A stretch of 64,000 nucleotides of DNA from positions 32,001 through 96,000 of IMG/VR virus record IMGVR_UViG_3300010885_044958; one strand, written 5' to 3'. The stretch is from a virus. Below the pieces are notes generated by a model, which made no database searches, had not been told where the DNA came from, and saw only the letters and a list, made by a program, of their open reading frames with translations. The translations under genes and the position numbers were made by a program. Positions 1 through 64,000 of this stretch are shown here, piece by piece (position 1 is the first letter of the stretch; every line of letters starts with the position of its first letter).

Positions 1-2
1 AA

Positions 3-2279
3 GTTGCTTACGATGCTGCTTACGATAAGTTTAAACAAAATATAGAAAATAGTGTATTATCTGCGGCAGAAAAGAAAAAACGCATTGAAAACTATAAAAA
101 AAGATTTAATGTAAAATCTGGTGGCACTAACAGATACGCTTGGCAAAATAAAAGAAACTTTTTTTTAAAACCAAAAGCAGAATTTAAAAGCAAAGAGTAT
201 AATATAATTAATGATAATCCAGAAATAAAAGAAATATTTGAAGGCACCTTTAAATTAGTCCATGATAAAGCAGTAGAACTTGGGTTAGTAAAGCCAGGTG
301 CAAGTATGTTTAAAATATTTGAAGGATTAGAAGCAACAGATGAAGAACTAATAGCTAGAGGAATTCCTAATAAAAAGTCTTTATTAGATAGATTGCGTGT
401 GCAAGATGAAGAATTAAATCGTATACATGATATAGATCCAATTACTAGTCAGTTAGTTAGACGATTACTTCAACCTAAATTAACTAATGCGGAAGTTTCA
501 ACTGTAAATCCATTTGAAGGCACATTAAGATTATATGAACAACTACTTCAATATGAAAAGAAAAATCAATCTGAAGGTATGTTGTTGGATTTTATAACTA
601 AAGAAGAAGCTCGTAAATTATTACATACTAATAAATTTGGCAGGTCTTCTAATAAATTAGGTAAAGAAAATCCTCCAATAGAAAATGTAAAAAACCTTGC
701 GCTTTTAAAACAAAATATTGATTATTATCTTTACGGATTAGAACCTAATGTAAAAGATAAAGAAATAAACATTCCTTTCTTAGGTACATTTAGTGCTACA
801 AAATTTGGTGGTGCAATTGTAGATATGTTTACTCTAAGCAAACTTGGTTGGAATCCTAAATCAGGTTTATCAAACGCTGTGGGTGGTTTAATACAGGCAC
901 ATTCTAGATATGGGAAATTGCTTTTAAAAGCATGTGAGTTACTACTCAGACGAGATATAAAGTTACTTGATTTGATGGATTACTTTAATTATAAATTAGG
1001 GGAACATGCTGCTTTAGAACAATTAGATTTAACGGGTATTCCTTTTTATAGAAAAGTCAATATAGATAATATTAAAGATCTATTAATGATTCAAATGCAC
1101 ATAACAGAAAATTTTGTGCAAGCTGCTATTTTTACAGCAGAAGCAATGCGGAATATGTTGAATGAAAAAGGACAAATTGTTACTATTGAAGCCTATGTAA
1201 AAACTAAACCAGAATTTCAAAAACTATTTGACTTAAATACCCCACAAGTTGAAAAAGATAAATTAGAGGCAAAGGCAGACGAAGAAATAGCCGCTTTAAG
1301 AAAAACACACAATATTGCAGCAATTAGTGAAAAAAGCGAAGATGGTTCAATACACTTTACAAATCCTCTAACTGGTAAAGAAGAAGATTTAAATAAAACT
1401 GAAGAGGGCGATCTTAACTCGGAAAAAGTCAAATTTGAAAATAGAGTAAAAGATGAAAGTAAAAATGCACTTGGTACAGCAGATAGTGCAGACAGAACTG
1501 GCTCACACGGTTCGTTCTTAGTAAAACTTATTTCTAATTTTAGAAGGTGGATTACTGATATAATTAAAGCTAAATTTGGGCATATAGAACATAGCGCAAT
1601 TCACGATAAAATGATTGAGGGCTATTGGAGACATTTTGCACATCAGTTTACTAAAGAAGAATTTCTTCCAATGCTAAAACATTTGTTAAATAATTTAACA
1701 GGTGGTGGATTTACTACTAGCATGAATGAATCTGCAAAAAGACAATATGAAAAATTAAAAGAAAAAGCAACTCAAGAAGGCAATATTTTTGATATTCATG
1801 GCAATCCGTTTGGTGTAACTTACGAGCAATTCGCAATGCACCACAGAGACATGTTAGGTAGAACATTTAGAGATATAGGCGCAATATTAATCACTTTAGC
1901 TCTTTTAACAGCAATAAATGCTATTGCTGCAAATGAAGATGATGCCGATGCAAAATACAGAGATATTTATGTGTCTAGATATTTTCAAAAATTCTACAAC
2001 GAGACAAGCTTTTGGTTTGACCCGCGTGAATTTAAACAATTAATGGGTAATTCTGTACCTGCAATAGGATTGTTTTCAGATTTATATCGTGCAATAGCAA
2101 GTGCTATTAGTTATTCTCATAACTTTTTAACAGGAGATGAAGAAGCTATGGAAAAGAAGCATCCTCTAAAAAATACCTTGAGACTATTCCCTTTTGGTAG
2201 CACTGCAATGGATTTATTATCAATAGACCCAGATATTCGTGAAGCATTGGGTACTAAACCAGGAATAATTAGATTTTAA
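3..2279 (+). CDS. C-terminal part of a very large virion/cargo-type protein (5' truncated by the window edge)
   Basis: The frame is open from position 3 through the listed Met at 306 to TAA at 2279. Helical, with a hydrophobic segment near the C-terminus. Resembles the ends of giant phage structural/ejected proteins (inference). Confidence 0.55.
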   Translation, partial: VAYDAAYDKFKQNIENSVLSAAEKKKRIENYKKRFNVKSGGTNRYAWQNKRNFFLKPKAEFKSKEYNIINDNPEIKEIFEGTFKLVHDKAVELGLVKPGASMFKIFEGLEATDEELIARGIPNKKSLLDRLRVQDEELNRIHDIDPITSQLVRRLLQPKLTNAEVSTVNPFEGTLRLYEQLLQYEKKNQSEGMLLDFITKEEARKLLHTNKFGRSSNKLGKENPPIENVKNLALLKQNIDYYLYGLEPNVKDKEINIPFLGTFSATKFGGAIVDMFTLSKLGWNPKSGLSNAVGGLIQAHSRYGKLLLKACELLLRRDIKLLDLMDYFNYKLGEHAALEQLDLTGIPFYRKVNIDNIKDLLMIQMHITENFVQAAIFTAEAMRNMLNEKGQIVTIEAYVKTKPEFQKLFDLNTPQVEKDKLEAKADEEIAALRKTHNIAAISEKSEDGSIHFTNPLTGKEEDLNKTEEGDLNSEKVKFENRVKDESKNALGTADSADRTGSHGSFLVKLISNFRRWITDIIKAKFGHIEHSAIHDKMIEGYWRHFAHQFTKEEFLPMLKHLLNNLTGGGFTTSMNESAKRQYEKLKEKATQEGNIFDIHGNPFGVTYEQFAMHHRDMLGRTFRDIGAILITLALLTAINAIAANEDDADAKYRDIYVSRYFQKFYNETSFWFDPREFKQLMGNSVPAIGLFSDLYRAIASAISYSHNFLTGDEEAMEKKHPLKNTLRLFPFGSTAMDLLSIDPDIREALGTKPGIIRF

Positions 2280-2311
2280 TTTGTTTATTTCAGAATAATT
2301 CTTTATCTTTG
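2280..2311 (+). promoter_or_regulatory. Bacteroidetes-type primary sigma promoter
   Basis: TTTG at 2280 and TATCTTTG at 2304 match the -33 TTTG / -7 TAnnTTTG consensus. Confidence 0.75.
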
Positions 2312-2332
2312 TGTCTTAAAACCAATAATAAT

Positions 2333-2761
2333 ATGACTGATTACAAGACAATGTTTCTTACTAAGGCAACACAACGACTTAGAGATGGTGGATCAATGGC
2401 AACATTTCGACTTATTCCACTAACTGCCGATGCCCCGTTTTTGGCAGGAGAATTTGATACTACTCGAAATGTTCTAGTACTTTTATCTAAAGAAAAAAAG
2501 GGTGAATTGCAATCTATCCCTGCAATAACCGAAGCAGGAGATTATAAAGTGACAAAGACAAACAAACCTGTAATTGAAAGGCGAACTATCGACGAGTGGT
2601 TTGAAATTCACGTGGATAATATAGAGTCAATAGTTTCTTTTATTAAAACTATAGCTGTAAATGGAGATGATTCGAGCATCTATATGCCGTATCTCAGCCA
2701 GATCATACCGACTGTAAAAGGTGAAATGGAAAAGCCCAAGTCTTTAATCCTCGAAGCCTAA
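2333..2761 (+). CDS. hypothetical phage protein
   Basis: ORF track 2309..2761; the ATG at 2333 after an A-rich tract, downstream of the promoter, is the likelier start. Confidence 0.6.
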   Translation: MTDYKTMFLTKATQRLRDGGSMATFRLIPLTADAPFLAGEFDTTRNVLVLLSKEKKGELQSIPAITEAGDYKVTKTNKPVIERRTIDEWFEIHVDNIESIVSFIKTIAVNGDDSSIYMPYLSQIIPTVKGEMEKPKSLILEA

Positions 2762-2845
2762 ATAATTACCCCTTCCTCTAGATTAGTACCATTAGAGCAA
2801 TCTTTTGGTACTTTTTTATGTCCTTAAAAATGCTTATATTTTAGT

Positions 2846-3508
2846 ATGAAATACTTAGTAATAGTTCTTGGGATAATTATATTATTGCTTTGTGGAGTAA
2901 TTATATATAAAAATCATCAATATAATAAATTGCAAGTGCAAACTACTGAAAAGCCAATTTTTGCGCCAGTTTTGCAAAAATCTGATAAAAATGGCAATAA
3001 TTATGTAGAAATTAAGCAAACACTTTATACTCAAGACCAAATGAATAAAGTCACGGATAGCCTTAGACGTGTTTATAAATCTGGAAAAATCGTTGGGCAA
3101 GTACAAATAGTTACAAAACTAGATACAATTTCCCAGATTATACCAATTTATATCCATGATACTTTAATTACTGTTGTAGACAGCAACAGGTATATAAAAC
3201 AATCATTTCAAGGCAATCTAAACACTAATTCAGGGCAATTTCACTTAGATCTTACTAACGATACAATGACCTATATAGATGCCGTTAAGTACCGTATATT
3301 TAAGGCAAATGAGCATAATATTATCATAAATCATAGCAACCCGTATTTATCTACGATTTCTGGCAATGCAATAAAACTAAAAGAAAAAAAAGTTCAAGCG
3401 GTTTTTGGTCCATATTTTGGATTTGGCTACTCACCTATGAGTAACAGATTAGAACCAACTTTAGGGTTATCATTAACATATAATTTAATTTCAATTTATA
3501 AAAAATAA
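2846..3508 (+). CDS. membrane-anchored, putative spanin-like lysis protein
   Basis: N-terminal TM helix and a C-terminal amphipathic beta hairpin (GPYFGFGY...LGLSLTYNL). Confidence 0.45.
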   Translation: MKYLVIVLGIIILLLCGVIIYKNHQYNKLQVQTTEKPIFAPVLQKSDKNGNNYVEIKQTLYTQDQMNKVTDSLRRVYKSGKIVGQVQIVTKLDTISQIIPIYIHDTLITVVDSNRYIKQSFQGNLNTNSGQFHLDLTNDTMTYIDAVKYRIFKANEHNIIINHSNPYLSTISGNAIKLKEKKVQAVFGPYFGFGYSPMSNRLEPTLGLSLTYNLISIYKK

Positions 3509-3511
3509 ATC

Positions 3512-3916
3512 ATGGCGTATCAAATACCAAAATCAACAATCTCTACCCCAGACCTAGACTATTATGCGTCTATGCTCTTTCAGTTACCTACTAAAGTACA
3601 GTTTTGTCATCATTCTACAACATCTTACGCAAGTCATAAAGCCTTGGATAAAACTTATGATGCATTAAATGACCTAAAAGATTCAATTATAGAAAAACTA
3701 ATAGGTTGCATGGGACATAGATATAAAAATCTTAATATGATTTCGTTATCAAGTTATTATGAAGGAATGAATATGCAAGTAGCTGAGGAAATTTGCCAAT
3801 TTGCCAAAAAATTAATGGATTGGTCAGATAAAAACGGTTATTCTGATATAAATAATCTAAGTCAAGAGTATCTCGGAGTGGGATCACAATTGAAATATTT
3901 ACTTACTTTATCCTAG
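3512..3916 (+). CDS. ferritin/Dps-like protein (DUF5856-like)
   Basis: HH-x-T-x-SYASHKALDKTYD...D...E and a terminal LKYLLTL, typical of phage Dps-like four-helix bundles. Confidence 0.7.
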   Translation: MAYQIPKSTISTPDLDYYASMLFQLPTKVQFCHHSTTSYASHKALDKTYDALNDLKDSIIEKLIGCMGHRYKNLNMISLSSYYEGMNMQVAEEICQFAKKLMDWSDKNGYSDINNLSQEYLGVGSQLKYLLTLS

Positions 3917-3918
3917 CA

Positions 3919-3951
3919 TTTGGAAATACCAAATTAATTCGTTATATTTTA
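3919..3951 (+). promoter_or_regulatory. variant promoter TTTG-N20-TATATTTTA
   Basis: Same spacing as the canonical copies; motif recurs elsewhere in the window. Confidence 0.65.
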
Positions 3952-3972
3952 TTATCTAAATAAATACTAACA

Positions 3973-4296
3973 ATGGCTAATCATGAATGTTTAAGGTACT
4001 TCACTCCTAAAGATCCGTCAGGCTGGCCTACATGCGGCCAGATGCAAGGTTTTACAAATAACGTGGCTTTACCTTGTTTAAACAAGGGTTGTGACTTTAT
4101 TGAGTTACCTGCAAAACAAATGACTATTCCAACTGGAAATAAACGCTGTTTTCACCCTCTAGGGTTGCGCTATTTCTACAGAGTTTTAAGAACTACACCA
4201 GTAACTATACAGCCAAATTCATTGGTTTGCGCCTATGATTTTCCAAAAACTCCAAATGACTGCCAATGGTTGGAGTGGTATAAAATATGTATGTAA
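3973..4296 (+). CDS. small Cys-rich protein with an internal LRYF repeat
   Basis: ORF track; two LRYF-initiated halves. Confidence 0.6.
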   Translation: MANHECLRYFTPKDPSGWPTCGQMQGFTNNVALPCLNKGCDFIELPAKQMTIPTGNKRCFHPLGLRYFYRVLRTTPVTIQPNSLVCAYDFPKTPNDCQWLEWYKICM

Positions 4297-4346
4297 ATAA
4301 TTCCCACCACAAATTCTAAGTCTTACTCAAGATTTAAGAATTTAAA

Positions 4347-4396
4347 AAAGATCCAAGCTATCCTTTTAAGGAAATCTGCCTGGATCTTATTTTTTT
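4347..4396 (+). terminator. intrinsic terminator
   Basis: AGATCCA...TGGATCT stem followed by a T-run. Confidence 0.55.
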
Positions 4397-4553
4397 ATTC
4401 AAATAAAATGCACTACATTTGATTTGGAAATACCAGAACTTTTACGTATATTTTATTATACAGGTTCTGATACAACCAACAAAGACATTGCCTTATTTAG
4501 ACTTGATTGGTATCAGCTTTCATTTACTATTTAAGGCTTTTTTATTTTATACC

Positions 4554-5090
4554 ATGCCTAAAAAAATTGAAATTGTTGAAGGTAAAAAATTATGTAGTAA
4601 ATGTAAAGAATGGAAAGAATTGGATAAATTCGGTTTAGATAAAGTTAATTTATCTGGTTATGCTTCTAGATGCAAAAAATGTAGGAGTGAGGATGCAAAT
4701 AAAAAATATATTCCTAAAAAACCCAGAGATAGAATAAGGGTTGATCGTGCTACGCAAAATAAAAAATATAAATATTCTAAAGAAAAACTTCAACAATATA
4801 ATTTATATAAAAAATATAAAATTATTCCTGAACAATATCAAGAAATGCTCAATCAACAAAATCATTGTTGTGCAATATGCAAAAAACCTGAAAATTCTAC
4901 TAACTCTACAAATGAATGTAAAGCATTAGCAGTTGATCATGATCATGATACAGGAGAAAATAGAGGACTGCTGTGTCAAAAATGTAATACTGCTTTAGGT
5001 TCTTTCAAAGATTCTATAGAAAATTTAAAAGAAGCCATAAAATATTTGGAATATTGGCAAAACAATAGTAATTTTACAAACAATATATAA
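4554..5090 (+). CDS. Endonuclease VII-family (recombination endonuclease VII-like) homing endonuclease
   Basis: CAIC...LAVDHDHDTGENRGLLCQKCNTALG motif and an N-terminal CxxC...CxxC zinc finger. Start moved to ATG 4554, after the promoter at 4423-4455 and its leader. Confidence 0.85.
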   Translation: MPKKIEIVEGKKLCSKCKEWKELDKFGLDKVNLSGYASRCKKCRSEDANKKYIPKKPRDRIRVDRATQNKKYKYSKEKLQQYNLYKKYKIIPEQYQEMLNQQNHCCAICKKPENSTNSTNECKALAVDHDHDTGENRGLLCQKCNTALGSFKDSIENLKEAIKYLEYWQNNSNFTNNI

Positions 5091-5109
5091 AAACTAAATC
5101 AATAAAAAT

Positions 5110-5415
5110 ATGCCAGAACAATTACAAACAATTCCCAAGATTAATGCTGATGCCCAAATTAAGATGACTTTAGATTACAACGATTCAGGTAGTGTAGCTA
5201 CGGCAGTGTATGTGATCAGTAAATTTTGGAAAGACAATAATCCTGAAAAACTTGAAGAACTCAAGAGATTACTTGAAAACAAAGAGCCTATAACCGAGAT
5301 AGAGCATCATACTTTGCTTTGCCTAGACTTGCTCTACAAAAAAATAGTAAAAGCAGCCAAAGATCAAGGCATGACTACAGAAATCGAGTTAAAAGATGCA
5401 TTTTCTACTTTTTAA
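5110..5415 (+). CDS. hypothetical protein (last gene of the + block)
   Basis: ORF track; converges on the - strand block. Confidence 0.6.
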   Translation: MPEQLQTIPKINADAQIKMTLDYNDSGSVATAVYVISKFWKDNNPEKLEELKRLLENKEPITEIEHHTLLCLDLLYKKIVKAAKDQGMTTEIELKDAFSTF

Positions 5416-5669
5416 TCTTCTTCAAAGAAAGATACAATATCTAAAAAATCATTGTCAATTACATCATCTAAAGCTATAGGATCAATTCTTGTAGCTTTTT
5501 TTTGTTCCCCATCCATAAGGACTGAATCACTAAAAGCTTCATTATCAAAATAGCCCATATCCATTGCGATTAAATTTTCTATTTCTTCTGCAAATTGGTC
5601 ATCGGGCATTTCAAAAAAGAAACTGCTAGGAAAATTTACGACCTTGCCTGTAGGTAAACTGAATTTCAA
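5412..5669 (-). CDS. acidic hypothetical protein
   Basis: ORF track; TATATTTG -7 box upstream at 5692-5699 (- strand). Confidence 0.55.
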   Translation of the reverse strand: MKFSLPTGKVVNFPSSFFFEMPDDQFAEEIENLIAMDMGYFDNEAFSDSVLMDGEQKKATRIDPIALDDVIDNDFLDIVSFFEED

Positions 5670-5713
5670 TTTGTGTATTGTTTAGTTACTACAAATATAC
5701 GAATTTCTGAATA

Positions 5714-6834
5714 CTAACCAAATGCCTCGGTTTCTTGAAATTTTAAAGCTTTTACTGCATTTATAGATTCTCGTCCTGCTTTGTTGTGGTAGAGTATCTT
5801 TATAATAAGATCTAATTGAGAATTTCCCATTTTCTCAATTTTAGATGCATCCTTCTCACAAAATTTTCTGTATTCTCCTAATTGATGCTTAAACTGTTTA
5901 TTTTCAGATTTAATTCTAGTATTTTCAGCCTTTAACTGAACAAACTTGTCCAACAAATCATAATAGAGATCTTCTCTTAATTCTTTTACTTTAGATTCTG
6001 TATACATATTAAGTATCTTTTATATTCCATAACATTTCATTCTGTTTTTCTTGCATTTTATCTCCAAGATCTGCCCACAATCCAATTTCTTTTACTGTTG
6101 TAAATCCAGGTTGATAACCCACATCTCCATGTCTTACCATGCAACAACCTTCTTCTTTACCTATAAATTCACCTCTTCGCCATGCATTACATAACTCAGA
6201 CATTGTAGGATATTTAAGAATTGGCTTTTCTTCTATTACATAGTAACAAAATTTAATACATTCTTCTAGAGTTGGTTTATTTACATGTTGCGTTGCCACT
6301 GTAAAAATTTGCCAACTACCATCTCTTTGTTTTTCAAATTTTGGTTCATGTTCTTTTATGAATTCTAATAATTTATTTTTTCTGGTTGCCATATAAATAA
6401 TCTGTAGCTTCTTTTCTTCCTTCTGGGTCACTAACCCATTCTGTCATACCAACTAACCTACATTCTTTAGGTATTCTTTGTACAGGGGTACCTCTTTCAG
6501 TAGTTCTACCAAATGCAACTACCGGACTGCAAACTAGATATTTTAGAATTTGTATTACTGTCCAAGGTTTTTTCATTACATAATTTGTACTATTTGGTGG
6601 AATTCCAATACCCCAGTAATATAATTTTTCTTTATTATTATTTACATTTTCTCGTTCTTCAAATTTTACCCAAAGATAATCCTCACTACCAAATATTCCA
6701 GTTGGTGCTTCGTGATAAAACGGATCATTAAATTCTACTTTACCTATTAAAATCCAATTTTCTGTAAATCTGTCGCGCATCATTTGAAGATATTCTTCTT
6801 CATTTTCTGGTCTTTTATATTTCTTATCTTCCAT
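5714..6834 (-). CDS. three hypothetical proteins (5714-6007, 6009-6431, 6373-6834)
   Basis: Tightly packed co-directional ORFs with no recognisable motifs. Confidence 0.55.
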
Positions 6835-6843
6835 ATAAACATT

Positions 6844-7278
6844 TTACTTTTCATACTCCCAATTTTGCTGGTACGCAGATAACTCCTGCCCACATAACTT
6901 GTAATAATCATTAACCATTTGAATTATAGAATTATTCCCTTGCATATTTAAGCCATGTACTACTACTTGATTTAGAAAAATCTTATTAGCAATTGCAAAC
7001 TCAATGAGAGCTTTGGACACATGGAGGCCGGTATCAGCCTTAAACATTTCATATTCTATCTTTCTTCCGGCAGGTCTACGAAGTTCTAAAGAAATGTGTT
7101 CATCCGTTAAATCGTGATTTATTGATACTAGCTTGGGCATCTCACCATGCGTTTTATAAAAGTCTACCAAACCCATTTTAAAATTTTCTAGGTTCGGCAA
7201 ATATAACCACGTACTCAGATTCTTCGGTAAAATAGGAAGCTTTTTACTTCCATCAATATAGAAACCAATTGTGTTCAT
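6844..7278 (-). CDS. cyclic-phosphate-processing receiver-like domain protein
   Basis: Motif order YID...SINHDL...TG...HGLNxxG matches the sxDHDL / G / HSxN pattern, with D replaced by N. Confidence 0.6.
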   Translation of the reverse strand: MNTIGFYIDGSKKLPILPKNLSTWLYLPNLENFKMGLVDFYKTHGEMPKLVSINHDLTDEHISLELRRPAGRKIEYEMFKADTGLHVSKALIEFAIANKIFLNQVVVHGLNMQGNNSIIQMVNDYYKLCGQELSAYQQNWEYEK

Positions 7279-7519
7279 ATTTTCTTAGATTTTAATTTCT
7301 CTTGTGCCCACGGCTCATTAACGTCTGACGAATGCACTGTGAATTGATAAGGCTCTTTATTTCTTTCATCTATTATATCTTGCATTTCATCTTCTACTTT
7401 AGACTTCAAATCACGATTTAAAAATGCTTGAAATTCTGGCGTATAAGTCGCACTTCCAGTCATACTAGTAGCTATTTTAACAAGATGTTTTGTATATTCG
7501 TCTCCTTCTTGTGTTATAT

Positions 7520-8374
7520 TCATAAAAATCTTTGTTTAAAATCTTGGAAATTTAAAATGCGTTTGTATCCAACATCATATCTACGATTATGTAATGCATC
7601 CATCAAAAATGTGCAAATACCATTTTTATTAAGATCTACATAATTCTCCCATCTATCGTCAATAAACCAAGTAAGACCAGATGCCTTTGCAATTTCTACT
7701 TTAGATTCTCCTACACCAACTGTATAAACAGGAACACTGGGAAATCCATTCATTTGCAACCATTCTTTGGTCCATTCATTAGGTATTGATCGGCTGGTAA
7801 TATAGCAGTGGGGTTCAAATCCTAATTCTTTAGGTTCAATTTTCTTAGGTATTGTTAACCAAAATTCTTTATTATCTTTTAATAATTCAAATTTTGCGCC
7901 AATATCTTTATCAAAATTCCAAAATTCTGGAATATCTTGAGAATGATATCTAGTCCAATGTCCAAGCCAATCTGCAATTACTTCATCTATATCAAGACCT
8001 ATTTTGGGTTTCGGTAAAAATGTGTGTAGCCTATCATCTCCTTGCGGATAATATTTGTAGTAAGATATTATACCAAGACAATTCCATGCTGCATGTGCCA
8101 TGTGTAGAAGATTCGTATGATTTTTACATGTTCCCTCTTGACATTCTTTACAATTAGGATCAAAATCATAGTCTTCTCCTTTTTCAAATGCCGCAATATG
8201 CCTTTTTAAAGATGCAAGCATTTTAGACCATTCCATACCTTTAAGCCAGTTGAATGGCGCATATTTCTCAGCTCCTTTACTAAAAACTTTAACAACTTGT
8301 TCTATTGCATATGGTTCAAGTAAATCATACTTTATTTTTTCAGAATTAAATCGCAATGCCTTTTCTTCGCTCAT
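7520..8374 (-). CDS. dATP/dGTP diphosphohydrolase (DUF5664-like) fused to a HAD 5'-nucleotidase-like domain
   Basis: N-terminal GAEKYAPFNWLKG...SLKRH...HMAHAAWN; C-terminal HAD motifs LDIDEVIAD, ITSR and FIDDRWEN. Confidence 0.8.
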   Translation of the reverse strand: MSEEKALRFNSEKIKYDLLEPYAIEQVVKVFSKGAEKYAPFNWLKGMEWSKMLASLKRHIAAFEKGEDYDFDPNCKECQEGTCKNHTNLLHMAHAAWNCLGIISYYKYYPQGDDRLHTFLPKPKIGLDIDEVIADWLGHWTRYHSQDIPEFWNFDKDIGAKFELLKDNKEFWLTIPKKIEPKELGFEPHCYITSRSIPNEWTKEWLQMNGFPSVPVYTVGVGESKVEIAKASGLTWFIDDRWENYVDLNKNGICTFLMDALHNRRYDVGYKRILNFQDFKQRFL

Positions 8375-8688
8375 ATCTTTCCAACATATTTATCTTCTGC
8401 TAAATATTCAGTAAACTTACCTAATTTATATTTAATTCTATCTTCAACTGCACCTTCGCCAAACATTTTTGATAAAATCCAAATTCTTATCTGTACGTCT
8501 CCAAGTTCCTCAATTATTGCAGAAACATTTGGTTCTTTTGGTCCGCCTTCCTTCAAAACTTTTTTCATCAAGACCTCGGCAAGTTCTAAACATTCCTCCA
8601 CACATTTTTCAAGATTATATCTTTTAGAATTAGTAGTTAAAATTGTTTCTAATAATACAGTGTTATTTTCATATTCTTTTGTTCTCAT
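8371..8688 (-). CDS. MazG-like NTP pyrophosphohydrolase
   Basis: EECLELAE...IIEELGDV (EExxE...EExxD) motif. Confidence 0.75.
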   Translation of the reverse strand: MRTKEYENNTVLLETILTTNSKRYNLEKCVEECLELAEVLMKKVLKEGGPKEPNVSAIIEELGDVQIRIWILSKMFGEGAVEDRIKYKLGKFTEYLAEDKYVGKI

Positions 8689-8972
8689 ATATTGATTTTA
8701 TTTAATTCATTCTCTAAAATTTCTAGCCCTTCGGCAATTCCCAACGATTCTGCTTCAACTCGTGTCGAACATATATCAATAACTATCCCACATATCTCTA
8801 CTAACCAATCAGTTCCCTCTATAGATGTTATTCCTACATAAATCTCTTTAGAATCTAAGAAATAAATGATTGCAGAATTGCTATATATTTCGGCGCATTC
8901 GTTTTTAATAAAATCCAGTAGTAATAAATAGGATTTTGGGTAATTTTCATGTATTTTGTGTGCATTTACCAT
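8685..8972 (-). CDS. hypothetical protein
   Basis: ORF track; ATGA-coupled to the MazG-like gene. Confidence 0.55.
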   Translation of the reverse strand: MVNAHKIHENYPKSYLLLLDFIKNECAEIYSNSAIIYFLDSKEIYVGITSIEGTDWLVEICGIVIDICSTRVEAESLGIAEGLEILENELNKINI

Positions 8973-8983
8973 TCATTTTTAAT

Positions 8984-9985
8984 TTAACTCATTTTCACTA
9001 ATTCTAATACACGATCTCTTATTTCTTGAGTTAATTCTGGGTTATCTTGCATCATTTGTATAAAAACTGGATATTCAAATTTCTCGTCTTTATACGTAAT
9101 AGTTTTGCCCCACTTTTTTAAAATTTCTAAATCGTTTCCAATTCTTATTATCTCGCCTATTTTATCTATGCCTATGCCATATAAAATATCAAATTCACAA
9201 TTTTTAAATGGCGGCGCAACTTTATTTTTAATAACTTTTACTTTAGTAAGATTTCCAAGTATTTCATCACCATTTTTAACTGAATTATCTGATGTAGTAC
9301 TACGTCTAACATCTAATCTAACAGATGCATAGAATTTCAAGGCATTGCCTCCAGGTGTCGTTTCTGGCGAGCCGAACATTACTCCAATTTTCTCGCGTAA
9401 TTGATTAATAAATATTAGTAATGTATTAGTCTTTTTAACAGTTCCTGCAAGTTTTCTACAAGCTTGCCCCATCATTCTTGCCTGCAATCCCATTTTTTGA
9501 GTGCCCATCTCATCTTCTAGTTCAGCTTTTGGAACTAGAGCTGCAACAGAATCTATTAAAACTACATCATAAATACCCGTACTTATTAATTTTTCAGCTA
9601 CTTCAAGACCCTGCTCACCAAATTCTGGCTGATTAATATCTAATCTAGATAAATCTACGCCTAATTTTGCAGCATATTCCATATCAAATGCGTGTTCTGC
9701 ATCTACAATAGCACATAATACATCTGGATCTTTTTGAGCTTCTGCAATTGTATGTATTGCAAGTGTTGTCTTTCCTGATGATTCTGGACCATATATTTCA
9801 ATAATTCTACCTCGTGGTAACCCACCTATACCTAATGCTATATCAAGCCCAAGAGAGCCTGTAGAAATTGATTCTATGTCCATATCACCTCTATCTGACA
9901 GAGACATTACTGTACCTTTACCAAAATCTTTATCCAAAGATGTCTTCACTGCAATACGTGCCTTTGTCTTTTCCTCTAAATTCAT
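8984..9985 (-). CDS. recA: RecA recombinase
   Basis: [66 protein letters not shown]. Confidence 0.97.
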
Positions 9986-10222
9986 AATTAAATATTTTAG
10001 ACAAAATTACGAAATTATTTACGCAATTCCATCTAAAATATCATATTTATGTTTGTATTATAGACCTAATTCGTCTAGCCAGCATCTCAGAGTACTTGTC
10101 CAATGCATTTTTTAGATGTACTAATTCTGTTATATTTAATTCTTTTATTTCTTGCATTTCTGGTAAAATTATATTTGGCAATTCATCCATATTGTTGTAT
10201 TTTTGTAATAAATAATTATTGT

Positions 10223-10495
10223 ATGAAAAAAATAAAGCAAGTACCATTTTTTCAGGCAGACCAAATCTTTGAAATCACGGCAGATGAAATGGAAACTATA
10301 TTGACAGTTCTAAATAAACTACCTAAGCAGATCTATTTCATGGAACACCTCATAAGTCGTTTCATTGATTTAGGTCAGATAGAAATCGCTTATCAAGATC
10401 AATATGGAAATCCAGCTACTCAAAAAGATCTAATAGATTATTTAAAATCTTCTTTAGATTCTATTAGTGAAGAAAGTATTGAGCCTGAGATATAA
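10223..10495 (+). CDS. hypothetical protein, lone + strand gene
   Basis: ATG 10223 (MKKIKQVP) within track ORF 10103..10495; ends at a bidirectional terminator. Confidence 0.5.
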   Translation: MKKIKQVPFFQADQIFEITADEMETILTVLNKLPKQIYFMEHLISRFIDLGQIEIAYQDQYGNPATQKDLIDYLKSSLDSISEESIEPEI

Positions 10496-10543
10496 AAAAA
10501 AAGGGATGCACTTGTTATAAATGCATCCCGATTTTTATTTTTT
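10494..10543. terminator. bidirectional intrinsic terminator
   Basis: A-run, GGGATGCA/TGCATCCC stem, T-run, between convergent genes. Confidence 0.75.
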
Positions 10544-12914
10544 TTACAGAGGCAAATCTCCATCTGATATATCTATTTCATTTTCAATTATTTCCTGTTC
10601 AGCCAAGTCTCTTTCTAGCTCTACTTGATCTGCATTATCTAAAGTTATATTTGGAACCATTGTAATACTTGGTTGTGGTGGAATAGTCCAGGTATAGAGA
10701 TCATTTAATTCCTGTCGTAAACTATTAGCAGTAAAACCACCTGTGCTATATGTCAATGGTCTACTTGGTTCATCAAAACCAGAAACTTCTCTACCTCTAG
10801 CATCTAAAACAACTCTACGACCACCACCACCTCTTGTATTTCTCCTAGGCATTTCTGTTTCTACTTTAAATTTTGCAAGTTTTGCACGATATTGCAATTT
10901 AAATTTTGAAAATTCCTTTTCCATATTTGCTCTAAGAAACCAATTACCTTCTTCAAATTCAAATAAATCTGGATTTTCTTCTATATTTAAAATGCCAAAC
11001 TTTTTTTCAAAATCTGTCTGTGCAAATGTACTTACTATTTCTTCAAGGTCTACCTTATTAGATTTTTCTTCGGAACTGCGCAATTTCCAACCTTTATCTT
11101 CTTTTACTTCAGTTTCAAAGAATGTGTTAACTTGTATATCTTCAAATTTATTATTGGTTATTTCATTAATAGTTTTGTAGATATCATTATGTGCTTTATT
11201 TCGTGCATCTTCTTGTTCATATCCTTTTTCTAACATAGATTTAGGATATTTAAACTCTTTTGTTAGTCTTACTTTATAAAATATTTTTCCTTTTTCCATA
11301 ATTATTCTGATCTAAATTTAATAATGTTTTTATAATGTTTTTTATATAAGTCGTCATACCTCAATTTATCTGCCTTTGCATCAAATTTTACAAAAATCCG
11401 CGCAATTTCTTCCATACATAAGAAATCAGCTAGTTCTCTTATATTTATTACATCTTGTTCTTTTCTATCTATTTTACCTATTGCAAGAAGACCATATTTT
11501 TTTAGTTCGTCTTCACCTTGAATAATTTCACCTGTTTCATCTAGTACTTTTACTCTGATTTCAGTAATTTTTATTTTTGGTTCAGCATCAGAAAAATCAG
11601 TTCGCAATTCATACTTTATATCCCCACCATTGTAATCAAAGCTTAAATTTGGGTCCATTATATCACTTTCGTTATACCTGATCCCTATAAATTTTGATAA
11701 TGCATCCTTTAAATTAGCATAAGAATATCCTGAAGTGCCATTTACAAGAAAAATTTGACCGTTCAATAAAAACTGTCTATCTTTACCATACATAGATATT
11801 TCTACAGCTCCCATATCTAATACTTTCTGAGCTTCATCTATTGGTTTATCTTCTTTTGGTATTGGTACTGCCTTTTTATTAGATTTTTTTGTAGCTGGGG
11901 CAAATTGTCCACCGTATGCTTCACCATACGTTAATGGTGTTTGCCTTAAATATTCCCAACTCATCCCCCCGTCACTCCTTCTTATATTTTCTCCTGGCAT
12001 AATATATTATTTTTAAATCTATAATTTAATTCTTCTAAAAATATTAGATGTTTTATTTTCCAAGCATCTGAAATTTTTTGGTCTTTTTGCATTTTCTCTG
12101 TAAAATATTTAAGAATTGCAATAATGTGATCTGTAGATAAGTCTTTAAGTAAAATCCATTCTGTTGTAGGTAATCTATTGTTATCCGCATCATAATTTTT
12201 CCCCCATTTAAAGTCCAAACGTATATCTCCTATTATTTCACTTATTTCTGATTCTTTTGGTTTACTGCCACTGTATCTACAATATTCTTCTGGTAGTGAC
12301 GATCCGCCCCCATCAAACATGAAGAACTCTCCAGACGCAGTTGTATGTGTTTTATAGTCATGACCAAACCAGCTAAATAGCTTTATACCATCAGATGTCT
12401 CAACATATTGTATTTTCATAGAACCTCCCATTTATATGTACTATTCAAGGTCTTAAACGTATTTGTTTCTGGAAATACTTCTGTTACTTCTGATGTAATT
12501 AACCAGTTTTCTACAGTTTGTCCTCTTACTATAAAACTTTGACCTACGACAGGTTCACTTTTTACATCCCCGGTTACATTATAACCTTTATAAATTCCCT
12601 TCGGATGATTACCTTCAAATTTATCATCACTTATTTTTGTTAATTGAACTTTCATATATTTCATTTATTTTAGATTCTATTCCACCTTCAATAATTCTAT
12701 TTAATTTTTCAAAACCAAGCGCATATAAATTAGTATAAAATCTTGTCGAACCAAATTTTAATTTTATTTGCATATACTTAAAACCTTCAATTTTAATTAA
12801 TTCAGGAAAAATAGAATCTAGATATTTCGTGACTTTTTCTTCTCTTATATCTAATCCATAATGCCCTTCTTCTAGATATTCCTTGTATTTTTCATTAAAT
12901 TGTGCAGTTGTCAT
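10544..12914 (-). CDS. five hypothetical proteins (10544-11299, 11302-12000, 11982-12431, 12416-12664, 12627-12914)
   Basis: Overlapping or abutting co-directional ORFs. Confidence 0.55.
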
Positions 12915-12924
12915 ATACTAATTT

Positions 12925-13722
12925 TTAATCACGGTAGTTAAATAGCTCGTGTTTTTTATGTGCGCGATCGTAGATCTCTTCCCAAGTATCCATTTCTTTT
13001 CTAAATTCATCTAATTCTTTTAGATTTATTATCTCACCCTTATCATTTTTTGGCGCAAAATGCTTTGCAATTAAATCTTTTCTATACGCAGATTTATGTA
13101 TTACTCCCCACATAAGACTTTCTGTTTCTGGTTTTCCTGGGCCATTTGCAGTTTTTTGTGGAAATAATATCTTATACTCTTTAGAAAATTTAAAATACCT
13201 CCCTGCTTTAAAATGATAATAATCTTCTTTCCATTTTTCAGCAGTTTCAAATACTAGCATTACTAGATTCTTATCGTCTTGTCTACCTAAGTCATAATCC
13301 ATTTTAAATCCAGGAATTGCCCAAAGAAATTTTATAACTTCTTTATAATCTTTATCAGAGAAATCCTTTACTGATAAAAGCACAAATATTGGTCTAGTAT
13401 AATCATGATCATAATCTACATCATCTAAATATGCATTTTTAAAAAATTTTTTAAACTGCGCATTTCTTAAATTCAACCCTAACATTGGTAAAAGAAAAAG
13501 AGCCGTCTTAGTGAACGGCCCATTATATATGGATTCTTCTGCGCGAAATTCTTCCTGTATTACTTTATCTGCTTCTGGTGTTTTAATCATTTTTACATTT
13601 GGTTTAACTATAGCACTAAGATCACTTTTAACCTTTAATACTATACTATGTTTTTTAAAATCATTTGTCCATCTTTGTTGTACTCTGCCATCTCGTACAA
13701 AATGCTCTAATAGCCATTCCAT
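12925..13722 (-). CDS. hypothetical protein downstream of the exonuclease
   Basis: 265-aa ORF, 3 nt from the exonuclease stop. Confidence 0.6.
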   Translation of the reverse strand: MEWLLEHFVRDGRVQQRWTNDFKKHSIVLKVKSDLSAIVKPNVKMIKTPEADKVIQEEFRAEESIYNGPFTKTALFLLPMLGLNLRNAQFKKFFKNAYLDDVDYDHDYTRPIFVLLSVKDFSDKDYKEVIKFLWAIPGFKMDYDLGRQDDKNLVMLVFETAEKWKEDYYHFKAGRYFKFSKEYKILFPQKTANGPGKPETESLMWGVIHKSAYRKDLIAKHFAPKNDKGEIINLKELDEFRKEMDTWEEIYDRAHKKHELFNYRD

Positions 13723-13725
13723 TTA

Positions 13726-14901
13726 TTAATTATTTATTAAGTTTAATTGTATAATCCCGTTTTCTAACATTTCTCTGCATTCTGAAAAATCGTTTTTGCA
13801 AATATGCCACGCAATTTCGTCTAGCAACTGATTCCAACCCTTTTTAATTCTAAACTGATGATGTTTACCAAATGCGCCTTCTAGAAATTTTTCATTACCA
13901 TATCGTGCATTATATAAATCTCTTTCTGAATAAGAATATATGCAGGGTGTTTTATCAACTATGTCGATTGCAATATTAATTGGTGGTAATTGTTTATAGT
14001 CTTTTAGATAATAAAAATTTGCATCCTGCTCAATTAATTTTGAAATAAGGTATTGGTAAAAACTCAATTGCATATCATAATTGAACTTATATATATTGTT
14101 TTTGAATTCATGTGTTGAGAACGTTTTCTTAAAATCTACTATTTGATATGTTTTATTCTTGTGGTCAACTCTAAATATATCTAATGCACCTTTAATTGGG
14201 ATTTTTCTGATTTCTGGTTCACGAATTTCATGCCAAGCTATTGGGTCTTCAAATTCTACCTCATAATCATACTCAGCAAAAATTTCTAATTGAAAATGCA
14301 ATTCATTATCAGGAGATTCTACTAGATAATCACGAGTATGCTTGTTTGCCTTAAGGATTTCTATCAGTTCTATTGCTTGCATATTTAAACTAGACGAGAT
14401 TATCTTACGATGATTTGCCTCAGCTAAAATTGAGAAATACGCATTTCCACGTTCTATTATTTTATTTACTCTAGTATCATCTTTCCATCCAGATTGCCAT
14501 TTTTCAGTATTACAGCAAGATAATAAAATATCCCAGTTTTCTGCCAAATCAATTTTTAAAAATTCTGGCTCTTCTGGCAATACTTCATTTAATTCTTTTA
14601 AGGAATTGTTATATTCAATAATCTGATTATAGGTACATTCAATGATTTTGCACTCAGTCTCGCTAGGAATTTTTTCCATATTAGCTATATAGAATCTCTC
14701 TTCTAACTTATCTGGGCATGTTATCAATGTATCCAAAATTTCTCCAAGCAAAAACGCCGGGTTCTCATTTTCATCATCTTCAATATTTTCTACATATTTT
14801 CTGTACCACTTTTTGGGGGAAAAATTGCGCCATGCCTTTATAGAACTTTGACTTATACAAAACCCTCTACCACCACCATTCTTATAATCCGCTGTTTGCA
14901 T
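13726..14901 (-). CDS. PD-(D/E)XK exonuclease (RecE/Exo VIII-like)
   Basis: ISQSSIK, GEILD, IKGALDIFRVD...IVDFKK, YDMQLSFY. Confidence 0.8.
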   Translation of the reverse strand: MQTADYKNGGGRGFCISQSSIKAWRNFSPKKWYRKYVENIEDDENENPAFLLGEILDTLITCPDKLEERFYIANMEKIPSETECKIIECTYNQIIEYNNSLKELNEVLPEEPEFLKIDLAENWDILLSCCNTEKWQSGWKDDTRVNKIIERGNAYFSILAEANHRKIISSSLNMQAIELIEILKANKHTRDYLVESPDNELHFQLEIFAEYDYEVEFEDPIAWHEIREPEIRKIPIKGALDIFRVDHKNKTYQIVDFKKTFSTHEFKNNIYKFNYDMQLSFYQYLISKLIEQDANFYYLKDYKQLPPINIAIDIVDKTPCIYSYSERDLYNARYGNEKFLEGAFGKHHQFRIKKGWNQLLDEIAWHICKNDFSECREMLENGIIQLNLINN

Positions 14902-15127
14902 ACTTTCTTATTAATTTAAATATTTCTCCTATGTCTGTAAATTGCATTTCTTGCCCAAATTTTATTGGTAAAAACGCTATAGTAAATCCATGTTCTCCAT
15001 GAAATTTTTCTGCGACTTTTTTGCCATTTATTGTATCTAGATATAACCAGGGAAAATTGCCAAAATATTCGGTTTCAATTCCTAATTTCTTTAGTCTATT
15101 TCTAAATATTGTTAATTTGTCATACAT
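14882..15127 (-). CDS. hypothetical protein
   Basis: ORF track. Confidence 0.55.
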   Translation of the reverse strand: MYDKLTIFRNRLKKLGIETEYFGNFPWLYLDTINGKKVAEKFHGEHGFTIAFLPIKFGQEMQFTDIGEIFKLIRKYANSGL

Positions 15128-15285
15128 ATTAATAGTCTTCTTCTAATTTATACAAAACATCTTCTAAAAATCCTAAAAATGCATTATCAGCTTTCCACCA
15201 ATATTCATCATTATATCTAATATCTTTTGTATTTTCTTTTAAATAAAATATTTGATCTTTAATCATTTGTATTGCTTCATCCATA

Positions 15286-15714
15286 TTATTTCATTTTTGA
15301 TCTATAGTAATGGGCACGTATATTATCGTTATATGAATCTTCTCTTAATATTGCATCTTCACAAAATAAGATTTTTTCTTCAGTATAATTTAATTGCATT
15401 TTTGAAGTGCAAAAAACTAAAATTTCTTTTTTAATATTTGCTCCATTTTTAATATCTTCATTGAGTGTAGCATTGCTGCCAGTGTAATCTAACCAATTAG
15501 ACTCTTTAACAACAATTTTATTTTTTTTGCGTCTATTGTTAGTGGCTTCTTGCTCTTTAAGAGAAATTTTAGTCTTTCTATGTGTATGTAATATCTTACG
15601 CCCCCAATATTTCTTATCATTGTCTAAATTAATTATTAAGTACACGAATCCCACAGAATTTTCTGGGCATTTTGCAATATCATCCACTATCTGACCTCTA
15701 TAAATCCAACTCAT
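15286..15714 (-). CDS. GIY-YIG nuclease, T4 endonuclease II-like
   Basis: GFVYLI...KYWGRK...ESNWLDYTGS...YNDNI. Start set at MSW, just after a TATCTTTG -7 box. Confidence 0.75.
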   Translation of the reverse strand: MSWIYRGQIVDDIAKCPENSVGFVYLIINLDNDKKYWGRKILHTHRKTKISLKEQEATNNRRKKNKIVVKESNWLDYTGSNATLNEDIKNGANIKKEILVFCTSKMQLNYTEEKILFCEDAILREDSYNDNIRAHYYRSKMK

Positions 15715-15806
15715 AGGTGCAAAGATATAAAAAAAGAAAGTCTTAAACAAATATTACTTTATCTAAGACTCTCTTATCAAACAACACACTCAATCACAAA
15801 CGACTT

Positions 15807-16040
15807 TTAAGATATTTCATTTTTATTTTTAGCTAGCCATTTATCTAATCTTTGACCATCTCCTTCCCATATTTCTTCTTCTTCATCATATCCCCAAGCA
15901 TAAATCCATAATTTATCTGGATTTTCAAGAGCCATTAATTTTCTGGTGTCTCTTTTGCACATAACATTTTGTCTATGCCGTGCAATAATTTTTCCAGACT
16001 TATCTTTTATATCATATTCTACTACATTTGCACTTGTCAT
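15807..16040 (-). CDS. hypothetical protein
   Basis: ORF track. Confidence 0.5.
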   Translation of the reverse strand: MTSANVVEYDIKDKSGKIIARHRQNVMCKRDTRKLMALENPDKLWIYAWGYDEEEEIWEGDGQRLDKWLAKNKNEIS

Positions 16041-16051
16041 ATTTTAATTTT

Positions 16052-17596
16052 TTAATCTCTAAACAATGCCTTTCCGTCAAATTGGAATTTATACGTGAGG
16101 TCATCTTTAAGACACCATTCAGATACTTTATCTCCATTTTCAATATCCTTAGCAAATCTATTTTTACGCTCTGTATAATACGCGATCAAATAATCTGAAA
16201 GAAACATTGCGTCTTTACTACTCTTATAATGCGTTTTATAAAAATTTAACACATCAATAAAACTAATTGTGTCTCCACATATAATCTTTTTTATGTTGTT
16301 TTCAGCAAACGCAATTACAGCACGATTCATAAACAACCAATTAACTGCTCTCTGACTATTCAAAGTTGCATCATGCAGTCTGGATTCGCAAGTACCGCTT
16401 GGAGAAAATAACATGTTGATAAAATTCCAATCATAATATCTACAACTTCTTTGCCATTTCTCCCTAATTGGATGCCTCATTTGTGTTCTATTTACTTCTT
16501 GATCCGCATGATGTCCCTCACTTAAAAACTCAAATATTCTATTATAAACCACATCTACAAATTGATCATACCCTTCTTTAGACTGATCTTTAAGTGAGTA
16601 AATAGACATTTTTTTGAGCTTTTGACAATAGTTTTTGCGTTTGATTCCACGATGATCTAGCTTATAATATGGAAACATCTTGAATATATCATCTTGAATT
16701 TGATAACATAACATATACAACGCAACCAGATAAACTCTTTCTTTAGGTAGATTTCCAAGATGAATGTGATAAGAACACCTTATATCTATTTGATTCCTCT
16801 TTTGCAATTCCTTACAAGTGTTTATTATATTCTGAATACCTTTTGCGCCTTCCATTGGAACAGTTACGTACTCAGGTCCACCTTCAAGACTACCATCTCT
16901 ACAAATTACTAGTCCAAGACGATTTTGTAAATAATCAGGCATACTGCCAACAGAAGCTTCAAACTCACACCCAAAACTTGTATTGCCTAAAAACTTTGCA
17001 TACTTTTTTGCATCATCCCCTATTTTCAGTCCATAATTCTTATACAATTCTTTCTTTTGTTCAAATTCCTTTGCATTATCTTCTATGTTATATCCTTTGT
17101 TAGTATAAGATTTGCTTGGACGAATTTTTTCCATTTGATTCTTATCGCCCTTACCAACTTCTCCTGTTTTATAAAATACATTTGCAGAAACGTCTTCAAA
17201 GAAATGCATTTTCAAAATTTCTGGATTCAGTGCAGTATAATTAGAATTTTTCCAGACAACTGGGCAATTATTGTATTCATTTTTAGTGAACCTACCTGTT
17301 ATAACATTGCCAGAAAAATCTACATCAACAATACCATTAATCATTTTCTTAGTATCCTTAATAAACCATTCTCCAGTTTCCCAATCTTTTTCTATTTTAC
17401 CAGAAGTAGTTCTATACCATTTTTGTTCAGATTCAATATAGAATATATCTGTAAAAACACTGTAATACTTGCCTTTAACAAATTTTGTATTCTTTCTATA
17501 TTCTGTTTTTCCATCGTGCGTCTCTACAACAGGAAAACCCAATGAAGGGTTCTCCGTGTAGGACTGTATTGTTGTTATTAATTTTTTTTGTATCAT
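16052..17596 (-). CDS. putative amidoligase (COOH-NH2 ligase, Amidoligase_2-like)
   Basis: FGCEFE, DGSL, EYVTVP, CSYHIHLG, RYxxWN, TCESRLH: glutamine-synthetase-fold ligase motifs. Confidence 0.8.
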   Translation of the reverse strand: MIQKKLITTIQSYTENPSLGFPVVETHDGKTEYRKNTKFVKGKYYSVFTDIFYIESEQKWYRTTSGKIEKDWETGEWFIKDTKKMINGIVDVDFSGNVITGRFTKNEYNNCPVVWKNSNYTALNPEILKMHFFEDVSANVFYKTGEVGKGDKNQMEKIRPSKSYTNKGYNIEDNAKEFEQKKELYKNYGLKIGDDAKKYAKFLGNTSFGCEFEASVGSMPDYLQNRLGLVICRDGSLEGGPEYVTVPMEGAKGIQNIINTCKELQKRNQIDIRCSYHIHLGNLPKERVYLVALYMLCYQIQDDIFKMFPYYKLDHRGIKRKNYCQKLKKMSIYSLKDQSKEGYDQFVDVVYNRIFEFLSEGHHADQEVNRTQMRHPIREKWQRSCRYYDWNFINMLFSPSGTCESRLHDATLNSQRAVNWLFMNRAVIAFAENNIKKIICGDTISFIDVLNFYKTHYKSSKDAMFLSDYLIAYYTERKNRFAKDIENGDKVSEWCLKDDLTYKFQFDGKALFRD

Positions 17597-19890
17597 ACAA
17601 CTGCTGTGTTTAATGTGCGATTGATTAATCCTGCAACCTCTTCGTCATCATTTTCTGTGGCGATATCTGCAATTTTATGCTTTATGTTATCTAAAATTTT
17701 GTACATTGCATCAGTTACTTCTTGAGCATACTTATTTGAAAGCATCCCAGACAATTCATCTACAGAATTATTTAATTCACCAAGAACTACAATCATTTCA
17801 CCAATTTTATCTCTGGCTATTGCCTCATCTATTTCTTCGTGATTTGGTTCATCTAGTTCTGGTTCATCCACTATTTCTGCATTTTCATAAACAATGATAT
17901 CTAATGGTTCTTTCTCCTCTGTTTGCAAAAGTTTTTCTTCTATTGTTGTTGTACTCGAACCTGGAGTATCTATTCCAAGCATTGATTTAATAGATTTTTT
18001 ATTCCAGTATTTATAAGGAATATCTGCAATTCTAAATCGCTTTTCCTCGTATCTTTCTAGAACATTCATTGCATCTTCTATTTCAGTTCTGATACTAGTT
18101 TGTCTTTTTACAGCATCTTCAATAGTCTTAGCAACTTCCCTATCCAGTTCTTCATTATCTGGGTCTAAAGTAGTATTTGGATCTTTAACCATACAATCAA
18201 AAACAAAATACTTTATTGCGTAGTACTGTTGCTCTTTTATTGCATTCATTGCTTCTGCTGCTGTAGTAAACACCTTATCATAAACAGAATCTCCGCCTGT
18301 TTGCAAAGTAAATTCTTCGTAAAACATTTTAGATTCATGCTTCTTATCGGATGTTTTTATGTCTTCCAAATAACCATTCTTTCCTATTGAATAATTTCTT
18401 GAAGAAAACAACGGTGTAAAGCTCTTAGACTTATATCTGTTATCGTCTAAATAAAATCCAAAACGCACATGCGCAGTCTGTCCTGTAGATTCTCCATGTA
18501 TATTTGTTACTGGATACATTGAATATTTACTAATCTGATGAGCAAAATTATGACTCATTAGATCTGGCAAAATCTTTTTATTTTTAATATCATCTTGAAG
18601 ATTATTCCATGCTTGCCCCCCTTTTAACATCACACCTCTATAAAAATAGTAAGCCTGTACATTTTGACCTTCTATATCATACCTTACACCCTTCTTATCT
18701 AACCAGAGTTTACCCATGCACAAAGCCGCGCTAGCATTCGGCATACGAAATCGCCCTTGCCAGAAATAGACCCTCCCACTTCCATCTAATGATTGATAAG
18801 GTCTTGTTTCATTCCAAATCTTTGAGCTTGAAGGTGTTACTCCCGGAATATCAAAAGGAATCATACCCTGTCCTTGTTGACCTCTTGTTATCAAATTTCT
18901 ATTTTGGCAACCTCTATTGTAATTAGGATAACACCCATCTCCATCCCAATTATAAGTATTATTATGCCCTTGATAAGTACTTACATGTACTACTTTTTCT
19001 TTACAATTAGGCCCATATAACCTCTTTACTTCGTGTTTAAATGTAGTAAATTTGCCATTTTTAATTTGCAAAACTACATTATAAGGAAAAACACAAATTT
19101 TATCATCTTTACTTGCTATTGCTCTTAAATATTCTGGAAGAGATGCAAAATACATACCTTCAGTAGTTTTCATATACCACATTGGTCTTTCTTCCCAGAC
19201 TGTATCCCCTTTATCTTCTGATTCATCTGGATGAGCATAATAACTACCGTGATAAACAAATAAACTATTTGGATCTCCTGCAAAATTCCATGCAAGTGCG
19301 GCATCTCCTTCATACTCATCCAATACTTTAAGACCTGCTTTATCTATACACATAGCAAGTCCTTCAGAATCTACTTGGTAACTACTATAAGGTATATTTG
19401 CCTCATTAGTAAGTTTTTGAATGTTACGGATGACTCCATTGTGAACGAGCCGTAAACATTTCTTAGGATCTTCATTTTCAATTGTAAATGGATGATTTGT
19501 ATCTTTTCCAGGAATTCCACCACCAGCAGCTTTACGATTATGAATCATTATTACACCACCATTATAAGTGATATTTTGCACATTATCTAAGTCTGAAATA
19601 AAGTTTTTCCAAGCCTTAGTATCTTTTTTAGTTGCGTTTGGTCCTTTCCAATCATCCCATCCTTTATATACTTCTCCGTTAATAAGCATTCCACAGCCAT
19701 CTCCACCACGATCTTGCAAATATAATCCTAAAATTTTCATTTTTTGGTAGGCAAGCATTTTTTGTGCTTCAGTAATTGCAGCTATCGGGGAAAAACAAGC
19801 CACTCCACATGGCAGTATCCCCGGAGTTCGTTTAAAGCAATTTATCAGTATAATCTGAATTATGATATAATAAAATATTATTGTTGACAT
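17593..19890 (-). CDS. class II (Ntn) glutamine amidotransferase with a long C-terminal extension
   Basis: CG (residues 28-29), QDRGGDGCG, HNRKA, NHPF, HNGVIRN, VDSE. Confidence 0.85.
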   Translation of the reverse strand: MSTIIFYYIIIQIILINCFKRTPGILPCGVACFSPIAAITEAQKMLAYQKMKILGLYLQDRGGDGCGMLINGEVYKGWDDWKGPNATKKDTKAWKNFISDLDNVQNITYNGGVIMIHNRKAAGGGIPGKDTNHPFTIENEDPKKCLRLVHNGVIRNIQKLTNEANIPYSSYQVDSEGLAMCIDKAGLKVLDEYEGDAALAWNFAGDPNSLFVYHGSYYAHPDESEDKGDTVWEERPMWYMKTTEGMYFASLPEYLRAIASKDDKICVFPYNVVLQIKNGKFTTFKHEVKRLYGPNCKEKVVHVSTYQGHNNTYNWDGDGCYPNYNRGCQNRNLITRGQQGQGMIPFDIPGVTPSSSKIWNETRPYQSLDGSGRVYFWQGRFRMPNASAALCMGKLWLDKKGVRYDIEGQNVQAYYFYRGVMLKGGQAWNNLQDDIKNKKILPDLMSHNFAHQISKYSMYPVTNIHGESTGQTAHVRFGFYLDDNRYKSKSFTPLFSSRNYSIGKNGYLEDIKTSDKKHESKMFYEEFTLQTGGDSVYDKVFTTAAEAMNAIKEQQYYAIKYFVFDCMVKDPNTTLDPDNEELDREVAKTIEDAVKRQTSIRTEIEDAMNVLERYEEKRFRIADIPYKYWNKKSIKSMLGIDTPGSSTTTIEEKLLQTEEKEPLDIIVYENAEIVDEPELDEPNHEEIDEAIARDKIGEMIVVLGELNNSVDELSGMLSNKYAQEVTDAMYKILDNIKHKIADIATENDDEEVAGLINRTLNTAVV

Positions 19891-19912
19891 GTGTTTGTTT
19901 GTTGTTTTGTTT

Positions 19913-19946
19913 AAAAATCGGGCTAGAATTATTAGTTCTAGCCCGT
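19913..19946 (-). terminator. intrinsic terminator inside the amidoligase cluster
   Basis: CGGGCTAGAA/TTCTAGCCCG stem, followed by a T-run on the - strand. Confidence 0.65.
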
Positions 19947-19956
19947 TGTTAATAAA

Positions 19957-20865
19957 TTATTGTTTTACTTGTTCTTTATAGATACCGAGTTGCCTAGCTT
20001 TTTGTCGAGCTATTATTGGTAACTGATCTATATACCTCTGTGCTGTTATAGATCCGTAGCTTGGAGCACTACAAGATTCTATTACGATAAAATCTGGTGC
20101 CTCTCTTTGCTTACCTTTACCGTTTAATTCAGACTGTACTCGCAAATCTATTGCACCTACATCAAGACCTACAGATTTGATTGCTTTTACACATTCTTCT
20201 ACTATAGAATTCCAATTAGATGGTTTTTCAAATGTCTCATTATTTTCCAAAATCCAAACGCAATTATCATCATGCTTTTGAAATTTTTCATTTTCAGGCG
20301 TTCCATTTTTCAACATCTTACGACAAGTATAAAAACATGTACCGTTTACAGCATCAATATGTAACCTATATTCCCTTGAATAAGACATATAGTGTTCTAT
20401 AATATAATTACTCATATCATGTCCGGCTATAAATCTGTTTAATTCTTCTGATGTTTTTATAAATGAATTACCTTCGCCTCTAGACCCAAACAAACTTTTT
20501 ACAATAAGTGGGAATTTTAAATCCTCTATTTTTGCCGTTTTATCTGAACCAGAAACATGAAATAATGAATCTTTATATGTATACCAAGGTGCGGTTTTTA
20601 TTCCTGTCTGTGCAAAACATTTTTTCATCAATAATTTGCTAGAACTATTTTGCACACCTTTTATTTCATTTATTTCAATCATCTTTCCACCACGACTTAC
20701 AGCTTCTTCTGCGATTGTGGTACTACCTAACCTAACCACACATTTAAATGGCATACGAGGCAATTCTGTACGTAATACAGCATGTGAGGGATGACGTGAG
20801 AATACATGAAACTTATGACTTGTAGTTATTACCTTAGGCTGCAACTTCTTCTTTAGAGTATTCAT
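19957..20865 (-). CDS. ATP-grasp peptide/amine ligase (RimK/YheCD-like)
   Basis: SSKLLMK, FPLIVKSLFGSRGEG, EYRLH, GLDVGAIDL, IESCSAPS. Confidence 0.85.
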   Translation of the reverse strand: MNTLKKKLQPKVITTSHKFHVFSRHPSHAVLRTELPRMPFKCVVRLGSTTIAEEAVSRGGKMIEINEIKGVQNSSSKLLMKKCFAQTGIKTAPWYTYKDSLFHVSGSDKTAKIEDLKFPLIVKSLFGSRGEGNSFIKTSEELNRFIAGHDMSNYIIEHYMSYSREYRLHIDAVNGTCFYTCRKMLKNGTPENEKFQKHDDNCVWILENNETFEKPSNWNSIVEECVKAIKSVGLDVGAIDLRVQSELNGKGKQREAPDFIVIESCSAPSYGSITAQRYIDQLPIIARQKARQLGIYKEQVKQ

Positions 20866-21397
20866 ATATTTGTTTTAGATGTAAATAATTTAATCCGTCT
20901 GTTAATACTTCTAGTCTTGGTGTACCATTTTGTGTTCCATTATCATCATAATGTGATATTGCCGAACTAAAATATTTATTTTCTTTATCGTAGTCTTTTC
21001 TATTATCATAGTACCAAACCCTAGCTTCAATTTGTGGGCATTGCAAACTATAAATTTCTAAATTTTCATTCAATTCTACTAAAATACAAATACATTCTAA
21101 CAGAGTAAGACTTGGATAATAGTAATTAGCTAACAAAAACAAATCATGTGTTGATCTATTTTTATGCCCACGACATTGCATTATATTTTTTTCTTTTTCT
21201 TCGGCAGTTTCATCTACCCAAATACAATTATGTTCATATTCTTTATTCCATTTATTCAAAAACCAATTTAAAAATGATTTTGCATCCGGCAATTCATTAT
21301 AATCTAGTTCTTCATTCATTTTAAATCTGCGTTCTTGCAAATAATTTTTTTCGTTAGATGCAATTATTTCTAATATTTCTTGATCTTTTAGTTCCAT
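20834..21397 (-). CDS. hypothetical protein within the amidoligase cluster
   Basis: ORF track. Confidence 0.6.
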   Translation of the reverse strand: MELKDQEILEIIASNEKNYLQERRFKMNEELDYNELPDAKSFLNWFLNKWNKEYEHNCIWVDETAEEKEKNIMQCRGHKNRSTHDLFLLANYYYPSLTLLECICILVELNENLEIYSLQCPQIEARVWYYDNRKDYDKENKYFSSAISHYDDNGTQNGTPRLEVLTDGLNYLHLKQIYEYSKEEVAA

Positions 21398-21400
21398 ATA

Positions 21401-22033
21401 TTATAGTTTATCTTCCATTAATTTTTTTAACAAATCTTGGCAATACTTTACTGGTTCTGATTCTACTTGCATAGCCTCTGGGTGCCATTGCGTTCCTAAA
21501 AACTGAGTCTTAGAGAAAAATAGAATTTCTGGTTCAATTGGCACATTCATTTGCTTACCTTCACCATCATCATGATGATTTGATAAATTATCTGCTGCAC
21601 CTATGATTCGATATTCATCTTCTGGCAAATTAAACGGATAACACATTTGGTGATGCATTGAGTTCACAGAAAATACTTTACCATCTTCTGTTTTAATTGT
21701 ATGCCTCCCTGGATGAGAAATATCTTGTATTAATTTTCCACCAGAAACTGCGCAACCATACTGAATTCCTTTGCATGTACCCCACAACTTTTTTCCAAGA
21801 CCTATCGCAGTTCTAATATCAGCAAGTTCTTCATCATGTTCCATTCTAGTAAATCCCCAACTAGCAGAATGCCTCTTTTCTTCGCCATAAATTCTTGTGT
21901 CGATATCGCTACCTCCATTTACAAAGACCAAATCAGCTTCTTCTACAGAATGTACTATTTCTCTATTTGGAACCCAGTTAGAATAACCAGAACCTCTTTT
22001 ACCTGCGTGATATACTTTTATCTTTTTTTGCAT
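21401..22033 (-). CDS. class I glutamine amidotransferase / gamma-glutamyl hydrolase (PuuD, peptidase C26-like)
   Basis: GGSDI, GTCKGIQ (nucleophile Cys), VNSMHHQ, QWHPE (His-Glu). Confidence 0.88.
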   Translation of the reverse strand: MQKKIKVYHAGKRGSGYSNWVPNREIVHSVEEADLVFVNGGSDIDTRIYGEEKRHSASWGFTRMEHDEELADIRTAIGLGKKLWGTCKGIQYGCAVSGGKLIQDISHPGRHTIKTEDGKVFSVNSMHHQMCYPFNLPEDEYRIIGAADNLSNHHDDGEGKQMNVPIEPEILFFSKTQFLGTQWHPEAMQVESEPVKYCQDLLKKLMEDKL

Positions 22034-22038
22034 AATTT

Positions 22039-22863
22039 TTATTTTGGCATTTTAATTTTAAATTTTTCTATCCAATTCTTTGCAGATTCCAAGTCATTAT
22101 TATTTATTATTGCTTGAATATCATCTCCAAAGTTTTCTATTTCATATATGCGTCCTGCATTTACAAATTTTATTGCTTCTTCTGTTTGTTTAAAACACCA
22201 TTCTATTAGAGTCTTGGAGGATGCAAAATAGCCTGACAATACGCGATATTCTGCACCCCAAGGCTGTTGCCTCCAGTTACCAGCACAACCATATCCAGAT
22301 GTTCTCCTTTCATTTTCAGGCTCTAGAAACAGGCTAGGAATGCCTACAAATACATCCATAGCTTTCATTAATTCTATGTTTGTTTCTTTATTTGGAGATT
22401 CATAGCCAATATGCAAATGTGTCCCATTAACACGAAGACTATCACCATTTGGTACAGGATGTATTTCATCCATTGTCCAACAATTTAAGCTACTTTCGCA
22501 ACCGAAAGTATTTGCTGTTTCTGATTGTAATTGATCTTCATCTAATCTTGCACAGGCTGCAATTTCTATTTGTAAATTTTCTGGTAAAATACTATCTATA
22601 TATCTAAGAGCTTTCTGTACATTTAGATAAAATTGCCCGGCAGTTTTTGCAGGTTCAAGACCGAATTCTGCGCTGACACAATCTAAACTAGTAGCAAAGA
22701 ATTTACTACTCTCATCAAATTTGTGCGGATTTTTCTTTGTGCCCTTTATAATTCCTTCAGCAGTAACAACCTTATCTGAGATCTTATCTTTTAAAAAAAC
22801 CTCAATGTCTGAGCCTACTAACCAGTCAACAACCTTCTGTTTTTTTGCTTTTGCTATTGTCAT
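22039..22863 (-). CDS. phiEco32-like COOH-NH2 ligase type 2
   Basis: VGSDIEVFL, GTKKNP, SAEF, FGCE, LRVNGTHLHIGY, RRxxxYGxAG, GAEYRVLS. Confidence 0.85.
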   Translation of the reverse strand: MTIAKAKKQKVVDWLVGSDIEVFLKDKISDKVVTAEGIIKGTKKNPHKFDESSKFFATSLDCVSAEFGLEPAKTAGQFYLNVQKALRYIDSILPENLQIEIAACARLDEDQLQSETANTFGCESSLNCWTMDEIHPVPNGDSLRVNGTHLHIGYESPNKETNIELMKAMDVFVGIPSLFLEPENERRTSGYGCAGNWRQQPWGAEYRVLSGYFASSKTLIEWCFKQTEEAIKFVNAGRIYEIENFGDDIQAIINNNDLESAKNWIEKFKIKMPK

Positions 22864-24032
22864 TTTGCATTTTTTAAAAAATTATACAACCCTTCATAAT
22901 CTTTATTTGTTATAAATGTTTTGCATTTTGGTATATCATTAATTCTATCTGGTAGATATTCAAATGATTCCCACATCTTATGCTTTGTTCTTATGTTGTT
23001 TACTATTACTTTTGGATCTGCAAAACAATTTAAAAGTCCTTTTGTTTGATAACCCATATGTACCAAACCTCTTTCTGTTAGATAATTCGGACCTAAATGT
23101 GCCATCATTAATGCTTCCCAATTAGATACTTTATCTTCTAAAGCATCTTTTATTTGCATTGCTAAAGCTGGAATATACCAGTGATTATTATGGTGCAAAT
23201 ATCTGAGTAACATCAAATGCAAATGACAATGCCATTCGTCTGCGTGATTTTTTACTTTAATTTCGACAAATGTTGATTTGCCTCCTGGAAAAATAGTGTA
23301 ATTGCTTGAATTTAAAACAAAATCTCTATCTTTTTCTGCAGGTGTTAATAATTTCTCGTAACATTTTGGAATTGCGCATTCACCTTCTAAAATATACTTA
23401 AATTCTATTTGGCAATTCTCTAAAAACTGCAACCACTTATGCACATCATAAATAGAATAGCCATAATAATTTAAATAGTAAGTAGGTAAATAATAAACAA
23501 AATCCATTTTTGTCTTGATATAATCACAACAATCTGCTTTAAAGCCAATTTGACCTCTACAAGCTTCACTTGCTAAATCTTCTTTAATTTGTCCAGTTTT
23601 AAAATCTATTGTGCATTTAGCTGTATAAACATACAATGTAATTGCCGATAAATTATTTTTTAGAATTCGTATATTCTTATTACAATCTATCTGAGAATAA
23701 TTTCCAGTAGAAGGTTTTCTAAATAGTTCTTCTGTGTCTAAAATATGTTTAAATGCTTCTTTTTCATATGCTGCTGCAATTTCTTCATATTTTTTAAAAT
23801 CTTTTTCTGCAATTTCTTCTAGATCTGCTTGTTGAAAAATATATCTTTTTGTATTTCCTGCACTAAAATAATTTACATAAAGTTGCCAAGCATCAGGTCT
23901 TGTATAGCCTTTGCTTGCAGTTTCTGAAGAAATGACTCCATACACACTATGTTTTTGTAAATTTTGCATTTCATTATTCAAACTGGTATACTTGTGGGGA
24001 TTCTTTATTAATACTCTGCTTCCAATTTGCAT
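22860..24032 (-). CDS. hypothetical protein within the amidoligase cluster, with an N-terminal SH3/KOW-like segment
   Basis: 390 aa; overlaps both neighbours; His-rich C-terminal part. Confidence 0.6.
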   Translation of the reverse strand: MQIGSRVLIKNPHKYTSLNNEMQNLQKHSVYGVISSETASKGYTRPDAWQLYVNYFSAGNTKRYIFQQADLEEIAEKDFKKYEEIAAAYEKEAFKHILDTEELFRKPSTGNYSQIDCNKNIRILKNNLSAITLYVYTAKCTIDFKTGQIKEDLASEACRGQIGFKADCCDYIKTKMDFVYYLPTYYLNYYGYSIYDVHKWLQFLENCQIEFKYILEGECAIPKCYEKLLTPAEKDRDFVLNSSNYTIFPGGKSTFVEIKVKNHADEWHCHLHLMLLRYLHHNNHWYIPALAMQIKDALEDKVSNWEALMMAHLGPNYLTERGLVHMGYQTKGLLNCFADPKVIVNNIRTKHKMWESFEYLPDRINDIPKCKTFITNKDYEGLYNFLKNAK

Positions 24033-24457
24033 TTTGTGTCCAGTTTATGTGATTTTCTAATAAATTTTCTTTTACGATAATCGCCTGATTCAATTAGTTG
24101 TTCTTTAGCCCCAACAAAATCTGGTTGCCAAAATATAAATGCATTTCCAAATTCAGTTTCTATTAATTTTGCTTGGCCTCCACAAATATATTTTAAGAGA
24201 TTTTGCAAAACTGCATTTTGAGTAATTTTATATACTTCACAATGAATTGCAGAACTTCCCTTACCTAGTATACATGTATACCCTAAATTATACATTGTAA
24301 ATATAGGTTCTGTTAATATATTTCCTAGATATTCCGATTTATACTCAAGTAAAATTTTATTTTTAACTGATCCTTTTAATAAAGATCCCGAAACCAATAT
24401 TGTGATTTCGGGAGTAGTTTTATCTATCTTTAAATTTTTATTTAAATTTGTCTCCAT
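24008..24457 (-). CDS. gamma-glutamyl cyclotransferase (GGCT/AIG2-like), divergent
   Basis: LVSGSLLKG (cf. VYGSL), MYNLGY, IHCEVYKI, IESGDY. Confidence 0.65.
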   Translation of the reverse strand: METNLNKNLKIDKTTPEITILVSGSLLKGSVKNKILLEYKSEYLGNILTEPIFTMYNLGYTCILGKGSSAIHCEVYKITQNAVLQNLLKYICGGQAKLIETEFGNAFIFWQPDFVGAKEQLIESGDYRKRKFIRKSHKLDTKCKLEAEY

Positions 24458-25166
24458 TTATATATTGTTTTATTAAATTTATAATTAATTCTTCTGGCCA
24501 ATCAAGCTTTAAACTATTCCACCACCAGCAAACTATTCTACAATTATCTTGAGTATATCCTTTGCTATTATCAATTCTATCTATTGATGGAAGTAACGGA
24601 TTTGATTTGTATGCTTCTTTAGATGGAGATATTATTAAATCAAATCCTGTAGCTTCACATTTTAGTAAGGAAATTTGTGTAAGAAACCATTCTTTTGTTA
24701 AATTAAATTCAAGATTTCTTTTTTTAGCTGAATTTTTAGTAGAGCAAAATAGTTTATTTGCAAATCCGGTAAATGTTAAAAAATGCTCTTTTCTAGATCT
24801 TCTTTCGTGCATTTTTTCTGGATTGTTATGATAGTATTCTTTTGATTTATTTCGATGTGTTTCCATTACATCAGGCCTCTGACGGTATATTTGCATATAC
24901 TTATCTTCGCATTCAATGCATTTTGATCTATAGCCTATCTTAACTTTTGGATTTTTATAAAAACAATCTGTTGTTTTTGTTTCTTTACATAAATCACAAA
25001 CTTTATATCCGGTTTCAATTAATTTCATAGCTCTTCTGTACTTTCCAACAGCAGCATTTCTACACTTCTTACACTGGTTTATATAACCATCTTTAATACA
25101 TTTTGAACGAAAAAAGTGTGAGATATCTTTTTCTTCTTTACATACATGGCATATCTTTTTTTCCAT
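24438..25166 (-). CDS. HNH-type homing endonuclease with two zinc-finger repeats
   Basis: Tandem CxxC...CxxC repeats; PSIDRIDNSKGYTQDNCRIVC..N..K; own promoter at 25201-25233. Confidence 0.8.
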   Translation of the reverse strand: MEKKICHVCKEEKDISHFFRSKCIKDGYINQCKKCRNAAVGKYRRAMKLIETGYKVCDLCKETKTTDCFYKNPKVKIGYRSKCIECEDKYMQIYRQRPDVMETHRNKSKEYYHNNPEKMHERRSRKEHFLTFTGFANKLFCSTKNSAKKRNLEFNLTKEWFLTQISLLKCEATGFDLIISPSKEAYKSNPLLPSIDRIDNSKGYTQDNCRIVCWWWNSLKLDWPEELIINLIKQYINGDKFK

Positions 25167-25215
25167 AACATTCTATCGGGCATTCACTTTTAAGCCCTAA
25201 TAAAATATACAAAAT

Positions 25216-25290
25216 TTATTTTAATATACCAAACATAATATTACCTAGCATTGTGATAGGCATATTAAAATTTTGTTTTTGTGTTTGCAT
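25216..25290 (-). pseudogene. stranded former 5' end of the GGCT gene
   Basis: MQTQKQNFNMPITML resembles GGCT METN...PEITIL and is preceded by AAACAAACAC, as the GAT-II start is. Confidence 0.5.
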
Positions 25291-25399
25291 GTGTTTGTTT
25301 TATTAGTTATTTTTCATTTTCTAGAGTAATTGTTCCTTCAAATAATTCTAAATCTAACAGATTTATTGTGTTTAAATTTGCGCATTTTCTAAAATTTTT

Positions 25400-25618
25400 T
25401 TAATCTTTGGCAATATTACCATCTACTAATTCACTAAAACTAGGAGTTCCAATTTGTATTCTATTTTGCTTGTACCACAAGTTGTCGATATCCAAATGCT
25501 TTATTCTGAAGTTTTGGCGTGAAATAATTTTTAACTGCTCGGCAATTATTATATTTTTATCTTCTATTAATTGTTTCAGATCATTTATTGTTTGTTCTAA
25601 TATTTCTATATCTGTCAT
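25400..25618 (-). CDS. hypothetical coiled-coil protein
   Basis: ORF track; ATGA-coupled to the primase. Confidence 0.55.
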   Translation of the reverse strand: MTDIEILEQTINDLKQLIEDKNIIIAEQLKIISRQNFRIKHLDIDNLWYKQNRIQIGTPSFSELVDGNIAKD

Positions 25619-26643
25619 AAAAATCCTTTATTATGTAATTGATTTTCTAATTCTTCTCTACCAAAATGTGACGTAATATCATAGCTATCTTCCAAACTAT
25701 ATTTTTCATAGTCTGATTTTGCTGTATTAAAATATTCTAATCCATAAGTTTTAGTTAATTCAGTACAAACACCAACAGCATGTGGGTCAGATCCAAGGCA
25801 AACTATAATTCTCTTATATTTTGATTGCAAATCTTTTATAATTTTTTCTGGCAAAGCCGCAACTGATTCGTTTTGAAGCCAAATTTGATCTGAAAAGTAG
25901 CGCATACAAGTAAGCCAGTCTTTCTTAGATTTTTGTACAAACAATCTATCATCTTTTTGTGGTAATGTATCCAAATTTCCTGGGCAATTCAATGGTACAC
26001 TACTTAAGAATTTCATTTTCTTATCTTGTGGGCAATAAATTTTTACACGTTTTTGCCATTTACCATTTATTTCACAATTAACTACATATGCGTATCTATG
26101 AAAATTATTTGGATTAAATATTTGTTGATTGTTAATATATAATTCTTTTACATAAAATACATCTCCTGCATTATTTAATTCATCTATTGTTATTTCACCA
26201 CGCCTAAAAAACAATGAGTTTTTCTTAGACCATTGTTCTGCAGAAAATTGTATCACAGTCTGCTTAGAGATTTCTTTATCTAAACTTTCTAATTCTTTAT
26301 AAAAACTTGCTGGTATTTTAGATTGCCTTCCAATAATTCCAAAATCTTCTGCAACAATGCGCAAACAATTTGCAAAATCACATCCGCATTTCTTTTTTAC
26401 TACTTGCCAACAATTTAGAATTTCAGAAGTCCTAAAGTCTTTATATAGAAGAGTTCCATTAGTATGTATAAATACTCCTGCACTTGCTAATTCATCTTTT
26501 CTAAACGGACTATTAAATGCCTTACCTATTTTAAATCGACCTAAGTAGAACAACATTATCTGAGTTTGATCTATCTTAGATAGGATATACTCCGGAGTCA
26601 ATCTAATCGGACTTCGTACTTTTGAAAAATCTAATTCTTGCAT
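25615..26643 (-). CDS. DNA primase (crAss-like, degenerate zinc-binding domain plus TOPRIM)
   Basis: SPFRKD...LYKDF N-terminus; KSKKD, QNES and ED TOPRIM-like motifs; located in the replication module. Confidence 0.75.
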   Translation of the reverse strand: MQELDFSKVRSPIRLTPEYILSKIDQTQIMLFYLGRFKIGKAFNSPFRKDELASAGVFIHTNGTLLYKDFRTSEILNCWQVVKKKCGCDFANCLRIVAEDFGIIGRQSKIPASFYKELESLDKEISKQTVIQFSAEQWSKKNSLFFRRGEITIDELNNAGDVFYVKELYINNQQIFNPNNFHRYAYVVNCEINGKWQKRVKIYCPQDKKMKFLSSVPLNCPGNLDTLPQKDDRLFVQKSKKDWLTCMRYFSDQIWLQNESVAALPEKIIKDLQSKYKRIIVCLGSDPHAVGVCTELTKTYGLEYFNTAKSDYEKYSLEDSYDITSHFGREELENQLHNKGFL

Positions 26644-26754
26644 AGATTCTAATTTTTATTTTTTATTGCTCTACATATATCCCATAAAGCCATTACAATT
26701 AAGAATAGCCAAAAATTTGTTCAATACATCTTTGAATTTTTAAATATTTTACAA

Positions 26755-26786
26755 AAAATGGGCTGCAAAACTTAATCTGCAGCCCT
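26755..26786 (-). terminator. intrinsic terminator
   Basis: GGGCTGCA/TGCAGCCC stem with a T-run on the - strand. Confidence 0.65.
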
Positions 26787-26812
26787 TACATTATTTTAAC
26801 TTGAGATTAAAC

Positions 26813-26944
26813 TCAACACATCTTCCCACCTTTCTTAGCTGTAGGCATTACTTTTCCTTTCGGATTCAGATTTTTTGTAACACTTGGAGTTGGACTCTTT
26901 GAAGCTGTTACTTTTGGATTTGCAGTCTTTGTTGACTTTGCCAT
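26813..26944 (-). CDS. 43-aa Lys/Thr/Pro-rich basic peptide (below the ORF-track cutoff)
   Basis: Translated by hand: MAKSTKTANPKVTASKSPTPSVTKNLNPKGKVMPTAKKGGKMC; A-rich start context and a downstream terminator. Confidence 0.65.
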   Translation of the reverse strand: MAKSTKTANPKVTASKSPTPSVTKNLNPKGKVMPTAKKGGKMC

Positions 26945-26980
26945 AGTATTTAAATTTAAATTGGTTACTTGATTAAAAAA

Positions 26981-27088
26981 GCTTGCCGAGTTACCATAGT
27001 GCAGTACGGTTCTTCCTTAGTTTCTACAGATAATTTCTGGCTAGTATAATAGTCTACTACGCAGGACTGGCACATAGAAATAGCAAGG
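26981..27088 (-). ncRNA. candidate structured RNA, about 105 nt
   Basis: Nested pairings CTTGC/GCAAG, GTGC(C)AGT/ACTGCAC and CAGA/TCTG, ending in a T-run; non-coding spacer. Confidence 0.35.
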
Positions 27089-27124
27089 GTAATTTTACAT
27101 AACTTATTGATTATCAACGAGTTA

Positions 27125-27742
27125 TCAGAAAGGAAGATCATCGCTTGTATCTGGAACCTGTGATGCTGAAGCTGGCAACATTACATCATCTGTTTTATGA
27201 CTAGCATTAGGAGCGTTCTTTTGTATATTATTAATATAATTTGTAGAACCTACTTCAAATACTTGTTCTTCAAAACCTGATTTTTTTGCAAGGTCGGCAT
27301 CTATAATAAAATACAGATAAGGTAAGCAAGCCCACAATCTATTTTTATTATCTTCTTTTGCACCTACTACCATTGCCAATTTCTTAGAAGTTACACGAGA
27401 ATCATTTAGTAAAGTCTCATAATATTTTCCACATTCGGCAATTGACTTAAATGGCTTAGAACAATCCTTACCAGTTAATCCATGATGCAAAAACTGCAAC
27501 CTTTTCATTAGACCTTCTTTAGGGCTAACATAAAACTTCTCTATTACTCGACCTTTTTCACCTGCAAATGTTACTTCTAGATATGCAGTCTTTAGTGTTC
27601 CTGCTTGATTATTATCTGTTGGTTGTACAAATTTAGCTTCACTTACACTAAGCCAATAATGCCCAGGTGCCAAAAATTCCTGACGTTCTGGCACTACTAC
27701 CGATCCAAAATCCATTACTTCACTGTTCGTATTCACACTCAT
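27125..27742 (-). CDS. single-stranded DNA-binding protein
   Basis: PGxY OB-fold-like N-terminus, acidic DDLPF tail, between the AAA ATPase and the primase. Confidence 0.75.
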   Translation of the reverse strand: MSVNTNSEVMDFGSVVVPERQEFLAPGHYWLSVSEAKFVQPTDNNQAGTLKTAYLEVTFAGEKGRVIEKFYVSPKEGLMKRLQFLHHGLTGKDCSKPFKSIAECGKYYETLLNDSRVTSKKLAMVVGAKEDNKNRLWACLPYLYFIIDADLAKKSGFEEQVFEVGSTNYINNIQKNAPNASHKTDDVMLPASASQVPDTSDDLPF

Positions 27743-27942
27743 ATTATTTAGTTTTAATTGTTTATATTTTAAAATTAGTCCAACATACTACATTATCTAT
27801 CTTATTTTCAAAATTTGCAACACCACGCATTGCAGAAATAGACGAAAATCTTAAATTTGTTTTAGTCTGAAACTCTGTCAATAAATCAGACAATTTTTTA
27901 TCCAATTTATCTTTCTCTACTTTTAAATCCTTACTATCCATA

Positions 27943-28698
27943 CTACACAGCTTCTTTTTTAGCTTTTACTTTAATTGGTTCTTCTGATTTGCCTTCACAG
28001 TCTCCTGAATAGTAGCAAGCAATTGCTTTATTTACTAATTCAAGATCATTATCAATGTATTCATCTGGGAATAAATCAATTGGTGATTTCGCTGTTGATG
28101 ACATATCTCTAGTTTTAAACTTATAGACGATATTGTTATCTCCATCTTGCATTTTACAAGCTAAAAGTACAATTTCAAATTGTGCCTCAACAGAAGCTAA
28201 TTTTTCTTGTATCATTTTGCCAGAACTCATTGCTCTCTTTACTTTTTCCTCGATCACACCATCCCCGACACTATCGGCATGAAAAAGAAAATACACATTT
28301 AGGTCTTCTCTTAAAGTATTTGCAACTTCTGCTAAATGTAAAAAATCATGGGCAATGTCACTGTACTTATTGTAACCAGGTTCTTCCCTGCGCCGATCCA
28401 GCTCCTTTATTGAAAAAAATGTCGAATCGTCCAGGCATATAGTCCTAACATGTGGCATTTTATCACTAATATGTCTCAACCACTGACTCACAGCTTTGGC
28501 TGACGAGCTTATTATTAAATTACCTGTTGGATTTGATTCACGATTCCAGACAGTATAATTTATACGACTTTTTGGGAATGGAAGACCTTTCCCTAAACTT
28601 GAGAAAATCATAGTCGTCTTAGGATCTAGATTTCTCATACTTGTGCTTTTACCAACACCACTTTCTCCAATAATTAATATTCCTTTAGATGTATTCAT
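27943..28698 (-). CDS. AAA_24/Sak4-like ATPase
   Basis: GESGVGKSTS Walker A, ICLDD Walker B, FLFH, TAKSP. Confidence 0.85.
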   Translation of the reverse strand: MNTSKGILIIGESGVGKSTSMRNLDPKTTMIFSSLGKGLPFPKSRINYTVWNRESNPTGNLIISSSAKAVSQWLRHISDKMPHVRTICLDDSTFFSIKELDRRREEPGYNKYSDIAHDFLHLAEVANTLREDLNVYFLFHADSVGDGVIEEKVKRAMSSGKMIQEKLASVEAQFEIVLLACKMQDGDNNIVYKFKTRDMSSTAKSPIDLFPDEYIDNDLELVNKAIACYYSGDCEGKSEEPIKVKAKKEAV

Positions 28699-29212
28699 AT
28701 CTCTCTATTTCCTTTACACAAAGTTACAATCATTTCTATTCTCTACAAAATATTTTCTTCTATTTTCCTATATATTTCTTTAATTAATTTGGTCCTCTAA
28801 TTTGTATTTGCATAAATTTCTATTTTAATCATAAATATCATCATCTATTTCTCTGTCTCGTAATTCTGACCAACATGCGTCTTGTAAAAAATTTTCAGGA
28901 ATCGGCAATTTATCATCACGCATTGCATCTTCTTCTAGATCTTCCCAATCTAAATCTTCTGGTTCTGGATAGTTGTTTTTCATATTATTTGCGTTTTAAT
29001 TTTTACAAATTATCGTTTACATGACTTCCAAAACTTGTATTTTTTTTAGAAATTTTTAATGGTTTTGCAACAATACTAAACGTATCTGATAGATATTGTT
29101 CTTCTAATAAATCTCTAACAGTATTAAACATATTTTCTTCAGCTTCTTCTTTAGAATTTGCTTTAATAATATATTCTGTACTCATTTTTACTAACCAGTC
29201 TTTTTCCATATT

Positions 29213-30280
29213 CTAAAATATTGATTTTTGTGCTCCATACTTAGCTATCTTGTTTTTCTCTTCGGTTATAATCTGTAAATAAATCTTTTCTAAAGCTTCT
29301 TTATCATCTGCTTTTGGTAATTCCTGAAAAATTTCATGTCTACCATCAAAAAGCATTCCTAATCTAGGCGCAATTTCCTCTTCATTTGTTTTTAGATTTA
29401 TTAAAGATTTAAACCTACCTCTAAGAATATCTATATTATAGTCTCCTGAATGAGGATATTCTTTTATCTCGAACCTGTTAGGGTCAAAAAGTCCAAATAC
29501 ATGGTGCATTGATCTAGCTACAACTTTTGCATCTGCCACAGAACTAAGATTAGGTTCAATATTTATAAGACTTCCTTTACCTGCGTTTCTAAAAGTATTT
29601 TTTTCAGAATCTGCGTCTACTTGTAAAACAGTTATTGTTGTAATACCTACTTTACAAAATTTAAGTCGTATAATATCTCTACTTAATCTTTTTATTGCAG
29701 CCCATTCAGTTGCATCCTGCTCGTTCTGAGTGACGTTTGACTGATTATCAATTAGGACCACGATGTGGAAATCTTTGCCCAGCTCTTTATAAGTTTCTGC
29801 TACTTTTTTATAAATCTGGTCTGGGGAAGATAAATCGTTAGTTATTTCTACTATAGACTCTAAATGTTCGTAGAATTTTTCATCTTTCTTTAATGCGTCC
29901 AAAAATTTTTCAGGTAAAGGCAACTCCCTACTATTTAATACTTTAGGACTAATAGATAATTTATGACGTGTAAAAAGATAGTGGCTCATTATTTTTTTCA
30001 TAACTGGGATCTCTGGGTCTTCTAGGGCAAAATACAAAATTTTACAAGGATAATCATTCTCCATTATAAAATCTAACATATTATACATCCAATATCGCAT
30101 TAATCTTGACTTGCCCGAACCTGTCATACCCAAGAGTCCTATGTATTCTCCAGGATTAAAGCCATCAAAATAATTTGAATATCTAGGAAATCCACTTAGG
30201 GGTATTCCGTTAAACCCACCACTTTCTCGTATTGCCTTTTTCTTTAATAAATCTTCTAAGGTTTTATCATACCACCCCAA
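29213..30280 (-). CDS. DnaB-like (SF4) replicative helicase
   Basis: GMTGSGKS, YFALED, VLIDN, VLQ. Confidence 0.8.
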   Translation of the reverse strand: MGWYDKTLEDLLKKKAIRESGGFNGIPLSGFPRYSNYFDGFNPGEYIGLLGMTGSGKSRLMRYWMYNMLDFIMENDYPCKILYFALEDPEIPVMKKIMSHYLFTRHKLSISPKVLNSRELPLPEKFLDALKKDEKFYEHLESIVEITNDLSSPDQIYKKVAETYKELGKDFHIVVLIDNQSNVTQNEQDATEWAAIKRLSRDIIRLKFCKVGITTITVLQVDADSEKNTFRNAGKGSLINIEPNLSSVADAKVVARSMHHVFGLFDPNRFEIKEYPHSGDYNIDILRGRFKSLINLKTNEEEIAPRLGMLFDGRHEIFQELPKADDKEALEKIYLQIITEEKNKIAKYGAQKSIF

Positions 30281-30585
30281 CTCACACCTCCTTTTTAATC
30301 TTTTTTGTTAAATATTTTTTCTATTTCTAAAACACACATGGCTATAAAAAGTGCCAAAGATGCAATTATTATAATTACTATCATGCTTTCATTCGTTTTA
30401 ATATTTCTGTATCTGAATCATTGTAGATGTCTCTCAGATTATAATTTGCATTTTCTGAAAAATTTTTGTCTACAAATTCATTTATACCAAGATTTGTTAG
30501 AGCTTGTCCAAATTGGATGTTTTTGTTATTATGTAAATAATGTGCAATTGTAGCAATTATTTTTGTAGCTTCTTCTGTTATCATC

Positions 30586-31281
30586 TCAGGCAGTATTTAA
30601 AAAGCTTAAATCATAAGTTGTTTCTTCATTATTTTTACTTGATTCTATCCTAGCACACCAATTAGCTAATTCATATATTACTTCTTTGCCTTCTGCTTTA
30701 AAAATAAAATATTGGCAATGACGCATAAATTTAAGACTTTCATCTTTTTCAAGATTTTCCTTCACATATAATTTAGCTGCAGAAATTAAAATTTTCTGAT
30801 TTTTATATTCTGGAAAAACTTTGAAGAATCGTTCTAATCTTATTAAAGCTACCTTTGAATTGGCTCTATGGCTCTTAGGGAACACATTTACAAATTCTTC
30901 AGAAAACTGCTCCCACGATTTTTCTGTCTCTACTATTGGTACTACTAATTTTTCTAGACTAGGTTGCAAATCTTCTGCATGAATCTCGTCATCAAATGCA
31001 TTATATAAATCTTTGACAAATATTGCGCCCTGTTTAGAAATTTTATATAGATACTTTGAATCTCCATCTGGTTCCAAAAGATTTCTACGATACATTAAAC
31101 GATACAATATAAGCATCCTTTTGGCTCGGCTAGAATCGTCTGCATAATCCAGCAATTCTAACTTTTGCTCGGCTAATGCCAACATCACAAACATGACTGT
31201 ACCGCCAATATCCATATATATTTCATTCTTCCTCAGTAAGTCTATTATCTTCTGGTTATATTGAATATTTATAAACTTCAT
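30586..31281 (-). CDS. putative replication initiator/helicase-loader-like protein
   Basis: Position upstream of the helicase; wHTH-like N-terminus and an F..F...FP...AAKLYV...YFIFK C-terminal pattern. Confidence 0.45.
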   Translation of the reverse strand: MKFINIQYNQKIIDLLRKNEIYMDIGGTVMFVMLALAEQKLELLDYADDSSRAKRMLILYRLMYRRNLLEPDGDSKYLYKISKQGAIFVKDLYNAFDDEIHAEDLQPSLEKLVVPIVETEKSWEQFSEEFVNVFPKSHRANSKVALIRLERFFKVFPEYKNQKILISAAKLYVKENLEKDESLKFMRHCQYFIFKAEGKEVIYELANWCARIESSKNNEETTYDLSFLNTA

Positions 31282-32061
31282 TCTTTATTTGGTTTAAATT
31301 CTTTAAAATATAATTTTTCTTCTTCTATCGACCTATCTTTAGAAAAATCAATACCTAATAAGATATAAGGAATCCAATAAAAGCTAATCTGATCTTTTTC
31401 TTGTGTTTCTACTTTTAGATAGTGATTGTCTTTATCTAGTGGCAAATCTTCTTTTGCAATTTCTACAAAATTTTCTCGGCAAGATTCTCCAACATGATAC
31501 CAATGATCATTTAATTGATGATAGGGCATCCATCTATCTTTTGTATTAAACAATAAAAGAATTATACCAGATTTGTATTTTTCTATAAAATAACTTTCTA
31601 TGTGTTGCATTATTCTATAGATTGTTTTAGTTCTTCAATATATTCTTTACCTTTTTCATAAGTTACTTCGTTTAAATCTAAATCAAATGCGGCAGAAATG
31701 CATTTTGTTCCATAAATTTTCATAAGATAGCGCACATCTTCCAAGCTCAGGTCGAAATCTTCCAAACTAGTATTTTCTTCGTCTTCATAAAATATTTCCA
31801 CGTATTCCTGTATTACTTCTAGTGTATTTTGCATATTCTATTTTATTTTAGATTGTTTTTAAATTCTTCAAATGCATCATAATCATATAATGCAGATTCA
31901 TGTTCTGGACCTTCACCTATTGCATAAATCATACTAGGATCATCTAATATCTGATCTATTTGATACTTACAATATTCTATCATTGCTTTATGTACTTCTT
32001 CTTTAGTCATTATTGAGTAGCCATTCCAAAATGCATCTACTGTTTTAAATTTTTCTGCCAT
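31278..32061 (-). CDS. three small hypothetical proteins (31278-31610, 31610-31834, 31843-32061)
   Basis: ORF track. Confidence 0.5.
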
Positions 32062-32118
32062 AGTGTAAAATTACTAATTGTTAATCAATTTTACTTCTTT
32101 TAGTATATATATTTGTTT

Positions 32119-34062
32119 CTAGAATAAAGAAAGCTGCATTTGTGGTGCTTGCATTTCCTGAATAATTTTTCTAGTAGACGCAATATAGTGTGAATAATCT
32201 ATATCATACTCTGCCCAAGATTTTTCTTCGTAATTATTAAATAGTAATACTGGATTTCCTACATTAATATGTTCAAATGTTGCATTTGTCTTATATTTTT
32301 TTGCAGTACTTTTTTTCTTTTTTAATAAATATGCAGCAGGTCTTGAGAAATAGTACCTATTAAGATTTTGCACAATCTGATTGTCATAATATACTGAATA
32401 ATCTTTACTTATTTTCTTAGAACAAGTATAATGATATATTCCCAGATCAAATCTATCTGGATTAGAAATTGTTTCTTCTATTGGAATGCCTTTTGTAAAA
32501 AAATTATTTAGAGCCTGCGCAATTACATTTTCATTAACAGAATCACCAAGAGGTATTTCATCTTTACCTTCTTCATCTTTAAGCAACTTAAACAAACCTT
32601 TTCTTTTAGCTTTATCTTTTTCTGTCAGAGCAATATAATTATTTACATTTTTGTAGTAGATAAATTTATATTTCTCATGTTCAAATTCAAGATTAAATTG
32701 CTTTTCTATTTCCTTAAAAGATTCTTGATATTTATGTACTTCTTTCGTAGGTACAATTGCTTCAATTCCATCTGTATTTACTGAGACTACCTGCCAATTA
32801 TTTAAAATACATAGCTCAACAGCTTTAGTTAGCACTAACTGCCCTATAAGTCTTAAACGTAAGGCTCCTTCTGGATAATAGAGCCAACTATGCCCTTGAT
32901 CTAATAACCCGCTTACACCATTCAGAATTAGCTTAAAAAAGGTATCCTTGGTTTTCTGTCTAGCTTTCTTTGCTATAATTCTTTCATCTTTAATAGAAGT
33001 ATATCTTTGCAAAACTTCTGGAAATCTAATGCATCTGTAATTAATTATAAGATTTGGATATAGCGATGCGACATCCGAAGTCATTATCTTATATTCAGAA
33101 TTACTATCATACATCTCATTTTCATTAACAGAATGTAATCCACCTATTCCATAAGACAATCTTATACTAGTATTGTTTTCTATTACTGGCAATTCTTCAT
33201 AAAATTCATTTACTGAATTCATTATTCTTTCAAATAATTTCTGAAAAACTGGTAATTTAAAATTAGGATTGAAATCACTTAAAATATCTTTTACTAATAT
33301 TGTAGGTTTTTCAAATCTAGTATAACGCATTTCTCTAGCAAACAAATCTGGTGTTAATCCTTGAGATTCATCTTTATCACATTTTTCTTTACAATAATCT
33401 TGTAAAAGAGATTCAGAAGCTATTTTTATTGCATCGTAAGACATGCATTGAATACCCGTTTCTTTCCAAATATTCTTTCTTAAAGTGATTTCGTCTTTTC
33501 TTTTTTCTGCCAGCGCATCTAAAATTCCTAGATCATGTACATTATTATATTCTCTAACTTGTCTTATTTGATCTAAAGTAAGAACTGTAGATGGATTATA
33601 GGGCAACTCCATCACTACAGGATAATTCAATTGAATTCCAAGACCTTTTAAACTAATTTTTTTAGAGATGCGCAACATTTTTGCCCAGAATAAATATAAA
33701 TCTATTGAAATCCAATCTGTTTTAAAATAAACATAAGGTTTCAAACAATCCCTATTTAAATCTGTGTCGATTACTTTGTCAGAAAAACTTTTTATCTTTT
33801 GCAATAAATCATCTTTCTTTAGATTTTTTAGTTTTGTCCAATCTTTTAGAAAATATTTTATCACAACTTCATCGTAATGTATTCCATTAAACGAAATCAA
33901 AAACCCTTTAAATTTACTAAAGAAGTCATAAATCTTTTGTCTATCATCAAATTCTTCTGATATCTCTAAATTTACAACTTCTTTAGTTTTAAAGTCTTTA
34001 AACCCACATATAAAAAGATTTCCAAAAACTTCTAAATCAAATTCTTTTACTTCATTACTCAT
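32119..34062 (-). CDS. polB: family B DNA polymerase
   Basis: ExoI FDLE, ExoII FNGIHYD, ExoIII YNNVHD; motif A DVASLYPN, motif B KLILNGVSG, motif C NTDGI. Confidence 0.92.
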   Translation of the reverse strand: MSNEVKEFDLEVFGNLFICGFKDFKTKEVVNLEISEEFDDRQKIYDFFSKFKGFLISFNGIHYDEVVIKYFLKDWTKLKNLKKDDLLQKIKSFSDKVIDTDLNRDCLKPYVYFKTDWISIDLYLFWAKMLRISKKISLKGLGIQLNYPVVMELPYNPSTVLTLDQIRQVREYNNVHDLGILDALAEKRKDEITLRKNIWKETGIQCMSYDAIKIASESLLQDYCKEKCDKDESQGLTPDLFAREMRYTRFEKPTILVKDILSDFNPNFKLPVFQKLFERIMNSVNEFYEELPVIENNTSIRLSYGIGGLHSVNENEMYDSNSEYKIMTSDVASLYPNLIINYRCIRFPEVLQRYTSIKDERIIAKKARQKTKDTFFKLILNGVSGLLDQGHSWLYYPEGALRLRLIGQLVLTKAVELCILNNWQVVSVNTDGIEAIVPTKEVHKYQESFKEIEKQFNLEFEHEKYKFIYYKNVNNYIALTEKDKAKRKGLFKLLKDEEGKDEIPLGDSVNENVIAQALNNFFTKGIPIEETISNPDRFDLGIYHYTCSKKISKDYSVYYDNQIVQNLNRYYFSRPAAYLLKKKKSTAKKYKTNATFEHINVGNPVLLFNNYEEKSWAEYDIDYSHYIASTRKIIQEMQAPQMQLSLF

Positions 34063-34850
34063 ATATATTTTATATTATATTTATTACTTCTTCCTCGCAA
34101 AACATCGTATAAAGCATGTTTATTAATTTTTAATATTTCTGAAGCTTCAATAACAGAATTATATATATCTACATCATTAAAAATTACTTTTTTTCCTTTA
34201 TTTTCTCGATTTGCTTTTTTCATATTTTCTTTTACTTCATCAGTTATGATTCTATTACTCATTCTTTTTGAAGCATCTTGTTTTTGTTTAATTCCTTTTT
34301 CTGATTTAAAAAAATCTTTTCTACTATCAGACATTTTCTGTTTAGTTTTCTCTGAGTGTTTTCTACCTAATTGTTTTTTTACGCGCAAAGCAATACTTTC
34401 TTCAGATCTTTTTAGCCCCGTTTGTATTTTAGACATAAACTCACGTAACTCTGAATTTTTTTCATATCGTTCTAGTGCTTTTTTTCTAATTTTTTGTCTA
34501 GTTTCTTCTGAACAAATTCTCCCCAATGTATTTCCTGCTATTTTTGCAATATTATATTCAGGCTTTAATAGATCAATATAATATTGCTCTCTTTTTATAC
34601 AATTTTCAGGTACGCATATTTCTAAAATTTCAAATATAAAATTTTCTATTCCGTATTTATTAAAAGCTCTTTGCAATTTAATATTACAATGTTTTTTATT
34701 TTCAAGATCTTTTTTATGATGCATTAATCGCATATAAATAAAATCTTTCGCTGCGCACGACCCAACATATTTTTTATTGTTTACTATATTTATAATACAA
34801 TAAACACCATTAAATTGCAATTCTTTTCTTTTAATTTCTAAAAGTTTCAT
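34059..34850 (-). CDS. GIY-YIG homing endonuclease with NUMOD3 repeats
   Basis: GVYCIIN...KYVGS, REQYYID, PEYN, repeated (H/R/C)SEETxxK; own promoter at 34872-34904. Confidence 0.9.
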   Translation of the reverse strand: MKLLEIKRKELQFNGVYCIINIVNNKKYVGSCAAKDFIYMRLMHHKKDLENKKHCNIKLQRAFNKYGIENFIFEILEICVPENCIKREQYYIDLLKPEYNIAKIAGNTLGRICSEETRQKIRKKALERYEKNSELREFMSKIQTGLKRSEESIALRVKKQLGRKHSEKTKQKMSDSRKDFFKSEKGIKQKQDASKRMSNRIITDEVKENMKKANRENKGKKVIFNDVDIYNSVIEASEILKINKHALYDVLRGRSNKYNIKYI

Positions 34851-34891
34851 ATACTTTATTGTTTGTTACAATAAAATATACGAAACTCTTC

Positions 34892-34957
34892 TCAATTTTC
34901 CAAATACAAATAAATTAGAATAGACAATATATCGAATTCCTTCACCTCATTTGTCAT
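34892..34957 (-). pseudogene. stranded former 5' end of polB
   Basis: Encodes MTNEVKEFDI versus the present PolB start MSNEVKEFDL, then runs to a stop inside the endonuclease promoter. Confidence 0.8.
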
Positions 34958-35473
34958 TCTACACTAATTTTATTTAAGTTATTTATAAATTCCACAAGTA
35001 TGAAATCTTGCTTTTTGTCCTTTAACTGGATAACAAACCAAACAAGCTTTTTCTCTAGCATATCTAAGCACCTTCTCGGCTTTTTCAAGTGCCTTTTCTG
35101 CATTTTTTACCATTTCTCCAGCATTTTGTAAATCTTCTTGTGCTCTAGTCATTTTTTATTTTTTAAAACGCACCTGTTTCTCTAACATTATCATCTGGTG
35201 GATTACCCCAAACAGCCAATATTATTAAAATTATTAATGTTACTGTTATAATTGTTTGCATTTTTTCTAAAAAATTTTATTGTTCTATTCCTTTTAGATC
35301 ATACCACTGTAATATAGCCGCATACAAATCATGGCGAAAATTCGTATCTCTTTTTATAGATACTTTATCAGACATTGTTTCAGCAGTATGTATTGTAATA
35401 TGATTCTTTGTTATGTGTATTGAACAGTTTTTATCTTCTGTTATTTCTGAAATTGCATTTATTAAATTCATCG

Positions 35474-36568
35474 CTATTCTTGATTTTTAAGTAAGAAATT
35501 ATTTGACACAACTTTAAACGAAACATCCCCATCTAAACTTCTTAAAACAATTCCTTCTCTTTCTGTATCTTTGTTCAATAAGGATTTGCCTTCTGCTAAT
35601 TTTAAAAGTTCTGCAAGTGTTGTTATCATAACTGCCGGTAACATTGGGCAAGTTGGTATATGATATTCATTACAAACAGTACGAAATGCGTCTGGATTTA
35701 ATCGTTTTCCTTCTACAAAAATATTAAACAATCTAATTTGATTTTCTACTTTATAGGGATTGCCTTGTGGTTTTCCTATATATTCGCCTTGCACTATTAT
35801 TTTTTTTGTTTGAAAATGCAAAACTAGTAAATCAATATACTGTTTAAAATCTGTTTCTTCAAAGACTTTATACCATTCATTTTGCTTATTAAATAATTCA
35901 AAGTTTCTAGAACAAATTCTGTATATCTTTTTCTTTCCAAACACTAGTCTATTTACTTCATCATAAATAATTGTTATTGAACTGCCATCTAATTTTTCTG
36001 AAGCACAAAATATTTTGCCTTGAAATTTTTCAAAAATCCACGGCATATTTTGAATTCGTTCTTCATCTGTTCTAGATACTAATTCATTTGGAAACGGCCT
36101 TCTATTTACTTGTGTTAAACTAGGAAATACTTTAACTAAGACTTTTTGTTTAAATAACCATAGCCATTTCTTATACCATTTTTTAGGCATTTTTGGCATA
36201 TTATCTGGTAATTCAACTGTTTTAGAATATTTTTGTATTCCTAATAAATCACTAATATCTACACCTTCTTTTATTAAAAACGGCTGATCAGTTATTTTAC
36301 AACAATCTTTAATAGATAAAATTAATCCTTGCGATATTTGTTGACGCAATTTAATAGTTCTTACTCTAAATTTGCGTTCTCGTAAAAATTCAAAATATGG
36401 AATTTCTGGACAAATCGTGTCTATTTGTATGTAACAACATGCGTCACCTACTTTAAATTCTCCTTTTTTTGCTACAATTTGCCAACCCAAGACACCTATT
36501 TTTTCTATTTTATCCGCACCTTCAATAGGTTCTACTGAAATTACTTTTTGTATACTTGCTAAATTCAT
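35474..36568 (-). CDS. ATP-dependent RNA ligase (DRB0094/Rnl5-like, N-terminal OB domain)
   Basis: LASIQKV...PIEGADKIE N-domain; motif I EKLDGSS, GEYIG, EGIVLR, FKVVS. Confidence 0.88.
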   Translation of the reverse strand: MNLASIQKVISVEPIEGADKIEKIGVLGWQIVAKKGEFKVGDACCYIQIDTICPEIPYFEFLRERKFRVRTIKLRQQISQGLILSIKDCCKITDQPFLIKEGVDISDLLGIQKYSKTVELPDNMPKMPKKWYKKWLWLFKQKVLVKVFPSLTQVNRRPFPNELVSRTDEERIQNMPWIFEKFQGKIFCASEKLDGSSITIIYDEVNRLVFGKKKIYRICSRNFELFNKQNEWYKVFEETDFKQYIDLLVLHFQTKKIIVQGEYIGKPQGNPYKVENQIRLFNIFVEGKRLNPDAFRTVCNEYHIPTCPMLPAVMITTLAELLKLAEGKSLLNKDTEREGIVLRSLDGDVSFKVVSNNFLLKNQE

Positions 36569-36837
36569 ATATCTGCAATTTGTGCCTCTTCTGGCTTTTT
36601 TACATATTTATCTATTGAATCAAAACTAACCCAGATAGATTGATCAGCCGATATTGTAAAAACTAATGTTTCATATTCCACAACAGGCGAGATACTTATT
36701 GGTACTGGATCACCTCGTTTTAATATTTCTGATGTACTCTTGTCTAAGACTTTTAGATGATGTAATTGATTTTCTTCATCTAATTCAATTCTTATATCTA
36801 TATTTTGCCCTTTCATAAATTTTTTAAACTGCTGCAA
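36565..36837 (-). CDS. hypothetical protein
   Basis: ORF track; couples the AAA ATPase and RNA ligase genes. Confidence 0.55.
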   Translation of the reverse strand: MQQFKKFMKGQNIDIRIELDEENQLHHLKVLDKSTSEILKRGDPVPISISPVVEYETLVFTISADQSIWVSFDSIDKYVKKPEEAQIADI

Positions 36838-37873
36838 ATCCTATTTTTGCACGCTTTTTTTGTATTTGTACTGCTTCTTCTTCATAATTATAAATATCAG
36901 CAATACTCATTGGTTCAGTAATATTTATTTCTTTTTTTAATTGATCTGCTAATTGTTTTGCACGATCAATTTCTAATTTTTTAAATTCGTAAGCTTTAAT
37001 TAGTCTTCCTTTTCTAGTTAACGCACTATCAATTTTATTAAAATCAGTATTGAACGAGCATATGATCTGTAAATTAATCGCCTGCCCTATTAGGCCGTCA
37101 CTTAAATTTAGCAATGCAGAAACGGCAGAATGACTGCAATCTTCTCTAGACATTAACAATCTTTCTGCATCCTCTATTACTAAAACCGTATTTGGATTAT
37201 CTAAAAGAAGTGTTGTAAATTCTGGGGAATCTAACCCGCCTAAAAATACGGAACTAACAACTAAAAACCTTTTATCAACTGCACCTGCCAAATGTCTTAT
37301 ATAGGAAGTTTTCCCACCTCCTGGCGCACCATAAAACAAATAAACCCCAATTCTATCTGTATTTAGATTTTCTTTAATTTGTTTATCTATTTCATCAAAT
37401 TCTTTATTGTAATTAAGATAGTCTAATTTATTTTCTTTAATTACAATAGATTTTGTTTCTAACCCACTTCTTCCTGAAATTATTAAAGATATTTTAGTTT
37501 CTTTTTCTGATTTAACTAAAAAAGATTCAATAAAATTCTCATACTGTGTTATATTTGTATCATTTTGATAATATAAAACTATCGGGGTTCCGAATTCAAC
37601 TAAAATTTCATTTTTTAAATGAAAAAGATATGTATGTTTTTTATATCTTAATTTGTCTTTTTGTGAAGTTTCAGTATGTGATCTAGAATATGTTTCTACT
37701 ATTTCTTTAGCAAATTTTTCTTTGAACATTAGTTGGCATTTCCCATGATCAATTGCATATATTTTATGATTACTTGGAATAATTCCAAATTTATTCATAT
37801 ACACTCTATTTGCTATAAGATAATTAAATGATTCCGTATCTAAAGCTATTCCATCTAATTTATTAATTTTCAT
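36824..37873 (-). CDS. AAA+ ATPase
   Basis: GAPGGGKT, VIEDAE, LLNLSDG, ALTRKGR. Confidence 0.85.
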   Translation of the reverse strand: MKINKLDGIALDTESFNYLIANRVYMNKFGIIPSNHKIYAIDHGKCQLMFKEKFAKEIVETYSRSHTETSQKDKLRYKKHTYLFHLKNEILVEFGTPIVLYYQNDTNITQYENFIESFLVKSEKETKISLIISGRSGLETKSIVIKENKLDYLNYNKEFDEIDKQIKENLNTDRIGVYLFYGAPGGGKTSYIRHLAGAVDKRFLVVSSVFLGGLDSPEFTTLLLDNPNTVLVIEDAERLLMSREDCSHSAVSALLNLSDGLIGQAINLQIICSFNTDFNKIDSALTRKGRLIKAYEFKKLEIDRAKQLADQLKKEINITEPMSIADIYNYEEEAVQIQKKRAKIGFAAV

Positions 37874-37977
37874 TTGAATTTTTTAAAAATTTTTTAGAAA
37901 AAATGCACCTGCAAATCTTATTAAAAGACCCACAGATGCATTTAAATATTAATTATTCTTTATTGCTTGTTTAACTA

Positions 37978-38286
37978 TTAAAGTTTTATTGTTTTTAGAT
38001 ACATTTCCCAAAACTGTCTGCGCAATTCTTTGTTGAAGCCTGCAATAGCTCTGGTGAATGAAACTTTGCGCGCAATTTTTTTGTCGAACCTGTCGAGGTG
38101 GTGTTTGCGGATTTTAATGCTCACAATCTCTTTATAAGGATTTTCTGTATCTCCTGTTATTTTTGCTATATTGCATGTTGTTTCACAAACAGGTTGTTCC
38201 GAAACTGCCTTAGTCATTTTATTTGTATTAACTGGAGTGCAACCAGAATATTTCCAGTTCACTTTATATATATTTGCGACTTTCAT
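37978..38286 (-). CDS. hypothetical protein
   Basis: ORF track; followed by a terminator-like hairpin at about 37900-37945. Confidence 0.55.
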   Translation of the reverse strand: MKVANIYKVNWKYSGCTPVNTNKMTKAVSEQPVCETTCNIAKITGDTENPYKEIVSIKIRKHHLDRFDKKIARKVSFTRAIAGFNKELRRQFWEMYLKTIKL

Positions 38287-38317
38287 ATACTATTTAGTTT
38301 TTCTCTTATTTGTTAAT

Positions 38318-38605
38318 TTATAATTTCATTAAACACCAAAATTTTATAGATTCAATGATTTCAGGCCATTTATCTAATTCAATCTTAGTTATGGATTCTA
38401 ATGCGTTTTCTTTTTTAAATTCTTCATGTATTTCATATTTAGTCATACCTGTGTGAGCTGCAAACTCTTCAATTACCATAAAATACTGCTTTCTCCATTC
38501 AACTAATGTTTTGCATTTTTCTGGAAAAATTTGCATTAAATAAAAACCATCTTGGCTTGCAATTTCATCTACTATTTTTCCAGACTTGACTTGTATCCGA
38601 AACAT
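38318..38605 (-). CDS. NinB/Orf-like recombination accessory protein
   Basis: YFMVIEEFAAHTGMTKYEIHEEFK resembles the NinB core. Confidence 0.4.
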   Translation of the reverse strand: MFRIQVKSGKIVDEIASQDGFYLMQIFPEKCKTLVEWRKQYFMVIEEFAAHTGMTKYEIHEEFKKENALESITKIELDKWPEIIESIKFWCLMKL

Positions 38606-38953
38606 ATCTATTTCTTATTTATATTTATTACAAAAAGACCTAATAGACTAATTAATGTAACTATTAGGATTGTACTATAAATCATTGCTTCTATGACTTC
38701 CATATATTTGCGTTTTAATTTTCATTTTTATGCGCATCCACTATTAGATATACTATTATTGCTATTACTACTAACCAGATCATATTTTAAGTCTTTTTAT
38801 ATATTTGAAGGTAATGCACTAACATTTGCATAAGGGCCTCAATTGGGATGATGATCAGCCAACTTCTTATATCACTCATTTGCAAATTCCAAAATTTAAA
38901 AATCGCAAGGCAATAAATTAGCAGCACTATTACTAAAATTATTATTGTTTTCA

Positions 38954-39411
38954 TTATTTATTATTTTGCGAAGGCAGGTTTTTATATCTATCCATTGGTT
39001 CTCTATATGGACCTTCTCTGTTAATAGTTTGCCCTATAACTTGCATACTATTTGTTCTATCTTCAAATTTTCTTAATATATGATCTCTATCTCTTTCTAA
39101 TTTCTCTATTCTTTGTTCTAGACCTCTGATATAATCAATTATAGTATAAGAATTATTTCTAGACTCATGTGCATGATGCAGAGATTGTGCTAATCTTTCT
39201 CTTTGTATATCTTCCATATCTATTTCAATTTAGTTTGTGTTCTATTGCTTATCTGAAGATTTTGTATATCTTTTTGCATTTTTTCTATTTTTTGATCTTG
39301 TTGATCTATGTGATCTAATAATTGCATTAAAGGATAGCCCAATTCATCTAGATTTTTAAATCTGTCATATTTAATGACAGCAAAAAACTCCTCTTTTAAT
39401 TTTTTATCCAT
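38954..39411 (-). CDS. two small coiled-coil proteins (38954-39217, 39220-39411)
   Basis: ORF track. Confidence 0.5.
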
Positions 39412-39590
39412 TTAAAATCTTTTTTAATAGTTTTCTAACTTCTTTATCTAAGTTAGCATATTTTATTACATATACTAGTTTTTCTTTTATTTTATTGGTC
39501 ATTTTGAGTCTTTTTTAAATTTATCAGAAAATGCAACCTATGCAAAAAACCATATAAAAATTATTCCTAATACTATAATACCAAATATTT

Positions 39591-40076
39591 TCATGATTCT
39601 TTGTCTGATTTAATTCGGCTAATAAGCCAGCCATTTTTATAAGATTCTTTAGGATGTTCGTGAATATACTTATGATGAAAATCACAGCATGACATAAAAT
39701 GCTTGTATAAATTACCAGATTGGCGACCTTTTTTATGGTGTAACTGTATCTCTTTAGATGTGCATCCAGGAAATTCACATACAGGGTGTTCTAAAAAATA
39801 TTTGTCTCGGCATTTTTGGTACATCTTTTGCCTAACAATCATTTTTTCAGATCTTTTGGATATTGCTTTTTGAGTCTTTTTTAAAGGTGTCTTTTTAATA
39901 GGCTTTACAGGGGCTGTTTTTGCTTTGGGTTTATTGCAGTCTTTATTAGACTGTTTGTTAGTTATCTTAAATGATTCTGGATTGGCTTTTTTATGACATT
40001 CTAAACAATTGCCGCCTTTCCATAATTTTTTTTCTATTCCGCAAGATTTGCATTTTTTAAGTTTCAAATTCATCAT
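39591..40076 (-). CDS. zinc-finger plus HNH-like nuclease domain protein
   Basis: CEFPGC...HHKKGR...CDFHHKYIH. Confidence 0.6.
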   Translation of the reverse strand: MMNLKLKKCKSCGIEKKLWKGGNCLECHKKANPESFKITNKQSNKDCNKPKAKTAPVKPIKKTPLKKTQKAISKRSEKMIVRQKMYQKCRDKYFLEHPVCEFPGCTSKEIQLHHKKGRQSGNLYKHFMSCCDFHHKYIHEHPKESYKNGWLISRIKSDKES

Positions 40077-40273
40077 GCAAAATTAATCTATTTTTTAGAC
40101 TAAAATGCATTTTTGTTTTTATAAATTATTGTCCTGTGATATAAATAGCGAAGAACACCGCAGTTTTATTAGATTGTCTCCATTCTTTTATAGCTTCTAT
40201 TTCGTCTGTTGCTTCTAGAGAAAAGCCTTTGCTCCAAAAATCATCAACATGATCTTTAAATACAATATGATAT

Positions 40274-41077
40274 TTATTCATTTTTATTTAATTTTTGTTC
40301 ATAATATTGTAAATCGGTTTTATTTCTATTTGGATGTTGCAACCAACTATATAATACTTTTACTTTTATATCTATACTATTTGCAGCATCTATTATTTTA
40401 TCAAAAATCTCTCCTGTTTTTATATTAATTATCTTTCTACAATGCATTGGTGTGTATTGTTTATTTACAATATCACTCCAATTAAATTCTGAATTTTCTA
40501 AATATTTATCATAAAAAACATAATTTGATTTATTTGGCATTACACCACGCAACCATTCATCTAATCTCCATTTTTCAATATTGATTGCATCAGCAGCTTC
40601 TGTAATTGTATCATATATAATTTTAGTATTTATATCAATAACTTTTCTACCTGAATTTTTTATTCTTAATATTTTTCTTTTTTGTTGTTCTTCATCTAAA
40701 ACATGCTTACTACCTGTTCTTTTATTATGCATTCTTATTTTTGTTTCATCAGAATGACGCCCTTTTTTATTAGGATCTGTGATTTCAATATTATAACCAA
40801 ATTCTCTATCATTTAATTTTAATATTCTAACCCAGTAATCTTCCCAAAAATTCAATTCTTCTTTTGAACACTCTTGGAGTATTTCAATTATAAAATTTTC
40901 TTCTTTAAAAATATTCCAAGCAGCTTGTAAATGTGGATTATCATGTTTATTTCTACGTAATTTTGACAAATGTTGACTCTGTCTATTCCGAATATTTTGT
41001 GAATACCCTACATATCTTTTTTGATTTATTACATTTATAATTGCATAAATCCCACATTTACTTTCTACACTATTCAT
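40274..41077 (-). CDS. GIY-YIG homing endonuclease with NUMOD3/NUMOD1-like repeats
   Basis: GIYAIIN...RYVGYS, HDNPHLQ, GYN, HSDETK. Start moved to 41077, after the promoter at 41182-41214 and its leader. Confidence 0.88.
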   Translation of the reverse strand: MNSVESKCGIYAIINVINQKRYVGYSQNIRNRQSQHLSKLRRNKHDNPHLQAAWNIFKEENFIIEILQECSKEELNFWEDYWVRILKLNDREFGYNIEITDPNKKGRHSDETKIRMHNKRTGSKHVLDEEQQKRKILRIKNSGRKVIDINTKIIYDTITEAADAINIEKWRLDEWLRGVMPNKSNYVFYDKYLENSEFNWSDIVNKQYTPMHCRKIINIKTGEIFDKIIDAANSIDIKVKVLYSWLQHPNRNKTDLQYYEQKLNKNE

Positions 41078-41221
41078 AAAATATAAAAACCCTCGAATTA
41101 GGTGCAGCCTCTCATTGGGTAATGAAAGTCCTAAAACGAGGGAATAATTAGATATTAGTAATCCCAAAGAGAAGCTGCTAATAAAATATAAGCAATTTTT
41201 CTGAGACTACCAAATCTAGTT

Positions 41222-42481
41222 TCATATCTTTATTTTATGTTTTTTAAAAAACTTTTTTGTTTCTGCATATATAGATATTAAATCATCTTTTTGATAAGAT
41301 TTAATTGATTCTACTATTGCATCTTTTTCTGAATCTTTTATTAATTCTAGTCTTTCTAGAAGCTGTTTGCGATTTGCGACTAAGCTAATTTTCTTTGAGT
41401 CATTCTTATAGGAAATCTGTAATCTTGACTTAATAGCTTCTAATCTTTGTTCAGCTTTCTTAATTTCTACTAATTGCGCCTCGATTTTTTCAAAATTTTC
41501 TTCAATATTTGCAACTAACCTTTTTAATTCTTCAAGACCTACTACATTTTTCTTAGCTTCTTCAAAATAGTCTTCACAATTTTTCTTAGATGCCTCGGTA
41601 AATAATAAATTATGCTCTCTATTTATTAGAATTGCAGTTCTAGCTTTTATTTCATCTATTAAACCAAATTTTAAAAATGGTCTGCATTTATTTTCTAATT
41701 CTGTAATCTTTTTTAGAATATCTAATTTTTCTCGTAGATCTGCGCCTTCTTTTAAATAATTTATTACTATTTGTTTTGCTTGTTTTTCTGTATGAATTTG
41801 ACAACTGCTCTCTCCAAAAAATAATTTTTTTAAACGCGCAGTAAAATCATTTTTAGATTTACCCGATTTTATTTCATATTTTACAGTTAAATATAATTCA
41901 TTATCTATTATCTTTTTAAACTTTGAATAATATTTTGAATATACATCTTCTGCAGACATTGCTTCTATTTCTTCAAGAGTCGGCAATTTAACTGGTTCTT
42001 TTTCTACTTTAGCTTTTGGCATTGCTTTCTTTTCTGGCATATTATCTGTTACTAATTCTAAATTTGCACGTCTAAAAACATATCTTGTATTACCAACTTC
42101 TGGATTATTTATGGAATACCAATCATCTCCGCCAGAATTTCCTAATACAGTAAAATTTCTATTCCAATTGCCAAATAATTCTCGATGTAAAACATCTCTA
42201 ACTACACTAATATTTTGCAATTCATCTTCGTCATCAATAATTCTTACGAGCTGTCCTGGAATTAATGCGCCTCTACTAACTAATTCTAAACAATCTTCTG
42301 TAAACCAATGAAATGATAGATCAGGATTGTCTAAATATATTCTATGATTATCAATGCGACTTATTCTAAATTGTGCATCAAAACTTCCTATTCGTGTTAA
42401 TACATCCCCTCGATTTAATCCAATATTAATAAACGCTCTTTCATTATCAGGTACCCTTACTACGTCATTTACATTTAACAT
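41222..42481 (-). CDS. protein with two N-terminal SH3/KOW-like repeats and a long coiled coil
   Basis: Two repeats ending WFTEDCLELV and VFRRANLELV; heptad-rich C-terminus. Confidence 0.6.
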   Translation of the reverse strand: MLNVNDVVRVPDNERAFINIGLNRGDVLTRIGSFDAQFRISRIDNHRIYLDNPDLSFHWFTEDCLELVSRGALIPGQLVRIIDDEDELQNISVVRDVLHRELFGNWNRNFTVLGNSGGDDWYSINNPEVGNTRYVFRRANLELVTDNMPEKKAMPKAKVEKEPVKLPTLEEIEAMSAEDVYSKYYSKFKKIIDNELYLTVKYEIKSGKSKNDFTARLKKLFFGESSCQIHTEKQAKQIVINYLKEGADLREKLDILKKITELENKCRPFLKFGLIDEIKARTAILINREHNLLFTEASKKNCEDYFEEAKKNVVGLEELKRLVANIEENFEKIEAQLVEIKKAEQRLEAIKSRLQISYKNDSKKISLVANRKQLLERLELIKDSEKDAIVESIKSYQKDDLISIYAETKKFFKKHKIKI

Positions 42482-43042
42482 TTGTTTTATATTTTGTGAT
42501 TTATAAAAAATTTTAATTTATTTGTATGCACCCAGATCTACATAATTCTACATGGCATCTCCAATAACCACCATTACTATCTGTAAACTTAGATACTTTA
42601 TTCATTGCGCCATGATTTTTGCAATGCGGCGTTTTCATAATTTTTTCAGAATCAGAATGCAAATACACTAATTCAAAATTAGAATTACCATCATCTATTG
42701 GTTTTATTTCCATATAAAAAATTTTTAACTATTTTGCATTTACTCTTTACTTAAGACTTAAAAAAAGAGCTACTAGACTAATTAATAATCTAATAGCTCT
42801 CTGTGGAAAGTTCAATCTGCAATTCTTACGGTACAGATTACTGGCGACTATTCTAGCTTGCCATAGCTAAAATTATTTTAATAATTCAATATTAACTATT
42901 AACTGATATTGCTCTTGGACATATTACTACTCTCAGTAAGCTATAATTCCTCTTGCCAGTTTGGACCCGTGCTATTATAGTAGTTAAATACTTGTGAATA
43001 TACATAGAGATTAATCTATATATTATTGAATTATTTTTGTAG

Positions 43043-43113
43043 TACCTCTGGCAGGTAACGGGCCTGCGCACTCCAAATTAGAAGTTTGGTGCTCTTCACT
43101 GAGCTACAGAGGC
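43043..43113 (-). tRNA. tRNA-Arg(UCU), non-canonical D- and T-loops
   Basis: Full cloverleaf: GCCTCTG/CAGAGGT, GCTC/GAGC, CCAAA-CTTCTAA-TTTGG, GCAGG-CCCGTTA-CCTGC; CCA not encoded. Confidence 0.8.
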
Positions 43114-43120
43114 TTATATA

Positions 43121-43624
43121 TTAAATTATATTTTTATAACTTTTGCCTCTGATAATATCAGAAACAACTGTTCTTTTAATATTAAAAATTTCTGCAATTT
43201 CATTTACTAATAAATGTTTACTAGTTTTTAATAATAATTTTATTTCTTTAACTTGTTCTTCGGTTAACTTTCTATTTACAGGAATATTGCCATTCTCAAA
43301 TTTATGGCCTTCTGGTATTTTCATTCGGCCCTTCTTTAGACAATCTTGCATATTATCTTTAGGTGTTCCTAAAAACAAATGATCTGGATTAACACAAGAA
43401 GGATTGTCACAATGATGACATACAAAAATTCCTTTGGGTATTTCACCTTTATGAAGCATAAAACTTAGTCTGTGCATGTCCATCATTTTTCCTTTTACTT
43501 TTATTGAACCATAACCATTACGTTTTGCTCCAGTCCAATTCCAGCAAGAATCTGTTTTTTCAGTTCTTTCAAATAATTTTTTTGTTAAAAAATCTCTTTC
43601 TAATTCTTCCATAATTTGTATCAT
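43121..43624 (-). CDS. HNH homing endonuclease
   Basis: CWNWTG...GYG...HRLS...VCHHCDNPSCVNPDHLFLGT..DN, with a C-terminal HTH. Confidence 0.92.
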   Translation of the reverse strand: MIQIMEELERDFLTKKLFERTEKTDSCWNWTGAKRNGYGSIKVKGKMMDMHRLSFMLHKGEIPKGIFVCHHCDNPSCVNPDHLFLGTPKDNMQDCLKKGRMKIPEGHKFENGNIPVNRKLTEEQVKEIKLLLKTSKHLLVNEIAEIFNIKRTVVSDIIRGKSYKNII

Positions 43625-43692
43625 AGACTAACTTGATAATCTACAATACAAATATACGAAAGTTTTGTGGAACCACAAAATGTAGTTCGTAG

Positions 43693-44140
43693 TGGACCCG
43701 GTGTCATCGCAGACACGTCTACGCAATCATCTGCTCACAGAATTTTTACATGTTTTAGCATAATTTTCTTTCTATGCAAATATTCTATTTTTTAATATTT
43801 TCAGATTTCCTTAGTATTCAATCACCGAAGTGATACTCTATAGTCGGCAAATAATCCAATATTGGTATACTCTAGAAAAAATACCAAACAATTCAATTTA
43901 GTTGTCTTAGAACTGTTTTAATAACCAGACGCTGATGTTGTGAATTATGCACAAACAGCTTCAACATTGGAAGAGCAAAGGCTGTTCAAGAACAGATCAA
44001 TATTGCCTTCAGAACCTACTGTTACGTTAGACGTATTAGTGTTTACATTTATTGTTTATATAGCTTATTTGATGGAAGCCAATACTACTCCATACATGCC
44101 TGCTCACCTATAAATCCCGCATCAATTCTAAAACGGGCCC
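43693..44140 (-). ncRNA. ssrA: tmRNA
   Basis: 5' GGGCCCG pairs with 3' CGGGTCC-A, with a G3.U70 alanine determinant; GCATG/CATGT helix; internal tag ORF 44046-43945 after AATAAAT, ending EAVCA-stop. Confidence 0.85.
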
Positions 44141-44204
44141 AATTTAAAGATAGACACAAATCCGTTAAGATTCATGCCTATCTAGATTTTTTTGTAATAT
44201 GTTT

Positions 44205-46037
44205 TTAATTATTTTCTGGTATTACTAAATCTGGTAATTCTAATGCGTGATTTTGACGGTCCAACATGTTCTCTAAGCCATGCCAGATGTGATTGATTAT
44301 TGATTGCCCAGTCGATTTTTTAATTTTTTCTGGCGCATTCTTTTGCAATAATAATCTTCTTTCTTCAGACCTAAGCTTTATATCTTCTTTAGATCTTATT
44401 CCTTCAGTATATATATTTATTATACCTGATTCTCTACAAGATCTTTTTCTTTCTAAATCTGTTGTAGAAATAGTGTGTATTGCGCCATGAATTTTTTTGG
44501 CTCCGTTAAATACTAGTTTTGCTGACATGTTTTTGAGTTTTTAAATTGTTATAAATCTACTTTTTATTTAAAGATTTTCTCCATTCAGAAAATGCATTCT
44601 TTTCTGCATCTTTTTCTTGTTTGCCTCGGTAAAAATTTGGATCTTTTACTAATGGGTAATCAATTGGACTTGTGGAAATTCCCACAAATGATGGATGCTT
44701 ACTCCAGTGTTGATAACTTGATTCTACTTGTTTTCTTTCTACTGACATTTGTTTAATTTAAGACCATTTAATCTTTGCACAATATTTATTTTTCCAAGCT
44801 TTAAATCCTTCTATTATAGGATTAGGTGTTTTTGGTTTTGATTCTTCATATAATTTATATGCATTTTTCTTTGCAAAATATTTTATTATTTCTGCAATAC
44901 CAAATCCTATAGCAATAATAGCAACAAAACATAATAAAAAGAATAACATTGTTCCAAATCCTATTAAATACCAATAATGAGATATTGGTTGTTTTTTATC
45001 CCACCACATTGTATAGCAAACTATAGAGATAAAAACATGTATAAATCCCCATCCTGCTGGTACACCATCATCTGGATTTTTTCTGTCTAAACAAAAATTT
45101 AATACATGTGCGGGCCATCCTGGAATTGCTAAAATACAAGCAAATACTAAAGACCAGAAAAATCCACAAATATTTCCAGGAAGACTATATGTATGGTAAG
45201 TACTGCGCCAAAGCCATGCATACCAACTATTTTCTTTAAATTCTAATTCTTTCATAAGTTTTTTTATTTAATTTATTCCGTAAATGCTCAAAATCTTGCG
45301 TTCATTCTCAAAAAAATCTCTGGTTGAGGCGCATTTAAGCAAAACACTTTGTAAAGATACTAATCTTTTTTTAGAATTGGTAATTAATTCTTTTATTTCT
45401 TTTATCTTATTTAGATCTTCTACTAGAGCATTTGAGACATACTCTAATAGTTCCAGATCCTCGCAGCTATCACCTAAGGAATAGATGTAACCGTCTAATA
45501 TGTCACTAGCTGCATTTGCAATTTTATGAATTTTTTTAGGATTTTGCATTTTAATTTTTTTAAAAAATCTGGGGCGCATTTTATTACTAAAACACTATTC
45601 AATAATCGAGGAACTCAAAAAACCTTACTATTAAACTTATACCCCAGACTTAAATTATTTAATAAGCATATTTTGAATTTTTGCGCTCTTCATAATCCGA
45701 ATCTTGCCAGTCAAGCTCACCTTCATCTTCAAAATCATCATCTTCATCTTCTACTATAATTACAGGTCTTTTAGACTTAGGTATAAATTCTGAATCATCA
45801 CTAATTGAGTGTTTGTTGGTCTTCTTGTTAGTTTGCGTTTTCATTTTTTAAGTTTTAATGAATGTGATCAAAAAATAATTGTTCTAGTTTTATTAAATTT
45901 TCAAGCTCAAAAATTGATTTCTTTTTCAAATGCATTTTGTCTATAAAAAAATATTTTTTCTCGTGCAATCTATAAAACTTCACAGCTTTATACAAGACTT
46001 TTATTAAATCTTCTAATGAATCTATTTTAGTCTTCAT
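44205..46037 (-). CDS. small early-type hypothetical proteins (44205-44528, 44557-44748, 44758-45255 multi-TM, 45268-45579, 45659-45844, 45855-46037)
   Basis: ORF track; co-directional array. Confidence 0.5.
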
Positions 46038-46208
46038 TCAGCCTCGTGATTTTCAAATGTCTTTTTAATAATATGCCTCTTCTTGTTTGCCTTATGATTT
46101 TTGTGTAGACTATGATCCTTCTTAGGTTTAGATATTATACCTAAAAATACATTTATAGCGATATTAAGTGCTCGTTGATGTTTTTGCTTGAGTTTCTTCA
46201 TAAGTTTT

Positions 46209-46784
46209 TTAGTTTTTTAGTTTTTTCCGAATTTTATAAATAGAATTTTCTATTGTTTTGGTGCTGCATTTGTATTTTTTTGCTAATTCTCTGGCATTAT
46301 AACCTTGCGCAAACATTAAAATTTTTTTATACTCCGCTCTAGTCAATTTGTTTTTAACTGCTAACAATTCTTCAGCACATTCTAATTGTAAATCTATTCC
46401 GGCTTCTTGTTCAGGACTAACCCAATCATAGAAATTTTGATAAGACACATCTCCAATTACATCAGCTTGCCGTAAAGTTCTAGGTTTATCTGACATTTTA
46501 CCAGATATCATCCATTTATTTAGATTTTTTAGTCTATTTAAAAAAACAGTATTGATTATTTTTTGCATCCACAAATTTAATTCCCCGTATGTAGTGCCTT
46601 GAAATTGCAAAATTTTTTCACGCAAACGCATAAATGAATCATTAATAACTTCTTCGACTAATTGTTTATCTAAACACTTTTTTAGAAGCATTTTCTGATA
46701 TAAAGCATAAGTTTTCTCATAGAAATTATCAATTATACCATTTTTTATATCTTCTACTGCATCTATTTTATCTTGTTCTGTCAT
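46209..46784 (-). CDS. ECF/sigma70-like RNA polymerase sigma factor
   Basis: Region 2-like EEVINDSFMRL...LWMQKIINTVFLN; region 4 HTH GYNARELAKKYKCSTKTIENSIYKIRKKL. Confidence 0.75.
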   Translation of the reverse strand: MTEQDKIDAVEDIKNGIIDNFYEKTYALYQKMLLKKCLDKQLVEEVINDSFMRLREKILQFQGTTYGELNLWMQKIINTVFLNRLKNLNKWMISGKMSDKPRTLRQADVIGDVSYQNFYDWVSPEQEAGIDLQLECAEELLAVKNKLTRAEYKKILMFAQGYNARELAKKYKCSTKTIENSIYKIRKKLKN

Positions 46785-46785
46785 T

Positions 46786-48064
46786 CTAAATCTTGATTAT
46801 TAAACCATTTACCAAAACTACTTGTGTATTTCTTTTTTTTTGCAAATCCCCCCATACACAAAGATTTAATATAATTGTACCCAATGTATTTATTATTGGC
46901 ACAAACCAAAAAAATCTTGCACCACATGCAGATTTAAGCCAAATGTCGTGTTTTGCACACAACCTAGCTGCATTTCTACATCCAAATATACTTAGAATAT
47001 AAATACTTATTAAAATTATTATTATCATTCTACTAATTTTTGTATTAATTCAAAATATTTTTCTACAGCTATTTCTATTAGCATAAATTCACATTGCCCA
47101 GTAAAAATCCAAAAAATGCAACAGGCAATTACACCCACACACATAATAGGACAAATAAAAGGAACAAATATTACAGCTAATATAACTGCTGTAAGTCTTT
47201 TTAGTATTTTCATAAATTATTTTTTAAAAACGCTTGTTCTTACAATGAATCTACAAACAACCTATAGTATTTTTATTATATTCTAGATGCAAGCACAGAA
47301 ATTTCCCGTGTAATACGTGCTCTGTCTAAATCTGACAATAATACAAATTCATCAGCTTTACATTCTTTAGTTACTTTTGTATTAGATTCTAATTGTGCCT
47401 TCAAAAAATTTAAGGTTCGCACTCTACGTTTTCTGGCTGATGCCTGTTTGCTCCATGTTTTCATACACTTCTTAGCTTTTAATTGTTATATAATAATTGT
47501 TTGTAATACATTTTTAAAAAACTGCATGTGAGCTGTCTAAGACATTTATCCTATCAATAAGGCCACTCACATACAGAACTCAATCTTTAAGCTTTTACTA
47601 ACTCCTTCAAATCTGCCAAACTGTGATAGATTTTTGTTACTTTTTTGTTTTGTTGTGTGCGCTTTGAGATTGCTACTTTTACCCTATCATTAGGATGCGT
47701 AGCAGGTAAAAACTTGCGTCCAATTTTTGGAAAATTAGAGGCATCTTCTGTTAGTGGAACTTCTTTTACTTCTCCACCAATTACGAATACTGTTGGTTTC
47801 TTGTTCATATATTTGAGTTTTTAAATATTATAAATTTATATCAAGCACATTTATATTAGTAAATACCTTTTTTTTATCTAAAATTACAAATTTGTATTTA
47901 TCTGTAATCTTATTAATTCTTTTTTTAATATCTTCTATTGTTTTTGCATCATTTTTTATAGTGTAAAGGCACATACTAAAATTCTTAGAGTTATAATGCC
48001 CCAGCTCATCATCAATAAATTCATTTACTAATGCATTAAATATTTTATTATTTGTGTTTGGCAT
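46786..48064 (-). CDS. small hypothetical proteins, the first two membrane proteins (46786-47028, 47025-47213, 47276-47464, 47587-47808, 47828-48064)
   Basis: ORF track. Confidence 0.5.
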
Positions 48065-48540
48065 TTCTAATAATTTTATTAGATACTAAAGCTTTTATTA
48101 TATATTGTGCATCTGCGCCTGGAAATTTTTTATTTATTTCAGTTGAATGCCATTTTCCTTTTAAATTTGCAAAATAATTTCCTGCTATTAGTGTTTCATT
48201 ACTCATATTCTTTTATTTAAATTCTTAGTGTATAGATTTAGATTGATTTGCGTTTTAATTTTTTAAAATAAGCAACCTGCTTTGATGAATAGGCTGGTAA
48301 ATAAATCAAGTTAAGGCAAAGCCTATAGCCTACAAAACTCTGCCTTAACTATGTCTTACCTGCTCAGCACGAATGAGTTTTGGCTAATACCAGGAGTACC
48401 AAGTTAAGAAGACCTTTGTATTATTTAAAAGTAATAATTGCAATCTATTGAAAAAATATATTATAATTATTATTATACGTGCAGAATATGCTACGATAAT
48501 GTCATCCCAACTATATTGACTAATTTCCTTGTTGGTTGGG

Positions 48541-48648
48541 CATAAAAAACCCGTTGAGTGTTCGCCTTGGAAGCTTTCTCAACGGGTCAGATATATATTT
48601 GACTATAAATCCCTTATTTGCGTTTCCAAGGCGAACAAATAAAATATA
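48541..48648 (-). promoter_or_regulatory. orphan promoter plus terminator/antiterminator leader
   Basis: TATATTTTA box, a 14-bp complementary pair and a 10-bp terminator stem, followed only by a 7-codon ORF. Confidence 0.55.
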
Positions 48649-49012
48649 CAACTAATTTTTGAAATAAAAAAATGCAACAAAATAGGTGGCTTGAGTTCTT
48701 CGTAGAATTATGATATTATCTCCTTAGTCTCTAAGCAACATCCACCACAGCTCTAGATTACATTGTCTATTTTATTACAATTTCTTTTAAAATGCGCCTA
48801 GAAAATTAGAAAAAATCCCAGGCATTTATTTAAGTGAAACTGTATTTACAGATACAGTATCTTTTCTGATGCAAATTTACACCAAAATAATTTATAAACC
48901 AAATTTATTTATCCTATATTCCAAGGACTATTAGAATCTTTTCTTACAAACCAAGATGCTTTCTTTGGTTTTCTTATTAATAATTTCTTTAATATATTAT
49001 ATATTTTGTGCA

Positions 49013-49924
49013 TTATTGTACAAATTCAATTGTATAATCTTTTTGTAAATGTATTATTACGTCATGCCCAATAACAATATTTCTACCTGTTGGATATGTT
49101 ACAGTATATTGCACTTTTTTATTTAAAATTTCTGGTTCAAGATGCATGTTATCACCAACGATATTAGCCATTATAGCATTTACAGTTCCGTTATCAATTG
49201 TTGCAATTTTTACTTTTTCTTTATTTAAGATTAATATTTTCATATTTTATTTTTTAAAATGCATTTATTTCTTTATTTCAAGACTTTTAATTAATATAAA
49301 TAGAACAATAAACCCATTAATACGTGGAATTCGCTTTTTAAATCGCTTATTACTGCTCTATTTATATTAATCTAATTATTTATATATCAGTTGCATCCTA
49401 TAAAATTTTTGATTTCGCAAATTCCTTTAAACTAAAGTATTCTTTAAAATACCACATAGGAAACCTAAAACCTTGCTTTGCTAATAATCTAATACTAGTC
49501 TTTATTGTAACATTATTTAATGTATCCATGAGTTTTGATTTTATACTTGTTTTGAAATATTTTCTTTTATAATATGTATTGGTATTTTTGCAAGTGTATA
49601 ATAATCATCCTCTGAAAACATTGCATATGCACCTTCATAATTAGTTGCGTCATATTTATTTAAAATTAACGATATACACTTACCATTAGATTTCAAATTA
49701 AGAAATTGATAATCTTCCAAAGAACCATCTCTTCTACATTCTTCTTTAATTCGTTTGTCAAATTCTAATTCTAAAGAAATACTGCCTTCTTTTATTTGTT
49801 CTGAAATATATTTTTCTAATAATTCAATATTTTCAGGAGCATTTAATTCTAAATTATACTTTATTAATTCACCAATAACTATTCTTGGCTTCTTTTTTAT
49901 ACCTAATAATGCTAACAATCCCAT
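49013..49924 (-). CDS. hypothetical proteins (49013-49243, 49541-49924)
   Basis: ORF track. Confidence 0.5.
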
Positions 49925-49980
49925 TTTTTGAGTTTTAAAATGTGTTTATATAATAATTAATTAAAAATAGATAATAGCCA

Positions 49981-50049
49981 AGATCGTATAAGAGTTGAAC
50001 CTATATCTTTACACAAAATGTAACACTTTAACCGTTAAGCTAACCACCT
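49981..50049 (-). pseudogene. degenerate tRNA-like element
   Basis: TAGCTTAACGGTTAAAG D-arm, TTACA/TGTAA anticodon stem, GGTTCAACTC T-arm; shortened anticodon loop and imperfect acceptor stem. Confidence 0.5.
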
Positions 50050-50283
50050 TAGCTATTATCTAAGAACTTATAAAAATAGATAAAATATACATTTATTTTA
50101 TTAAAATGCGTTTTTCGCCTCATTTTATCGAAGGCTGTGCAATTAGCTATTCTGCACTCTATGTCTCAATTCATCCATCTATTACGTAATTCGGGAAACT
50201 GTGAGAAACAGTAAAATGTATATTTTATCTAATGTGTTGCATTTTTTCAAAAATTTCTGCGCAAATACCTATACACCAAGACT

Positions 50284-51093
50284 TTATTTACTAGCTTTTA
50301 TTCTACTATCTACCTGTACAGCATGTGAGAGTTTGTATTCTGCTAACCATTCTCGAATTTTATCTGCCCACCAACTTTCTTCATACGTATCAGGGTAACT
50401 ATCAGTTTTACCTATACCTTGTAAAATTATTTCAAAAATTTGTGTATCTGTCCATCCTGTACTACATACTACAGGTAGATTCTTTGCTGCACTATCATAC
50501 GCTGCCATCCAAAAATCATGTGCTTTACTATCAGATACTTTATCAGCTTCTTCTCTATTCAGCTTTGCATATTCACGTTCTGCTATTTCTCCCACACTAC
50601 CTGTTGGTTGTACAGACTGAGACTGTATATCGGCACCATGATTATCTCTCTTGTAATATTCCAAGAGTTGTGTACAATTGTGCAGTCCTCTTTGTGAATA
50701 CGTTTGCATAAAGTCAATCATATCTTTATCTGACCAACTACCCGATTTTTGCTGAGATTGTATAGCTGCATTATATCCTGCACGACACCCTTTCATGAAT
50801 ATGTTGTTATCGTACTCTTCTGTTTGATGACTATCAAAATCAGGTGTATCGGGTTTCCCATATCCATAACTTGTTGCCAATGTTGCCAATATCTTCTCTA
50901 CCTCTTCCTGAGTAAGTCTAGATACTGGTGTATGTGCTACAGTTTTTGATTTTGCAAATAACTGTTCTAACTCCGCAAATGATTCAGCTATACACGCTCT
51001 ACCAGAATTATAGTAATATTTACCGTATTGACTGATTCCTTTACTTTGCATCCACTGTAACATATCCTGTGGTATTGTCTGTTGCTGTTCCAT
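50284..51093 (-). CDS. hypothetical mosaic protein
   Basis: 269-aa ORF with short internal repeats (IQSQ; WSD/WTD). Confidence 0.6.
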   Translation of the reverse strand: MEQQQTIPQDMLQWMQSKGISQYGKYYYNSGRACIAESFAELEQLFAKSKTVAHTPVSRLTQEEVEKILATLATSYGYGKPDTPDFDSHQTEEYDNNIFMKGCRAGYNAAIQSQQKSGSWSDKDMIDFMQTYSQRGLHNCTQLLEYYKRDNHGADIQSQSVQPTGSVGEIAEREYAKLNREEADKVSDSKAHDFWMAAYDSAAKNLPVVCSTGWTDTQIFEIILQGIGKTDSYPDTYEESWWADKIREWLAEYKLSHAVQVDSRIKASK

Positions 51094-51433
51094 ATTCTAT
51101 TTGTTTGTATTAAGTAAATATTGCAAATTTACAAAAATTTTTTAAACTTAGCGCATTTAAAGCTTGGCAATTATTCTTCATTTACCCACATAATAAATTC
51201 TAACATTTTTGCAGTTAATCCTGTTATTATATACATAGGTAAATATTGCTTATTTCCTAAAATTGCAAACGCAACTGACCATAAAACAACAAGCATACAT
51301 ATTATTCTTGCAATTGTATATTTTTTCATTTTTGAGTTTTTTAAGATTAAATAATAATTTTCAATTTTTAAGACGCAATATAATACAAAAATAAGTTTAG
51401 CCTTTGATATAATCTCCAGCTAAACTCAAATTC

Positions 51434-51799
51434 TTATTCACCAATAGATTCTTCAAAGTCTTCAAAATAACCTCTATTACCATTTCTATCCATTCCATAA
51501 TACATTCCTTGCGGTGCGTTTGAATAAATTTCATTAGAAGCCTCTTCATAAGACCAAGGAGTTTCATCATATTGCCCACCTTCTGGCAATTTTTCAAGCC
51601 CGGCAATTTCTTCAAGAATATCATCTATTTCAGCTTGCTGTTCATCCCTATACCAACCATATTCAAGATTACTCTGATAATTATCAGATACATCTTCAAT
51701 ATCTTCAGCCGTGCAATGTGAAGGCTTATTATCTACAAGCTCTTGTTTTATTTTAAGAACTTGCAATTTCAATTCGTCAATTTTTTCAAGATTTGTCAT
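51434..51799 (-). CDS. acidic hypothetical protein
   Basis: ORF track; AAACTCAAA motif upstream. Confidence 0.55.
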   Translation of the reverse strand: MTNLEKIDELKLQVLKIKQELVDNKPSHCTAEDIEDVSDNYQSNLEYGWYRDEQQAEIDDILEEIAGLEKLPEGGQYDETPWSYEEASNEIYSNAPQGMYYGMDRNGNRGYFEDFEESIGE

Positions 51800-52345
51800 A
51801 ATAAATAGTTTTTTGAGTTTTAAATGTGAAAATTTTTTAACAAATGCGCAATATATTATACTAACAAATCACTTCAATAAGTCAGTATTGCCTCTCCTGT
51901 ATAATAAATAAAATATAATTGCCTTAACCTAGCAATCTTGTAAATGCAAATAGGTGTGAAATAATCACAATTGATAGTTATACTGGAATATCAGCCTTTG
52001 ATCCGTAACAGCGTTATTCGGTGTCATGCTCGCGTTCTTATTGCAATCAGAATAGTTCTTTTGAATAGTTAGAACTAACAACATCTATTTGTGAATGAAA
52101 AAATGTACAATTTTGCAGTAAAATTGATACCCACATAAAGCAAAGGTTTAGTTACAGATACCTATAAACTGCTATATTACTTGAAGTCAAGGTTATGATC
52201 CTTATTTCTCGAACTCATTGGCATTGCACCAATCTTAGCTTATATAGAACTATTGTAAAATAAAATTATAAAAATAGCTCGGCAATCAATTAAAAAGAGC
52301 TAACGCAAACCAATATTACTATCAGTCTACGTTAACTCAAAGAGA

Positions 52346-52585
52346 TTAATCAACAAGTTTATCACCTGTTGTGCGATATTTCTTTACTATATCACGAGTA
52401 ATAGTAAAAGAACATACTTCGATAGTATATCCTTCTGCTTTAAAATGATGTAGTTCACATTCAAAAGGTAATTCAGGTATACCTGTTGTTTGTCCTGGAT
52501 AAATAGTTGCCTCACTATTGTTGACAACATCTTCTTCTACTATTTGTCCTTCTGCATCTTTGATGGCATAATAAACTGGTATCAT
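52346..52585 (-). CDS. hypothetical protein
   Basis: Start moved to MIPVYY, downstream of an AAACTCAAA motif. Confidence 0.5.
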   Translation of the reverse strand: MIPVYYAIKDAEGQIVEEDVVNNSEATIYPGQTTGIPELPFECELHHFKAEGYTIEVCSFTITRDIVKKYRTTGDKLVD

Positions 52586-52732
52586 AATTGAAATGTTTTT
52601 TGAGTTTGAATATAAAATATAATTATATTTTCGTCCAAGTCTGATCACAAACTAATTTTAAAGTCTCCTTGGCTGACTGATTTGGAATATTGAGTTTATT
52701 TATGTATATTTTATTATACTAAACTCAATTAT

Positions 52733-53332
52733 ATGGTTTATTTTATCGGTAATAAAGAAAAACAATTAGTAAAGATAGGTAAAGCTAATCAACCCAAAAG
52801 AAGAATCGAAGAAATACAAGTAGGGTTTCCTTATCAACTTGAGATATTTTTGATAATAGAAGGCAATGAAGCAATTGAAAAAACTCTTCACAATAAGTTT
52901 AAAAATAAACACATTAGAGGAGAATGGTTTATATTAGATGAAGATATATTATCATTTATTGACAATCCTCAAATAGAAATTAATACAATATATCAAGACT
53001 CTTTAGATCATATGGTTAGATATAGTAAAGAAACAGAAAACAAAATTGAACTATTATATTCTAAATCTATGTCTAATATAGAAATAGCTAATCAATTAAA
53101 TATTAATATTTCTAAAGTGAGAAAAATTATTAAACAAAGAAAATTAGCTAGTAAATATAGAATATATAAAGAATATAAAAACAAATTAACATCGCAATAT
53201 AATAAAGATAGAAATATTAGAAAAAAATACAGAGAATTATATAGAAAATCTCTAATAACTAAAGAACAATTAGATAATATACTTCTTCAATATCCCACTA
53301 AAGATAAAAGAGGTAGAAAACCTAATGAATAA
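52733..53332 (+). CDS. GIY-YIG T5orf172/MUG113-like nuclease with an HTH
   Basis: VYFI...VKIG...RRIEEIQVG...EKTLH...RGEWF; own promoter at 52681-52713. Confidence 0.8.
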   Translation: MVYFIGNKEKQLVKIGKANQPKRRIEEIQVGFPYQLEIFLIIEGNEAIEKTLHNKFKNKHIRGEWFILDEDILSFIDNPQIEINTIYQDSLDHMVRYSKETENKIELLYSKSMSNIEIANQLNINISKVRKIIKQRKLASKYRIYKEYKNKLTSQYNKDRNIRKKYRELYRKSLITKEQLDNILLQYPTKDKRGRKPNE

Positions 53333-53858
53333 TTTATTTACCATGTTTAAAGTCTTGGAAGGAACATAAAGACTAAAATTTTTCACGAAAACGCATTTAA
53401 TTATAAATATCTACTAGATAAACAAATTATCTTATTATTTACCTAAAGACTATAATTAAATAAGTTTAGGTCTAAGGTAAAAGAATGTGTTTAATAGGTC
53501 TTGAATAAAGAATATCCATATTCGTGCGCAAACGTTAATTAATTTTAACAAATATTCAGAGCAAAACAACTAAGATAAATGTATGATAAGTTACAACAAT
53601 TCCATCAATTCACACTAAATAATTCTAAATTATACAATAGAGTGTGCAAACAACTATAGTTCTGCCTGCACATGGATTACTATTATCCACTCTACTGTAA
53701 TGATTTGTAATAAATTAGAATTGCATCTAACAAAAATAGAATAGTTTGACTTTAATGGTATGGAGAAATGATATGTTTATAGTATTCTACCTCTATTAAA
53801 TGCAATTCTAATAAATAATGTTATTAAATAAATATATAATATTATAAATAAAGCTAAT

Positions 53859-53929
53859 ACCAAACTCATTCGCGTGCACAACTCACTAGACTCATTCGAG
53901 TATAAGTATCTCAACCAAACTCATTCGCG
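53859..53929 (+). repeat. direct repeats ACCAAACTCATTCGCG x2 plus partial copies
   Basis: Full copies at 53859-53874 and 53914-53929; ACTCATTCG core at 53890. Confidence 0.75.
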
Positions 53930-54031
53930 CTTGCATAACATATAGCACAAAATACTAATAAGTAATAATAGGAATGCAATACAATCTTTACTCAAGACCA
54001 TATTACATTCCCATTAAGAACTAATTACCAA

Positions 54032-54619
54032 TTACGAAAGAACTGGTTCAACATTACTTGCAGCTACTTCAGGTGTATTACGCCTTGCAGCTTTACGTGC
54101 AGCAATTGTAGCCTTCATTTCAGCGTCCTTAGCAAGCTTACGTGCAGCATAATCATCTTCAGCCTTACGATTGGCTGTGAATGCAGTTGCAGTTGCAGAG
54201 GCATTATTCAGAGCAATACTCTCCAAATAATCCTTCTTGTCTTGAAGGCTTGGTTCATTACGGAATGCGTCTTCCTCGTCCAGAGTTACATACGATGCAA
54301 CCATAACAGGATAAGGCTCTACTTCGTAACCTACCAATTCGCCGTCTGAATCCAGCACTTCAACAGCACCAACTGGTGGATTTTCCAGCATACGCACATT
54401 ACGCATTACTTTCTGTGCAACTACAAATACTTTGCAGTCGAAGCCCAAAGAACGCATTTCATCTATATCCATATCATCCTCGATACCAACGATATCACGA
54501 ATAAGCTGACGCTCACCCTTTTGGATTTCAACGAATGCAGATTTGTCACCAGCAACACGACCTGCTTTTGGGAAAGTAGACTCACTCTTCCCGTTTAACT
54601 GATTGATTTTCAGTATCAT
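54032..54619 (-). CDS. first gene of the leftward block, Ala-rich C-terminus
   Basis: 195 aa; visibly less AT-rich than its neighbours. Confidence 0.7.
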   Translation of the reverse strand: MILKINQLNGKSESTFPKAGRVAGDKSAFVEIQKGERQLIRDIVGIEDDMDIDEMRSLGFDCKVFVVAQKVMRNVRMLENPPVGAVEVLDSDGELVGYEVEPYPVMVASYVTLDEEDAFRNEPSLQDKKDYLESIALNNASATATAFTANRKAEDDYAARKLAKDAEMKATIAARKAARRNTPEVAASNVEPVLS

Positions 54620-54783
54620 AAGTACAATAATTTAATATGGCTACCATTGAATGGTTTGTTTATTGATGGGGGGTAGCCTCTAACCCAAAACTCCCCAGGG
54701 TCAATTCGATGGTTACATAGGCTATCCTTACTTACACAAAAATTTTTTCAGAAAAAATAAAATTTTTTACATATCTTTGCTAA

Positions 54784-55182
54784 ATGAAAAAGAAAGAAAA
54801 ACCAATTTGGTTTATAATACCACTAGAAATGTACCCATTTGAAATAATTGTTTCAGTTAATCAAACAGATATAGAATTAAATAATGTATTAAAAAGAAAG
54901 GGAATAGAAGACAGATACCTTGCTGAATATGGCTCTAAAAATGGCATAGGTAAATATGTACTATGGGTGGATGAAAGTTATGGGTTAATACGTATAAAAA
55001 ATTTACCAAGAACGGCACAAGATTATTCAGTTCTGATACACGAGGTGCTGCACATAGTTATTTCTGTACTTAGAGCTGTTGGTATGAAGATAGATAATGA
55101 AATGGGTTCAGATGAAGCATATACTTATTTAATGTCTTTCTTAGTTAAAAAGATTTTTACTAAATTAAATGCCTTTTATTAA
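54784..55182 (+). CDS. HExxH zincin-like protein
   Basis: LIHEVLH...DEAYTYL; TATCTTTG box 4 nt before the ATG. Confidence 0.6.
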   Translation: MKKKEKPIWFIIPLEMYPFEIIVSVNQTDIELNNVLKRKGIEDRYLAEYGSKNGIGKYVLWVDESYGLIRIKNLPRTAQDYSVLIHEVLHIVISVLRAVGMKIDNEMGSDEAYTYLMSFLVKKIFTKLNAFY

Positions 55183-55297
55183 AAATTTATTTGTTTAATA
55201 AATATTAATAGTTTATCTTTGCTCAAGAGTCTTTGATCTATTTGTTCCGTGTGGATGGTCTGTTGAATTTCAGCTAGTACTTAGTTAACGGAAACTT

Positions 55298-55368
55298 GCT
55301 TCTATGATGTAACGGTAGCATATCAGACTTTGACTCTGAGAGTCCTAGTTCAAATCTAGGTAGAAGTA
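55298..55368 (+). tRNA. tRNA-Gln(UUG)
   Basis: GCTTCTA/TAGAAGT, ATGT/GCAT, TCAGA-CTTTGAC-TCTGA, CCTAG-TTCAAAT-CTAGG; promoter at 55190-55221. Confidence 0.9.
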
Positions 55369-55393
55369 CTAACAAAAATTAAAAATTCATAAC

Positions 55394-56389
55394 ATGTTCT
55401 TTACCAAGAAAAGAAATCCAGAAGAAATATTGTATGTTATAACTCCAGTTTTTAATCCAGTTGGGTATGAAGCTAGATATAGATTGTATAAGGAATTTGA
55501 AGAAAGAATGCTTTTAGAAGATAATGTAGTTCTTATTACTGTTGAGTGTACTATGTATGGAGATGCACCCAAAGTGAAAAAAAATGGGAAGACCCACATA
55601 GTAGTTCGGGTTAATTCAAACAAGGTTCTTTGGCTTAAAGAAAATCTAATTAATATAGGCGCACAACAGTTACCTAAAAATGCTAAATATATGTGTTGGG
55701 TAGATTGTGATTTAGAATTTACTAGAGGTACTTGGGTTAAAGATACCATAGCAAAACTACAAAAGTTTCCAATAATTCAAATGTTTTCTGAAGTAGTTTA
55801 TTTAGACAAGAAATTTAAACCAACAGTAACACATACTTCTCTTATGTGGGGATGGCTTAACGGGGCTTCATTTAATAATTGTGGGCATACCTTCTATAAT
55901 CCTGATTGTCATATTAATCCTAAACTTAAACCTGGTTGTGGTTGGCATGGTGCTCCAGGGGGAGCTTGGGCATATAAAGTAGAAACATTTAAAGAAATAG
56001 GTGGTCTAGTAGATTTTGGTATAGTTGGTTCTGGAGATTCTTATTCTGCATTTGCTCTTTTAGGAATTGTTTGCCAAAGCCTTTTATCCTCAGAATTTAA
56101 ATATCATTATGAATATATCGCTGAGGTTAAATGTTATGTTAAGAAAGTTTTTAATATAGTAAACGGCAATGTAGGTATGCTAGAAGGAATTGTTAGACAC
56201 TATTATCATGGTGAACCTAAAGACAGAGCTTATTGGCAACGTAATCAGATTTTGTGTAAAAACGAATATAATCCTATAACAGATTTAAGAAAAGATTTTA
56301 ACGGATTGAATTTTATTCATGGAAAGGTAGAATTAGAACGAGATCTAATAAGATATTTTTTAGATCGTAAAGAAGATAATAATGATTAA
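55394..56389 (+). CDS. GT-A fold glycosyltransferase-like protein
   Basis: KENLINIG, WVDCD (DxD), GGAWA, GSGD, HYYHG. Confidence 0.7.
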   Translation: MFFTKKRNPEEILYVITPVFNPVGYEARYRLYKEFEERMLLEDNVVLITVECTMYGDAPKVKKNGKTHIVVRVNSNKVLWLKENLINIGAQQLPKNAKYMCWVDCDLEFTRGTWVKDTIAKLQKFPIIQMFSEVVYLDKKFKPTVTHTSLMWGWLNGASFNNCGHTFYNPDCHINPKLKPGCGWHGAPGGAWAYKVETFKEIGGLVDFGIVGSGDSYSAFALLGIVCQSLLSSEFKYHYEYIAEVKCYVKKVFNIVNGNVGMLEGIVRHYYHGEPKDRAYWQRNQILCKNEYNPITDLRKDFNGLNFIHGKVELERDLIRYFLDRKEDNND

Positions 56390-57600
56390 AGTAGAGACTA
56401 ATTTTTACCAATTAAGAATATATATTGATGATTTATTACATCTATCTATAAAACTTAAAGATCTTCTGGCAATACAAAGTTGGGGGCATCGCAAAGATAA
56501 ATATATAATAGAGTATAATATGAAACAAACAACAGTCAAATCAGAATATCAAAATAAAAAAGATTGGCAAGAAATATTAAAACAATTATCACTTATAGAT
56601 TTTAATTAAATATGAACACAAGAACTTGGACAAGATTTGACGGCCTAAAAGAAGAGGTTGAAATAGGCTCAGATAGAGAAAAGGAATTAGATAAACAACT
56701 AAATGATGCTGGGTTATACAGAGAGGATGATCCAAATAAACCAGATGATTGTTTAAATGCCTTTGAATTTTCAGAATTTTTAGACAGAGAAAAGGCAAAA
56801 CCAACTGAACAAAGATTTGAAGAATACAAACAATGGAAATCAAAACAATAGATATGGAAAAGTATTATACACCAGACCTTGGAGATTTTTGTTTAGGGTT
56901 TGCATTTGAAAAATTTATTTTGTTTAGAGATGATTGGGTATCTGATAAGATTGAATCATCTTATGATTATAATGAAGTTTGGGATGTTTTTAATGAGGGA
57001 AAGCAAGGTCGATACCTAAGAATCAAATACCTAGATAAAGAAGATATAGAGTCTTTAGGTTGGGACGTAGATTGGTTGTTAGTAGAGAGTGCCCAACACA
57101 GAAAATTTTCTAATAATAGAATCTACTTATTAAATTCTACAATTTTGAATCAAAATATATTAATTACAGAAATAGTTGGCGAGGGTATAAAACGAATTTT
57201 TGATGGTGAATGCAAATCTAAAAATGAATTAAGAAAACTAATGCAATGGTTAAACATAAAAGATTTAAATTAGATTTGTTTATGTCAAAATAATTACTTA
57301 TATTTTATTATAGATAAAAATCAAACAATGGAAAATCAAGAACAAAAGACTTACACAGAAGCAGAGATTAAAGAAAATCTAGAAAAGGCAATTGAGTTGC
57401 AGGAATTGCAAACCAAATTACAAGAACTTAGAACTAGAATGGTAACAGCCAGAGCAAATGAATTCTATGCTATTAGACAGATTAATGAGTTAATGCACAC
57501 AGAACAGGCTCAACCAGAAAATGCAACACCAACTGCTCAGAATCAAACAGTTACACCAACAATGAGTGAAACAACTCCTTTTGCAGAATCAGTACTATAA
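56382..57600 (+). CDS. hypothetical proteins (56382-56609, 56612-56851, 56833-57273, 57328-57600)
   Basis: ORF track; variant promoter at 57275-57307 before the last one. Confidence 0.55.
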
Positions 57601-57616
57601 AACAAATTAGAATAAT

Positions 57617-58060
57617 TTGTCCATGAAAGCATCCGTACAACAAGTAGCTATTAAGCAAAGAATATCCAGGTGGGGGCTGATACGATTTCAGATCCTTGCT
57701 TGGTGTTCTTTGCGTAATATCCAAGTCACTAATTCAGATTTGGATGCACTTGCTCTATTAGCTATACTTGGTAAAACCAAACTAACTGCATTTTGTGAAG
57801 AACTTGTTAAAACAGAAGCAAGTACCGGGCCTAAATTTAAAAAGAATAAAGGAATAGATAAAGAATATAAATATATATTTGATTCTTGCCAATCTGCCAG
57901 AAATGATTTGCGCAAACTTGCAGAAAAAAATCTAATAAAAAGAGAAGGCAAAAACAAAAGTAACATTCAAGTTTGGATTAATCCGGAAATGAATATACAT
58001 ACTGAAGCAAATCTATTAATTAACTTACAACTTTTAACTCTTGACTCCACAGAAGGCTAA
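57617..58060 (+). CDS. putative winged-helix DNA-binding protein
   Basis: SCQSARNDLRKLAEKNLIKREG pattern. Confidence 0.4.
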   Translation: MSMKASVQQVAIKQRISRWGLIRFQILAWCSLRNIQVTNSDLDALALLAILGKTKLTAFCEELVKTEASTGPKFKKNKGIDKEYKYIFDSCQSARNDLRKLAEKNLIKREGKNKSNIQVWINPEMNIHTEANLLINLQLLTLDSTEG

Positions 58061-58463
58061 AACATTTCTACCAAGAACTGCTGAGCAATCTGGATTTTCT
58101 GAAGAGATTTGCAAGACAGTTGTAAATTACTTCTACAAAGTCCTCAGAGAGCGTCTTAGTAATCTAGAATACAAGAAGATAGTAATAGATAACTTTGGTG
58201 CATTTTATGTCAAGGAACGTGCCTTAGAATCCTTTAAACGAAGATATGAAAAGATCCTGGAACACATAGCAAAATACCCAGAAGGTCCACGAAAAGAAAG
58301 AGTAACCAGATGGGCAGAATCAGAACTAGCAAAAGTTTTAGAAGTTCAAGCGCAATATAAAATAGACAAAGACAGAAAACAATTCTTTAGAACACATAAA
58401 AAAACTTTAGAAGATGCAAAACAAAATACAGAAAGCCTGGAAGGACAAGTGGAAAATAATTAG
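58041..58463 (+). CDS. HU/IHF-like DNA-binding protein
   Basis: TAEQSGFSEEICKTVV...KIVIDNFGAFYVK. Confidence 0.6.
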   Translation: MTPQKAKTFLPRTAEQSGFSEEICKTVVNYFYKVLRERLSNLEYKKIVIDNFGAFYVKERALESFKRRYEKILEHIAKYPEGPRKERVTRWAESELAKVLEVQAQYKIDKDRKQFFRTHKKTLEDAKQNTESLEGQVENN

Positions 58464-58710
58464 TGGTATATGGAATTCAATATTTGGAAATTCTACAATT
58501 AAGAAGATTGCTAAAGAAAGGCTTACCATCTGTCAATCTAATAAGTGTGGGCACTATGATAAGCAAGGTAAATCAGATAAGGTATTTGTACCTGGAGAAC
58601 CTGCGTGTAGTATTTGCGGTTGCAATTTGAAATTTTTAACGGCATCAATGGAATCTAAATGCTCACTAGCAGAATTAGGTAAAGATCCTCTATGGTTAGC
58701 ACAATCTTAA
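58414..58710 (+). CDS. Cys-rich zinc-binding protein
   Basis: RLTIC...C...CSICGC...C...W. Confidence 0.55.
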   Translation: MQNKIQKAWKDKWKIISGIWNSIFGNSTIKKIAKERLTICQSNKCGHYDKQGKSDKVFVPGEPACSICGCNLKFLTASMESKCSLAELGKDPLWLAQS

Positions 58711-59648
58711 TATTTGTTTTTATTATGATATGTTTGGCAAGCTCTGGACCAAAATATTCAGGCAACACAAACAATTATCATAAACCAACATTTGTAGCAA
58801 GTCAGTTACAAATGAACCATAAACAACCAGACATGATAAAGTTTGTAGAAAAAGAACATAAATACACTTCAATTAATCCAGATGATAATATCAAATGGAT
58901 TAGTGTCACGAGTGTGATAAAACAATTCGAGGAAGAATTCAATACAGAAGTTCAAGCAGAAAAATGTTCTAAGAATAAAAAATCTAAATGGTACGGCAAA
59001 TCCCCCGAAGAAATAAAAACTATCTGGGCACGAGTAAATCATGATTCAGTAGAACTAGGTAATTGGTACCATAAGCAAAGAGAAGATCAAATCTGTGGTG
59101 TAGAATCTTTAGATAGATCTGGTGAGACTTGTAAAATAGTTAGACCAATAGTAAAAGATTTAGAAAAATTTGCGCCAGACCAAAAATTAGAAAACAATCA
59201 TCTCTATCCAGAGCATATGGTTTTTTTAAAATCTGCAGGTATTTGTGGTCAATCAGATTTGGTAGAAGTAAGAAATAACACACTATATATAACAGACTAC
59301 AAAACCAATAAGAACTTAACTACTGAAGGGTATACTAACTGGAAAGGAGAAACTAAAATGCTCCTGTATCCTCTATCCCACCTAGAGGAATGTAAACTGA
59401 ATATATATAATATACAATTAAGTTTATATATGTATATTATACTCAAGCACAACCCACAATTAAAACCAGGCAATCTTACAATACACCACGTAATATTTAA
59501 AGAAATAGATAGAGACTCAAATAATAATCCAATCTATGATAGAGACTTTAATAATGAACCTATAGTAGAAAGAGTAGATATCTACGAAATGAAATATTTA
59601 AAAGATGAAGTGCAAGCAATATTAAATTATTTGAAAACCAAGAAATGA
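58692..59648 (+). CDS. PD-(D/E)XK nuclease (alternative start 58833)
   Basis: HKY...SVTSVI, GNWYH, GQSDLV, DYKTNK, YNIQLSLY. Confidence 0.8.
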   Translation: MVSTILIFVFIMICLASSGPKYSGNTNNYHKPTFVASQLQMNHKQPDMIKFVEKEHKYTSINPDDNIKWISVTSVIKQFEEEFNTEVQAEKCSKNKKSKWYGKSPEEIKTIWARVNHDSVELGNWYHKQREDQICGVESLDRSGETCKIVRPIVKDLEKFAPDQKLENNHLYPEHMVFLKSAGICGQSDLVEVRNNTLYITDYKTNKNLTTEGYTNWKGETKMLLYPLSHLEECKLNIYNIQLSLYMYIILKHNPQLKPGNLTIHHVIFKEIDRDSNNNPIYDRDFNNEPIVERVDIYEMKYLKDEVQAILNYLKTKK

Positions 59649-60718
59649 AAATAGCAGTAGTAGTAAAACCAAATAACGGGTGCGATTTCTACAGAGTAGT
59701 TTTACCTATGGAGTATTTGCCTTGGAAAGAAAATGGGGATACTGTAAAACTATTTTTACCAGATGGTACTTCAATACCTAATCCTTCAGACCTAGTTGGT
59801 TTTATTTCTGAGATAGAATCTTTTGAACCAGATCTAATATTTTACAATAGAGATGTTCCAGGAAAAACTATAAAGTGGCTTGAAGTGCAAAAAAAGAAAG
59901 GCATTAAACTAGTAATGGATATAGATGACTATTGGGAACTATCTATAAATCATCCAGTACATTATCTTTGGTATAGAGATAAGATGAATGAGCGAGTTAT
60001 AGAGAATCTAAAAACTGCCGATCTTGTTTTATGCACCACAGAAATACTTAGAAAAAAGATTTTAAATTATAATAAGAATTGTATCGTTATTCCTAACGCA
60101 GTTCCTTTTGGAGAACCTTGGTATAAACAAACTGGTTATAAAGGTGAACTTGCAGATAGAAAAATGAATTTTTTATACGCAGGAGGCAGTACACATTACC
60201 AAGACATTCTTTTACTTAAGAATACATTTACAAAAATTGGTGGAGAAAAGGCAGTTACTAATCGAGCTAAATTTACTTTAGCAGGGTTCAATCCTCTTCC
60301 AGATAAGCATTGCGAATGGGATAAAATGGCATCAATATTTTCTAGAGTTAAGTCTTACGAAATAAAAAACACACTTCCTATTCAAGCCCATATGTCTTTT
60401 TACGATACTGCAGATGTAGTTATAATTCCCTTAGTAAATAATGAGTTTAATAGATACAAATCTGAATTAAAAATTATCGAGGCAGCAACTAGAGAGCTAC
60501 CTTGTATTGTATCTAAGACTTTACCCTACTCAGAATTAGATTACCCAGGAATTCTTTGGGATGATTGGCAAAAAAATATTAAATATTTTTTGAATAATCA
60601 AAAAGAAGTTGTATCTTTGGGCAAACAATTAGCAGAAAAGGTAAAACAGAAGTATGACATAAGAACATGGTCTATCTCGCGTTACCAAATATTTAAACAT
60701 TTAATAGATAAGAAATGA
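59645..60718 (+). CDS. GT-B (GT4-like) glycosyltransferase
   Basis: GCDFYRV, DIDDYW, IPNA, GGSTH, PL...FNRYKSELKIIEA. Confidence 0.8.
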   Translation: MKIAVVVKPNNGCDFYRVVLPMEYLPWKENGDTVKLFLPDGTSIPNPSDLVGFISEIESFEPDLIFYNRDVPGKTIKWLEVQKKKGIKLVMDIDDYWELSINHPVHYLWYRDKMNERVIENLKTADLVLCTTEILRKKILNYNKNCIVIPNAVPFGEPWYKQTGYKGELADRKMNFLYAGGSTHYQDILLLKNTFTKIGGEKAVTNRAKFTLAGFNPLPDKHCEWDKMASIFSRVKSYEIKNTLPIQAHMSFYDTADVVIIPLVNNEFNRYKSELKIIEAATRELPCIVSKTLPYSELDYPGILWDDWQKNIKYFLNNQKEVVSLGKQLAEKVKQKYDIRTWSISRYQIFKHLIDKK

Positions 60719-61857
60719 TAGATTGTATCGTTGAACAAGCAGCAATTAAGGATGGATTTGATTATTGGACATTGGATCTAGATGAGAACGATTTGGAGTA
60801 CAACCAAGCAGAACTTAGACGCAAATTCATAGGAAAAGAAACTATGTATATGGGTTACAAGTTTAAAATAGAAGGTGTTGAATTCTATTCTATAGTTAAA
60901 GAGAAATTTATTCTTAAAGCAGTAAAGCAAGAAGATTAATGTATATTAAATTGTTTACAACAAACGGCGATGTTGCTGTGCCCACGGACAGTTGTTACGT
61001 TATAACTTGGCTAAAAGACATAATAGACAATTACCCTAAGAACTATATTAAGATATTTTCTTATCTCCAGTTTATGTATAGTTGGAATCCAGATGACAAT
61101 CCATATCTGGCAATGAAAGAAGAAGATCGTGAAGAAACAATTCTTTCAGATATCAAGGCAGACTTTTCTACAGAGGATGATTTGATTCAGATAGCTATGA
61201 CTAATTGCCAAAAACTTTTTGAATTGCCTGCGTTTAGACTTTGGAAATCCGCAAAGAAAGGACTAGATAATATTCGAGAATATCTAGATAATAATAAAGT
61301 TTATTCTGGTAAGGATGGTAACAACAAAGATTATAGAGATACACTTAAGGATCTCCCAAATCTAGAGAAGGCATATAATGAAGGTTATAAAGCATTTATG
61401 GAAGAATCTAAATTAGAAGTAAGGGGCAATAGATTTAACTCACAAGTATAATTTTATGAAGAGAATAGATATTAATGTTTTTCATTTACCTGGAAGTGTA
61501 ATAAGTAATGTAGCTAAATGCTATCTAGAACTTAGTGACGATAGATTGGCTTATGTGCATGACTATGATGTAAATTTACCAGAAGATGAAGATAGCCCAG
61601 AAGAGAATTTTAGAGTTCTAGATAAAGTGGTTTATAAAAAAGATTGCATTATAGGCGCGTCTTTATCTTCTAGAGTTATGCGCGCAGAAAGCGAAGAAGA
61701 AGACGGTGAAGATGAAACAATGAATTGTTATGCTGTAACTATTCCTATAGCAAATGTAGAAGAAGCAATAGAAGTTATGTTTGAAAATTTAAAAGATGCA
61801 AACGCGTTTCACAAAACAATTTGTGACTATATATTTAAAGTTCCTAAAGTAGCATGA
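60715..61857 (+). CDS. hypothetical proteins (60715-60939, 60939-61451, 61456-61857)
   Basis: ORF track. Confidence 0.55.
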
Positions 61858-62357
61858 TTATAAATCTCTTTACAAGAACTCACAATAATGAATCTTTAAT
61901 AAAAGATTTTGTGGATTTCTATAAATCTAGAGTTTCAAATATTAGAATAAATATTCATGATATGGCATCTACAGATAAAACTGTAGAGCTAGCGAAAGAG
62001 TTAGGTTGTAATGTAAGAAACTATTCAGATTTTTTTACTACTAAAGATAATTGGAAAAATGGTTGTTGGAAAAACATACCTTCTGATACAATAGTAATTT
62101 GTGATATAGATGAATTTATAGATTTAACTCCTGTAATATTTCAAAACTGTTCTTTAGTAACTACTAAAGGATTTGACATAGAAGATTTAAATAATCTTAC
62201 AGAGGAAAAACGCAACACAGACTACGACAAAATTTGTATATTTGATCCACATACTATTAAGGATATGCATTTTGAAAGAGTGAATTGCAATCCACAGGGA
62301 TTCATTAGAATAGGAGAAGTACAACCAAATCTTTACCATTTAACTAAATTAAAATAA
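61854..62357 (+). CDS. short GT2-like glycosyltransferase
   Basis: THNNE, HDMASTDKT, ICDIDEFI. Confidence 0.7.
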   Translation: MIINLFTRTHNNESLIKDFVDFYKSRVSNIRINIHDMASTDKTVELAKELGCNVRNYSDFFTTKDNWKNGCWKNIPSDTIVICDIDEFIDLTPVIFQNCSLVTTKGFDIEDLNNLTEEKRNTDYDKICIFDPHTIKDMHFERVNCNPQGFIRIGEVQPNLYHLTKLK

Positions 62358-62550
62358 TTATGACAGAATACCAAAAAGCTTTTGAGGCAATGAAAAATTT
62401 TGGATTATTGCAAATTAATAATCCAATTACAAATCAAGAAATGCGTTTTGCAATTTTTGAATTAATTGCAGAACCGGGGATGTCTACTGACATGCTGATA
62501 CATAATGTTGAAACTATATTTCAATATATAACTCTAGGAAAATTGAAATA

Positions 62551-63141
62551 ATGATTACAGTTGTTGCAACAGCTTTTAAAGAGAAAAATTCATTACCTAT
62601 GTTTATAGGTTCTCTATTATGCCAAACAAACAATAACTGGAAAGCAATTATTTTTCATAACGGTATTGATGCAGAAATGGAAAATATATTTGATACTATT
62701 ACAGATTTATATCCAGATTTAGATATTAATAATAAGTTTGAGTTTTTCTTTTGTGAAGAAAATAATGGATTTTGGGGTGCAAAGAATAGAGATTTTGTAT
62801 TAAAAAATTTGGTTGACACTAAATATATTTTGAATAGCAGTGTTCAAGATTATTTTGTTCCAATTGCAATCGAAGAAATTTTAAAAGCGGGAGATGCAGA
62901 CTTGATATATTTTAATTCCATAAATCATTTATTTGGGTATGAAAGACCACTTGATTCTAAATTAGAAACTGGTTGGATAGATTGGGGTAATTTCGCAGTC
63001 AAAACAGAAATAGCCAAACAAGTAGGAATAAATAAACCAGAAGACTTTTGCGCAGATGGCCATTTTGTTCAAGACCTGCTCAAATCAGGATCAATAAATA
63101 TTAAATATAAAATTAATAAAATTTTAACAATTCACAATTAA
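62551..63141 (+). CDS. GT2-like glycosyltransferase
   Basis: SLLCQT...W, IDWGNF, ADG, C-terminal HN; the DxD is degenerate (VQDY). Confidence 0.65.
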   Translation: MITVVATAFKEKNSLPMFIGSLLCQTNNNWKAIIFHNGIDAEMENIFDTITDLYPDLDINNKFEFFFCEENNGFWGAKNRDFVLKNLVDTKYILNSSVQDYFVPIAIEEILKAGDADLIYFNSINHLFGYERPLDSKLETGWIDWGNFAVKTEIAKQVGINKPEDFCADGHFVQDLLKSGSINIKYKINKILTIHN

Positions 63142-63145
63142 CTAT

Positions 63146-63817
63146 ATGAAGGAACCTAATCGGGAACGCAAAACAGAAATTAAAGCAATTAATTCAGTTC
63201 AACTAAATGCAGAACAAAAAGAAGTTAAAAGATTAATTTTTGAAAATCAAATAGTAATTGTAACTGGTAGAGCAGGATCTGGTAAAAGTTTAGTTTGTGC
63301 GCAAACGGCATTGGATTTTCTAAAGAAAAAACAAATAGAATGTATCTATACTACTCGTGCAACTGTTGAAGTAGGAAAGAGTTTAGGTTATCTTCCCGGT
63401 AGTCTAGAAGAAAAATTTGATCCTTATATAGCCGCTCTAATAGAAAATTTAAATAAATGTTGCACAGATAAAAATGAAGTTTCTAGACTTATTGAAGAGG
63501 AGAAAATTAAATCTTTAACAATACAATTTATACGTGGTAAAACTATTGATGACATTCTTCTAGTTGAAGAGGCGCAGAATCTTACAAAATCAGAAATGCT
63601 TGCTATCTTAACACGTCTTGGTAAGACGGGAAAGATTATTATTAACGGGGATAACGAACAAACAGATATAAAAACACCAACTGGAGAAATTAATGGTTTA
63701 AATTATGTGATAGAATTATCCAAAAAAATAGACGAAATAAAATGGGTAAAGCTTCACGCAAACCATCGTTCAGATTTAGTTGGTAGAATTCTTGACTATG
63801 AGTACGGAGCTATATAA
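63146..63817 (+). CDS. phoH: PhoH-like ATPase
   Basis: GRAGSGKS, LGYLPG, RGKT, EEAQN, LTRLG, GDNEQTD, HRS. Confidence 0.92.
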   Translation: MKEPNRERKTEIKAINSVQLNAEQKEVKRLIFENQIVIVTGRAGSGKSLVCAQTALDFLKKKQIECIYTTRATVEVGKSLGYLPGSLEEKFDPYIAALIENLNKCCTDKNEVSRLIEEEKIKSLTIQFIRGKTIDDILLVEEAQNLTKSEMLAILTRLGKTGKIIINGDNEQTDIKTPTGEINGLNYVIELSKKIDEIKWVKLHANHRSDLVGRILDYEYGAI

Positions 63818-64000
63818 AGAAACACCTATTGTTATTAATAATTATTGCCGATTGTCTACAACAAGACAATTGTATAAAGATCTTACTAGATTAGGTTATA
63901 CAAATATAATTATTTTAGATAATAGATCAACGTATCAACCATTACTTGATTGGTATAAATCTATGAAAGATAAACCAAATCTTACAATAGAGTTATTAGA
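63798..64000 (+). CDS. GT2-like glycosyltransferase (3' truncated by the window edge)
   Basis: Translated by hand: MSTELYKETPIVINNYCRL...IIILDNRSTYQPLLDWY. Confidence 0.6.
   Translation, partial: MSTELYKETPIVINNYCRLSTTRQLYKDLTRLGYTNIIILDNRSTYQPLLDWYKSMKDKPNLTIELL

Follow-up and report, generated by a model that had tools for sequence, protein, structure and literature searches.

The window, a 64,000-nt stretch of viral DNA (IMG/VR record IMGVR_UViG_3300010885_044958, positions 32,001 to 96,000), comes from a distant crAss-like phage of a lake, seen in freshwater metagenomes. It carries a cassette of eight tightly packed genes on the minus strand, nt 16052–24457. From g1 to g8 the genes are spaced by −25, −4, +5, +3, −32, +66 and −4 nt. 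All eight open reading frames lie at the coordinates given below, and these coordinates and the family matches agree with the gene inventory and order of the first-pass annotation. Five core families score above their respective Pfam thresholds.

Gene g1 (nt 24008–24457, minus strand) encodes a divergent GGACT/AIG2-like gamma-glutamyl(amine) cyclotransferase of 149 residues (phrog_2520, E 7.1e-5). Its GGACT score of 18.8 bits is below the Pfam cut-off of 22.8 bits; the cut-off is passed by all six syntenic or cassette orthologues tested. With the annotated GGCT from Leptolyngbya phage Lbo-JY46 the protein shares 32% identity (E 1.35e-8). The acidic catalytic position, E74, is Glu or Asp in all seven aligned sequences, and the YGSL motif reads SGSL, with Ser for Tyr.

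Genes g2 and g5 are the two for which the first-pass annotation offered no function, and neither matches a named family in Pfam, PHROGs or NCBIfam; the assignment can nevertheless be refined for both. Gene g2 (nt 22860–24032, minus strand) encodes 390 residues. Residues 1–75 form an SH3/KOW/Tudor-like barrel; the alpha/beta domain of residues ~100–390 carries a Cys-Cys/Arg signature that does not vary. In Foldseek the C-terminal domain matches two "hypothetical" proteins of 300 and 329 residues in the cassette of crAss phage cr108_1 (E 1.1–1.2e-3, TM 0.44–0.51), the matches being assigned to cr108_1 by their unique protein lengths. Gp2 is a crAss-lineage cassette protein. Gene g5 (nt 20834–21397, minus strand) encodes 187 residues and overlaps g6 by 32 nt. 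A word-index search found two relatives, and an HMM recovered the family in 15 of 80 loci. Two residues never vary, S82 and C120, and R81 and D85 hardly do. In two distinct phages (loci L015/L016 and L021) g5 is fused in frame to the ATP-grasp ligase, and from sequence we take gp5 to be the partner domain of that enzyme.

Gene g3 (nt 22039–22863, minus strand) encodes a COOH-NH2 ligase type 2 of 274 residues, a carboxylate-amine ligase of the glutamine-synthetase/GCS2 fold. It scores 36.3 bits against PF14395 (cut-off 25) and matches phrog_3815 over residues 14–272 (E 1.1e-50). D19, E21, E66, H149, H151, R186, E205 and R207 are invariant across eight lineages. Gene g4 (nt 21401–22033, minus strand) encodes a PuuD-like Peptidase_C26/class-I glutamine amidotransferase of 210 residues (PF07722, 46.5 bits against 20.5; phrog_7218, E 4.6e-21), which retains the nucleophile elbow at Cys87 and His193-Pro-Glu195. 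Phage phiEco32 gp85 and Ab22 ORF22 fail to align as members of this family.

Gene g6 (nt 19957–20865, minus strand) encodes a RimK-like ATP-grasp ligase of 302 residues (PF02222, 27.1 bits against 27; PF08443, 21.4 against 21; phrog_2599, E 4.5e-25). Of 40 sequences, 39 retain K123, and E165, R167, D240 and E263 show no variation. Where the E-x-N metal motif has Asn, g6 has Cys. The substitution could weaken or change the activity, yet it recurs in several sublineages, in 9 of the 40 sequences (g6 and eight others), as would be expected of a tolerated variant.

Gene g7 (nt 17593–19890, minus strand) encodes a class-II (Ntn) glutamine amidotransferase of 765 residues; the PF13522 (GATase_6) match, 37.3 bits against 27, covers residues 107–212 only. 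The Ntn domain spans residues ~28–300 and is followed by a C-terminal part of about 460 residues belonging to no known family, which is common to Lbo-JY46 (E 4e-20) and partly to cr108_1, with no match in phiEco32 or Ab22. C28-G29, R61, H117, R119, N151-G152 and D174 are invariant. A sequence search found no relative in the PDB. Codons 1–27 (nt 19810–19890, minus strand) encode a hydrophobic leader ahead of the catalytic Cys28, with a best 17-residue Kyte-Doolittle mean of 2.2. The leader resembles a membrane helix, its basic residues coming after the hydrophobic stretch. Among 59 non-duplicate homologues, 22 have a leader of 22–33 residues and 37 begin with Met-Cys-Gly. We infer that the leader is processed; it may serve simply as a pro-peptide, unconnected with the membrane.

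Gene g8 (nt 16052–17596, minus strand) overlaps g7 by 4 nt and encodes an Amidoligase_2 of 514 residues, glutamine-synthetase-like (PF12224, 33.1 bits against 22, residues 240–427). E211, E213, D234-G-S, E242, H277, H279, E404 and R406 are kept across seven lineages. An N-terminal extension of ~200 residues is common to crAss-like phages and Lbo-JY46 and is absent from phiEco32 and Ab22. Taken together, the cassette enzymes look intact from their residues and are predicted to make, amidate and cut glutamate-type amide bonds.

On its upstream side g1 overlaps by 20 nt a gene for an HNH/endonuclease VII-like protein (nt 24438–25166, minus strand; phrog_3322, E 6.6e-28; phrog_1035, E 3.5e-27). 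Beyond it lie genes for a DNA primase (nt 25615–26643, minus strand; phrog_12622, E 9e-25), a Sak4-like protein (nt 27943–28698; phrog_2872, E 4.3e-48) and a DnaB-like helicase (nt 29213–30280; phrog_19, E 1e-11). The order of the last three is identical in seven related loci and in cr108_1. A primase/helicase adjoins the cassette in four unrelated lineages, phiEco32, LUZ24-like phages and cr108_1 among them. In LUZ24-like phage PaP3 the cassette-embedded p44 and p47 belong to the middle class together with the primase/helicase ORF40. The cassette operon travels with DNA-replication genes, and the PaP3 homologues are co-expressed with such genes. The downstream neighbour (nt 15286–15750, minus strand) encodes a SegE-like GIY-YIG homing endonuclease (PF19835, E 5.9e-24); the PHROG label of phrog_447, "NAD synthetase", has no Pfam support. 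A putative terminator-like hairpin, a 10-bp stem with six G-C pairs followed by a T run, occupies part of the 66 nt that separate g6 from g7 (nt 19919–19945, minus strand). The consensus scan that detected it gave 11 such sites in 12.5 kb, against 3.9 ± 2.0 in shuffled sequences.

Neither a failure of the genes to be co-conserved nor a loss of catalytic residues, which the first-pass annotation had named as signs against its reading, is seen. The residues are kept in the alignments described above, and the four core enzymes occur together in 35 of the 36 related viral loci with full flanks of 10 kb and in 65 of all 80 loci. All 36 full-flank loci have g7 and g8, 35 have g6 and 34 have g4, in each case on the same strand as g3; such grouping far exceeds what chance would give. 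Related phages keep the gene order and content at 25–66% protein identity. Relatives of g3 were found by tblastn in 243 phage records, including phiEco32-like and LUZ24-like phages and cr108_1. The cassette is close to virus-only: 469 relatives were found in IMG/VR, against nine MAG contigs in a scan of one genome per species over 185,579 prokaryote species. Four of the nine contigs have all four core genes; the other five are short or cut and carry g3 alone or a partial set.

The cassette is very probably the form that the phiEco32-type amidoligase cassette of phages takes in the crAss lineage. The same families are present in phiEco32, Ab22, cr108_1 and Lbo-JY46, which bears out the link to phiEco32 drawn in the first-pass annotation. 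The phiEco32 cassette (phi32_77 to phi32_88), the namesake of PF14395, likewise combines, on a single strand by a primase/helicase, a COOH-NH2 ligase type 2, an Ntn class-II amidotransferase, an Amidoligase_2, a GGACT-like protein and a RimK-like ATP-grasp. However, its gene order is different, it has no detectable class-I/C26 amidotransferase, and neither of its partner proteins, gp87 and gp88, resembles g2 or g5 in sequence. Its amidoligase lacks the N-terminal extension and has a C-terminal one, and its Ntn enzyme begins directly at Cys.

Phage cr108_1 (Crassvirales, Steigviridae; NC_055878.1 gp028–gp034) holds its cassette at the same site, between primase and exonuclease genes, with homologues of g3 (38%), g4 (33%), g6 (39%), g7 (28%) and g8 (27%). 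There the ATP-grasp gene comes first, the single g2 with its SH3-like N-domain is replaced by two g2-like paralogues that lack this domain, the Ntn enzyme is shorter (492 residues) and leaderless, and GGACT and g5 were not detected by BLAST or HMM. The two genomes are only distantly related, with 22–28% identity in TerL, portal, helicase and primase. Judged by g3 (41%), g6 (42%) and g8 (39%), Lbo-JY46 (PP438436.1) is the nearest relative in culture; it has g1, g3, g4, g6, g7 with its C-terminal part and g8 with its N-terminal extension. It differs in having three C26 paralogues, an ATP-grasp of 536 residues, no g2 or g5, and the genes PncB and PrsA alongside.

The phiEco32-type cassette is already known as a computational prediction of 2009, reportedly by Iyer, Abhiman, Burroughs and Aravind, and is carried by hundreds of phages; new here are the g7–g8 adjacency, the fusion of g5 with the ATP-grasp, the g2 barrel and shared fold, and the g7 leader. 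PMC10580990 cites Iyer et al. 2009 for the cassette. In the literature we found genome-annotation mentions and no experiment, so the statement of the first-pass annotation that the product is not established stands.

The gene adjacencies suggest an organisation in glutaminase–ligase pairs, which we consider probable. Genes g7 and g8 lie side by side in 63 of 68 loci; for g4 and g3 the pairing is weaker (42 of 65), and g2 and g3 are neighbours in 7 of 7. One module would consist of the Ntn amidotransferase gp7 and the GS-like amidoligase gp8, the other of the C26/class-I amidotransferase gp4 and the COOH-NH2 ligase gp3. Each would activate a carboxylate with ATP and amidate it with glutamine-derived ammonia, or join it to amines. 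Because no g4 is detected in the cassettes of phiEco32 and LUZ24-like phages, the second module is not universal. The RimK-like gp6 with its partner domain gp5 would add an amino acid, most likely glutamate, and the GGACT-like gp1, possibly also gp4, would remove gamma-glutamyl groups. Gp7 would be made as a pro-enzyme whose leader may tether it to the inner membrane face until cleavage frees Cys28. Gp2 may be a lineage-specific adaptor, or a fourth, degenerate ligase-like subunit, acting with gp3.

Glutaminases also work with ATP-dependent ligases on a peptide carboxylate at the inner membrane face in peptidoglycan-precursor amidation (MurT/GatD; AsnB1/LtsA), and ATP-grasp enzymes add amino acids in peptidoglycan (Ddl, Asl(fm)). 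The working logic would be the same, by analogy only; these enzymes have no sequence relationship to the cassette, MurT being a Mur-ligase and not of the GS fold. Among the closest known systems are other carboxylate-amine ligases of the GS/GCL fold, namely the Pup ligase PafA, the deamidase Dop and the glutamate-cysteine ligases.

As the target we favour, tentatively, a peptide-type acceptor, either a host or phage protein or a cell-wall precursor peptide, over a free small metabolite or DNA. The RimK-like ATP-grasp, the GGACT-type cyclotransferase and the SH3/Tudor-like barrel of gp2 suggest such an acceptor, and the gp7 leader hints at the face of the membrane. Beyond the catalytic cores the proteins vary by lineage (the gp7 C-terminus, the gp8 N- and C-terminal extensions, the g2/g5 partner proteins), which suits host-specific targeting. 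Against it, no small tag-like ORF is found among the cassette ORFs, and the constant position beside the primase/helicase is left unexplained. The writing and erasing of gamma-glutamyl or isopeptide linkages, and a purpose in superinfection exclusion or anti-defence, are hypotheses of the first-pass annotation.

For each catalytic family here, members that act on small molecules are also known: PuuA/PuuD, GshA/GshB, EgtA/EgtC and, in butirosin synthesis, BtrJ/BtrG. Since enzymes of these families act on free amines and amino acids, a small-molecule product fits the catalytic inventory equally well. In such a cytoplasmic pathway the ligases would gamma-glutamylate or acylate a free amine or amino acid (e.g. 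a polyamine or glutathione-like peptide), the amidotransferases would amidate or hydrolyse intermediates, and the cyclotransferase would strip a gamma-glutamyl protecting group to release a product for phage metabolism, DNA packaging or counter-defence. Gp4 is nearest to Peptidase_C26 and in NCBIfam faintly resembles gamma-glutamyl-CDP-amidate hydrolase (E 9e-4, far under the cut-off); the cassette encodes no obvious protein substrate, and PncB and PrsA adjoin it in Lbo-JY46. That neighbourhood, however, was observed in a single phage. A small substrate common to all carriers would leave three things unaccounted for: the replacement of non-catalytic domains and partner proteins from one lineage to the next, the gp2 barrel and the membrane-type gp7 leader. 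We regard this pathway as rather unlikely, and the peptide-type acceptor as preferable.

The proximity to the primase/helicase in four unrelated lineages would suit modification of DNA or nucleotides, in which a base, such as a carboxyl- or hydroxymethyl-pyrimidine, is amidated or aminoacylated and shields the phage DNA from host nucleases. The phage also encodes a dATP/dGTP diphosphohydrolase-type protein (nt 7520–8374), and Lee et al. (PMC8989533) describe viral contigs in which genes for thymidine hypermodification are co-associated with those for amidoligase and amidotransferase. But the entry enzymes of known routes, thymidylate synthase/hydroxymethylase (PF00303), PurZ-type (PF00709) and DpdA/TGT (PF01702), were not found in the 134-kb record, which is 73% complete. 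None of the eight cassette proteins or the 22 scanned neighbouring proteins of the window matches DNA-kinase, glycosylase-like or dioxygenase families; the Tet_JBP search had no working control. We regard DNA modification as improbable.

A cassette in decay, or a partly inactive remnant, retained only by linkage, is hardly credible: the sub-threshold g1 with its lost Tyr, the Cys of g6 and the insertions that interrupt g3 and g4 in relatives could be read so, but the eight frames are all open and tightly coupled, the g6 substitution recurs among sublineages, the other catalytic residues are invariant, and related phages keep the same order and content.

Eight consecutive open reading frames, g1 (24008–24457) to g8 (16052–17596), occupy the minus strand at 16052–24457, exactly as listed in the first-pass annotation. 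From g1 to g8 the neighbours are spaced by −25, −4, +5, +3, −32, +66, and −4 nt. The product of g3 is a COOH-NH2 ligase type 2 (PF14395, 36.3 bits versus a cut-off of 25; phrog_3815, 1.1e-50), g4 is a Peptidase_C26 class-I amidotransferase (46.5 bits versus 20.5), g7 carries a GATase_6 domain in residues 107–212 of 765 (37.3 bits versus 27), and g8 an Amidoligase_2 domain, PF12224, in residues 240–427 of 514 (33.1 bits versus 22). The assignment of g6 is marginal by ATP-grasp (27.1 versus 27) and RimK (21.4 versus 21) scores; the protein also matches phrog_2599 at 4.5e-25, and is 39–42% identical to the ATP-grasp enzymes of the crAss phage cr108_1 and the Leptolyngbya phage Lbo-JY46. The GGACT/AIG2-like g1 scores 18.8 bits, under the cut-off of 22.8, which all six g1 orthologues tested pass; it shares 32% identity with the annotated GGCT of Lbo-JY46. 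Neither g2 (390 residues) nor g5 (187 residues) has a match in Pfam, PHROGs or NCBIfam. Searched by sequence against the PDB, g7 and g8 returned nothing, and g3 and the g2 family gave chance-level rows only. The C-terminal part of g7 has no usable ESM Atlas match and one homologue in the last word-index search, and the N-terminal part of g8 met only low-TM viral amidoligase clusters in the ESM Atlas.

The cluster is a phiEco32-type amidoligase cassette. PF14395, the family of g3, takes its name from this cassette, which is reported to have been defined by Iyer et al. 2009. With g3 as the tblastn query, 243 deposited phage records were matched, 229 of them over at least 80% of the query, including LUZ24-like Pseudomonas phages, phiEco32-like coliphages, Vibrio and Aeromonas phages, cr108_1 (38%), and Lbo-JY46 (41%). 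In phiEco32 the set comprises the COOH-NH2 ligase gp86, amidoligase gp84, Ntn amidotransferase gp83, ATP-grasp gp80, and GGCT gp77, and ends at the primase/helicase gp75; phage Ab22 has the same genes in the same order. The set lies between the primase and uracil-DNA glycosylase genes in cr108_1, and beside PncB and PrsA in Lbo-JY46. In BLAST comparisons Lbo-JY46 shares six of the eight genes and cr108_1 five; a near-identity DNA search with the whole cluster found no match among deposited phages. In Lbo-JY46 the cassette (3766–16524) directly follows PncB (nicotinate phosphoribosyltransferase), a paralogous pair of unknown proteins, and PrsA (PRPP synthetase), and holds three Peptidase_C26 paralogues.

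The present cluster differs from that of phiEco32 in its partner proteins. Instead of gp85, gp87, and gp88, which show no similarity to any cluster gene by BLAST and HMM, the window carries g2, g5, and g4. The cluster is therefore filed as a variant, and not as an orthologous copy. HMMs of all cassette families gave nothing significant against the 'hypothetical' partners in phiEco32, Ab22, cr108_1, and Lbo-JY46. The window's version is of the crAss type: it has a class-I amidotransferase and an Ntn enzyme that bears a leader, and its two partner families are specific to the lineage. Judged from its sequence, the cassette is real, intact, strongly conserved, and of a known kind rather than a new system. 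The statement in the first-pass annotation that its product is not established agrees with the full-text literature searches, which returned genome descriptions only and no experimental product or phenotype. An excerpt of PMC10580990, citing Iyer et al. 2009, mentions proposed roles in cell-wall modification and the exclusion of superinfecting phages.

A lack of co-conservation across phages was named in the first-pass annotation as a ground against its proposal; the core genes are co-conserved. Scanning IMG/VR for the pattern of an eight-lineage g3 alignment yielded 469 relatives, of which the best 80 loci were analysed, with presence called by family HMMs at E ≤ 1e-4; 36 of the 80 have full 10-kb flanks, and many of the remaining 44 are cut by contig ends. 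Among these best 80 of 469, g3 is present in all 80 and in 36/36 full-flank loci by construction, g7 in 74 (36/36 full-flank), g6 in 74 (35/36), g8 in 70 (36/36), and g4 in 65 (34/36), followed by g1 in 40 (17/36), g5 in 15 (8/36), and g2 in 7 (1/36). The four core genes co-occur in 35 of the 36 full-flank loci, on the same strand throughout. Where both genes are present in the best 80 loci, g7 adjoins g8 in 63 of 68 cases, g4 adjoins g3 in 42 of 65, and g2 adjoins g3 in 7 of 7. In one genome per species for 185,579 prokaryote species, scanned with an alignment, there are only nine loci, all on MAG contigs, four with all four core genes and five, short or cut, with g3 alone or a partial set; thus the set is close to virus-only. 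Scanning the prokaryote genomes with a single protein as the query found none.

In one related phage (L006/L007/L008, 11747–12957) the COOH-NH2 ligase gene is broken after about residue 207 by about 1.2 kb containing a 306-residue ORF, and in another relative, L012 (5898–6121), the class-I amidotransferase gene is split by about 220 bp. Introns or homing-endonuclease insertions are possible explanations of these breaks. A separate ORF of about 73 residues, resembling residues 13–81 of the g8 N-terminal extension, lies just before g5 in L006 (14169–14390) and L009 (14721–14945), so the extension may be a mobile, stand-alone domain. In L049 (9293–10780), one stop-to-stop frame encodes both a GGACT-like domain (residues 14–117) and a COOH-NH2 ligase (residues 232–492), either as a fusion or as two in-frame genes with no stop between them.

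The catalytic residues are well preserved. Across eight lineages g3 keeps D19, E21, E66, H149, H151, R186, E205, and R207. Both the Cys elbow (C87) and His193-Pro-Glu195 are retained in g4, and g8 keeps the E-x-E, D-G-S, H-x-H, and E-x-R positions. In g7 the Ntn Cys-Gly (C28-G29), R61, H117/R119, N151-G152, and D174 are invariant. The g6 enzyme keeps E165, R167, D240, and E263, together with K123, which is found in 39 of 40 sequences; the Asn of its E-x-N metal motif is replaced by Cys, as in 8 others of the 40. In g1 the acidic catalytic residue is kept, and YGSL reads SGSL. The first-pass annotation also named loss of catalytic residues as a ground against its proposal; this check therefore does not overturn the proposal.

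At the start of g7, 27 mostly hydrophobic residues and then basic residues precede the catalytic Cys28. The codon preceding Cys28 is Pro; hence no alternative start can expose the cysteine. A leader of 22–33 residues is present in 22 of 59 homologues (non-duplicate sequences with a recognisable Cys-Gly, leaving out 6 without the motif and 9 duplicates), and the other 37 start with Met-Cys-Gly. The best 17-residue Kyte-Doolittle means of the homologue leaders are 1.5–2.7. Because the nucleophile of an Ntn enzyme has to sit at a free N-terminus, the g7 leader would have to be removed, and we infer that this would occur through self-cleavage. The positive charges after the helix suggest that the catalytic domain may be cytoplasmic and held at the membrane until cleavage. 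The literature covered contains no description of a hydrophobic leader before the catalytic cysteine of an amidotransferase.

For g2, 131 clusters at E ≤ 1e-3, of which 63 reach E ≤ 1e-30, emerged from a profile search across 1.84 billion representatives; most are 350–440 residues long. No credible Pfam match was obtained for 87 family members, which gave three single-member matches at E of 0.005–0.007. No g2 match was found by tblastn against deposited phages or by a single-protein scan of viral contigs; the pattern scan used a 9-sequence alignment. C168 and R277 do not vary, and C169 hardly does. In a fold search with the whole g2 model, the N-terminal barrel alone matched. The C-terminal domain model found nothing above noise in the PDB; against viral models it gave four matches (E 8e-4 to 1.7e-3, probability 0.99–1.00, TM 0.41–0.51), all from crAss-like viruses, the next match being at E 0.22. 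Two of the four are cr108_1 proteins of 300 and 329 residues, and the sole annotated coding sequences of these lengths in NC_055878.1 are gp030 and gp029, a paralogous 'hypothetical' pair inside the cr108_1 cassette. By hhalign, the g2 family gave no signal with the g3 family, gp029 or gp030, and BLAST and HMM found no link between g2 and the phiEco32/LUZ24 partner proteins. From its predicted fold, g2 is taken to be a crAss-lineage cassette component, single-copy and with a reader-like barrel here, whereas it is duplicated and without the barrel in cr108_1.

Two g5 relatives were found by word-index search, and the HMM detects the family in 15 of the best 80 loci. In L021 and in L015/L016 (two contigs with the same sequence), the family shares one frame with the ATP-grasp ligase and makes up its N-terminal part, and in the window g5 and g6 overlap by 32 nt. 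We read g5 as a probable partner domain of the ATP-grasp enzyme. Its conserved signature is Cys / basic-x-Arg-Ser-x-x-Asp / Tyr-Phe-Pro / Cys. A complex prediction of g6 with g5, run without controls, scored 0.00 with no verdict and speaks neither for nor against binding.

In the proposed working of the cassette, g7 with g8, and g4 with g3, would each pair a glutaminase with a ligase, amidating or aminoacylating carboxylates that ATP has activated. Amino acid addition would be the task of g6 with g5, and g1, perhaps also g4, would remove gamma-glutamyl groups. In the LUZ24-like phage PaP3 the primase/helicase is ORF40, ORFs 32–48 peak at 10–30 min, and the cassette-embedded p44 and p47 belong to the same middle class.

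A peptide-type acceptor, either a protein or a wall-precursor peptide, is the favoured target. The enzyme cores are constant while their surroundings (the g7 C-terminus, the g8 extensions, g2, g5, and gp87/88) are swapped between lineages; g2 includes a reader-like barrel; the ATP-grasp enzyme is of the RimK-like kind and the cyclotransferase of the GGACT-like kind; and one in three Ntn enzymes bears a membrane-type leader. All four points argue for such an acceptor. The main rival, a free small-molecule product, matches the enzyme inventory about as well, and we regard it as a tentative possibility. A bolder reading is a virus-only protein-marking system, in which the GS-fold ligases and the RimK-like enzyme would act in the replication phase on selected proteins of host or phage, adding glutamate-type groups or amidating their acidic groups. 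The marks would be erased by the GGACT-like and C26 enzymes, the g2 and g5 families would pick the targets, and the Ntn enzyme would be switched on when it self-cleaves its membrane-type leader. Here g2 would combine an SH3/Tudor-like reader with a degenerate PafA/GCL-like domain. This scheme is improbable as it stands; if true, phages would possess their own counterpart of pupylation or polyglutamylation. A role in DNA modification is unlikely. PF00303, PF00709 (PurZ-type), and PF01702 (TGT/DpdA) are absent from the record, which is 73% complete; the Tet_JBP search had no positive control. Thymidine-hypermodification clusters (5-HMUDK / aGPT-Pplase type) have a 5-hydroxymethyl pyrimidine source, with a DNA kinase and glycosylase-like transferases close to the amidoligases; here PF00303 is absent, and Pfam finds no such family in the eight cassette proteins or scanned neighbours. 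The only base-modification family among those neighbours is a dATP/dGTP diphosphohydrolase-type protein, encoded at a distance of 8 kb. Lee et al. (PMC8989533) do describe amidoligases near thymidine-hypermodification genes in some contigs.

Few phage enzyme sets without a known product are as widespread as this cassette: g3 alone has matches in 243 phage genomes on deposit and 469 relatives in IMG/VR, and the carriers include Pseudomonas phages relevant to therapy as well as crAss-like phages of the gut. Working out its function would probably bring to light a new mechanism by which phages remodel the cells they infect. To this the window adds several handles: the conserved g7-g8 pairing, the fused g5-ATP-grasp form, the crAss-specific partner fold common to cr108_1, and the conserved hydrophobic leader before the amidotransferase cysteine.

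The window covers positions 32001–96000 of an IMG/VR virus record that is 134,236 bp long, with a CheckV completeness of 73%. The record encodes three giant ORFs of 2165–2985 residues, and has TerL, portal, helicase, Sak4, primase, and exonuclease homologues in common with cr108_1 at 22–28% identity. Seven public sequencing runs with matching DNA are listed, labelled freshwater metagenomes, and no RNA run is among them. Upstream of the cassette lie, in order, an HNH/endonuclease VII-like gene overlapping g1, a primase, a Sak4-like gene, and a DnaB-like helicase; downstream are a SegE-type GIY-YIG endonuclease and an exonuclease VIII-like gene. The 154-residue ORF at 15286–15750 (minus strand) is labelled 'NAD synthetase' through phrog_447; this looks misleading, since Pfam identifies a SegE-type GIY-YIG homing endonuclease at 5.9e-24.

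A strong terminator-like hairpin at 19919–19945 (minus strand), with a 10-bp stem containing 6 G-C pairs and followed by a T run, sits between g6 and g7. Lying in the only sizeable gap of the cluster, it may divide two transcription units or serve as a regulatory or processing site. At 7520–8374 (minus strand), a 284-residue protein has an N-terminal dATP/dGTP diphosphohydrolase domain (PF18909, 7.9e-26), a possible sign that the purine dNTP pool is edited. Other genes of this arm code for a bacterial-type RecA (1.5e-118), an RNA ligase carrying a PHA02142 OB-fold domain, and two further GIY-YIG endonucleases, this group being located at 8984–9985, 35474–36568, 34059–34850, and 40274–41167. 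Between about 42500 and 50000, ORFs of at least 100 residues are sparse compared with the remainder of the arm.

Follow-up and report, generated by a model that had tools for sequence, protein, structure and literature searches.

The window analyzed here is a 64,000-nt stretch of IMG/VR DNA from an uncultured freshwater (lake) phage that is distantly related to crAss-like phages, and the locus described below lies on its minus strand. The locus contains an uninterrupted gene of 647 aa (32119..34062, minus strand), which was assigned to the family-B DNA polymerases on the basis of a PHROG match, its fold and its motifs. The ORF opens with ATGAGTAATGAAGTAAAAGAATTTGATTTA, and its ATG overlaps the TGA of an endonuclease gene (ATGA). 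The protein matches PHROG phrog_1252 'DNA polymerase' (E 1.3e-99) and none of the curated Pfam or NCBIfam families, and its family-B membership therefore rests on fold and motifs. The fold was used because the sequence search of the PDB gave only a match at E 0.35, with motifs A-C aligned to those of a KOD-type polymerase. With the AlphaFold2 model (pLDDT 93.5, pTM 0.88), all of the top 50 Foldseek PDB matches listed were family-B polymerases (Tgo, KOD, 9N, Pol alpha, E. coli Pol II), and the best of those listed were archaeal and eukaryotic members (best E 2.2e-14). Residues D9, E11, D330/S333-P336, K377-N381/G385 and N429-T430-D431 are invariant in 45 relatives; we take D9 and E11 to be exonuclease motif I (ExoI, D-x-E) and the other invariant residues to belong to polymerase motifs A, B and C. 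Judging from the model, the protein is a family-B polymerase. The ORF covers the entire length of its relatives (100% query cover against homologues of 618-652 aa), which rules out a gene split into two required pieces. The polymerase family is an unusually dense landing field: inserts are seen at ExoI and ExoII as well as at motifs A, B and C, and different containment strategies can therefore be compared inside one gene.

Adjoining the start of the conserved polymerase gene, and outside any detected intron, is an intact, free-standing GIY-YIG homing endonuclease gene of 263 aa (34059..34850, minus strand), identified by Pfam, NCBIfam and PHROG matches. The protein matches Pfam GIY-YIG PF01541 over residues 14-100 (35.3 bits, cut-off 22.6), Pfam NUMOD3 (30.3 bits), phrog_314, and NCBIfam TIGR01453 'group I intron endonuclease' (120.8 bits, cut-off 56.05). 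The TIGR01453 match spans residues 15-262 and profile positions 3-211/215, which is full-length and includes the C-terminal DNA-binding part (NUMOD3). In terms of domain content, the protein is an I-TevI-type GIY-YIG endonuclease. Folding against shuffles revealed an RNA hairpin with a perfect 23-bp stem and a 5-nt loop (34840..34890, minus strand; -25.8 kcal/mol, z -7.85, none of 200 shuffles equally stable). The start codon of the endonuclease (34850-34848) lies inside the 3' arm of this hairpin, and the hairpin-like Rfam matches in the scanned interval (33700-35300) were confined to the hairpin site. The hairpin is likely to act as a translational brake on the endonuclease, and comparable hairpins at T4-type endonuclease genes are described in passages of PMC2988022.

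Upstream of the hairpin lies a stub that corresponds to codons 1-10 of a polymerase allele (MTNEVKEFDI; 34928..34957, minus strand), as judged from its peptide score and its match to a relative, L005. Its sequence at 34957-34928 is ATGACAAATGAGGTGAAGGAATTCGATATA, and it ends immediately 5' of the E codon of the ExoI D-x-E motif. Past codon 10, the stub frame adds 11 codons (LSILIYLYLEN) before a TGA at 34894-34892, so that the full reading frame, read from the sequence, comprises 21 codons and the TGA (34892..34957, minus strand). The endonuclease gene is read in another frame, since the distance 34957-34850 is 107 nt and no multiple of 3. Sequence comparison identified the working copy of the same ten codons as the polymerase start itself (MSNEVKEFDL; 34033..34062, minus strand). 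Stub and working copy agree at 23/30 bases and 8/10 residues, five of the 7 base differences fall at third codon positions, and the change is synonymous in four codons. The likeness breaks off after D-I in the stub and D-L in the working copy, just ahead of the E codon of D-x-E. The stub reached a peptide score of 40, where the best of 351 control frames from the minus strand of 117 loci scored 30, while the signal at the DNA level was weaker (23/30 was reached in 2/200 mononucleotide shuffles of the 3 kb upstream).

The original prediction had described a ten-codon polymerase stub upstream of the GIY-YIG gene, a working polB start that overlaps the endonuclease stop in an ATGA, and a nearly identical peptide with differing wobble positions, and all three are present. 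It had also called the working N-terminus recoded. The synonymous differences exist, but selected recoding is not required to account for them, because the 77% identity of the two copies matches the ordinary divergence among polymerase alleles (79.9% between the window and L005). The claim that the stub runs into an endonuclease promoter was not borne out: the scan for sigma-70-type sites was at chance level in the spacer, with 7 sites in 33900-35300 versus 9.9 +/- 3.6 in shuffles, and the host may use another promoter type.

The polymerases of the nearest endonuclease-free relatives (L005, L007 and L118-L120) are 82% identical to that of the window. None of these relatives carries the stub or an endonuclease, and the upstream gene directly adjoins the polymerase gene. 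The stub is thus missing from the endonuclease-free relatives examined, and alignment with them maps the junction to the D-I/L-E codons, both in agreement with what had been predicted. The single-protein scan of viral contigs yielded no closer relative, and the metagenome scan yielded none nearer than 82%. A degenerate DNA pattern for NEVKEFD was found in 12 places, none of them with the polymerase of the window, and the DNA pattern for the uninterrupted stub-type allele was found in only two contigs, L005 and L007. The closest endonuclease-free relative is only about 80% identical in DNA, too distant for base-level mapping of the junctions.

Alignable DNA between the window and L005 begins at the polymerase start (79.9% identity), and nothing aligns upstream of it. 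In a comparison of 18 nt, the last 18 nt of the stub match L005 at 17/18 positions, and those of the working copy match L005 at 15/18 (1 versus 3 mismatches). Mismatches to L005 delimit a diverged tract at codons 1 to about 24 of the working polymerase (33991..34062, minus strand); counted per 30 nt from codon 5, they number 8, 12, 4, 1, 3, 4, 6 and 6. The first 24 or so working codons carry 20/60 mismatches and the next 60 codons 24/180 (Fisher P 0.001). The resulting divergence ratio of 2.5 ranks first among 133 pairs of comparable divergence, the remaining 132 having a median of 1.0 and a maximum of 2.25. The first 24 residues of the working polymerase match P0003/L025 at 17/24 positions, compared with 14/24 for P0002. 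Because the working tract is unusually diverged from L005 and the stub is closer to it, the working start looks foreign and the stub looks resident. The diverged tract of about 24 codons was probably brought in with the endonuclease, as a co-conversion tract. The N-terminal step in divergence could in principle reflect locally relaxed constraint, but the replaced residues PNYFEVGI are conserved among relatives that are 58-82% identical to the window's polymerase, and this was counted against relaxation. As for the donor, a search with the endonuclease protein gave 26 viral loci with at best 48% identity over the catalytic domain, and this polymerase was encoded in 0/38 loci (L080-L117).

The same layout, in which a stub ending at D-x-E is followed by an endonuclease and then by a restarted polymerase, was found in three further distant phages (L060, L036 and L163). 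In L060, the stub MMEQKLIDIECF is fused in frame to a GIY-YIG endonuclease, whose stop overlaps the polymerase start in an ATGA. In L036, the stub MKILYDVE is fused in frame to a NUMOD4+HNH endonuclease, and the decayed L163 locus retains a stub with a 27-aa remnant homologous to the leader of the L060 endonuclease. L048 is a probable fifth case. Its HNH endonuclease is 53% identical to that of L036, its stub MEESKWQ resembles the native start of its relatives (MESKWQ), the 3' end of the endonuclease ORF supplies its working start MKT, and a perfect 11-nt direct repeat lies on both sides. In L036 and L048 the homing endonuclease ORF overlaps the polymerase start. The host polymerases of the recurrent cases are 39-44% identical to one another, or 65% for L036/L048. 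In L060, L036, L163 and L048 the endonuclease ORF begins in frame with the stub as its N-terminus; in the window the two are unfused. When the differences between stub and working copy were pooled over four loci, they were distributed 8/6/18 over the codon positions; this third-position excess (P 0.006) is what divergence between two alleles, each still coding at the time, would be expected to produce. Two candidate similarities were discarded. The 'KKLMD' matches in L019, L020 and L049 (score 28) are due to chance, as an unrelated ORF upstream contains them and their score is under the control maximum, and a longer likeness of the L060 endonuclease leader to polymerase residues 12-27 was dropped as unsupported. 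The chimeric start, the junction and the recurrence with two endonuclease families partly support the predicted cassette in the polymerase gene, apart from its promoter, and as far as the sequence tells the cassette would need no splicing.

A duplicated gene start of this kind can be explained in several ways. The insert may be a degenerate or unrecognised self-splicing intron, with the stub as exon 1 spliced to the E codon of the polymerase. The full-length TIGR01453 membership of the endonuclease would fit with this, the stub plus GAA... would be in frame, and a true group I intron lies at motif A of L074's polymerase, which belongs to the same family and served as the positive control (79.7 bits). 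However, a cmscan of 33700-35300 against Rfam at E <= 10 gave 8 weak matches and no intron family. There is no room for a ribozyme core, because the gap between stub and endonuclease is 77 nt and mostly one hairpin, and that between endonuclease and polymerase is 0 nt. An intron would gain nothing from an intact start codon plus 10 codons, and the overlap of the endonuclease ORF with the polymerase start recurs, as an ATGA in L060 and also in L036 and L048. L060, L036 and L163 had no Rfam intron match at gathering score, and no ExoI-site intron was found among 155 loci, although a 10-codon first exon is hard to detect by tblastn. The 33 loci that failed the motif filter were inspected by eye for a split N-terminus, and every one of them that extends to the 5' end has an unbroken N-terminus, except for L137 (frameshifted/deleted) and L165 (low-coverage contig). 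An intron is very unlikely on these grounds. Chance similarity or mis-assembly is more improbable still. The shuffles of the AT-rich flank, 2/200 of which reached 23/30, leave some room for chance, but the peptide score exceeds all 351 controls, the ATG aligns to an ATG, the stub lies exactly ahead of the endonuclease, and the layout recurs in other contigs. In the contigs of 4 runs, none bridged the stub junction with 31 letters on each side, which would be compatible with mis-assembly; against this, three runs have contigs that overlap this region with no mismatch, one of which (contig X1 record 1, 33304-34728) spans the endonuclease-polymerase junction. The same contigs contained no convincing joint deleting the endonuclease, as an endonuclease-free variant would have; a recurrent joint from 34206 to 35447 was not counted, because its shorter side has only 21 letters. 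A look-up of RNA runs gave none that contains the stretch.

The two other explanations concern the origin of the two copies. If the stub and the endonuclease were an incoming unit that landed just upstream of a resident polymerase start, the foreign polymerase 5' fragment would serve as the endonuclease's own translation start. The in-frame fusions in L060, L036, L163 and L048 are what this would produce, and it is the working N-terminus of L060, not its stub, that matches the relative L078 (nearly identical). Furthermore, in L078 and L045 an endonuclease gene or its remnant closely precedes the polymerase, with no stub. We nevertheless regard an incoming stub as unlikely. In the window, the copy that looks like the endonuclease-free relative is the stub, with the first 24 or so working codons as the outlier; in L048, the stub fits the native start of the relatives, whereas MKT comes from the 3' end of the endonuclease ORF. 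L078 is not a naive allele, because it has a 26-codon endonuclease remnant at its ATGA junction. Alternatively, the 5' end of the polymerase gene may have been tandemly duplicated around a pre-existing upstream endonuclease, the copies then diverging in place. Each stub shares lineage-specific residues with its own working copy (NEVKEFD, MEQ.LID, MKIL.DVE, NQAL.DIE), and the direct repeat of L048 would also be consistent with a duplication. A dead stub, however, should decay evenly by codon position, while third positions take 18/32 of the differences (P 0.006). The divergence of the stub from the working copy is as large as that between separate alleles (77% versus 79.9% identity), and a duplication of 30 nt fails to explain a divergence step that reaches about 14 codons past the duplicated part. 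A local duplication thus appears quite improbable.

Given the observed anatomy, stub-free relatives, chimeric 5' end and recurrence, we consider it fairly likely that the endonuclease was installed in the polymerase gene by break repair from a diverged donor, which left both the stub and the donor start in place. The GIY-YIG gene would have entered the polymerase gene after its tenth codon, at the ExoI D-x-E codons. The donor was presumably a diverged allele with the endonuclease directly ahead of its own polymerase start, and the route may have been double-strand-break repair. At the right end of the break, recombination would have taken place within the polymerase gene at about codon 24, while the left end, with no homologous partner upstream, would have been closed by illegitimate joining. 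Resident codons 1-10 would then remain as a dead stub, followed by the endonuclease with its AUG locked in the hairpin, and the polymerase would be translated from the donor start codon that overlaps the endonuclease stop. As read from the sequence, neither RNA nor protein splicing would be necessary for the polymerase. The differences of the working copy from the uninterrupted allele around D-x-E would protect it against cutting; speculatively, the enzyme might cut near D-x-E, and loss of this target site would make the rebuilt gene immune.

Homing endonucleases are thought to persist in essential genes via self-splicing introns, inteins, or splitting of the gene into subunits. The window and its look-alikes may represent another phage solution, in which the element supplies the first codons of the gene and splicing is unneeded. 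We propose more tentatively, with slightly less than even confidence, that such terminal-replacement cassettes give homing endonucleases a third general means, in addition to introns and inteins, of residing within essential phage genes. In the general case, the endonuclease would land at a catalytic-motif codon near the 5' end of the gene and would adopt the gene's start and leader codons for its own translation, as the in-frame fusions in L060, L036, L163 and L048 suggest. The gene would in turn receive a diverged, cut-resistant start that is translationally coupled to the endonuclease stop codon. The unrelated GIY-YIG and HNH enzymes would have converged on the D-x-E site of this polymerase, and the stub might double as an upstream homology arm, which would make homing independent of the neighbouring genes. 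If elements of this kind do replace the first codons of a gene, this would account for short 'orphan' ORFs and odd N-terminal extensions on annotated phage endonuclease genes, and it would mark the ExoI codons as the probable cut site for enzymes of unassigned specificity. It would also provide a natural example of nuclease-driven allele replacement with a cut-resistant rescue copy.

The endonuclease of the window belongs to the same family (TIGR01453, GIY-YIG + NUMOD3) as the I-TevI-type enzymes of group I introns, and like theirs, its predicted target is a catalytic motif of a nucleotide-metabolism/replication gene; unlike the case of these intron-encoded enzymes, no ribozyme was detected in the window. 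Genes split by endonuclease insertion include nrdA with Aeh1 mobE and gene 43 of Aeromonas phage 25 with seg43 (passages of PMC2988022 and bioRxiv 10.1101/2022.08.31.505936), and T4 mobA between genes 39 and 60 is a further case (PMC2988022, in part). As in the window, a free-standing endonuclease lies in a critical region of an essential replication gene without splicing. According to the same passages of PMC2988022, however, both halves of a split gene are needed and reassemble as subunits, whereas the 10-codon stub of the window is dispensable, because the working gene encodes the entire protein including D-x-E.

The intronless homing of the T-even Seg and Mob enzymes is similar in that a GIY-YIG or HNH gene lies, with no intron or intein, beside a conserved essential gene (Edgell et al. 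2010, PMC2988022, in part). The passages describe break repair with flanking co-conversion, which is presumed here, and an RNA hairpin over the translation start is found in both. For the Seg/Mob enzymes, the cut site is separated from the endonuclease gene by hundreds to thousands of bp, and the insertions are intergenic (PMC2988022, in part), whereas in the window the junction is within coding sequence and the gene start is duplicated; the word stem 'duplicat' has 0 occurrences in the main text of PMC2988022. One-sided illegitimate break repair in T4 td intron homing (Parker, Belisle & Belfort 1999, as summarised in passages of PMC2988022) offers a tested acquisition route with one homologous flank and junctions at microhomologies. 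It fits the present case, because the window and L005 have no alignable DNA upstream of the polymerase and L048 carries an 11-nt repeat. One-sided td homing is a laboratory result, and the passages of PMC2988022 that summarise it describe no natural product with a rebuilt gene start. In the literature covered, outside which lie the supplements of PMC10448857 and PMC3630166, no account was found of a phage homing endonuclease flanked by two copies of the 5' end of a gene.

A close parallel in layout comes from the mORF 'gene hybrids' of fungal mitochondria, described for Allomyces macrogynus atp6 and for Glomus sp. atp6, atp9, cox2 and nad3 (Beaudet et al. 2013, PMC3630166, in part; mORFs in Paquin et al. 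1994, as cited there). According to the passages of PMC3630166, a LAGLIDADG or GIY-YIG ORF enters a protein gene without an intron, as the endonuclease does here, and brings a foreign gene terminus that is read in frame, while the native terminus is displaced and unexpressed. The two-copy layout of the window is similar, with the endonuclease ORF flanked by two copies of one terminus, of which one is in frame with the gene and one is displaced. In mORFs the native remnant resembles the relatives and the inserted copy is diverged mainly at synonymous sites (PMC3630166, in part). The differences are that mORFs replace the 3' end (C-terminus) of genes in a fungal organelle (PMC3630166, in part), while the window, from a phage, has the replacement at the 5' end, start codon included. 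Unlike in mORFs, the new start overlaps the endonuclease stop here, and in four related loci the old start is the N-terminus of the endonuclease. By analogy, the arrangement in the window may be said to mirror the fungal mORF gene hybrids at the 5' end of the gene.

Within the source IMG/VR record of 134,236 bases (completeness estimate 73%), of which the window covers bases 32001-96000, every gene of the endonuclease-polymerase region is carried on the minus strand. A 57-aa ORF ends at 34979, 21 nt before the ATG of the ten-codon stub (34957-34928, minus strand; ATG ACA AAT GAG GTG AAG GAA TTC GAT ATA, MTNEVKEFDI), whose frame stays open for another 11 unrelated codons and closes with a TGA (34894-34892). 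The 263-aa endonuclease ORF lies 77 nt beyond the stub (start 34850, end 34059, minus strand), with its AUG located in the 3′ arm of a 23-bp hairpin. It is followed without a gap by the 647-aa polymerase ORF (start 34062, minus strand; ATG AGT AAT GAA GTA AAA GAA TTT GAT TTA, MSNEVKEFDL), whose ATG shares bases with the endonuclease TGA in an ATGA overlap. Re-reading of the minus strand confirmed the coordinates and letters of the original prediction, as well as its overall observation of a stub, an endonuclease and a restarted polymerase; the promoter that it assigned to the endonuclease was unsupported. Across the region, the window sequence is matched by independently assembled contigs of three other runs, and one contig from other runs spans the endonuclease-polymerase junction; no contig in those assemblies spans the stub junction with 31 letters on each side.

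Domain searches of the 263-aa protein gave GIY-YIG at 35.3 bits and the NUMOD3 motif at 30.3 bits, and NCBIfam TIGR01453 'group I intron endonuclease' covers it end to end (120.8 bits, cut-off 56). The window also holds a second GIY-YIG endonuclease gene (40274-41167, minus strand) between a 419-aa ORF and a 51-aa ORF, 41% identical to the first across residues 15-122. Searches of Pfam and NCBIfam with the 647-aa protein gave zero matches. The protein was rightly named polB, because it matches PHROG phrog_1252 'DNA polymerase' (E 1.3e-99), the deposited phage proteins that it matches best are DNA polymerases of crAss-like phages (26-29% identity), its confident AlphaFold2 model (pLDDT 93.5) matches PDB structures of family-B polymerases (best E 2.2e-14; 50 of the 50 matches listed are family B), and D9, E11 and the residues that we take to be those of motifs A, B and C are unchanged in 45/45 relatives. 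D9-x-E11 is the first exonuclease motif (ExoI) of the polymerase.

The stub and working 30-mers are identical at 23/30 bases and 8/10 residues. In each of 117 loci, the 3 kb preceding the polymerase gene were searched for that locus's own N-terminal peptide, with 351 opposite-strand frames as controls. The window stub peptide scored 40, and the highest control scored 30. The DNA identity taken alone is weaker evidence for the stub than this peptide score, as 23/30 was reached in 2 of 200 shuffles. Three further loci (L060, L036 and L163) scored above every control, and L048 came to light via its endonuclease.

The L060 polymerase is 39% identical to that of the window; its GIY-YIG-like ORF (30% identical to the window endonuclease by tblastn) starts MMEQKLIDIECF, and the polymerase starts MIMEQLLIDCEVF, with an ATGA overlap with the endonuclease stop. 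In L036 (polymerase 43% identical), the endonuclease ORF has NUMOD4 and HNH domains and starts MKILYDVE-EIWK, and the polymerase starts MKILFDVEVY from an ATG 17 nt upstream of the endonuclease stop. L163 looks like a decayed copy of the layout, in which MNQALIDIEF leads into 27 residues that share homology with the L060 endonuclease leader and then a stop, the endonuclease body is missing, and the polymerase reads ...NQALADIEVY. The HNH endonuclease of L048 (same contig as L178; 53% identity to that of L036) starts MEESKWQNF-EIWK, the polymerases of its relatives start MESKWQK, and its own starts MKTKWQK, with the first codons falling within the 3′ end of the endonuclease ORF and an 11-nt direct repeat bordering the insert. 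L048 is graded a probable further case because its stub on its own is not significant, scoring under the controls.

Since both GIY-YIG (window, L060) and HNH (L036, L048) cases occur, at least two endonuclease families show the layout, in loci whose polymerases are 39-65% identical. The stub is an in-frame endonuclease N-terminus in every case except the window. The predicted junction at D-x-E was supported: in the four strong cases (window, L060, L036, L163) similarity stops before the E, directly after it, or at most 2 codons away. Across these four loci, stub and working copy differ at codon positions 1/2/3 by 8/6/18 (P 0.006), a third-position excess that fits two alleles diverging while both were coding better than a dead copy decaying in place. 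L045 has an endonuclease just upstream of the polymerase, then a 107-aa ORF, and no stub. The helicase-polymerase gap of L078 (2104-2183), also stub-free, is filled by a 26-codon GIY-YIG remnant ORF (MNKQLNSGVYCIYNKQTYKFYIGSNK) whose start overlaps the helicase stop and whose stop overlaps the polymerase start (ATGA); it looks like what is left of an endonuclease that kept its N-terminal GIY-YIG motif and lost the body by deletion.

Judged from the sequence, splicing at the window locus is unlikely. Intron families gave no match in 33700-35300 even at E 10, the spacers are 77 and 0 nt, and the polymerase ORF is complete. The core of the original prediction, an insertion that needs no splicing and supplies a replacement start, is supported. 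The search can detect introns of this polymerase family, since it found a group I intron at motif A of the polymerase in L074 (79.7 bits), the only such match among the 16 loci scanned. No intron at the same ExoI site was seen in relatives among 155 loci.

The polymerase match is interrupted in 17 of the 155 loci, with breaks concentrated at few sites (window residue numbering): 61/62 (ExoII; L052, with a LAGLIDADG ORF), 332-337 (motif A; L061, L062, L064-L066, L068, L074, L075, L078, L188), 382/383 (motif B; L052, L078), 430/431 (motif C; L025, L150, L170, L182) and 552-564 (L070, L072). The L078 polymerase gene (2180-6356) has two breaks, one at motif A (…TDDI / MYPTNIEN…) and one at motif B (…KLILNG / …), and each break contains a full-length GIY-YIG ORF (311 and 314 aa); Rfam gave no intron at E <= 1, so the gene either consists of three pieces or has introns that went unrecognised. 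The L137 gene is disrupted near residues 28-65 (3403-3560), where an N-terminal 37-aa ORF terminates prematurely and some of the lost segment can be read in a different frame; the cause is a frameshift, a deletion or a misassembly. A full-length tmRNA gene (Rfam RF00023, 55.3 bits) lies on the phage contig of L061 (2055-2423, plus strand), ~1.6 kb upstream of the polymerase gene.

The closest relatives of the window locus (L005, L007 and L118-L120, on three contigs; 82% polymerase identity) have neither endonuclease nor stub, in agreement with the original prediction, under which endonuclease-free relatives lack the stub; their polymerase gene lies 4 nt downstream of a small ORF. DNA of the window and L005 aligns from the polymerase start onward (79.9% identity over 1991 nt), with nothing alignable between the two upstream of the gene. 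Gene content immediately upstream of the polymerase is variable, because L005 lacks the RNA ligase gene and small ORFs that the window has there. Between a conserved 90-aa ORF and the polymerase gene lies this RNA ligase gene (35474-36568, minus strand; PF09414 and the OB-fold domain PHA02142), together with two or three small ORFs.

At the site, L005 reads GTG AAG GAA TTT GAT ATA GAG, matched by the stub at 17/18 bases and by the working copy at 15/18. Stronger evidence comes from the mismatches of the working gene to L005, which per 30 nt from codon 5 number 8, 12, 4, 1, 3, 4, 6, 6; codons 5-24 have 20/60 and the 60 codons after them 24/180 (Fisher P 0.001). This divergence ratio of 2.5 is the top of 133 locus pairs with a second-segment divergence of 5-20% (other 132: median 1.0, maximum 2.25). 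The residues replaced (PNYFEVGI in L005, GNLFICGF in the window) form a stretch conserved in relatives with 58-82% identity to the window polymerase, and the first 24 residues of the window polymerase match two 60%-relatives at 17/24 versus 14/24 for the 82%-relative. The mismatch step near codon 24 and the closeness of the stub to L005 support, and do not prove, that the first ~24 working codons are a co-conversion tract of a foreign polymerase 5′ end, imported with the endonuclease, and that the stub is the remainder of the resident start, a reading that draws on one relative and, for the stub, on 18 nt. In L038, which has no endonuclease seen upstream, the first 20 polymerase codons around D-x-E are unusually diverged from several close relatives (17-20/60 versus 24-31/180), with ratios next-highest below the window's; this may be a co-conversion footprint after endonuclease loss.

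We propose that the endonuclease would cut polymerase alleles that lack it, in or close to the ExoI codons, where the conserved DNA of the gene begins, and that break repair would copy the endonuclease and the adjoining donor polymerase 5′ end. A homologous upstream flank would give a stub-free product (L078/L045 type); with a non-homologous flank the left end would be joined illegitimately and the resident first codons kept (window, L060, L036, L163, L048). The polymerase would then be translated from the imported start codon. According to a review, one-sided, microhomology-mediated repair of this kind was demonstrated with the T4 td intron (PMC2988022). The ATGA overlap suggests that polymerase translation may be coupled to, or at least tolerant of, endonuclease translation. 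Around D-x-E, 5/23 bases differ between the working copy and the L005-type site, which could give the working copy immunity to cutting. The cut site, immunity, expression and any homology-arm role of the stub are inferred.

The window layout shares enzyme families, hairpin control and co-conversion with the free-standing Seg/Mob endonucleases of T-even phages, and the hairpin over the endonuclease AUG is like those restricting translation of T4-type endonuclease genes; in the review's description, the Seg/Mob enzymes either lie between genes and cut at distant sites or split a gene (PMC2988022). The main text of that review contains no word starting 'duplicat', and the literature covered, main texts mostly from outside the subscription journals, yielded no phage example of an endonuclease flanked by two copies of a gene's 5′ end. 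The nearest described system is that of fungal mitochondria, where mobile endonuclease ORFs bring in a foreign C-terminus that is read in frame with the gene, and the native C-terminus stays behind unexpressed, the differences being mostly synonymous (PMC3630166). Those ORFs act at the gene 3′ end, and the window layout is the mirror image at the 5′ end. In summary, this is a 5′-end phage counterpart of the mitochondrial gene hybrids, and in the sequences compared the layout is found repeatedly, with two nuclease families, at a single catalytic motif.

Follow-up and report, generated by a model that had tools for sequence, protein, structure and literature searches.

Leaders with a 5' end complementary to the interior of their own terminator hairpin: a possible promoter-proximal attenuator in a phage genome

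Several leaders encoded by IMG/VR virus record IMGVR_UViG_3300010885_044958 share one layout, in which a promoter is followed by a leader of ~95 nt and then by a hairpin and a U-run, and in which the 5' segment of the transcript is complementary to the interior of that hairpin. Judged from the predicted folds, there is about an even chance that this element is a promoter-proximal transcription attenuator in which the very 5' end of the RNA serves as the antiterminator strand. Set beside known kinds of control, the leader type as modeled is most likely an uncatalogued variant on them. In all five copies (s1 to s4 and one copy in related contigs) stems of 6-9 bp stand directly before T5-T6, as in intrinsic terminators, an activity that is predicted for the host.

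The DNA that was analyzed, hereafter the window, consists of the 64,000 nt from base 32001 to base 96000 of a 134,236-bp record that is estimated to be ~73% complete; G+C content is 31%. The PolB protein is closest to those of crAss-like phages (28-29% identity), and the source, an uncultured lake phage, appears to be distantly crAss-like. When the region 40000-49500 was compared with contigs of four DNA runs, an X4 contig over s1 and an X2 contig over s3 were identical to the window, with 0 variants in the elements.

A promoter-like sequence recurs in this genome. It consists of the box TATATTTTATT, mostly with ATTTGG 19-21 nt upstream (ATTTGG-N19-21-TATATTTTATT). There are 22 exact matches to TATATTTTAT, and 13 were accepted by eye as promoter copies; 11 of these 13 pass a TTTG-spacing filter, and s3 and w77720 fail it. 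The promoter of the Bacteroidota is composed of a -33 TTTG and a -7 TAnnTTTG element, and the phage box is consistent with it. It is also consistent with the sigma70-like middle promoters of the crAss-like phage phi14:2, which are served by host polymerase according to a preprint (10.1101/2020.03.07.982082); by the same preprint, middle promoters of crAss-like phages are active in vitro with E. coli sigma70 holoenzyme. Host RNA polymerase would start shortly past the box (about 4 nt). Since the ATG of an open reading frame falls at motif position 12 in three relatives (L008, L019 and L020; at +3 in L040 and at +2 at w91463 in this genome), the putative transcription start was placed at position 12. 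In the ORFs of these four relatives and at window position 91463, the ATG lies 0-2 nt past the promoter box, and by sequence, mRNAs in this lineage seem to be leaderless or nearly so. From a reading of the listed start regions, start codons have no visible Shine-Dalgarno sequence.

Two more nuclease genes carry the same promoter with no terminator leader, one for an HNH/EndoVII-like protein of 242 aa and one for a GIY-YIG protein of 263 aa (window 25166-25209, 34850-34880 (-)). Together with the s1 and s2 genes, four nuclease genes in the window thus own a copy of it. Other long leaders of this promoter start, by reading, with a local 5' hairpin (GGGC..GCCC at w25209 and TCAGTA..TACTGA at w77720). 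The features of the individual copies are collected in Table 1.

Table 1. Positions of the leader features and neighboring genes, in window coordinates except where G000 is given.
Feature	Position	Strand	Remarks
s1 leader	41085-41179	-	putative start to U-run
s1 promoter box TATATTTTATT	41180-41190	-	box recurs in genome; ATTTGG at 41210-41215; putative start is the A at 41179
s1 element Z	41191-41219 (-40..-12)	-	promoter -35 region and spacer; pairs with +1..+32 (A and spacer)
s1 segment A, GCAGCTTCTCTTTGGG	41163-41178 (+2..+17)	-	proposed antiterminator strand
s1 A', CCCAATGAGAGGCTGC	41104-41119	-	complement of A; overlaps 3' arm of upper stem (41109-41116)
s1 terminator hairpin	41090-41142	-	6 + 5 + 8 bp; constrained fold -23.0 kcal/mol
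s1 lower stem CCCTCG/CGAGGG	41142-41137 / 41095-41090	-	encloses A'
s1 U-run T5	41085-41089	-	ATG of GIY-YIG gene at 41077
GIY-YIG homing endonuclease gene, 267 aa	40274-41077	-	Pfam PF01541 2.2e-9; PHROG 314 'homing endonuclease'
s2 element Z2, CAGAACTT	4434-4441	+	promoter spacer; complements +5..+12; duplex -13.0
s2 promoter box	4447-4457	+	box motif; putative start 4458
s2 leader and terminator	4458-4543	+	putative start 4458
s2 5' hairpin GGTT-CTGATAC-AACC	4463-4477	+	predicted; 7-nt loop complements 4510-4516
s2 terminator GCCTTA...TAAGGC and T6	4490-4543	+	A' is GTATCAG at 4510-4516
Endonuclease VII-family gene, 178 aa	4554-5090	+	Pfam PF02945 2.7e-24
s3 promoter box	48638-48648	-	putative start 48637
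s3 segment A, TGTTCGCCTTGGAA (+1..+14)	48624-48637	-	14 perfect bp with 48559-48572
s3 terminator CCCGTTGAG/CTCAACGGG and T6	48544-48586	-	9-bp stem, A' in loop
small hairpin just past s3 U-run	48507-48535	-	5 pairs, 3 compensatory versus s4
structured non-coding core 3' of s3	48255-48425	-	~170 nt; paralogous to about G000:5937-6125 (-)
s4, new copy outside the window	about G000:6212-6327	-	9 bp pairing

An earlier note on this DNA had described s1, s2 and a third place as unrelated in sequence and alike in layout, from the promoter to an ATG past the U-run. The strings of s1 and s2 are present at the positions it gave, and the pairing at s1 goes far beyond chance. Its A and A' form 14 Watson-Crick pairs with 1 G.U pair and 1 mismatch, and the energy of the duplex between the 5' leader and the hairpin interior (-28.9 kcal/mol) is reached in 0 of 2000 trials in which the hairpin interior was shuffled with its dinucleotides preserved. 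The third copy, s3, is real and lies on the minus strand, and 0 of 2000 dinucleotide shuffles reach the observed energy of its 14-bp duplex. The three leaders cannot be aligned and are indeed unrelated in sequence. The promoter, the complementary 5' segment and the terminator recur at s1-s3, but the ATG is not general; past the s3 U-run it opens only 7 codons (48520-48543, -), and s4 has no ATG there.

With regard to the surroundings of s1, no sign of a group I intron was found, in that the Rfam intron models gave no match and the upstream gene is not split but has a stop codon of its own at 41222-41224. The 419-aa protein of this upstream gene has no relative in viral or metagenome contigs, and relatives of the GIY-YIG protein were found at only 3 loci with 23-35% identity. 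A contig of run X5 (record 26), from a strain with ~92% identity, aligns with the last part of the 419-aa gene and continues with 63 nt unlike the window right past the stop (window 41220), which is a weak hint from sequence that the s1 promoter, leader and GIY-YIG gene may form one inserted cassette. A second TATATTTTAT at 41076-41085 (-) overlaps the s1 U-run and the GIY-YIG ATG; it has no -35-like element at the proper distance and is probably an AT-rich coincidence. A mini-ORF of 5 codons is located inside A' (41102-41116, -). The leader mini-ORFs of s1 and s3 are probably untranslated.

At s2, the pairing comprises just 7 bp, between CTGATAC (4467-4473) and GTATCAG. Shuffles reach it in 164 of 2000 cases by energy and in 228 of 5000 by length (a match of at least 7), so that s2 is weak when taken alone. 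The CTGATAC string is the exact 7-nt loop of the predicted 5' hairpin, and an exact loop complement was obtained in 35 of 20000 shuffles.

The s3 and s4 copies are paralogous units that comprise the promoter, the leader, the small hairpin and the ~170-nt core, and neither precedes a protein gene; there is no ORF of at least 50 aa at 48207-49012. Taken singly, the s4 pairing does not go beyond chance by generic tests (202/2000 shuffles by energy, 187/5000 for a 9-bp match). The two cores are 73% identical over 149 nt (blastn E 5e-15; nhmmer 2.7e-13), and RNAalifold assigns 33 pairs to them, 5 of which are compensatory (two copies). A search of the core against Rfam gave nothing, 112 pattern matches in IMG/VR contained 0 homologues by nhmmer, and the core was not found in phi14:2. 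A search for relatives of a 78-aa protein near s3 found none. Part of a highly transcribed intergenic region of phi14:2 (L416:4030-4510) looks tmRNA-like by eye, with tRNA-like ends, and is unrelated to the s3/s4 core. With two of the four copies in the genome (s3 and s4) ahead of a conserved non-coding RNA, the layout is not specific to toxic nucleases as the earlier note had it; that link is true for part of the copies only.

Searches found no homologues beyond this lineage, so the s3/s4 pair is the only available covariation test. In the MAFFT alignment A3, the two leaders are in register from the start site. On this alignment 90.9% of cells are paired, and there are 8 double-changed pairs, 6 in A:A' and 2 in B:B', as counted from two sequences and a structure read from them. 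The terminator stem has 2 double and 3 one-sided changes, and every pair is kept. When the partner was slid by 1-3 columns (six controls), 0-1 double changes and 32-48% paired cells remained, and 1 of 500 column shuffles reached the observed values. Compensatory structure also continues past the U-run of s3 and s4, which argues that the read-through RNA matters and that read-through is used; a released small RNA, the other option in the earlier note, may nonetheless occur. The earlier note had proposed looking for covariation among copies and for a family in Rfam; the paralogues do show compensatory changes, and no family matches at the leaders. With Rfam 15, the whole window at gathering threshold gave just 3 tRNAs and one RAGATH-1 hammerhead, all elsewhere. 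The best match at the leader sites had an E of 0.079, with miRNA models far below gathering, and the s4 locus had one match with an E of 0.44. The RAGATH-1 hammerhead ribozyme match (52603-52679, -; 57.8 bits versus a gathering value of 56.3) is positioned in a divergent promoter region between minus- and plus-strand gene blocks.

A fifth copy was identified in related IMG/VR contigs ahead of an EndoVII-like gene. Its pairing TGTAATAGTC/GACTATTACA is 10 bp long and begins at +1, and its sequence is unrelated to the others; since it is identical across 4 contigs, it was counted once. The EndoVII-like protein has 4 identical copies and 10 distant loci without the layout. Counted from the putative start, A has its first base at +1 or +2 in each of the three strong cases (s1, s3 and the relatives' copy). 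Of the 104 large-loop terminator candidates that were scanned in this record and in five partial relatives, none but s1 (-28.9) and s3 (-25.6) lie beyond all controls, the most extreme of which were -22.5 and -19.2. Two terminators of G002 and G004 (-23.2 and -22.1) were judged unrelated because they have no promoter and their pairing is AT-rich. A gene-end terminator at 26760-26815 (-), GGGCTGC...GCAGCCC-ATTTTTT, is preceded by a small hairpin whose loop region complements the terminator loop over 7 nt; 7-mers are common in the scan and this complementarity may be chance.

The wider searches returned little of the same kind. Upstream regions of 71 EndoVII relatives contain 6 large-loop terminators, with a longest complement of 7 nt versus up to 6 in controls. 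At least 107 distinct promoter-pattern matches were found in IMG/VR, 9 of them with a large-loop terminator, and among the matches listed only the relatives' copy has 10 bp. In phi14:2, none of 19 large-loop terminators stands out. A five-way alignment of the leaders has no common sequence beyond the promoter and the U-run and no conserved unpaired motif; a 'GGGAT...ATATCTNA' element that s1, s3 and s4 might share was noticed only by eye, and no claim is made for it. A search for trans targets of the leaders in the 134-kb record (~73% complete) found no antisense target. Leader self-matches aside, including that of s3 A/A', the best match was 19 nt (E 0.009) and in the same orientation, hence not antisense.

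The predicted folds were calculated for nested structures only and pseudoknots were unscored, so the direction of the effect could reverse if both helices form together. Within this model, RNA born at the promoter forms A:A' with a probability of 0.93 at s1, 0.96 at s3 and 0.88 at the relatives' copy, and the terminator is absent. The energies of A:A' and of the terminator are -32.1 (constrained; the unconstrained MFE is -29.3) versus -23.0 kcal/mol at s1, -27.9 versus -25.6 at s3 and -21.9 versus -20.2 at the relatives' copy. A forced terminator is worse than a forced A:A' by 9.1, 2.3 and 1.7 kcal/mol, respectively, and at s1 by 6.3 versus the MFE. In stepwise folding with 12 nt hidden in the polymerase, A:A' is complete before the 3' arm of the terminator emerges. 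The s2 and s4 leaders fold into a 5' hairpin and a terminator with the complementary bases in both loops, a kissing geometry.

Since the two pairings are exclusive in nested folding, an attenuator or switch is the best reading. What stands of the attenuator or pseudoknot switch that the earlier note had suggested is the coupling of a terminator to a complementary 5' segment, with nested folds that exclude each other. The direction of the effect is taken from precedent. In the guanidine-IV riboswitch (mepA motif), pairing of a 5' element to the terminator loop competes with completion of the terminator stem and leads to read-through (PMC11611296). In 'tug-of-war' antitermination, intrinsic termination is kept down by a stable RNA structure whose sequence does not overlap that of the terminator (bioRxiv 10.64898/2026.06.17.733018). 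With these two precedents, A:A' is read as an antiterminator.

Under the attenuator reading, the first 10-16 nt of the RNA (A), or the loop of a 5'-terminal hairpin in s2 and s4, would complement A', which lies ~90 nt downstream in the loop or upper stem of a terminator made of a hairpin and a U-run. If A:A' pairs first, the terminator would remain incomplete and the polymerase would continue, reaching a nuclease gene (s1, s2 and the relatives' copy) or a non-coding RNA (s3 and s4). If A is not free, the terminator would form. With so stable an A:A', the terminators of s3 and of the relatives' copy would rarely act in this model and read-through would occur almost always. A terminator-then-promoter order would insulate equally well, and the choice of the present order is thus unexplained by the attenuator reading. 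No sensed input, whether ribosome, ligand or protein, was seen in the leaders; the s3 mini-ORF is missing in s4 and no unpaired motif is conserved. The only candidate input suggested by the folding models is the origin of the transcript, at s1 and s2.

This candidate input derives from a third element at s1 that goes beyond the earlier note, a hairpin with the promoter in its loop. Only RNA reading in from the upstream gene contains element Z, and since that gene stops 3 nt before Z, read-in RNA is expected at s1. The Z:A hairpin (41145-41219) has an energy of -22.3 kcal/mol and a z of -4.9, reached by 0 of 200 shuffles. It consists of 26 bp including 5 G.U pairs, which mark it as an RNA-level feature, and amounts to only -5.0 kcal/mol when folded as DNA. 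Adding 30-300 nt of upstream RNA (7 of 7 lengths) changes P(A:A') at s1 from 0.93 to 0.00 and P(terminator) from 0.00 to 0.99, with energies of -44.2 versus -32.9 kcal/mol. At s2, the 5' hairpin falls from a probability of 0.86 in promoter-born RNA to 0.00 with 45-250 nt of upstream RNA, and at s4 the effect of upstream RNA varies with the length of the context. The masked segment is +1..+32 at s1 and +4..+27 with a core of +5..+12 at s2, ~70-90 nt ahead of the ATG.

Complementarity that straddles the promoter is reached by few shuffles at s1 (2/500), s2 (7/500), s4 (6/500) and w52705 (6/500), and in a cross-promoter control by 0, 6, 4 and 3 of 182, respectively. It is absent at s3 (429/500 shuffles) and at the relatives' copy (330/500), where P(A:A') is still 0.84 and 0.94, respectively, when upstream RNA is present. 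An origin filter therefore does not explain these two copies, which have no Z. At w52705 (window 52675-52751, +), the spacer TTGAGTTTA and transcript positions +5..+14 together form a perfect inverted repeat, and read-in RNA would mask the 16-nt 5' UTR of a 199-aa gene. At s1, and less clearly at s2, Z would decide whether A is free. RNA that reads in carries Z, would fold Z:A around the promoter sequence and should terminate; promoter-born RNA has no Z and should read through.

A more far-reaching proposal is that the element is a sequence-independent 'transcript-origin filter', in which RNA from its own promoter disables the terminator through a free 5' strand and RNA from outside is masked and stopped. 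Such a filter would be a portable module with which selfish nuclease and non-coding RNA genes could insert at any place in a phage genome and yet be expressed from their own promoter alone, and a widespread, uncatalogued class of phage RNA defined by topology. This proposal is tentative, and as a whole it is more probably wrong than right.

Several known systems resemble the leaders in part. The trp and pyrBI leaders are classical terminator/antiterminator attenuators. The leaders described here are like them in that three alternative pairings follow one another (Z:A, A:A' and the terminator), but they have neither a leader peptide nor ribosome sensing. Region 1 (Z) is encoded ahead of the start, which would make the origin of the RNA the input, and the antiterminator and the lower terminator stem interleave without overlap. 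In IS10 fold-back inhibition, RNA from outside folds unlike the RNA of the element itself and the effect is on translation. In the lambda PR'-6S-tR' region, a terminator follows closely behind a promoter and the protein Q is needed. The present leaders resemble IS10 in that outside RNA is predicted to fold unlike their own RNA, and lambda in that a promoter closely precedes a terminator; to our knowledge, neither uses a pairing of the 5' end with the terminator loop.

The likeness to 'tug-of-war' antitermination is an antiterminating structure with no sequence in common with the terminator. In that work the structure is immediately upstream of the terminator (10.64898/2026.06.17.733018), whereas here it would join the 5' end of the RNA to the loop of the terminator itself. 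The s2 and s4 leaders have the same geometry of hairpin loop and terminator loop as the guanidine-IV riboswitch, but the conserved loop nucleotides, ligand, efflux-gene context and Rfam match are absent, and the loop partner of s1, s3 and the relatives' copy is a single-stranded 5' end that forms 10-16 bp. Despite the kissing geometry of s2 and s4, the lack of an Rfam match speaks against membership in that class.

The promoter-in-hairpin arrangement of T4 and related phages is documented for I-TevI, I-TevII, I-TevIII, segB and Aeh1 mobE and for T4 soc, e, 39, 25 and 26, where the inhibitory structure exists only on transcripts started upstream (PMC2988022). A promoter beside the nuclease gene yields RNA without the 5' half of the hairpin, and control is on translation since the hairpin hides the ribosome-binding site (PMC2988022). 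At s1 and s2, a promoter box likewise lies in the loop of a hairpin that can be formed only by upstream-born RNA, ahead of homing-endonuclease genes. The difference is that here the antiterminator strand is hidden, the predicted outcome is termination and no Shine-Dalgarno sequence is visible. The masked segment is far from the ATG at s1 and s2; at w52705 the masking does cover the 5' UTR.

The folds can also be interpreted in other ways. If A:A' and the terminator stem coexist and stack as a static pseudoknot, the product would be a compact RNA of ~95 nt with a buried 5' end that aids termination and/or persists as a stable small RNA. The helices allow for this, since A/A' and the lower terminator stem have no bases in common, A' adjoins B' by 0-1 nt at s3 and s1 so that coaxial stacking is possible, and the helix ends at the first base of the RNA in three cases. 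The linkers have lengths of 10 and 1 nt at s1, compared with 5 and 0 nt at s3. By the author's geometric estimate the 5-nt linker is too short for a 14-bp helix, so that a pseudoknot may form at s1 and is doubtful at s3. A point against it at s1 is that 8 nt of the upper terminator stem also belong to A'. A small RNA gene would suit s3 and s4, which have their own promoter and terminator and are not before a protein gene. It fits less well with the compensatory structure that extends past the U-run in these same copies, with a U-run 7-10 nt ahead of the start codon in three copies, and with the lack of a complementary target for the exposed parts in the 134-kb record. On balance, the pseudoknot is unlikely, without being negligible. 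An improbable alternative is that the helix serves mainly to protect the mRNA against 5'-end-dependent decay or to hold open the U-rich stretch ahead of the ATG, the hairpin and U-run being incidental. Local 5' hairpins also start the w25209 and w77720 leaders, and the 5' UTR of the w52705 gene, which lacks a terminator, would be masked by a hairpin that straddles the promoter. However, a role of this kind leaves unaccounted for both the covariation of the terminator stem and the fact that in five copies, independent or diverged, the partner is placed inside a terminator hairpin.

A ligand- or protein-sensing switch, either riboswitch-like or a protein-dependent antiterminator, would draw on the guanidine-IV-like layout of the 5' hairpin loop and terminator loop in s2 and s4. 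It is very improbable, given unpaired parts without conserved sequence among the copies, no Rfam match, and duplexes of 10-16 bp that require no ligand. Equally slight is the chance that the pairings are accidental complementarity in AT-rich DNA or belong to a DNA-level feature such as an operator palindrome, a cruciform or a nuclease target. By generic tests s2 and s4 are within chance range, and the intron endonucleases of T4 bind operators overlapping the promoters of their own genes (PMC2988022). Chance is opposed by the 0/2000 shuffles for both s1 and s3 and, together with a DNA feature, by the compensatory changes between s3 and s4. The use of G.U pairs, the weakness of the s1 promoter hairpin as DNA and the U-run on one strand only are further points against a DNA feature.

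If the attenuator reading is true, phages would gate nuclease and non-coding RNA genes by base-pairing topology alone. With no conserved sequence in such a device, catalogues built on covariance models such as Rfam would be blind to it. The T4 principle, in which the promoter of origin sets the fold of the RNA, would be extended from translation to transcription termination, and a terminator that is bypassed by one chosen promoter only would make a small, portable part for synthetic biology. The analysis also flags two paralogous non-coding RNA genes in what appears from sequence to be a distant crAss-like phage.
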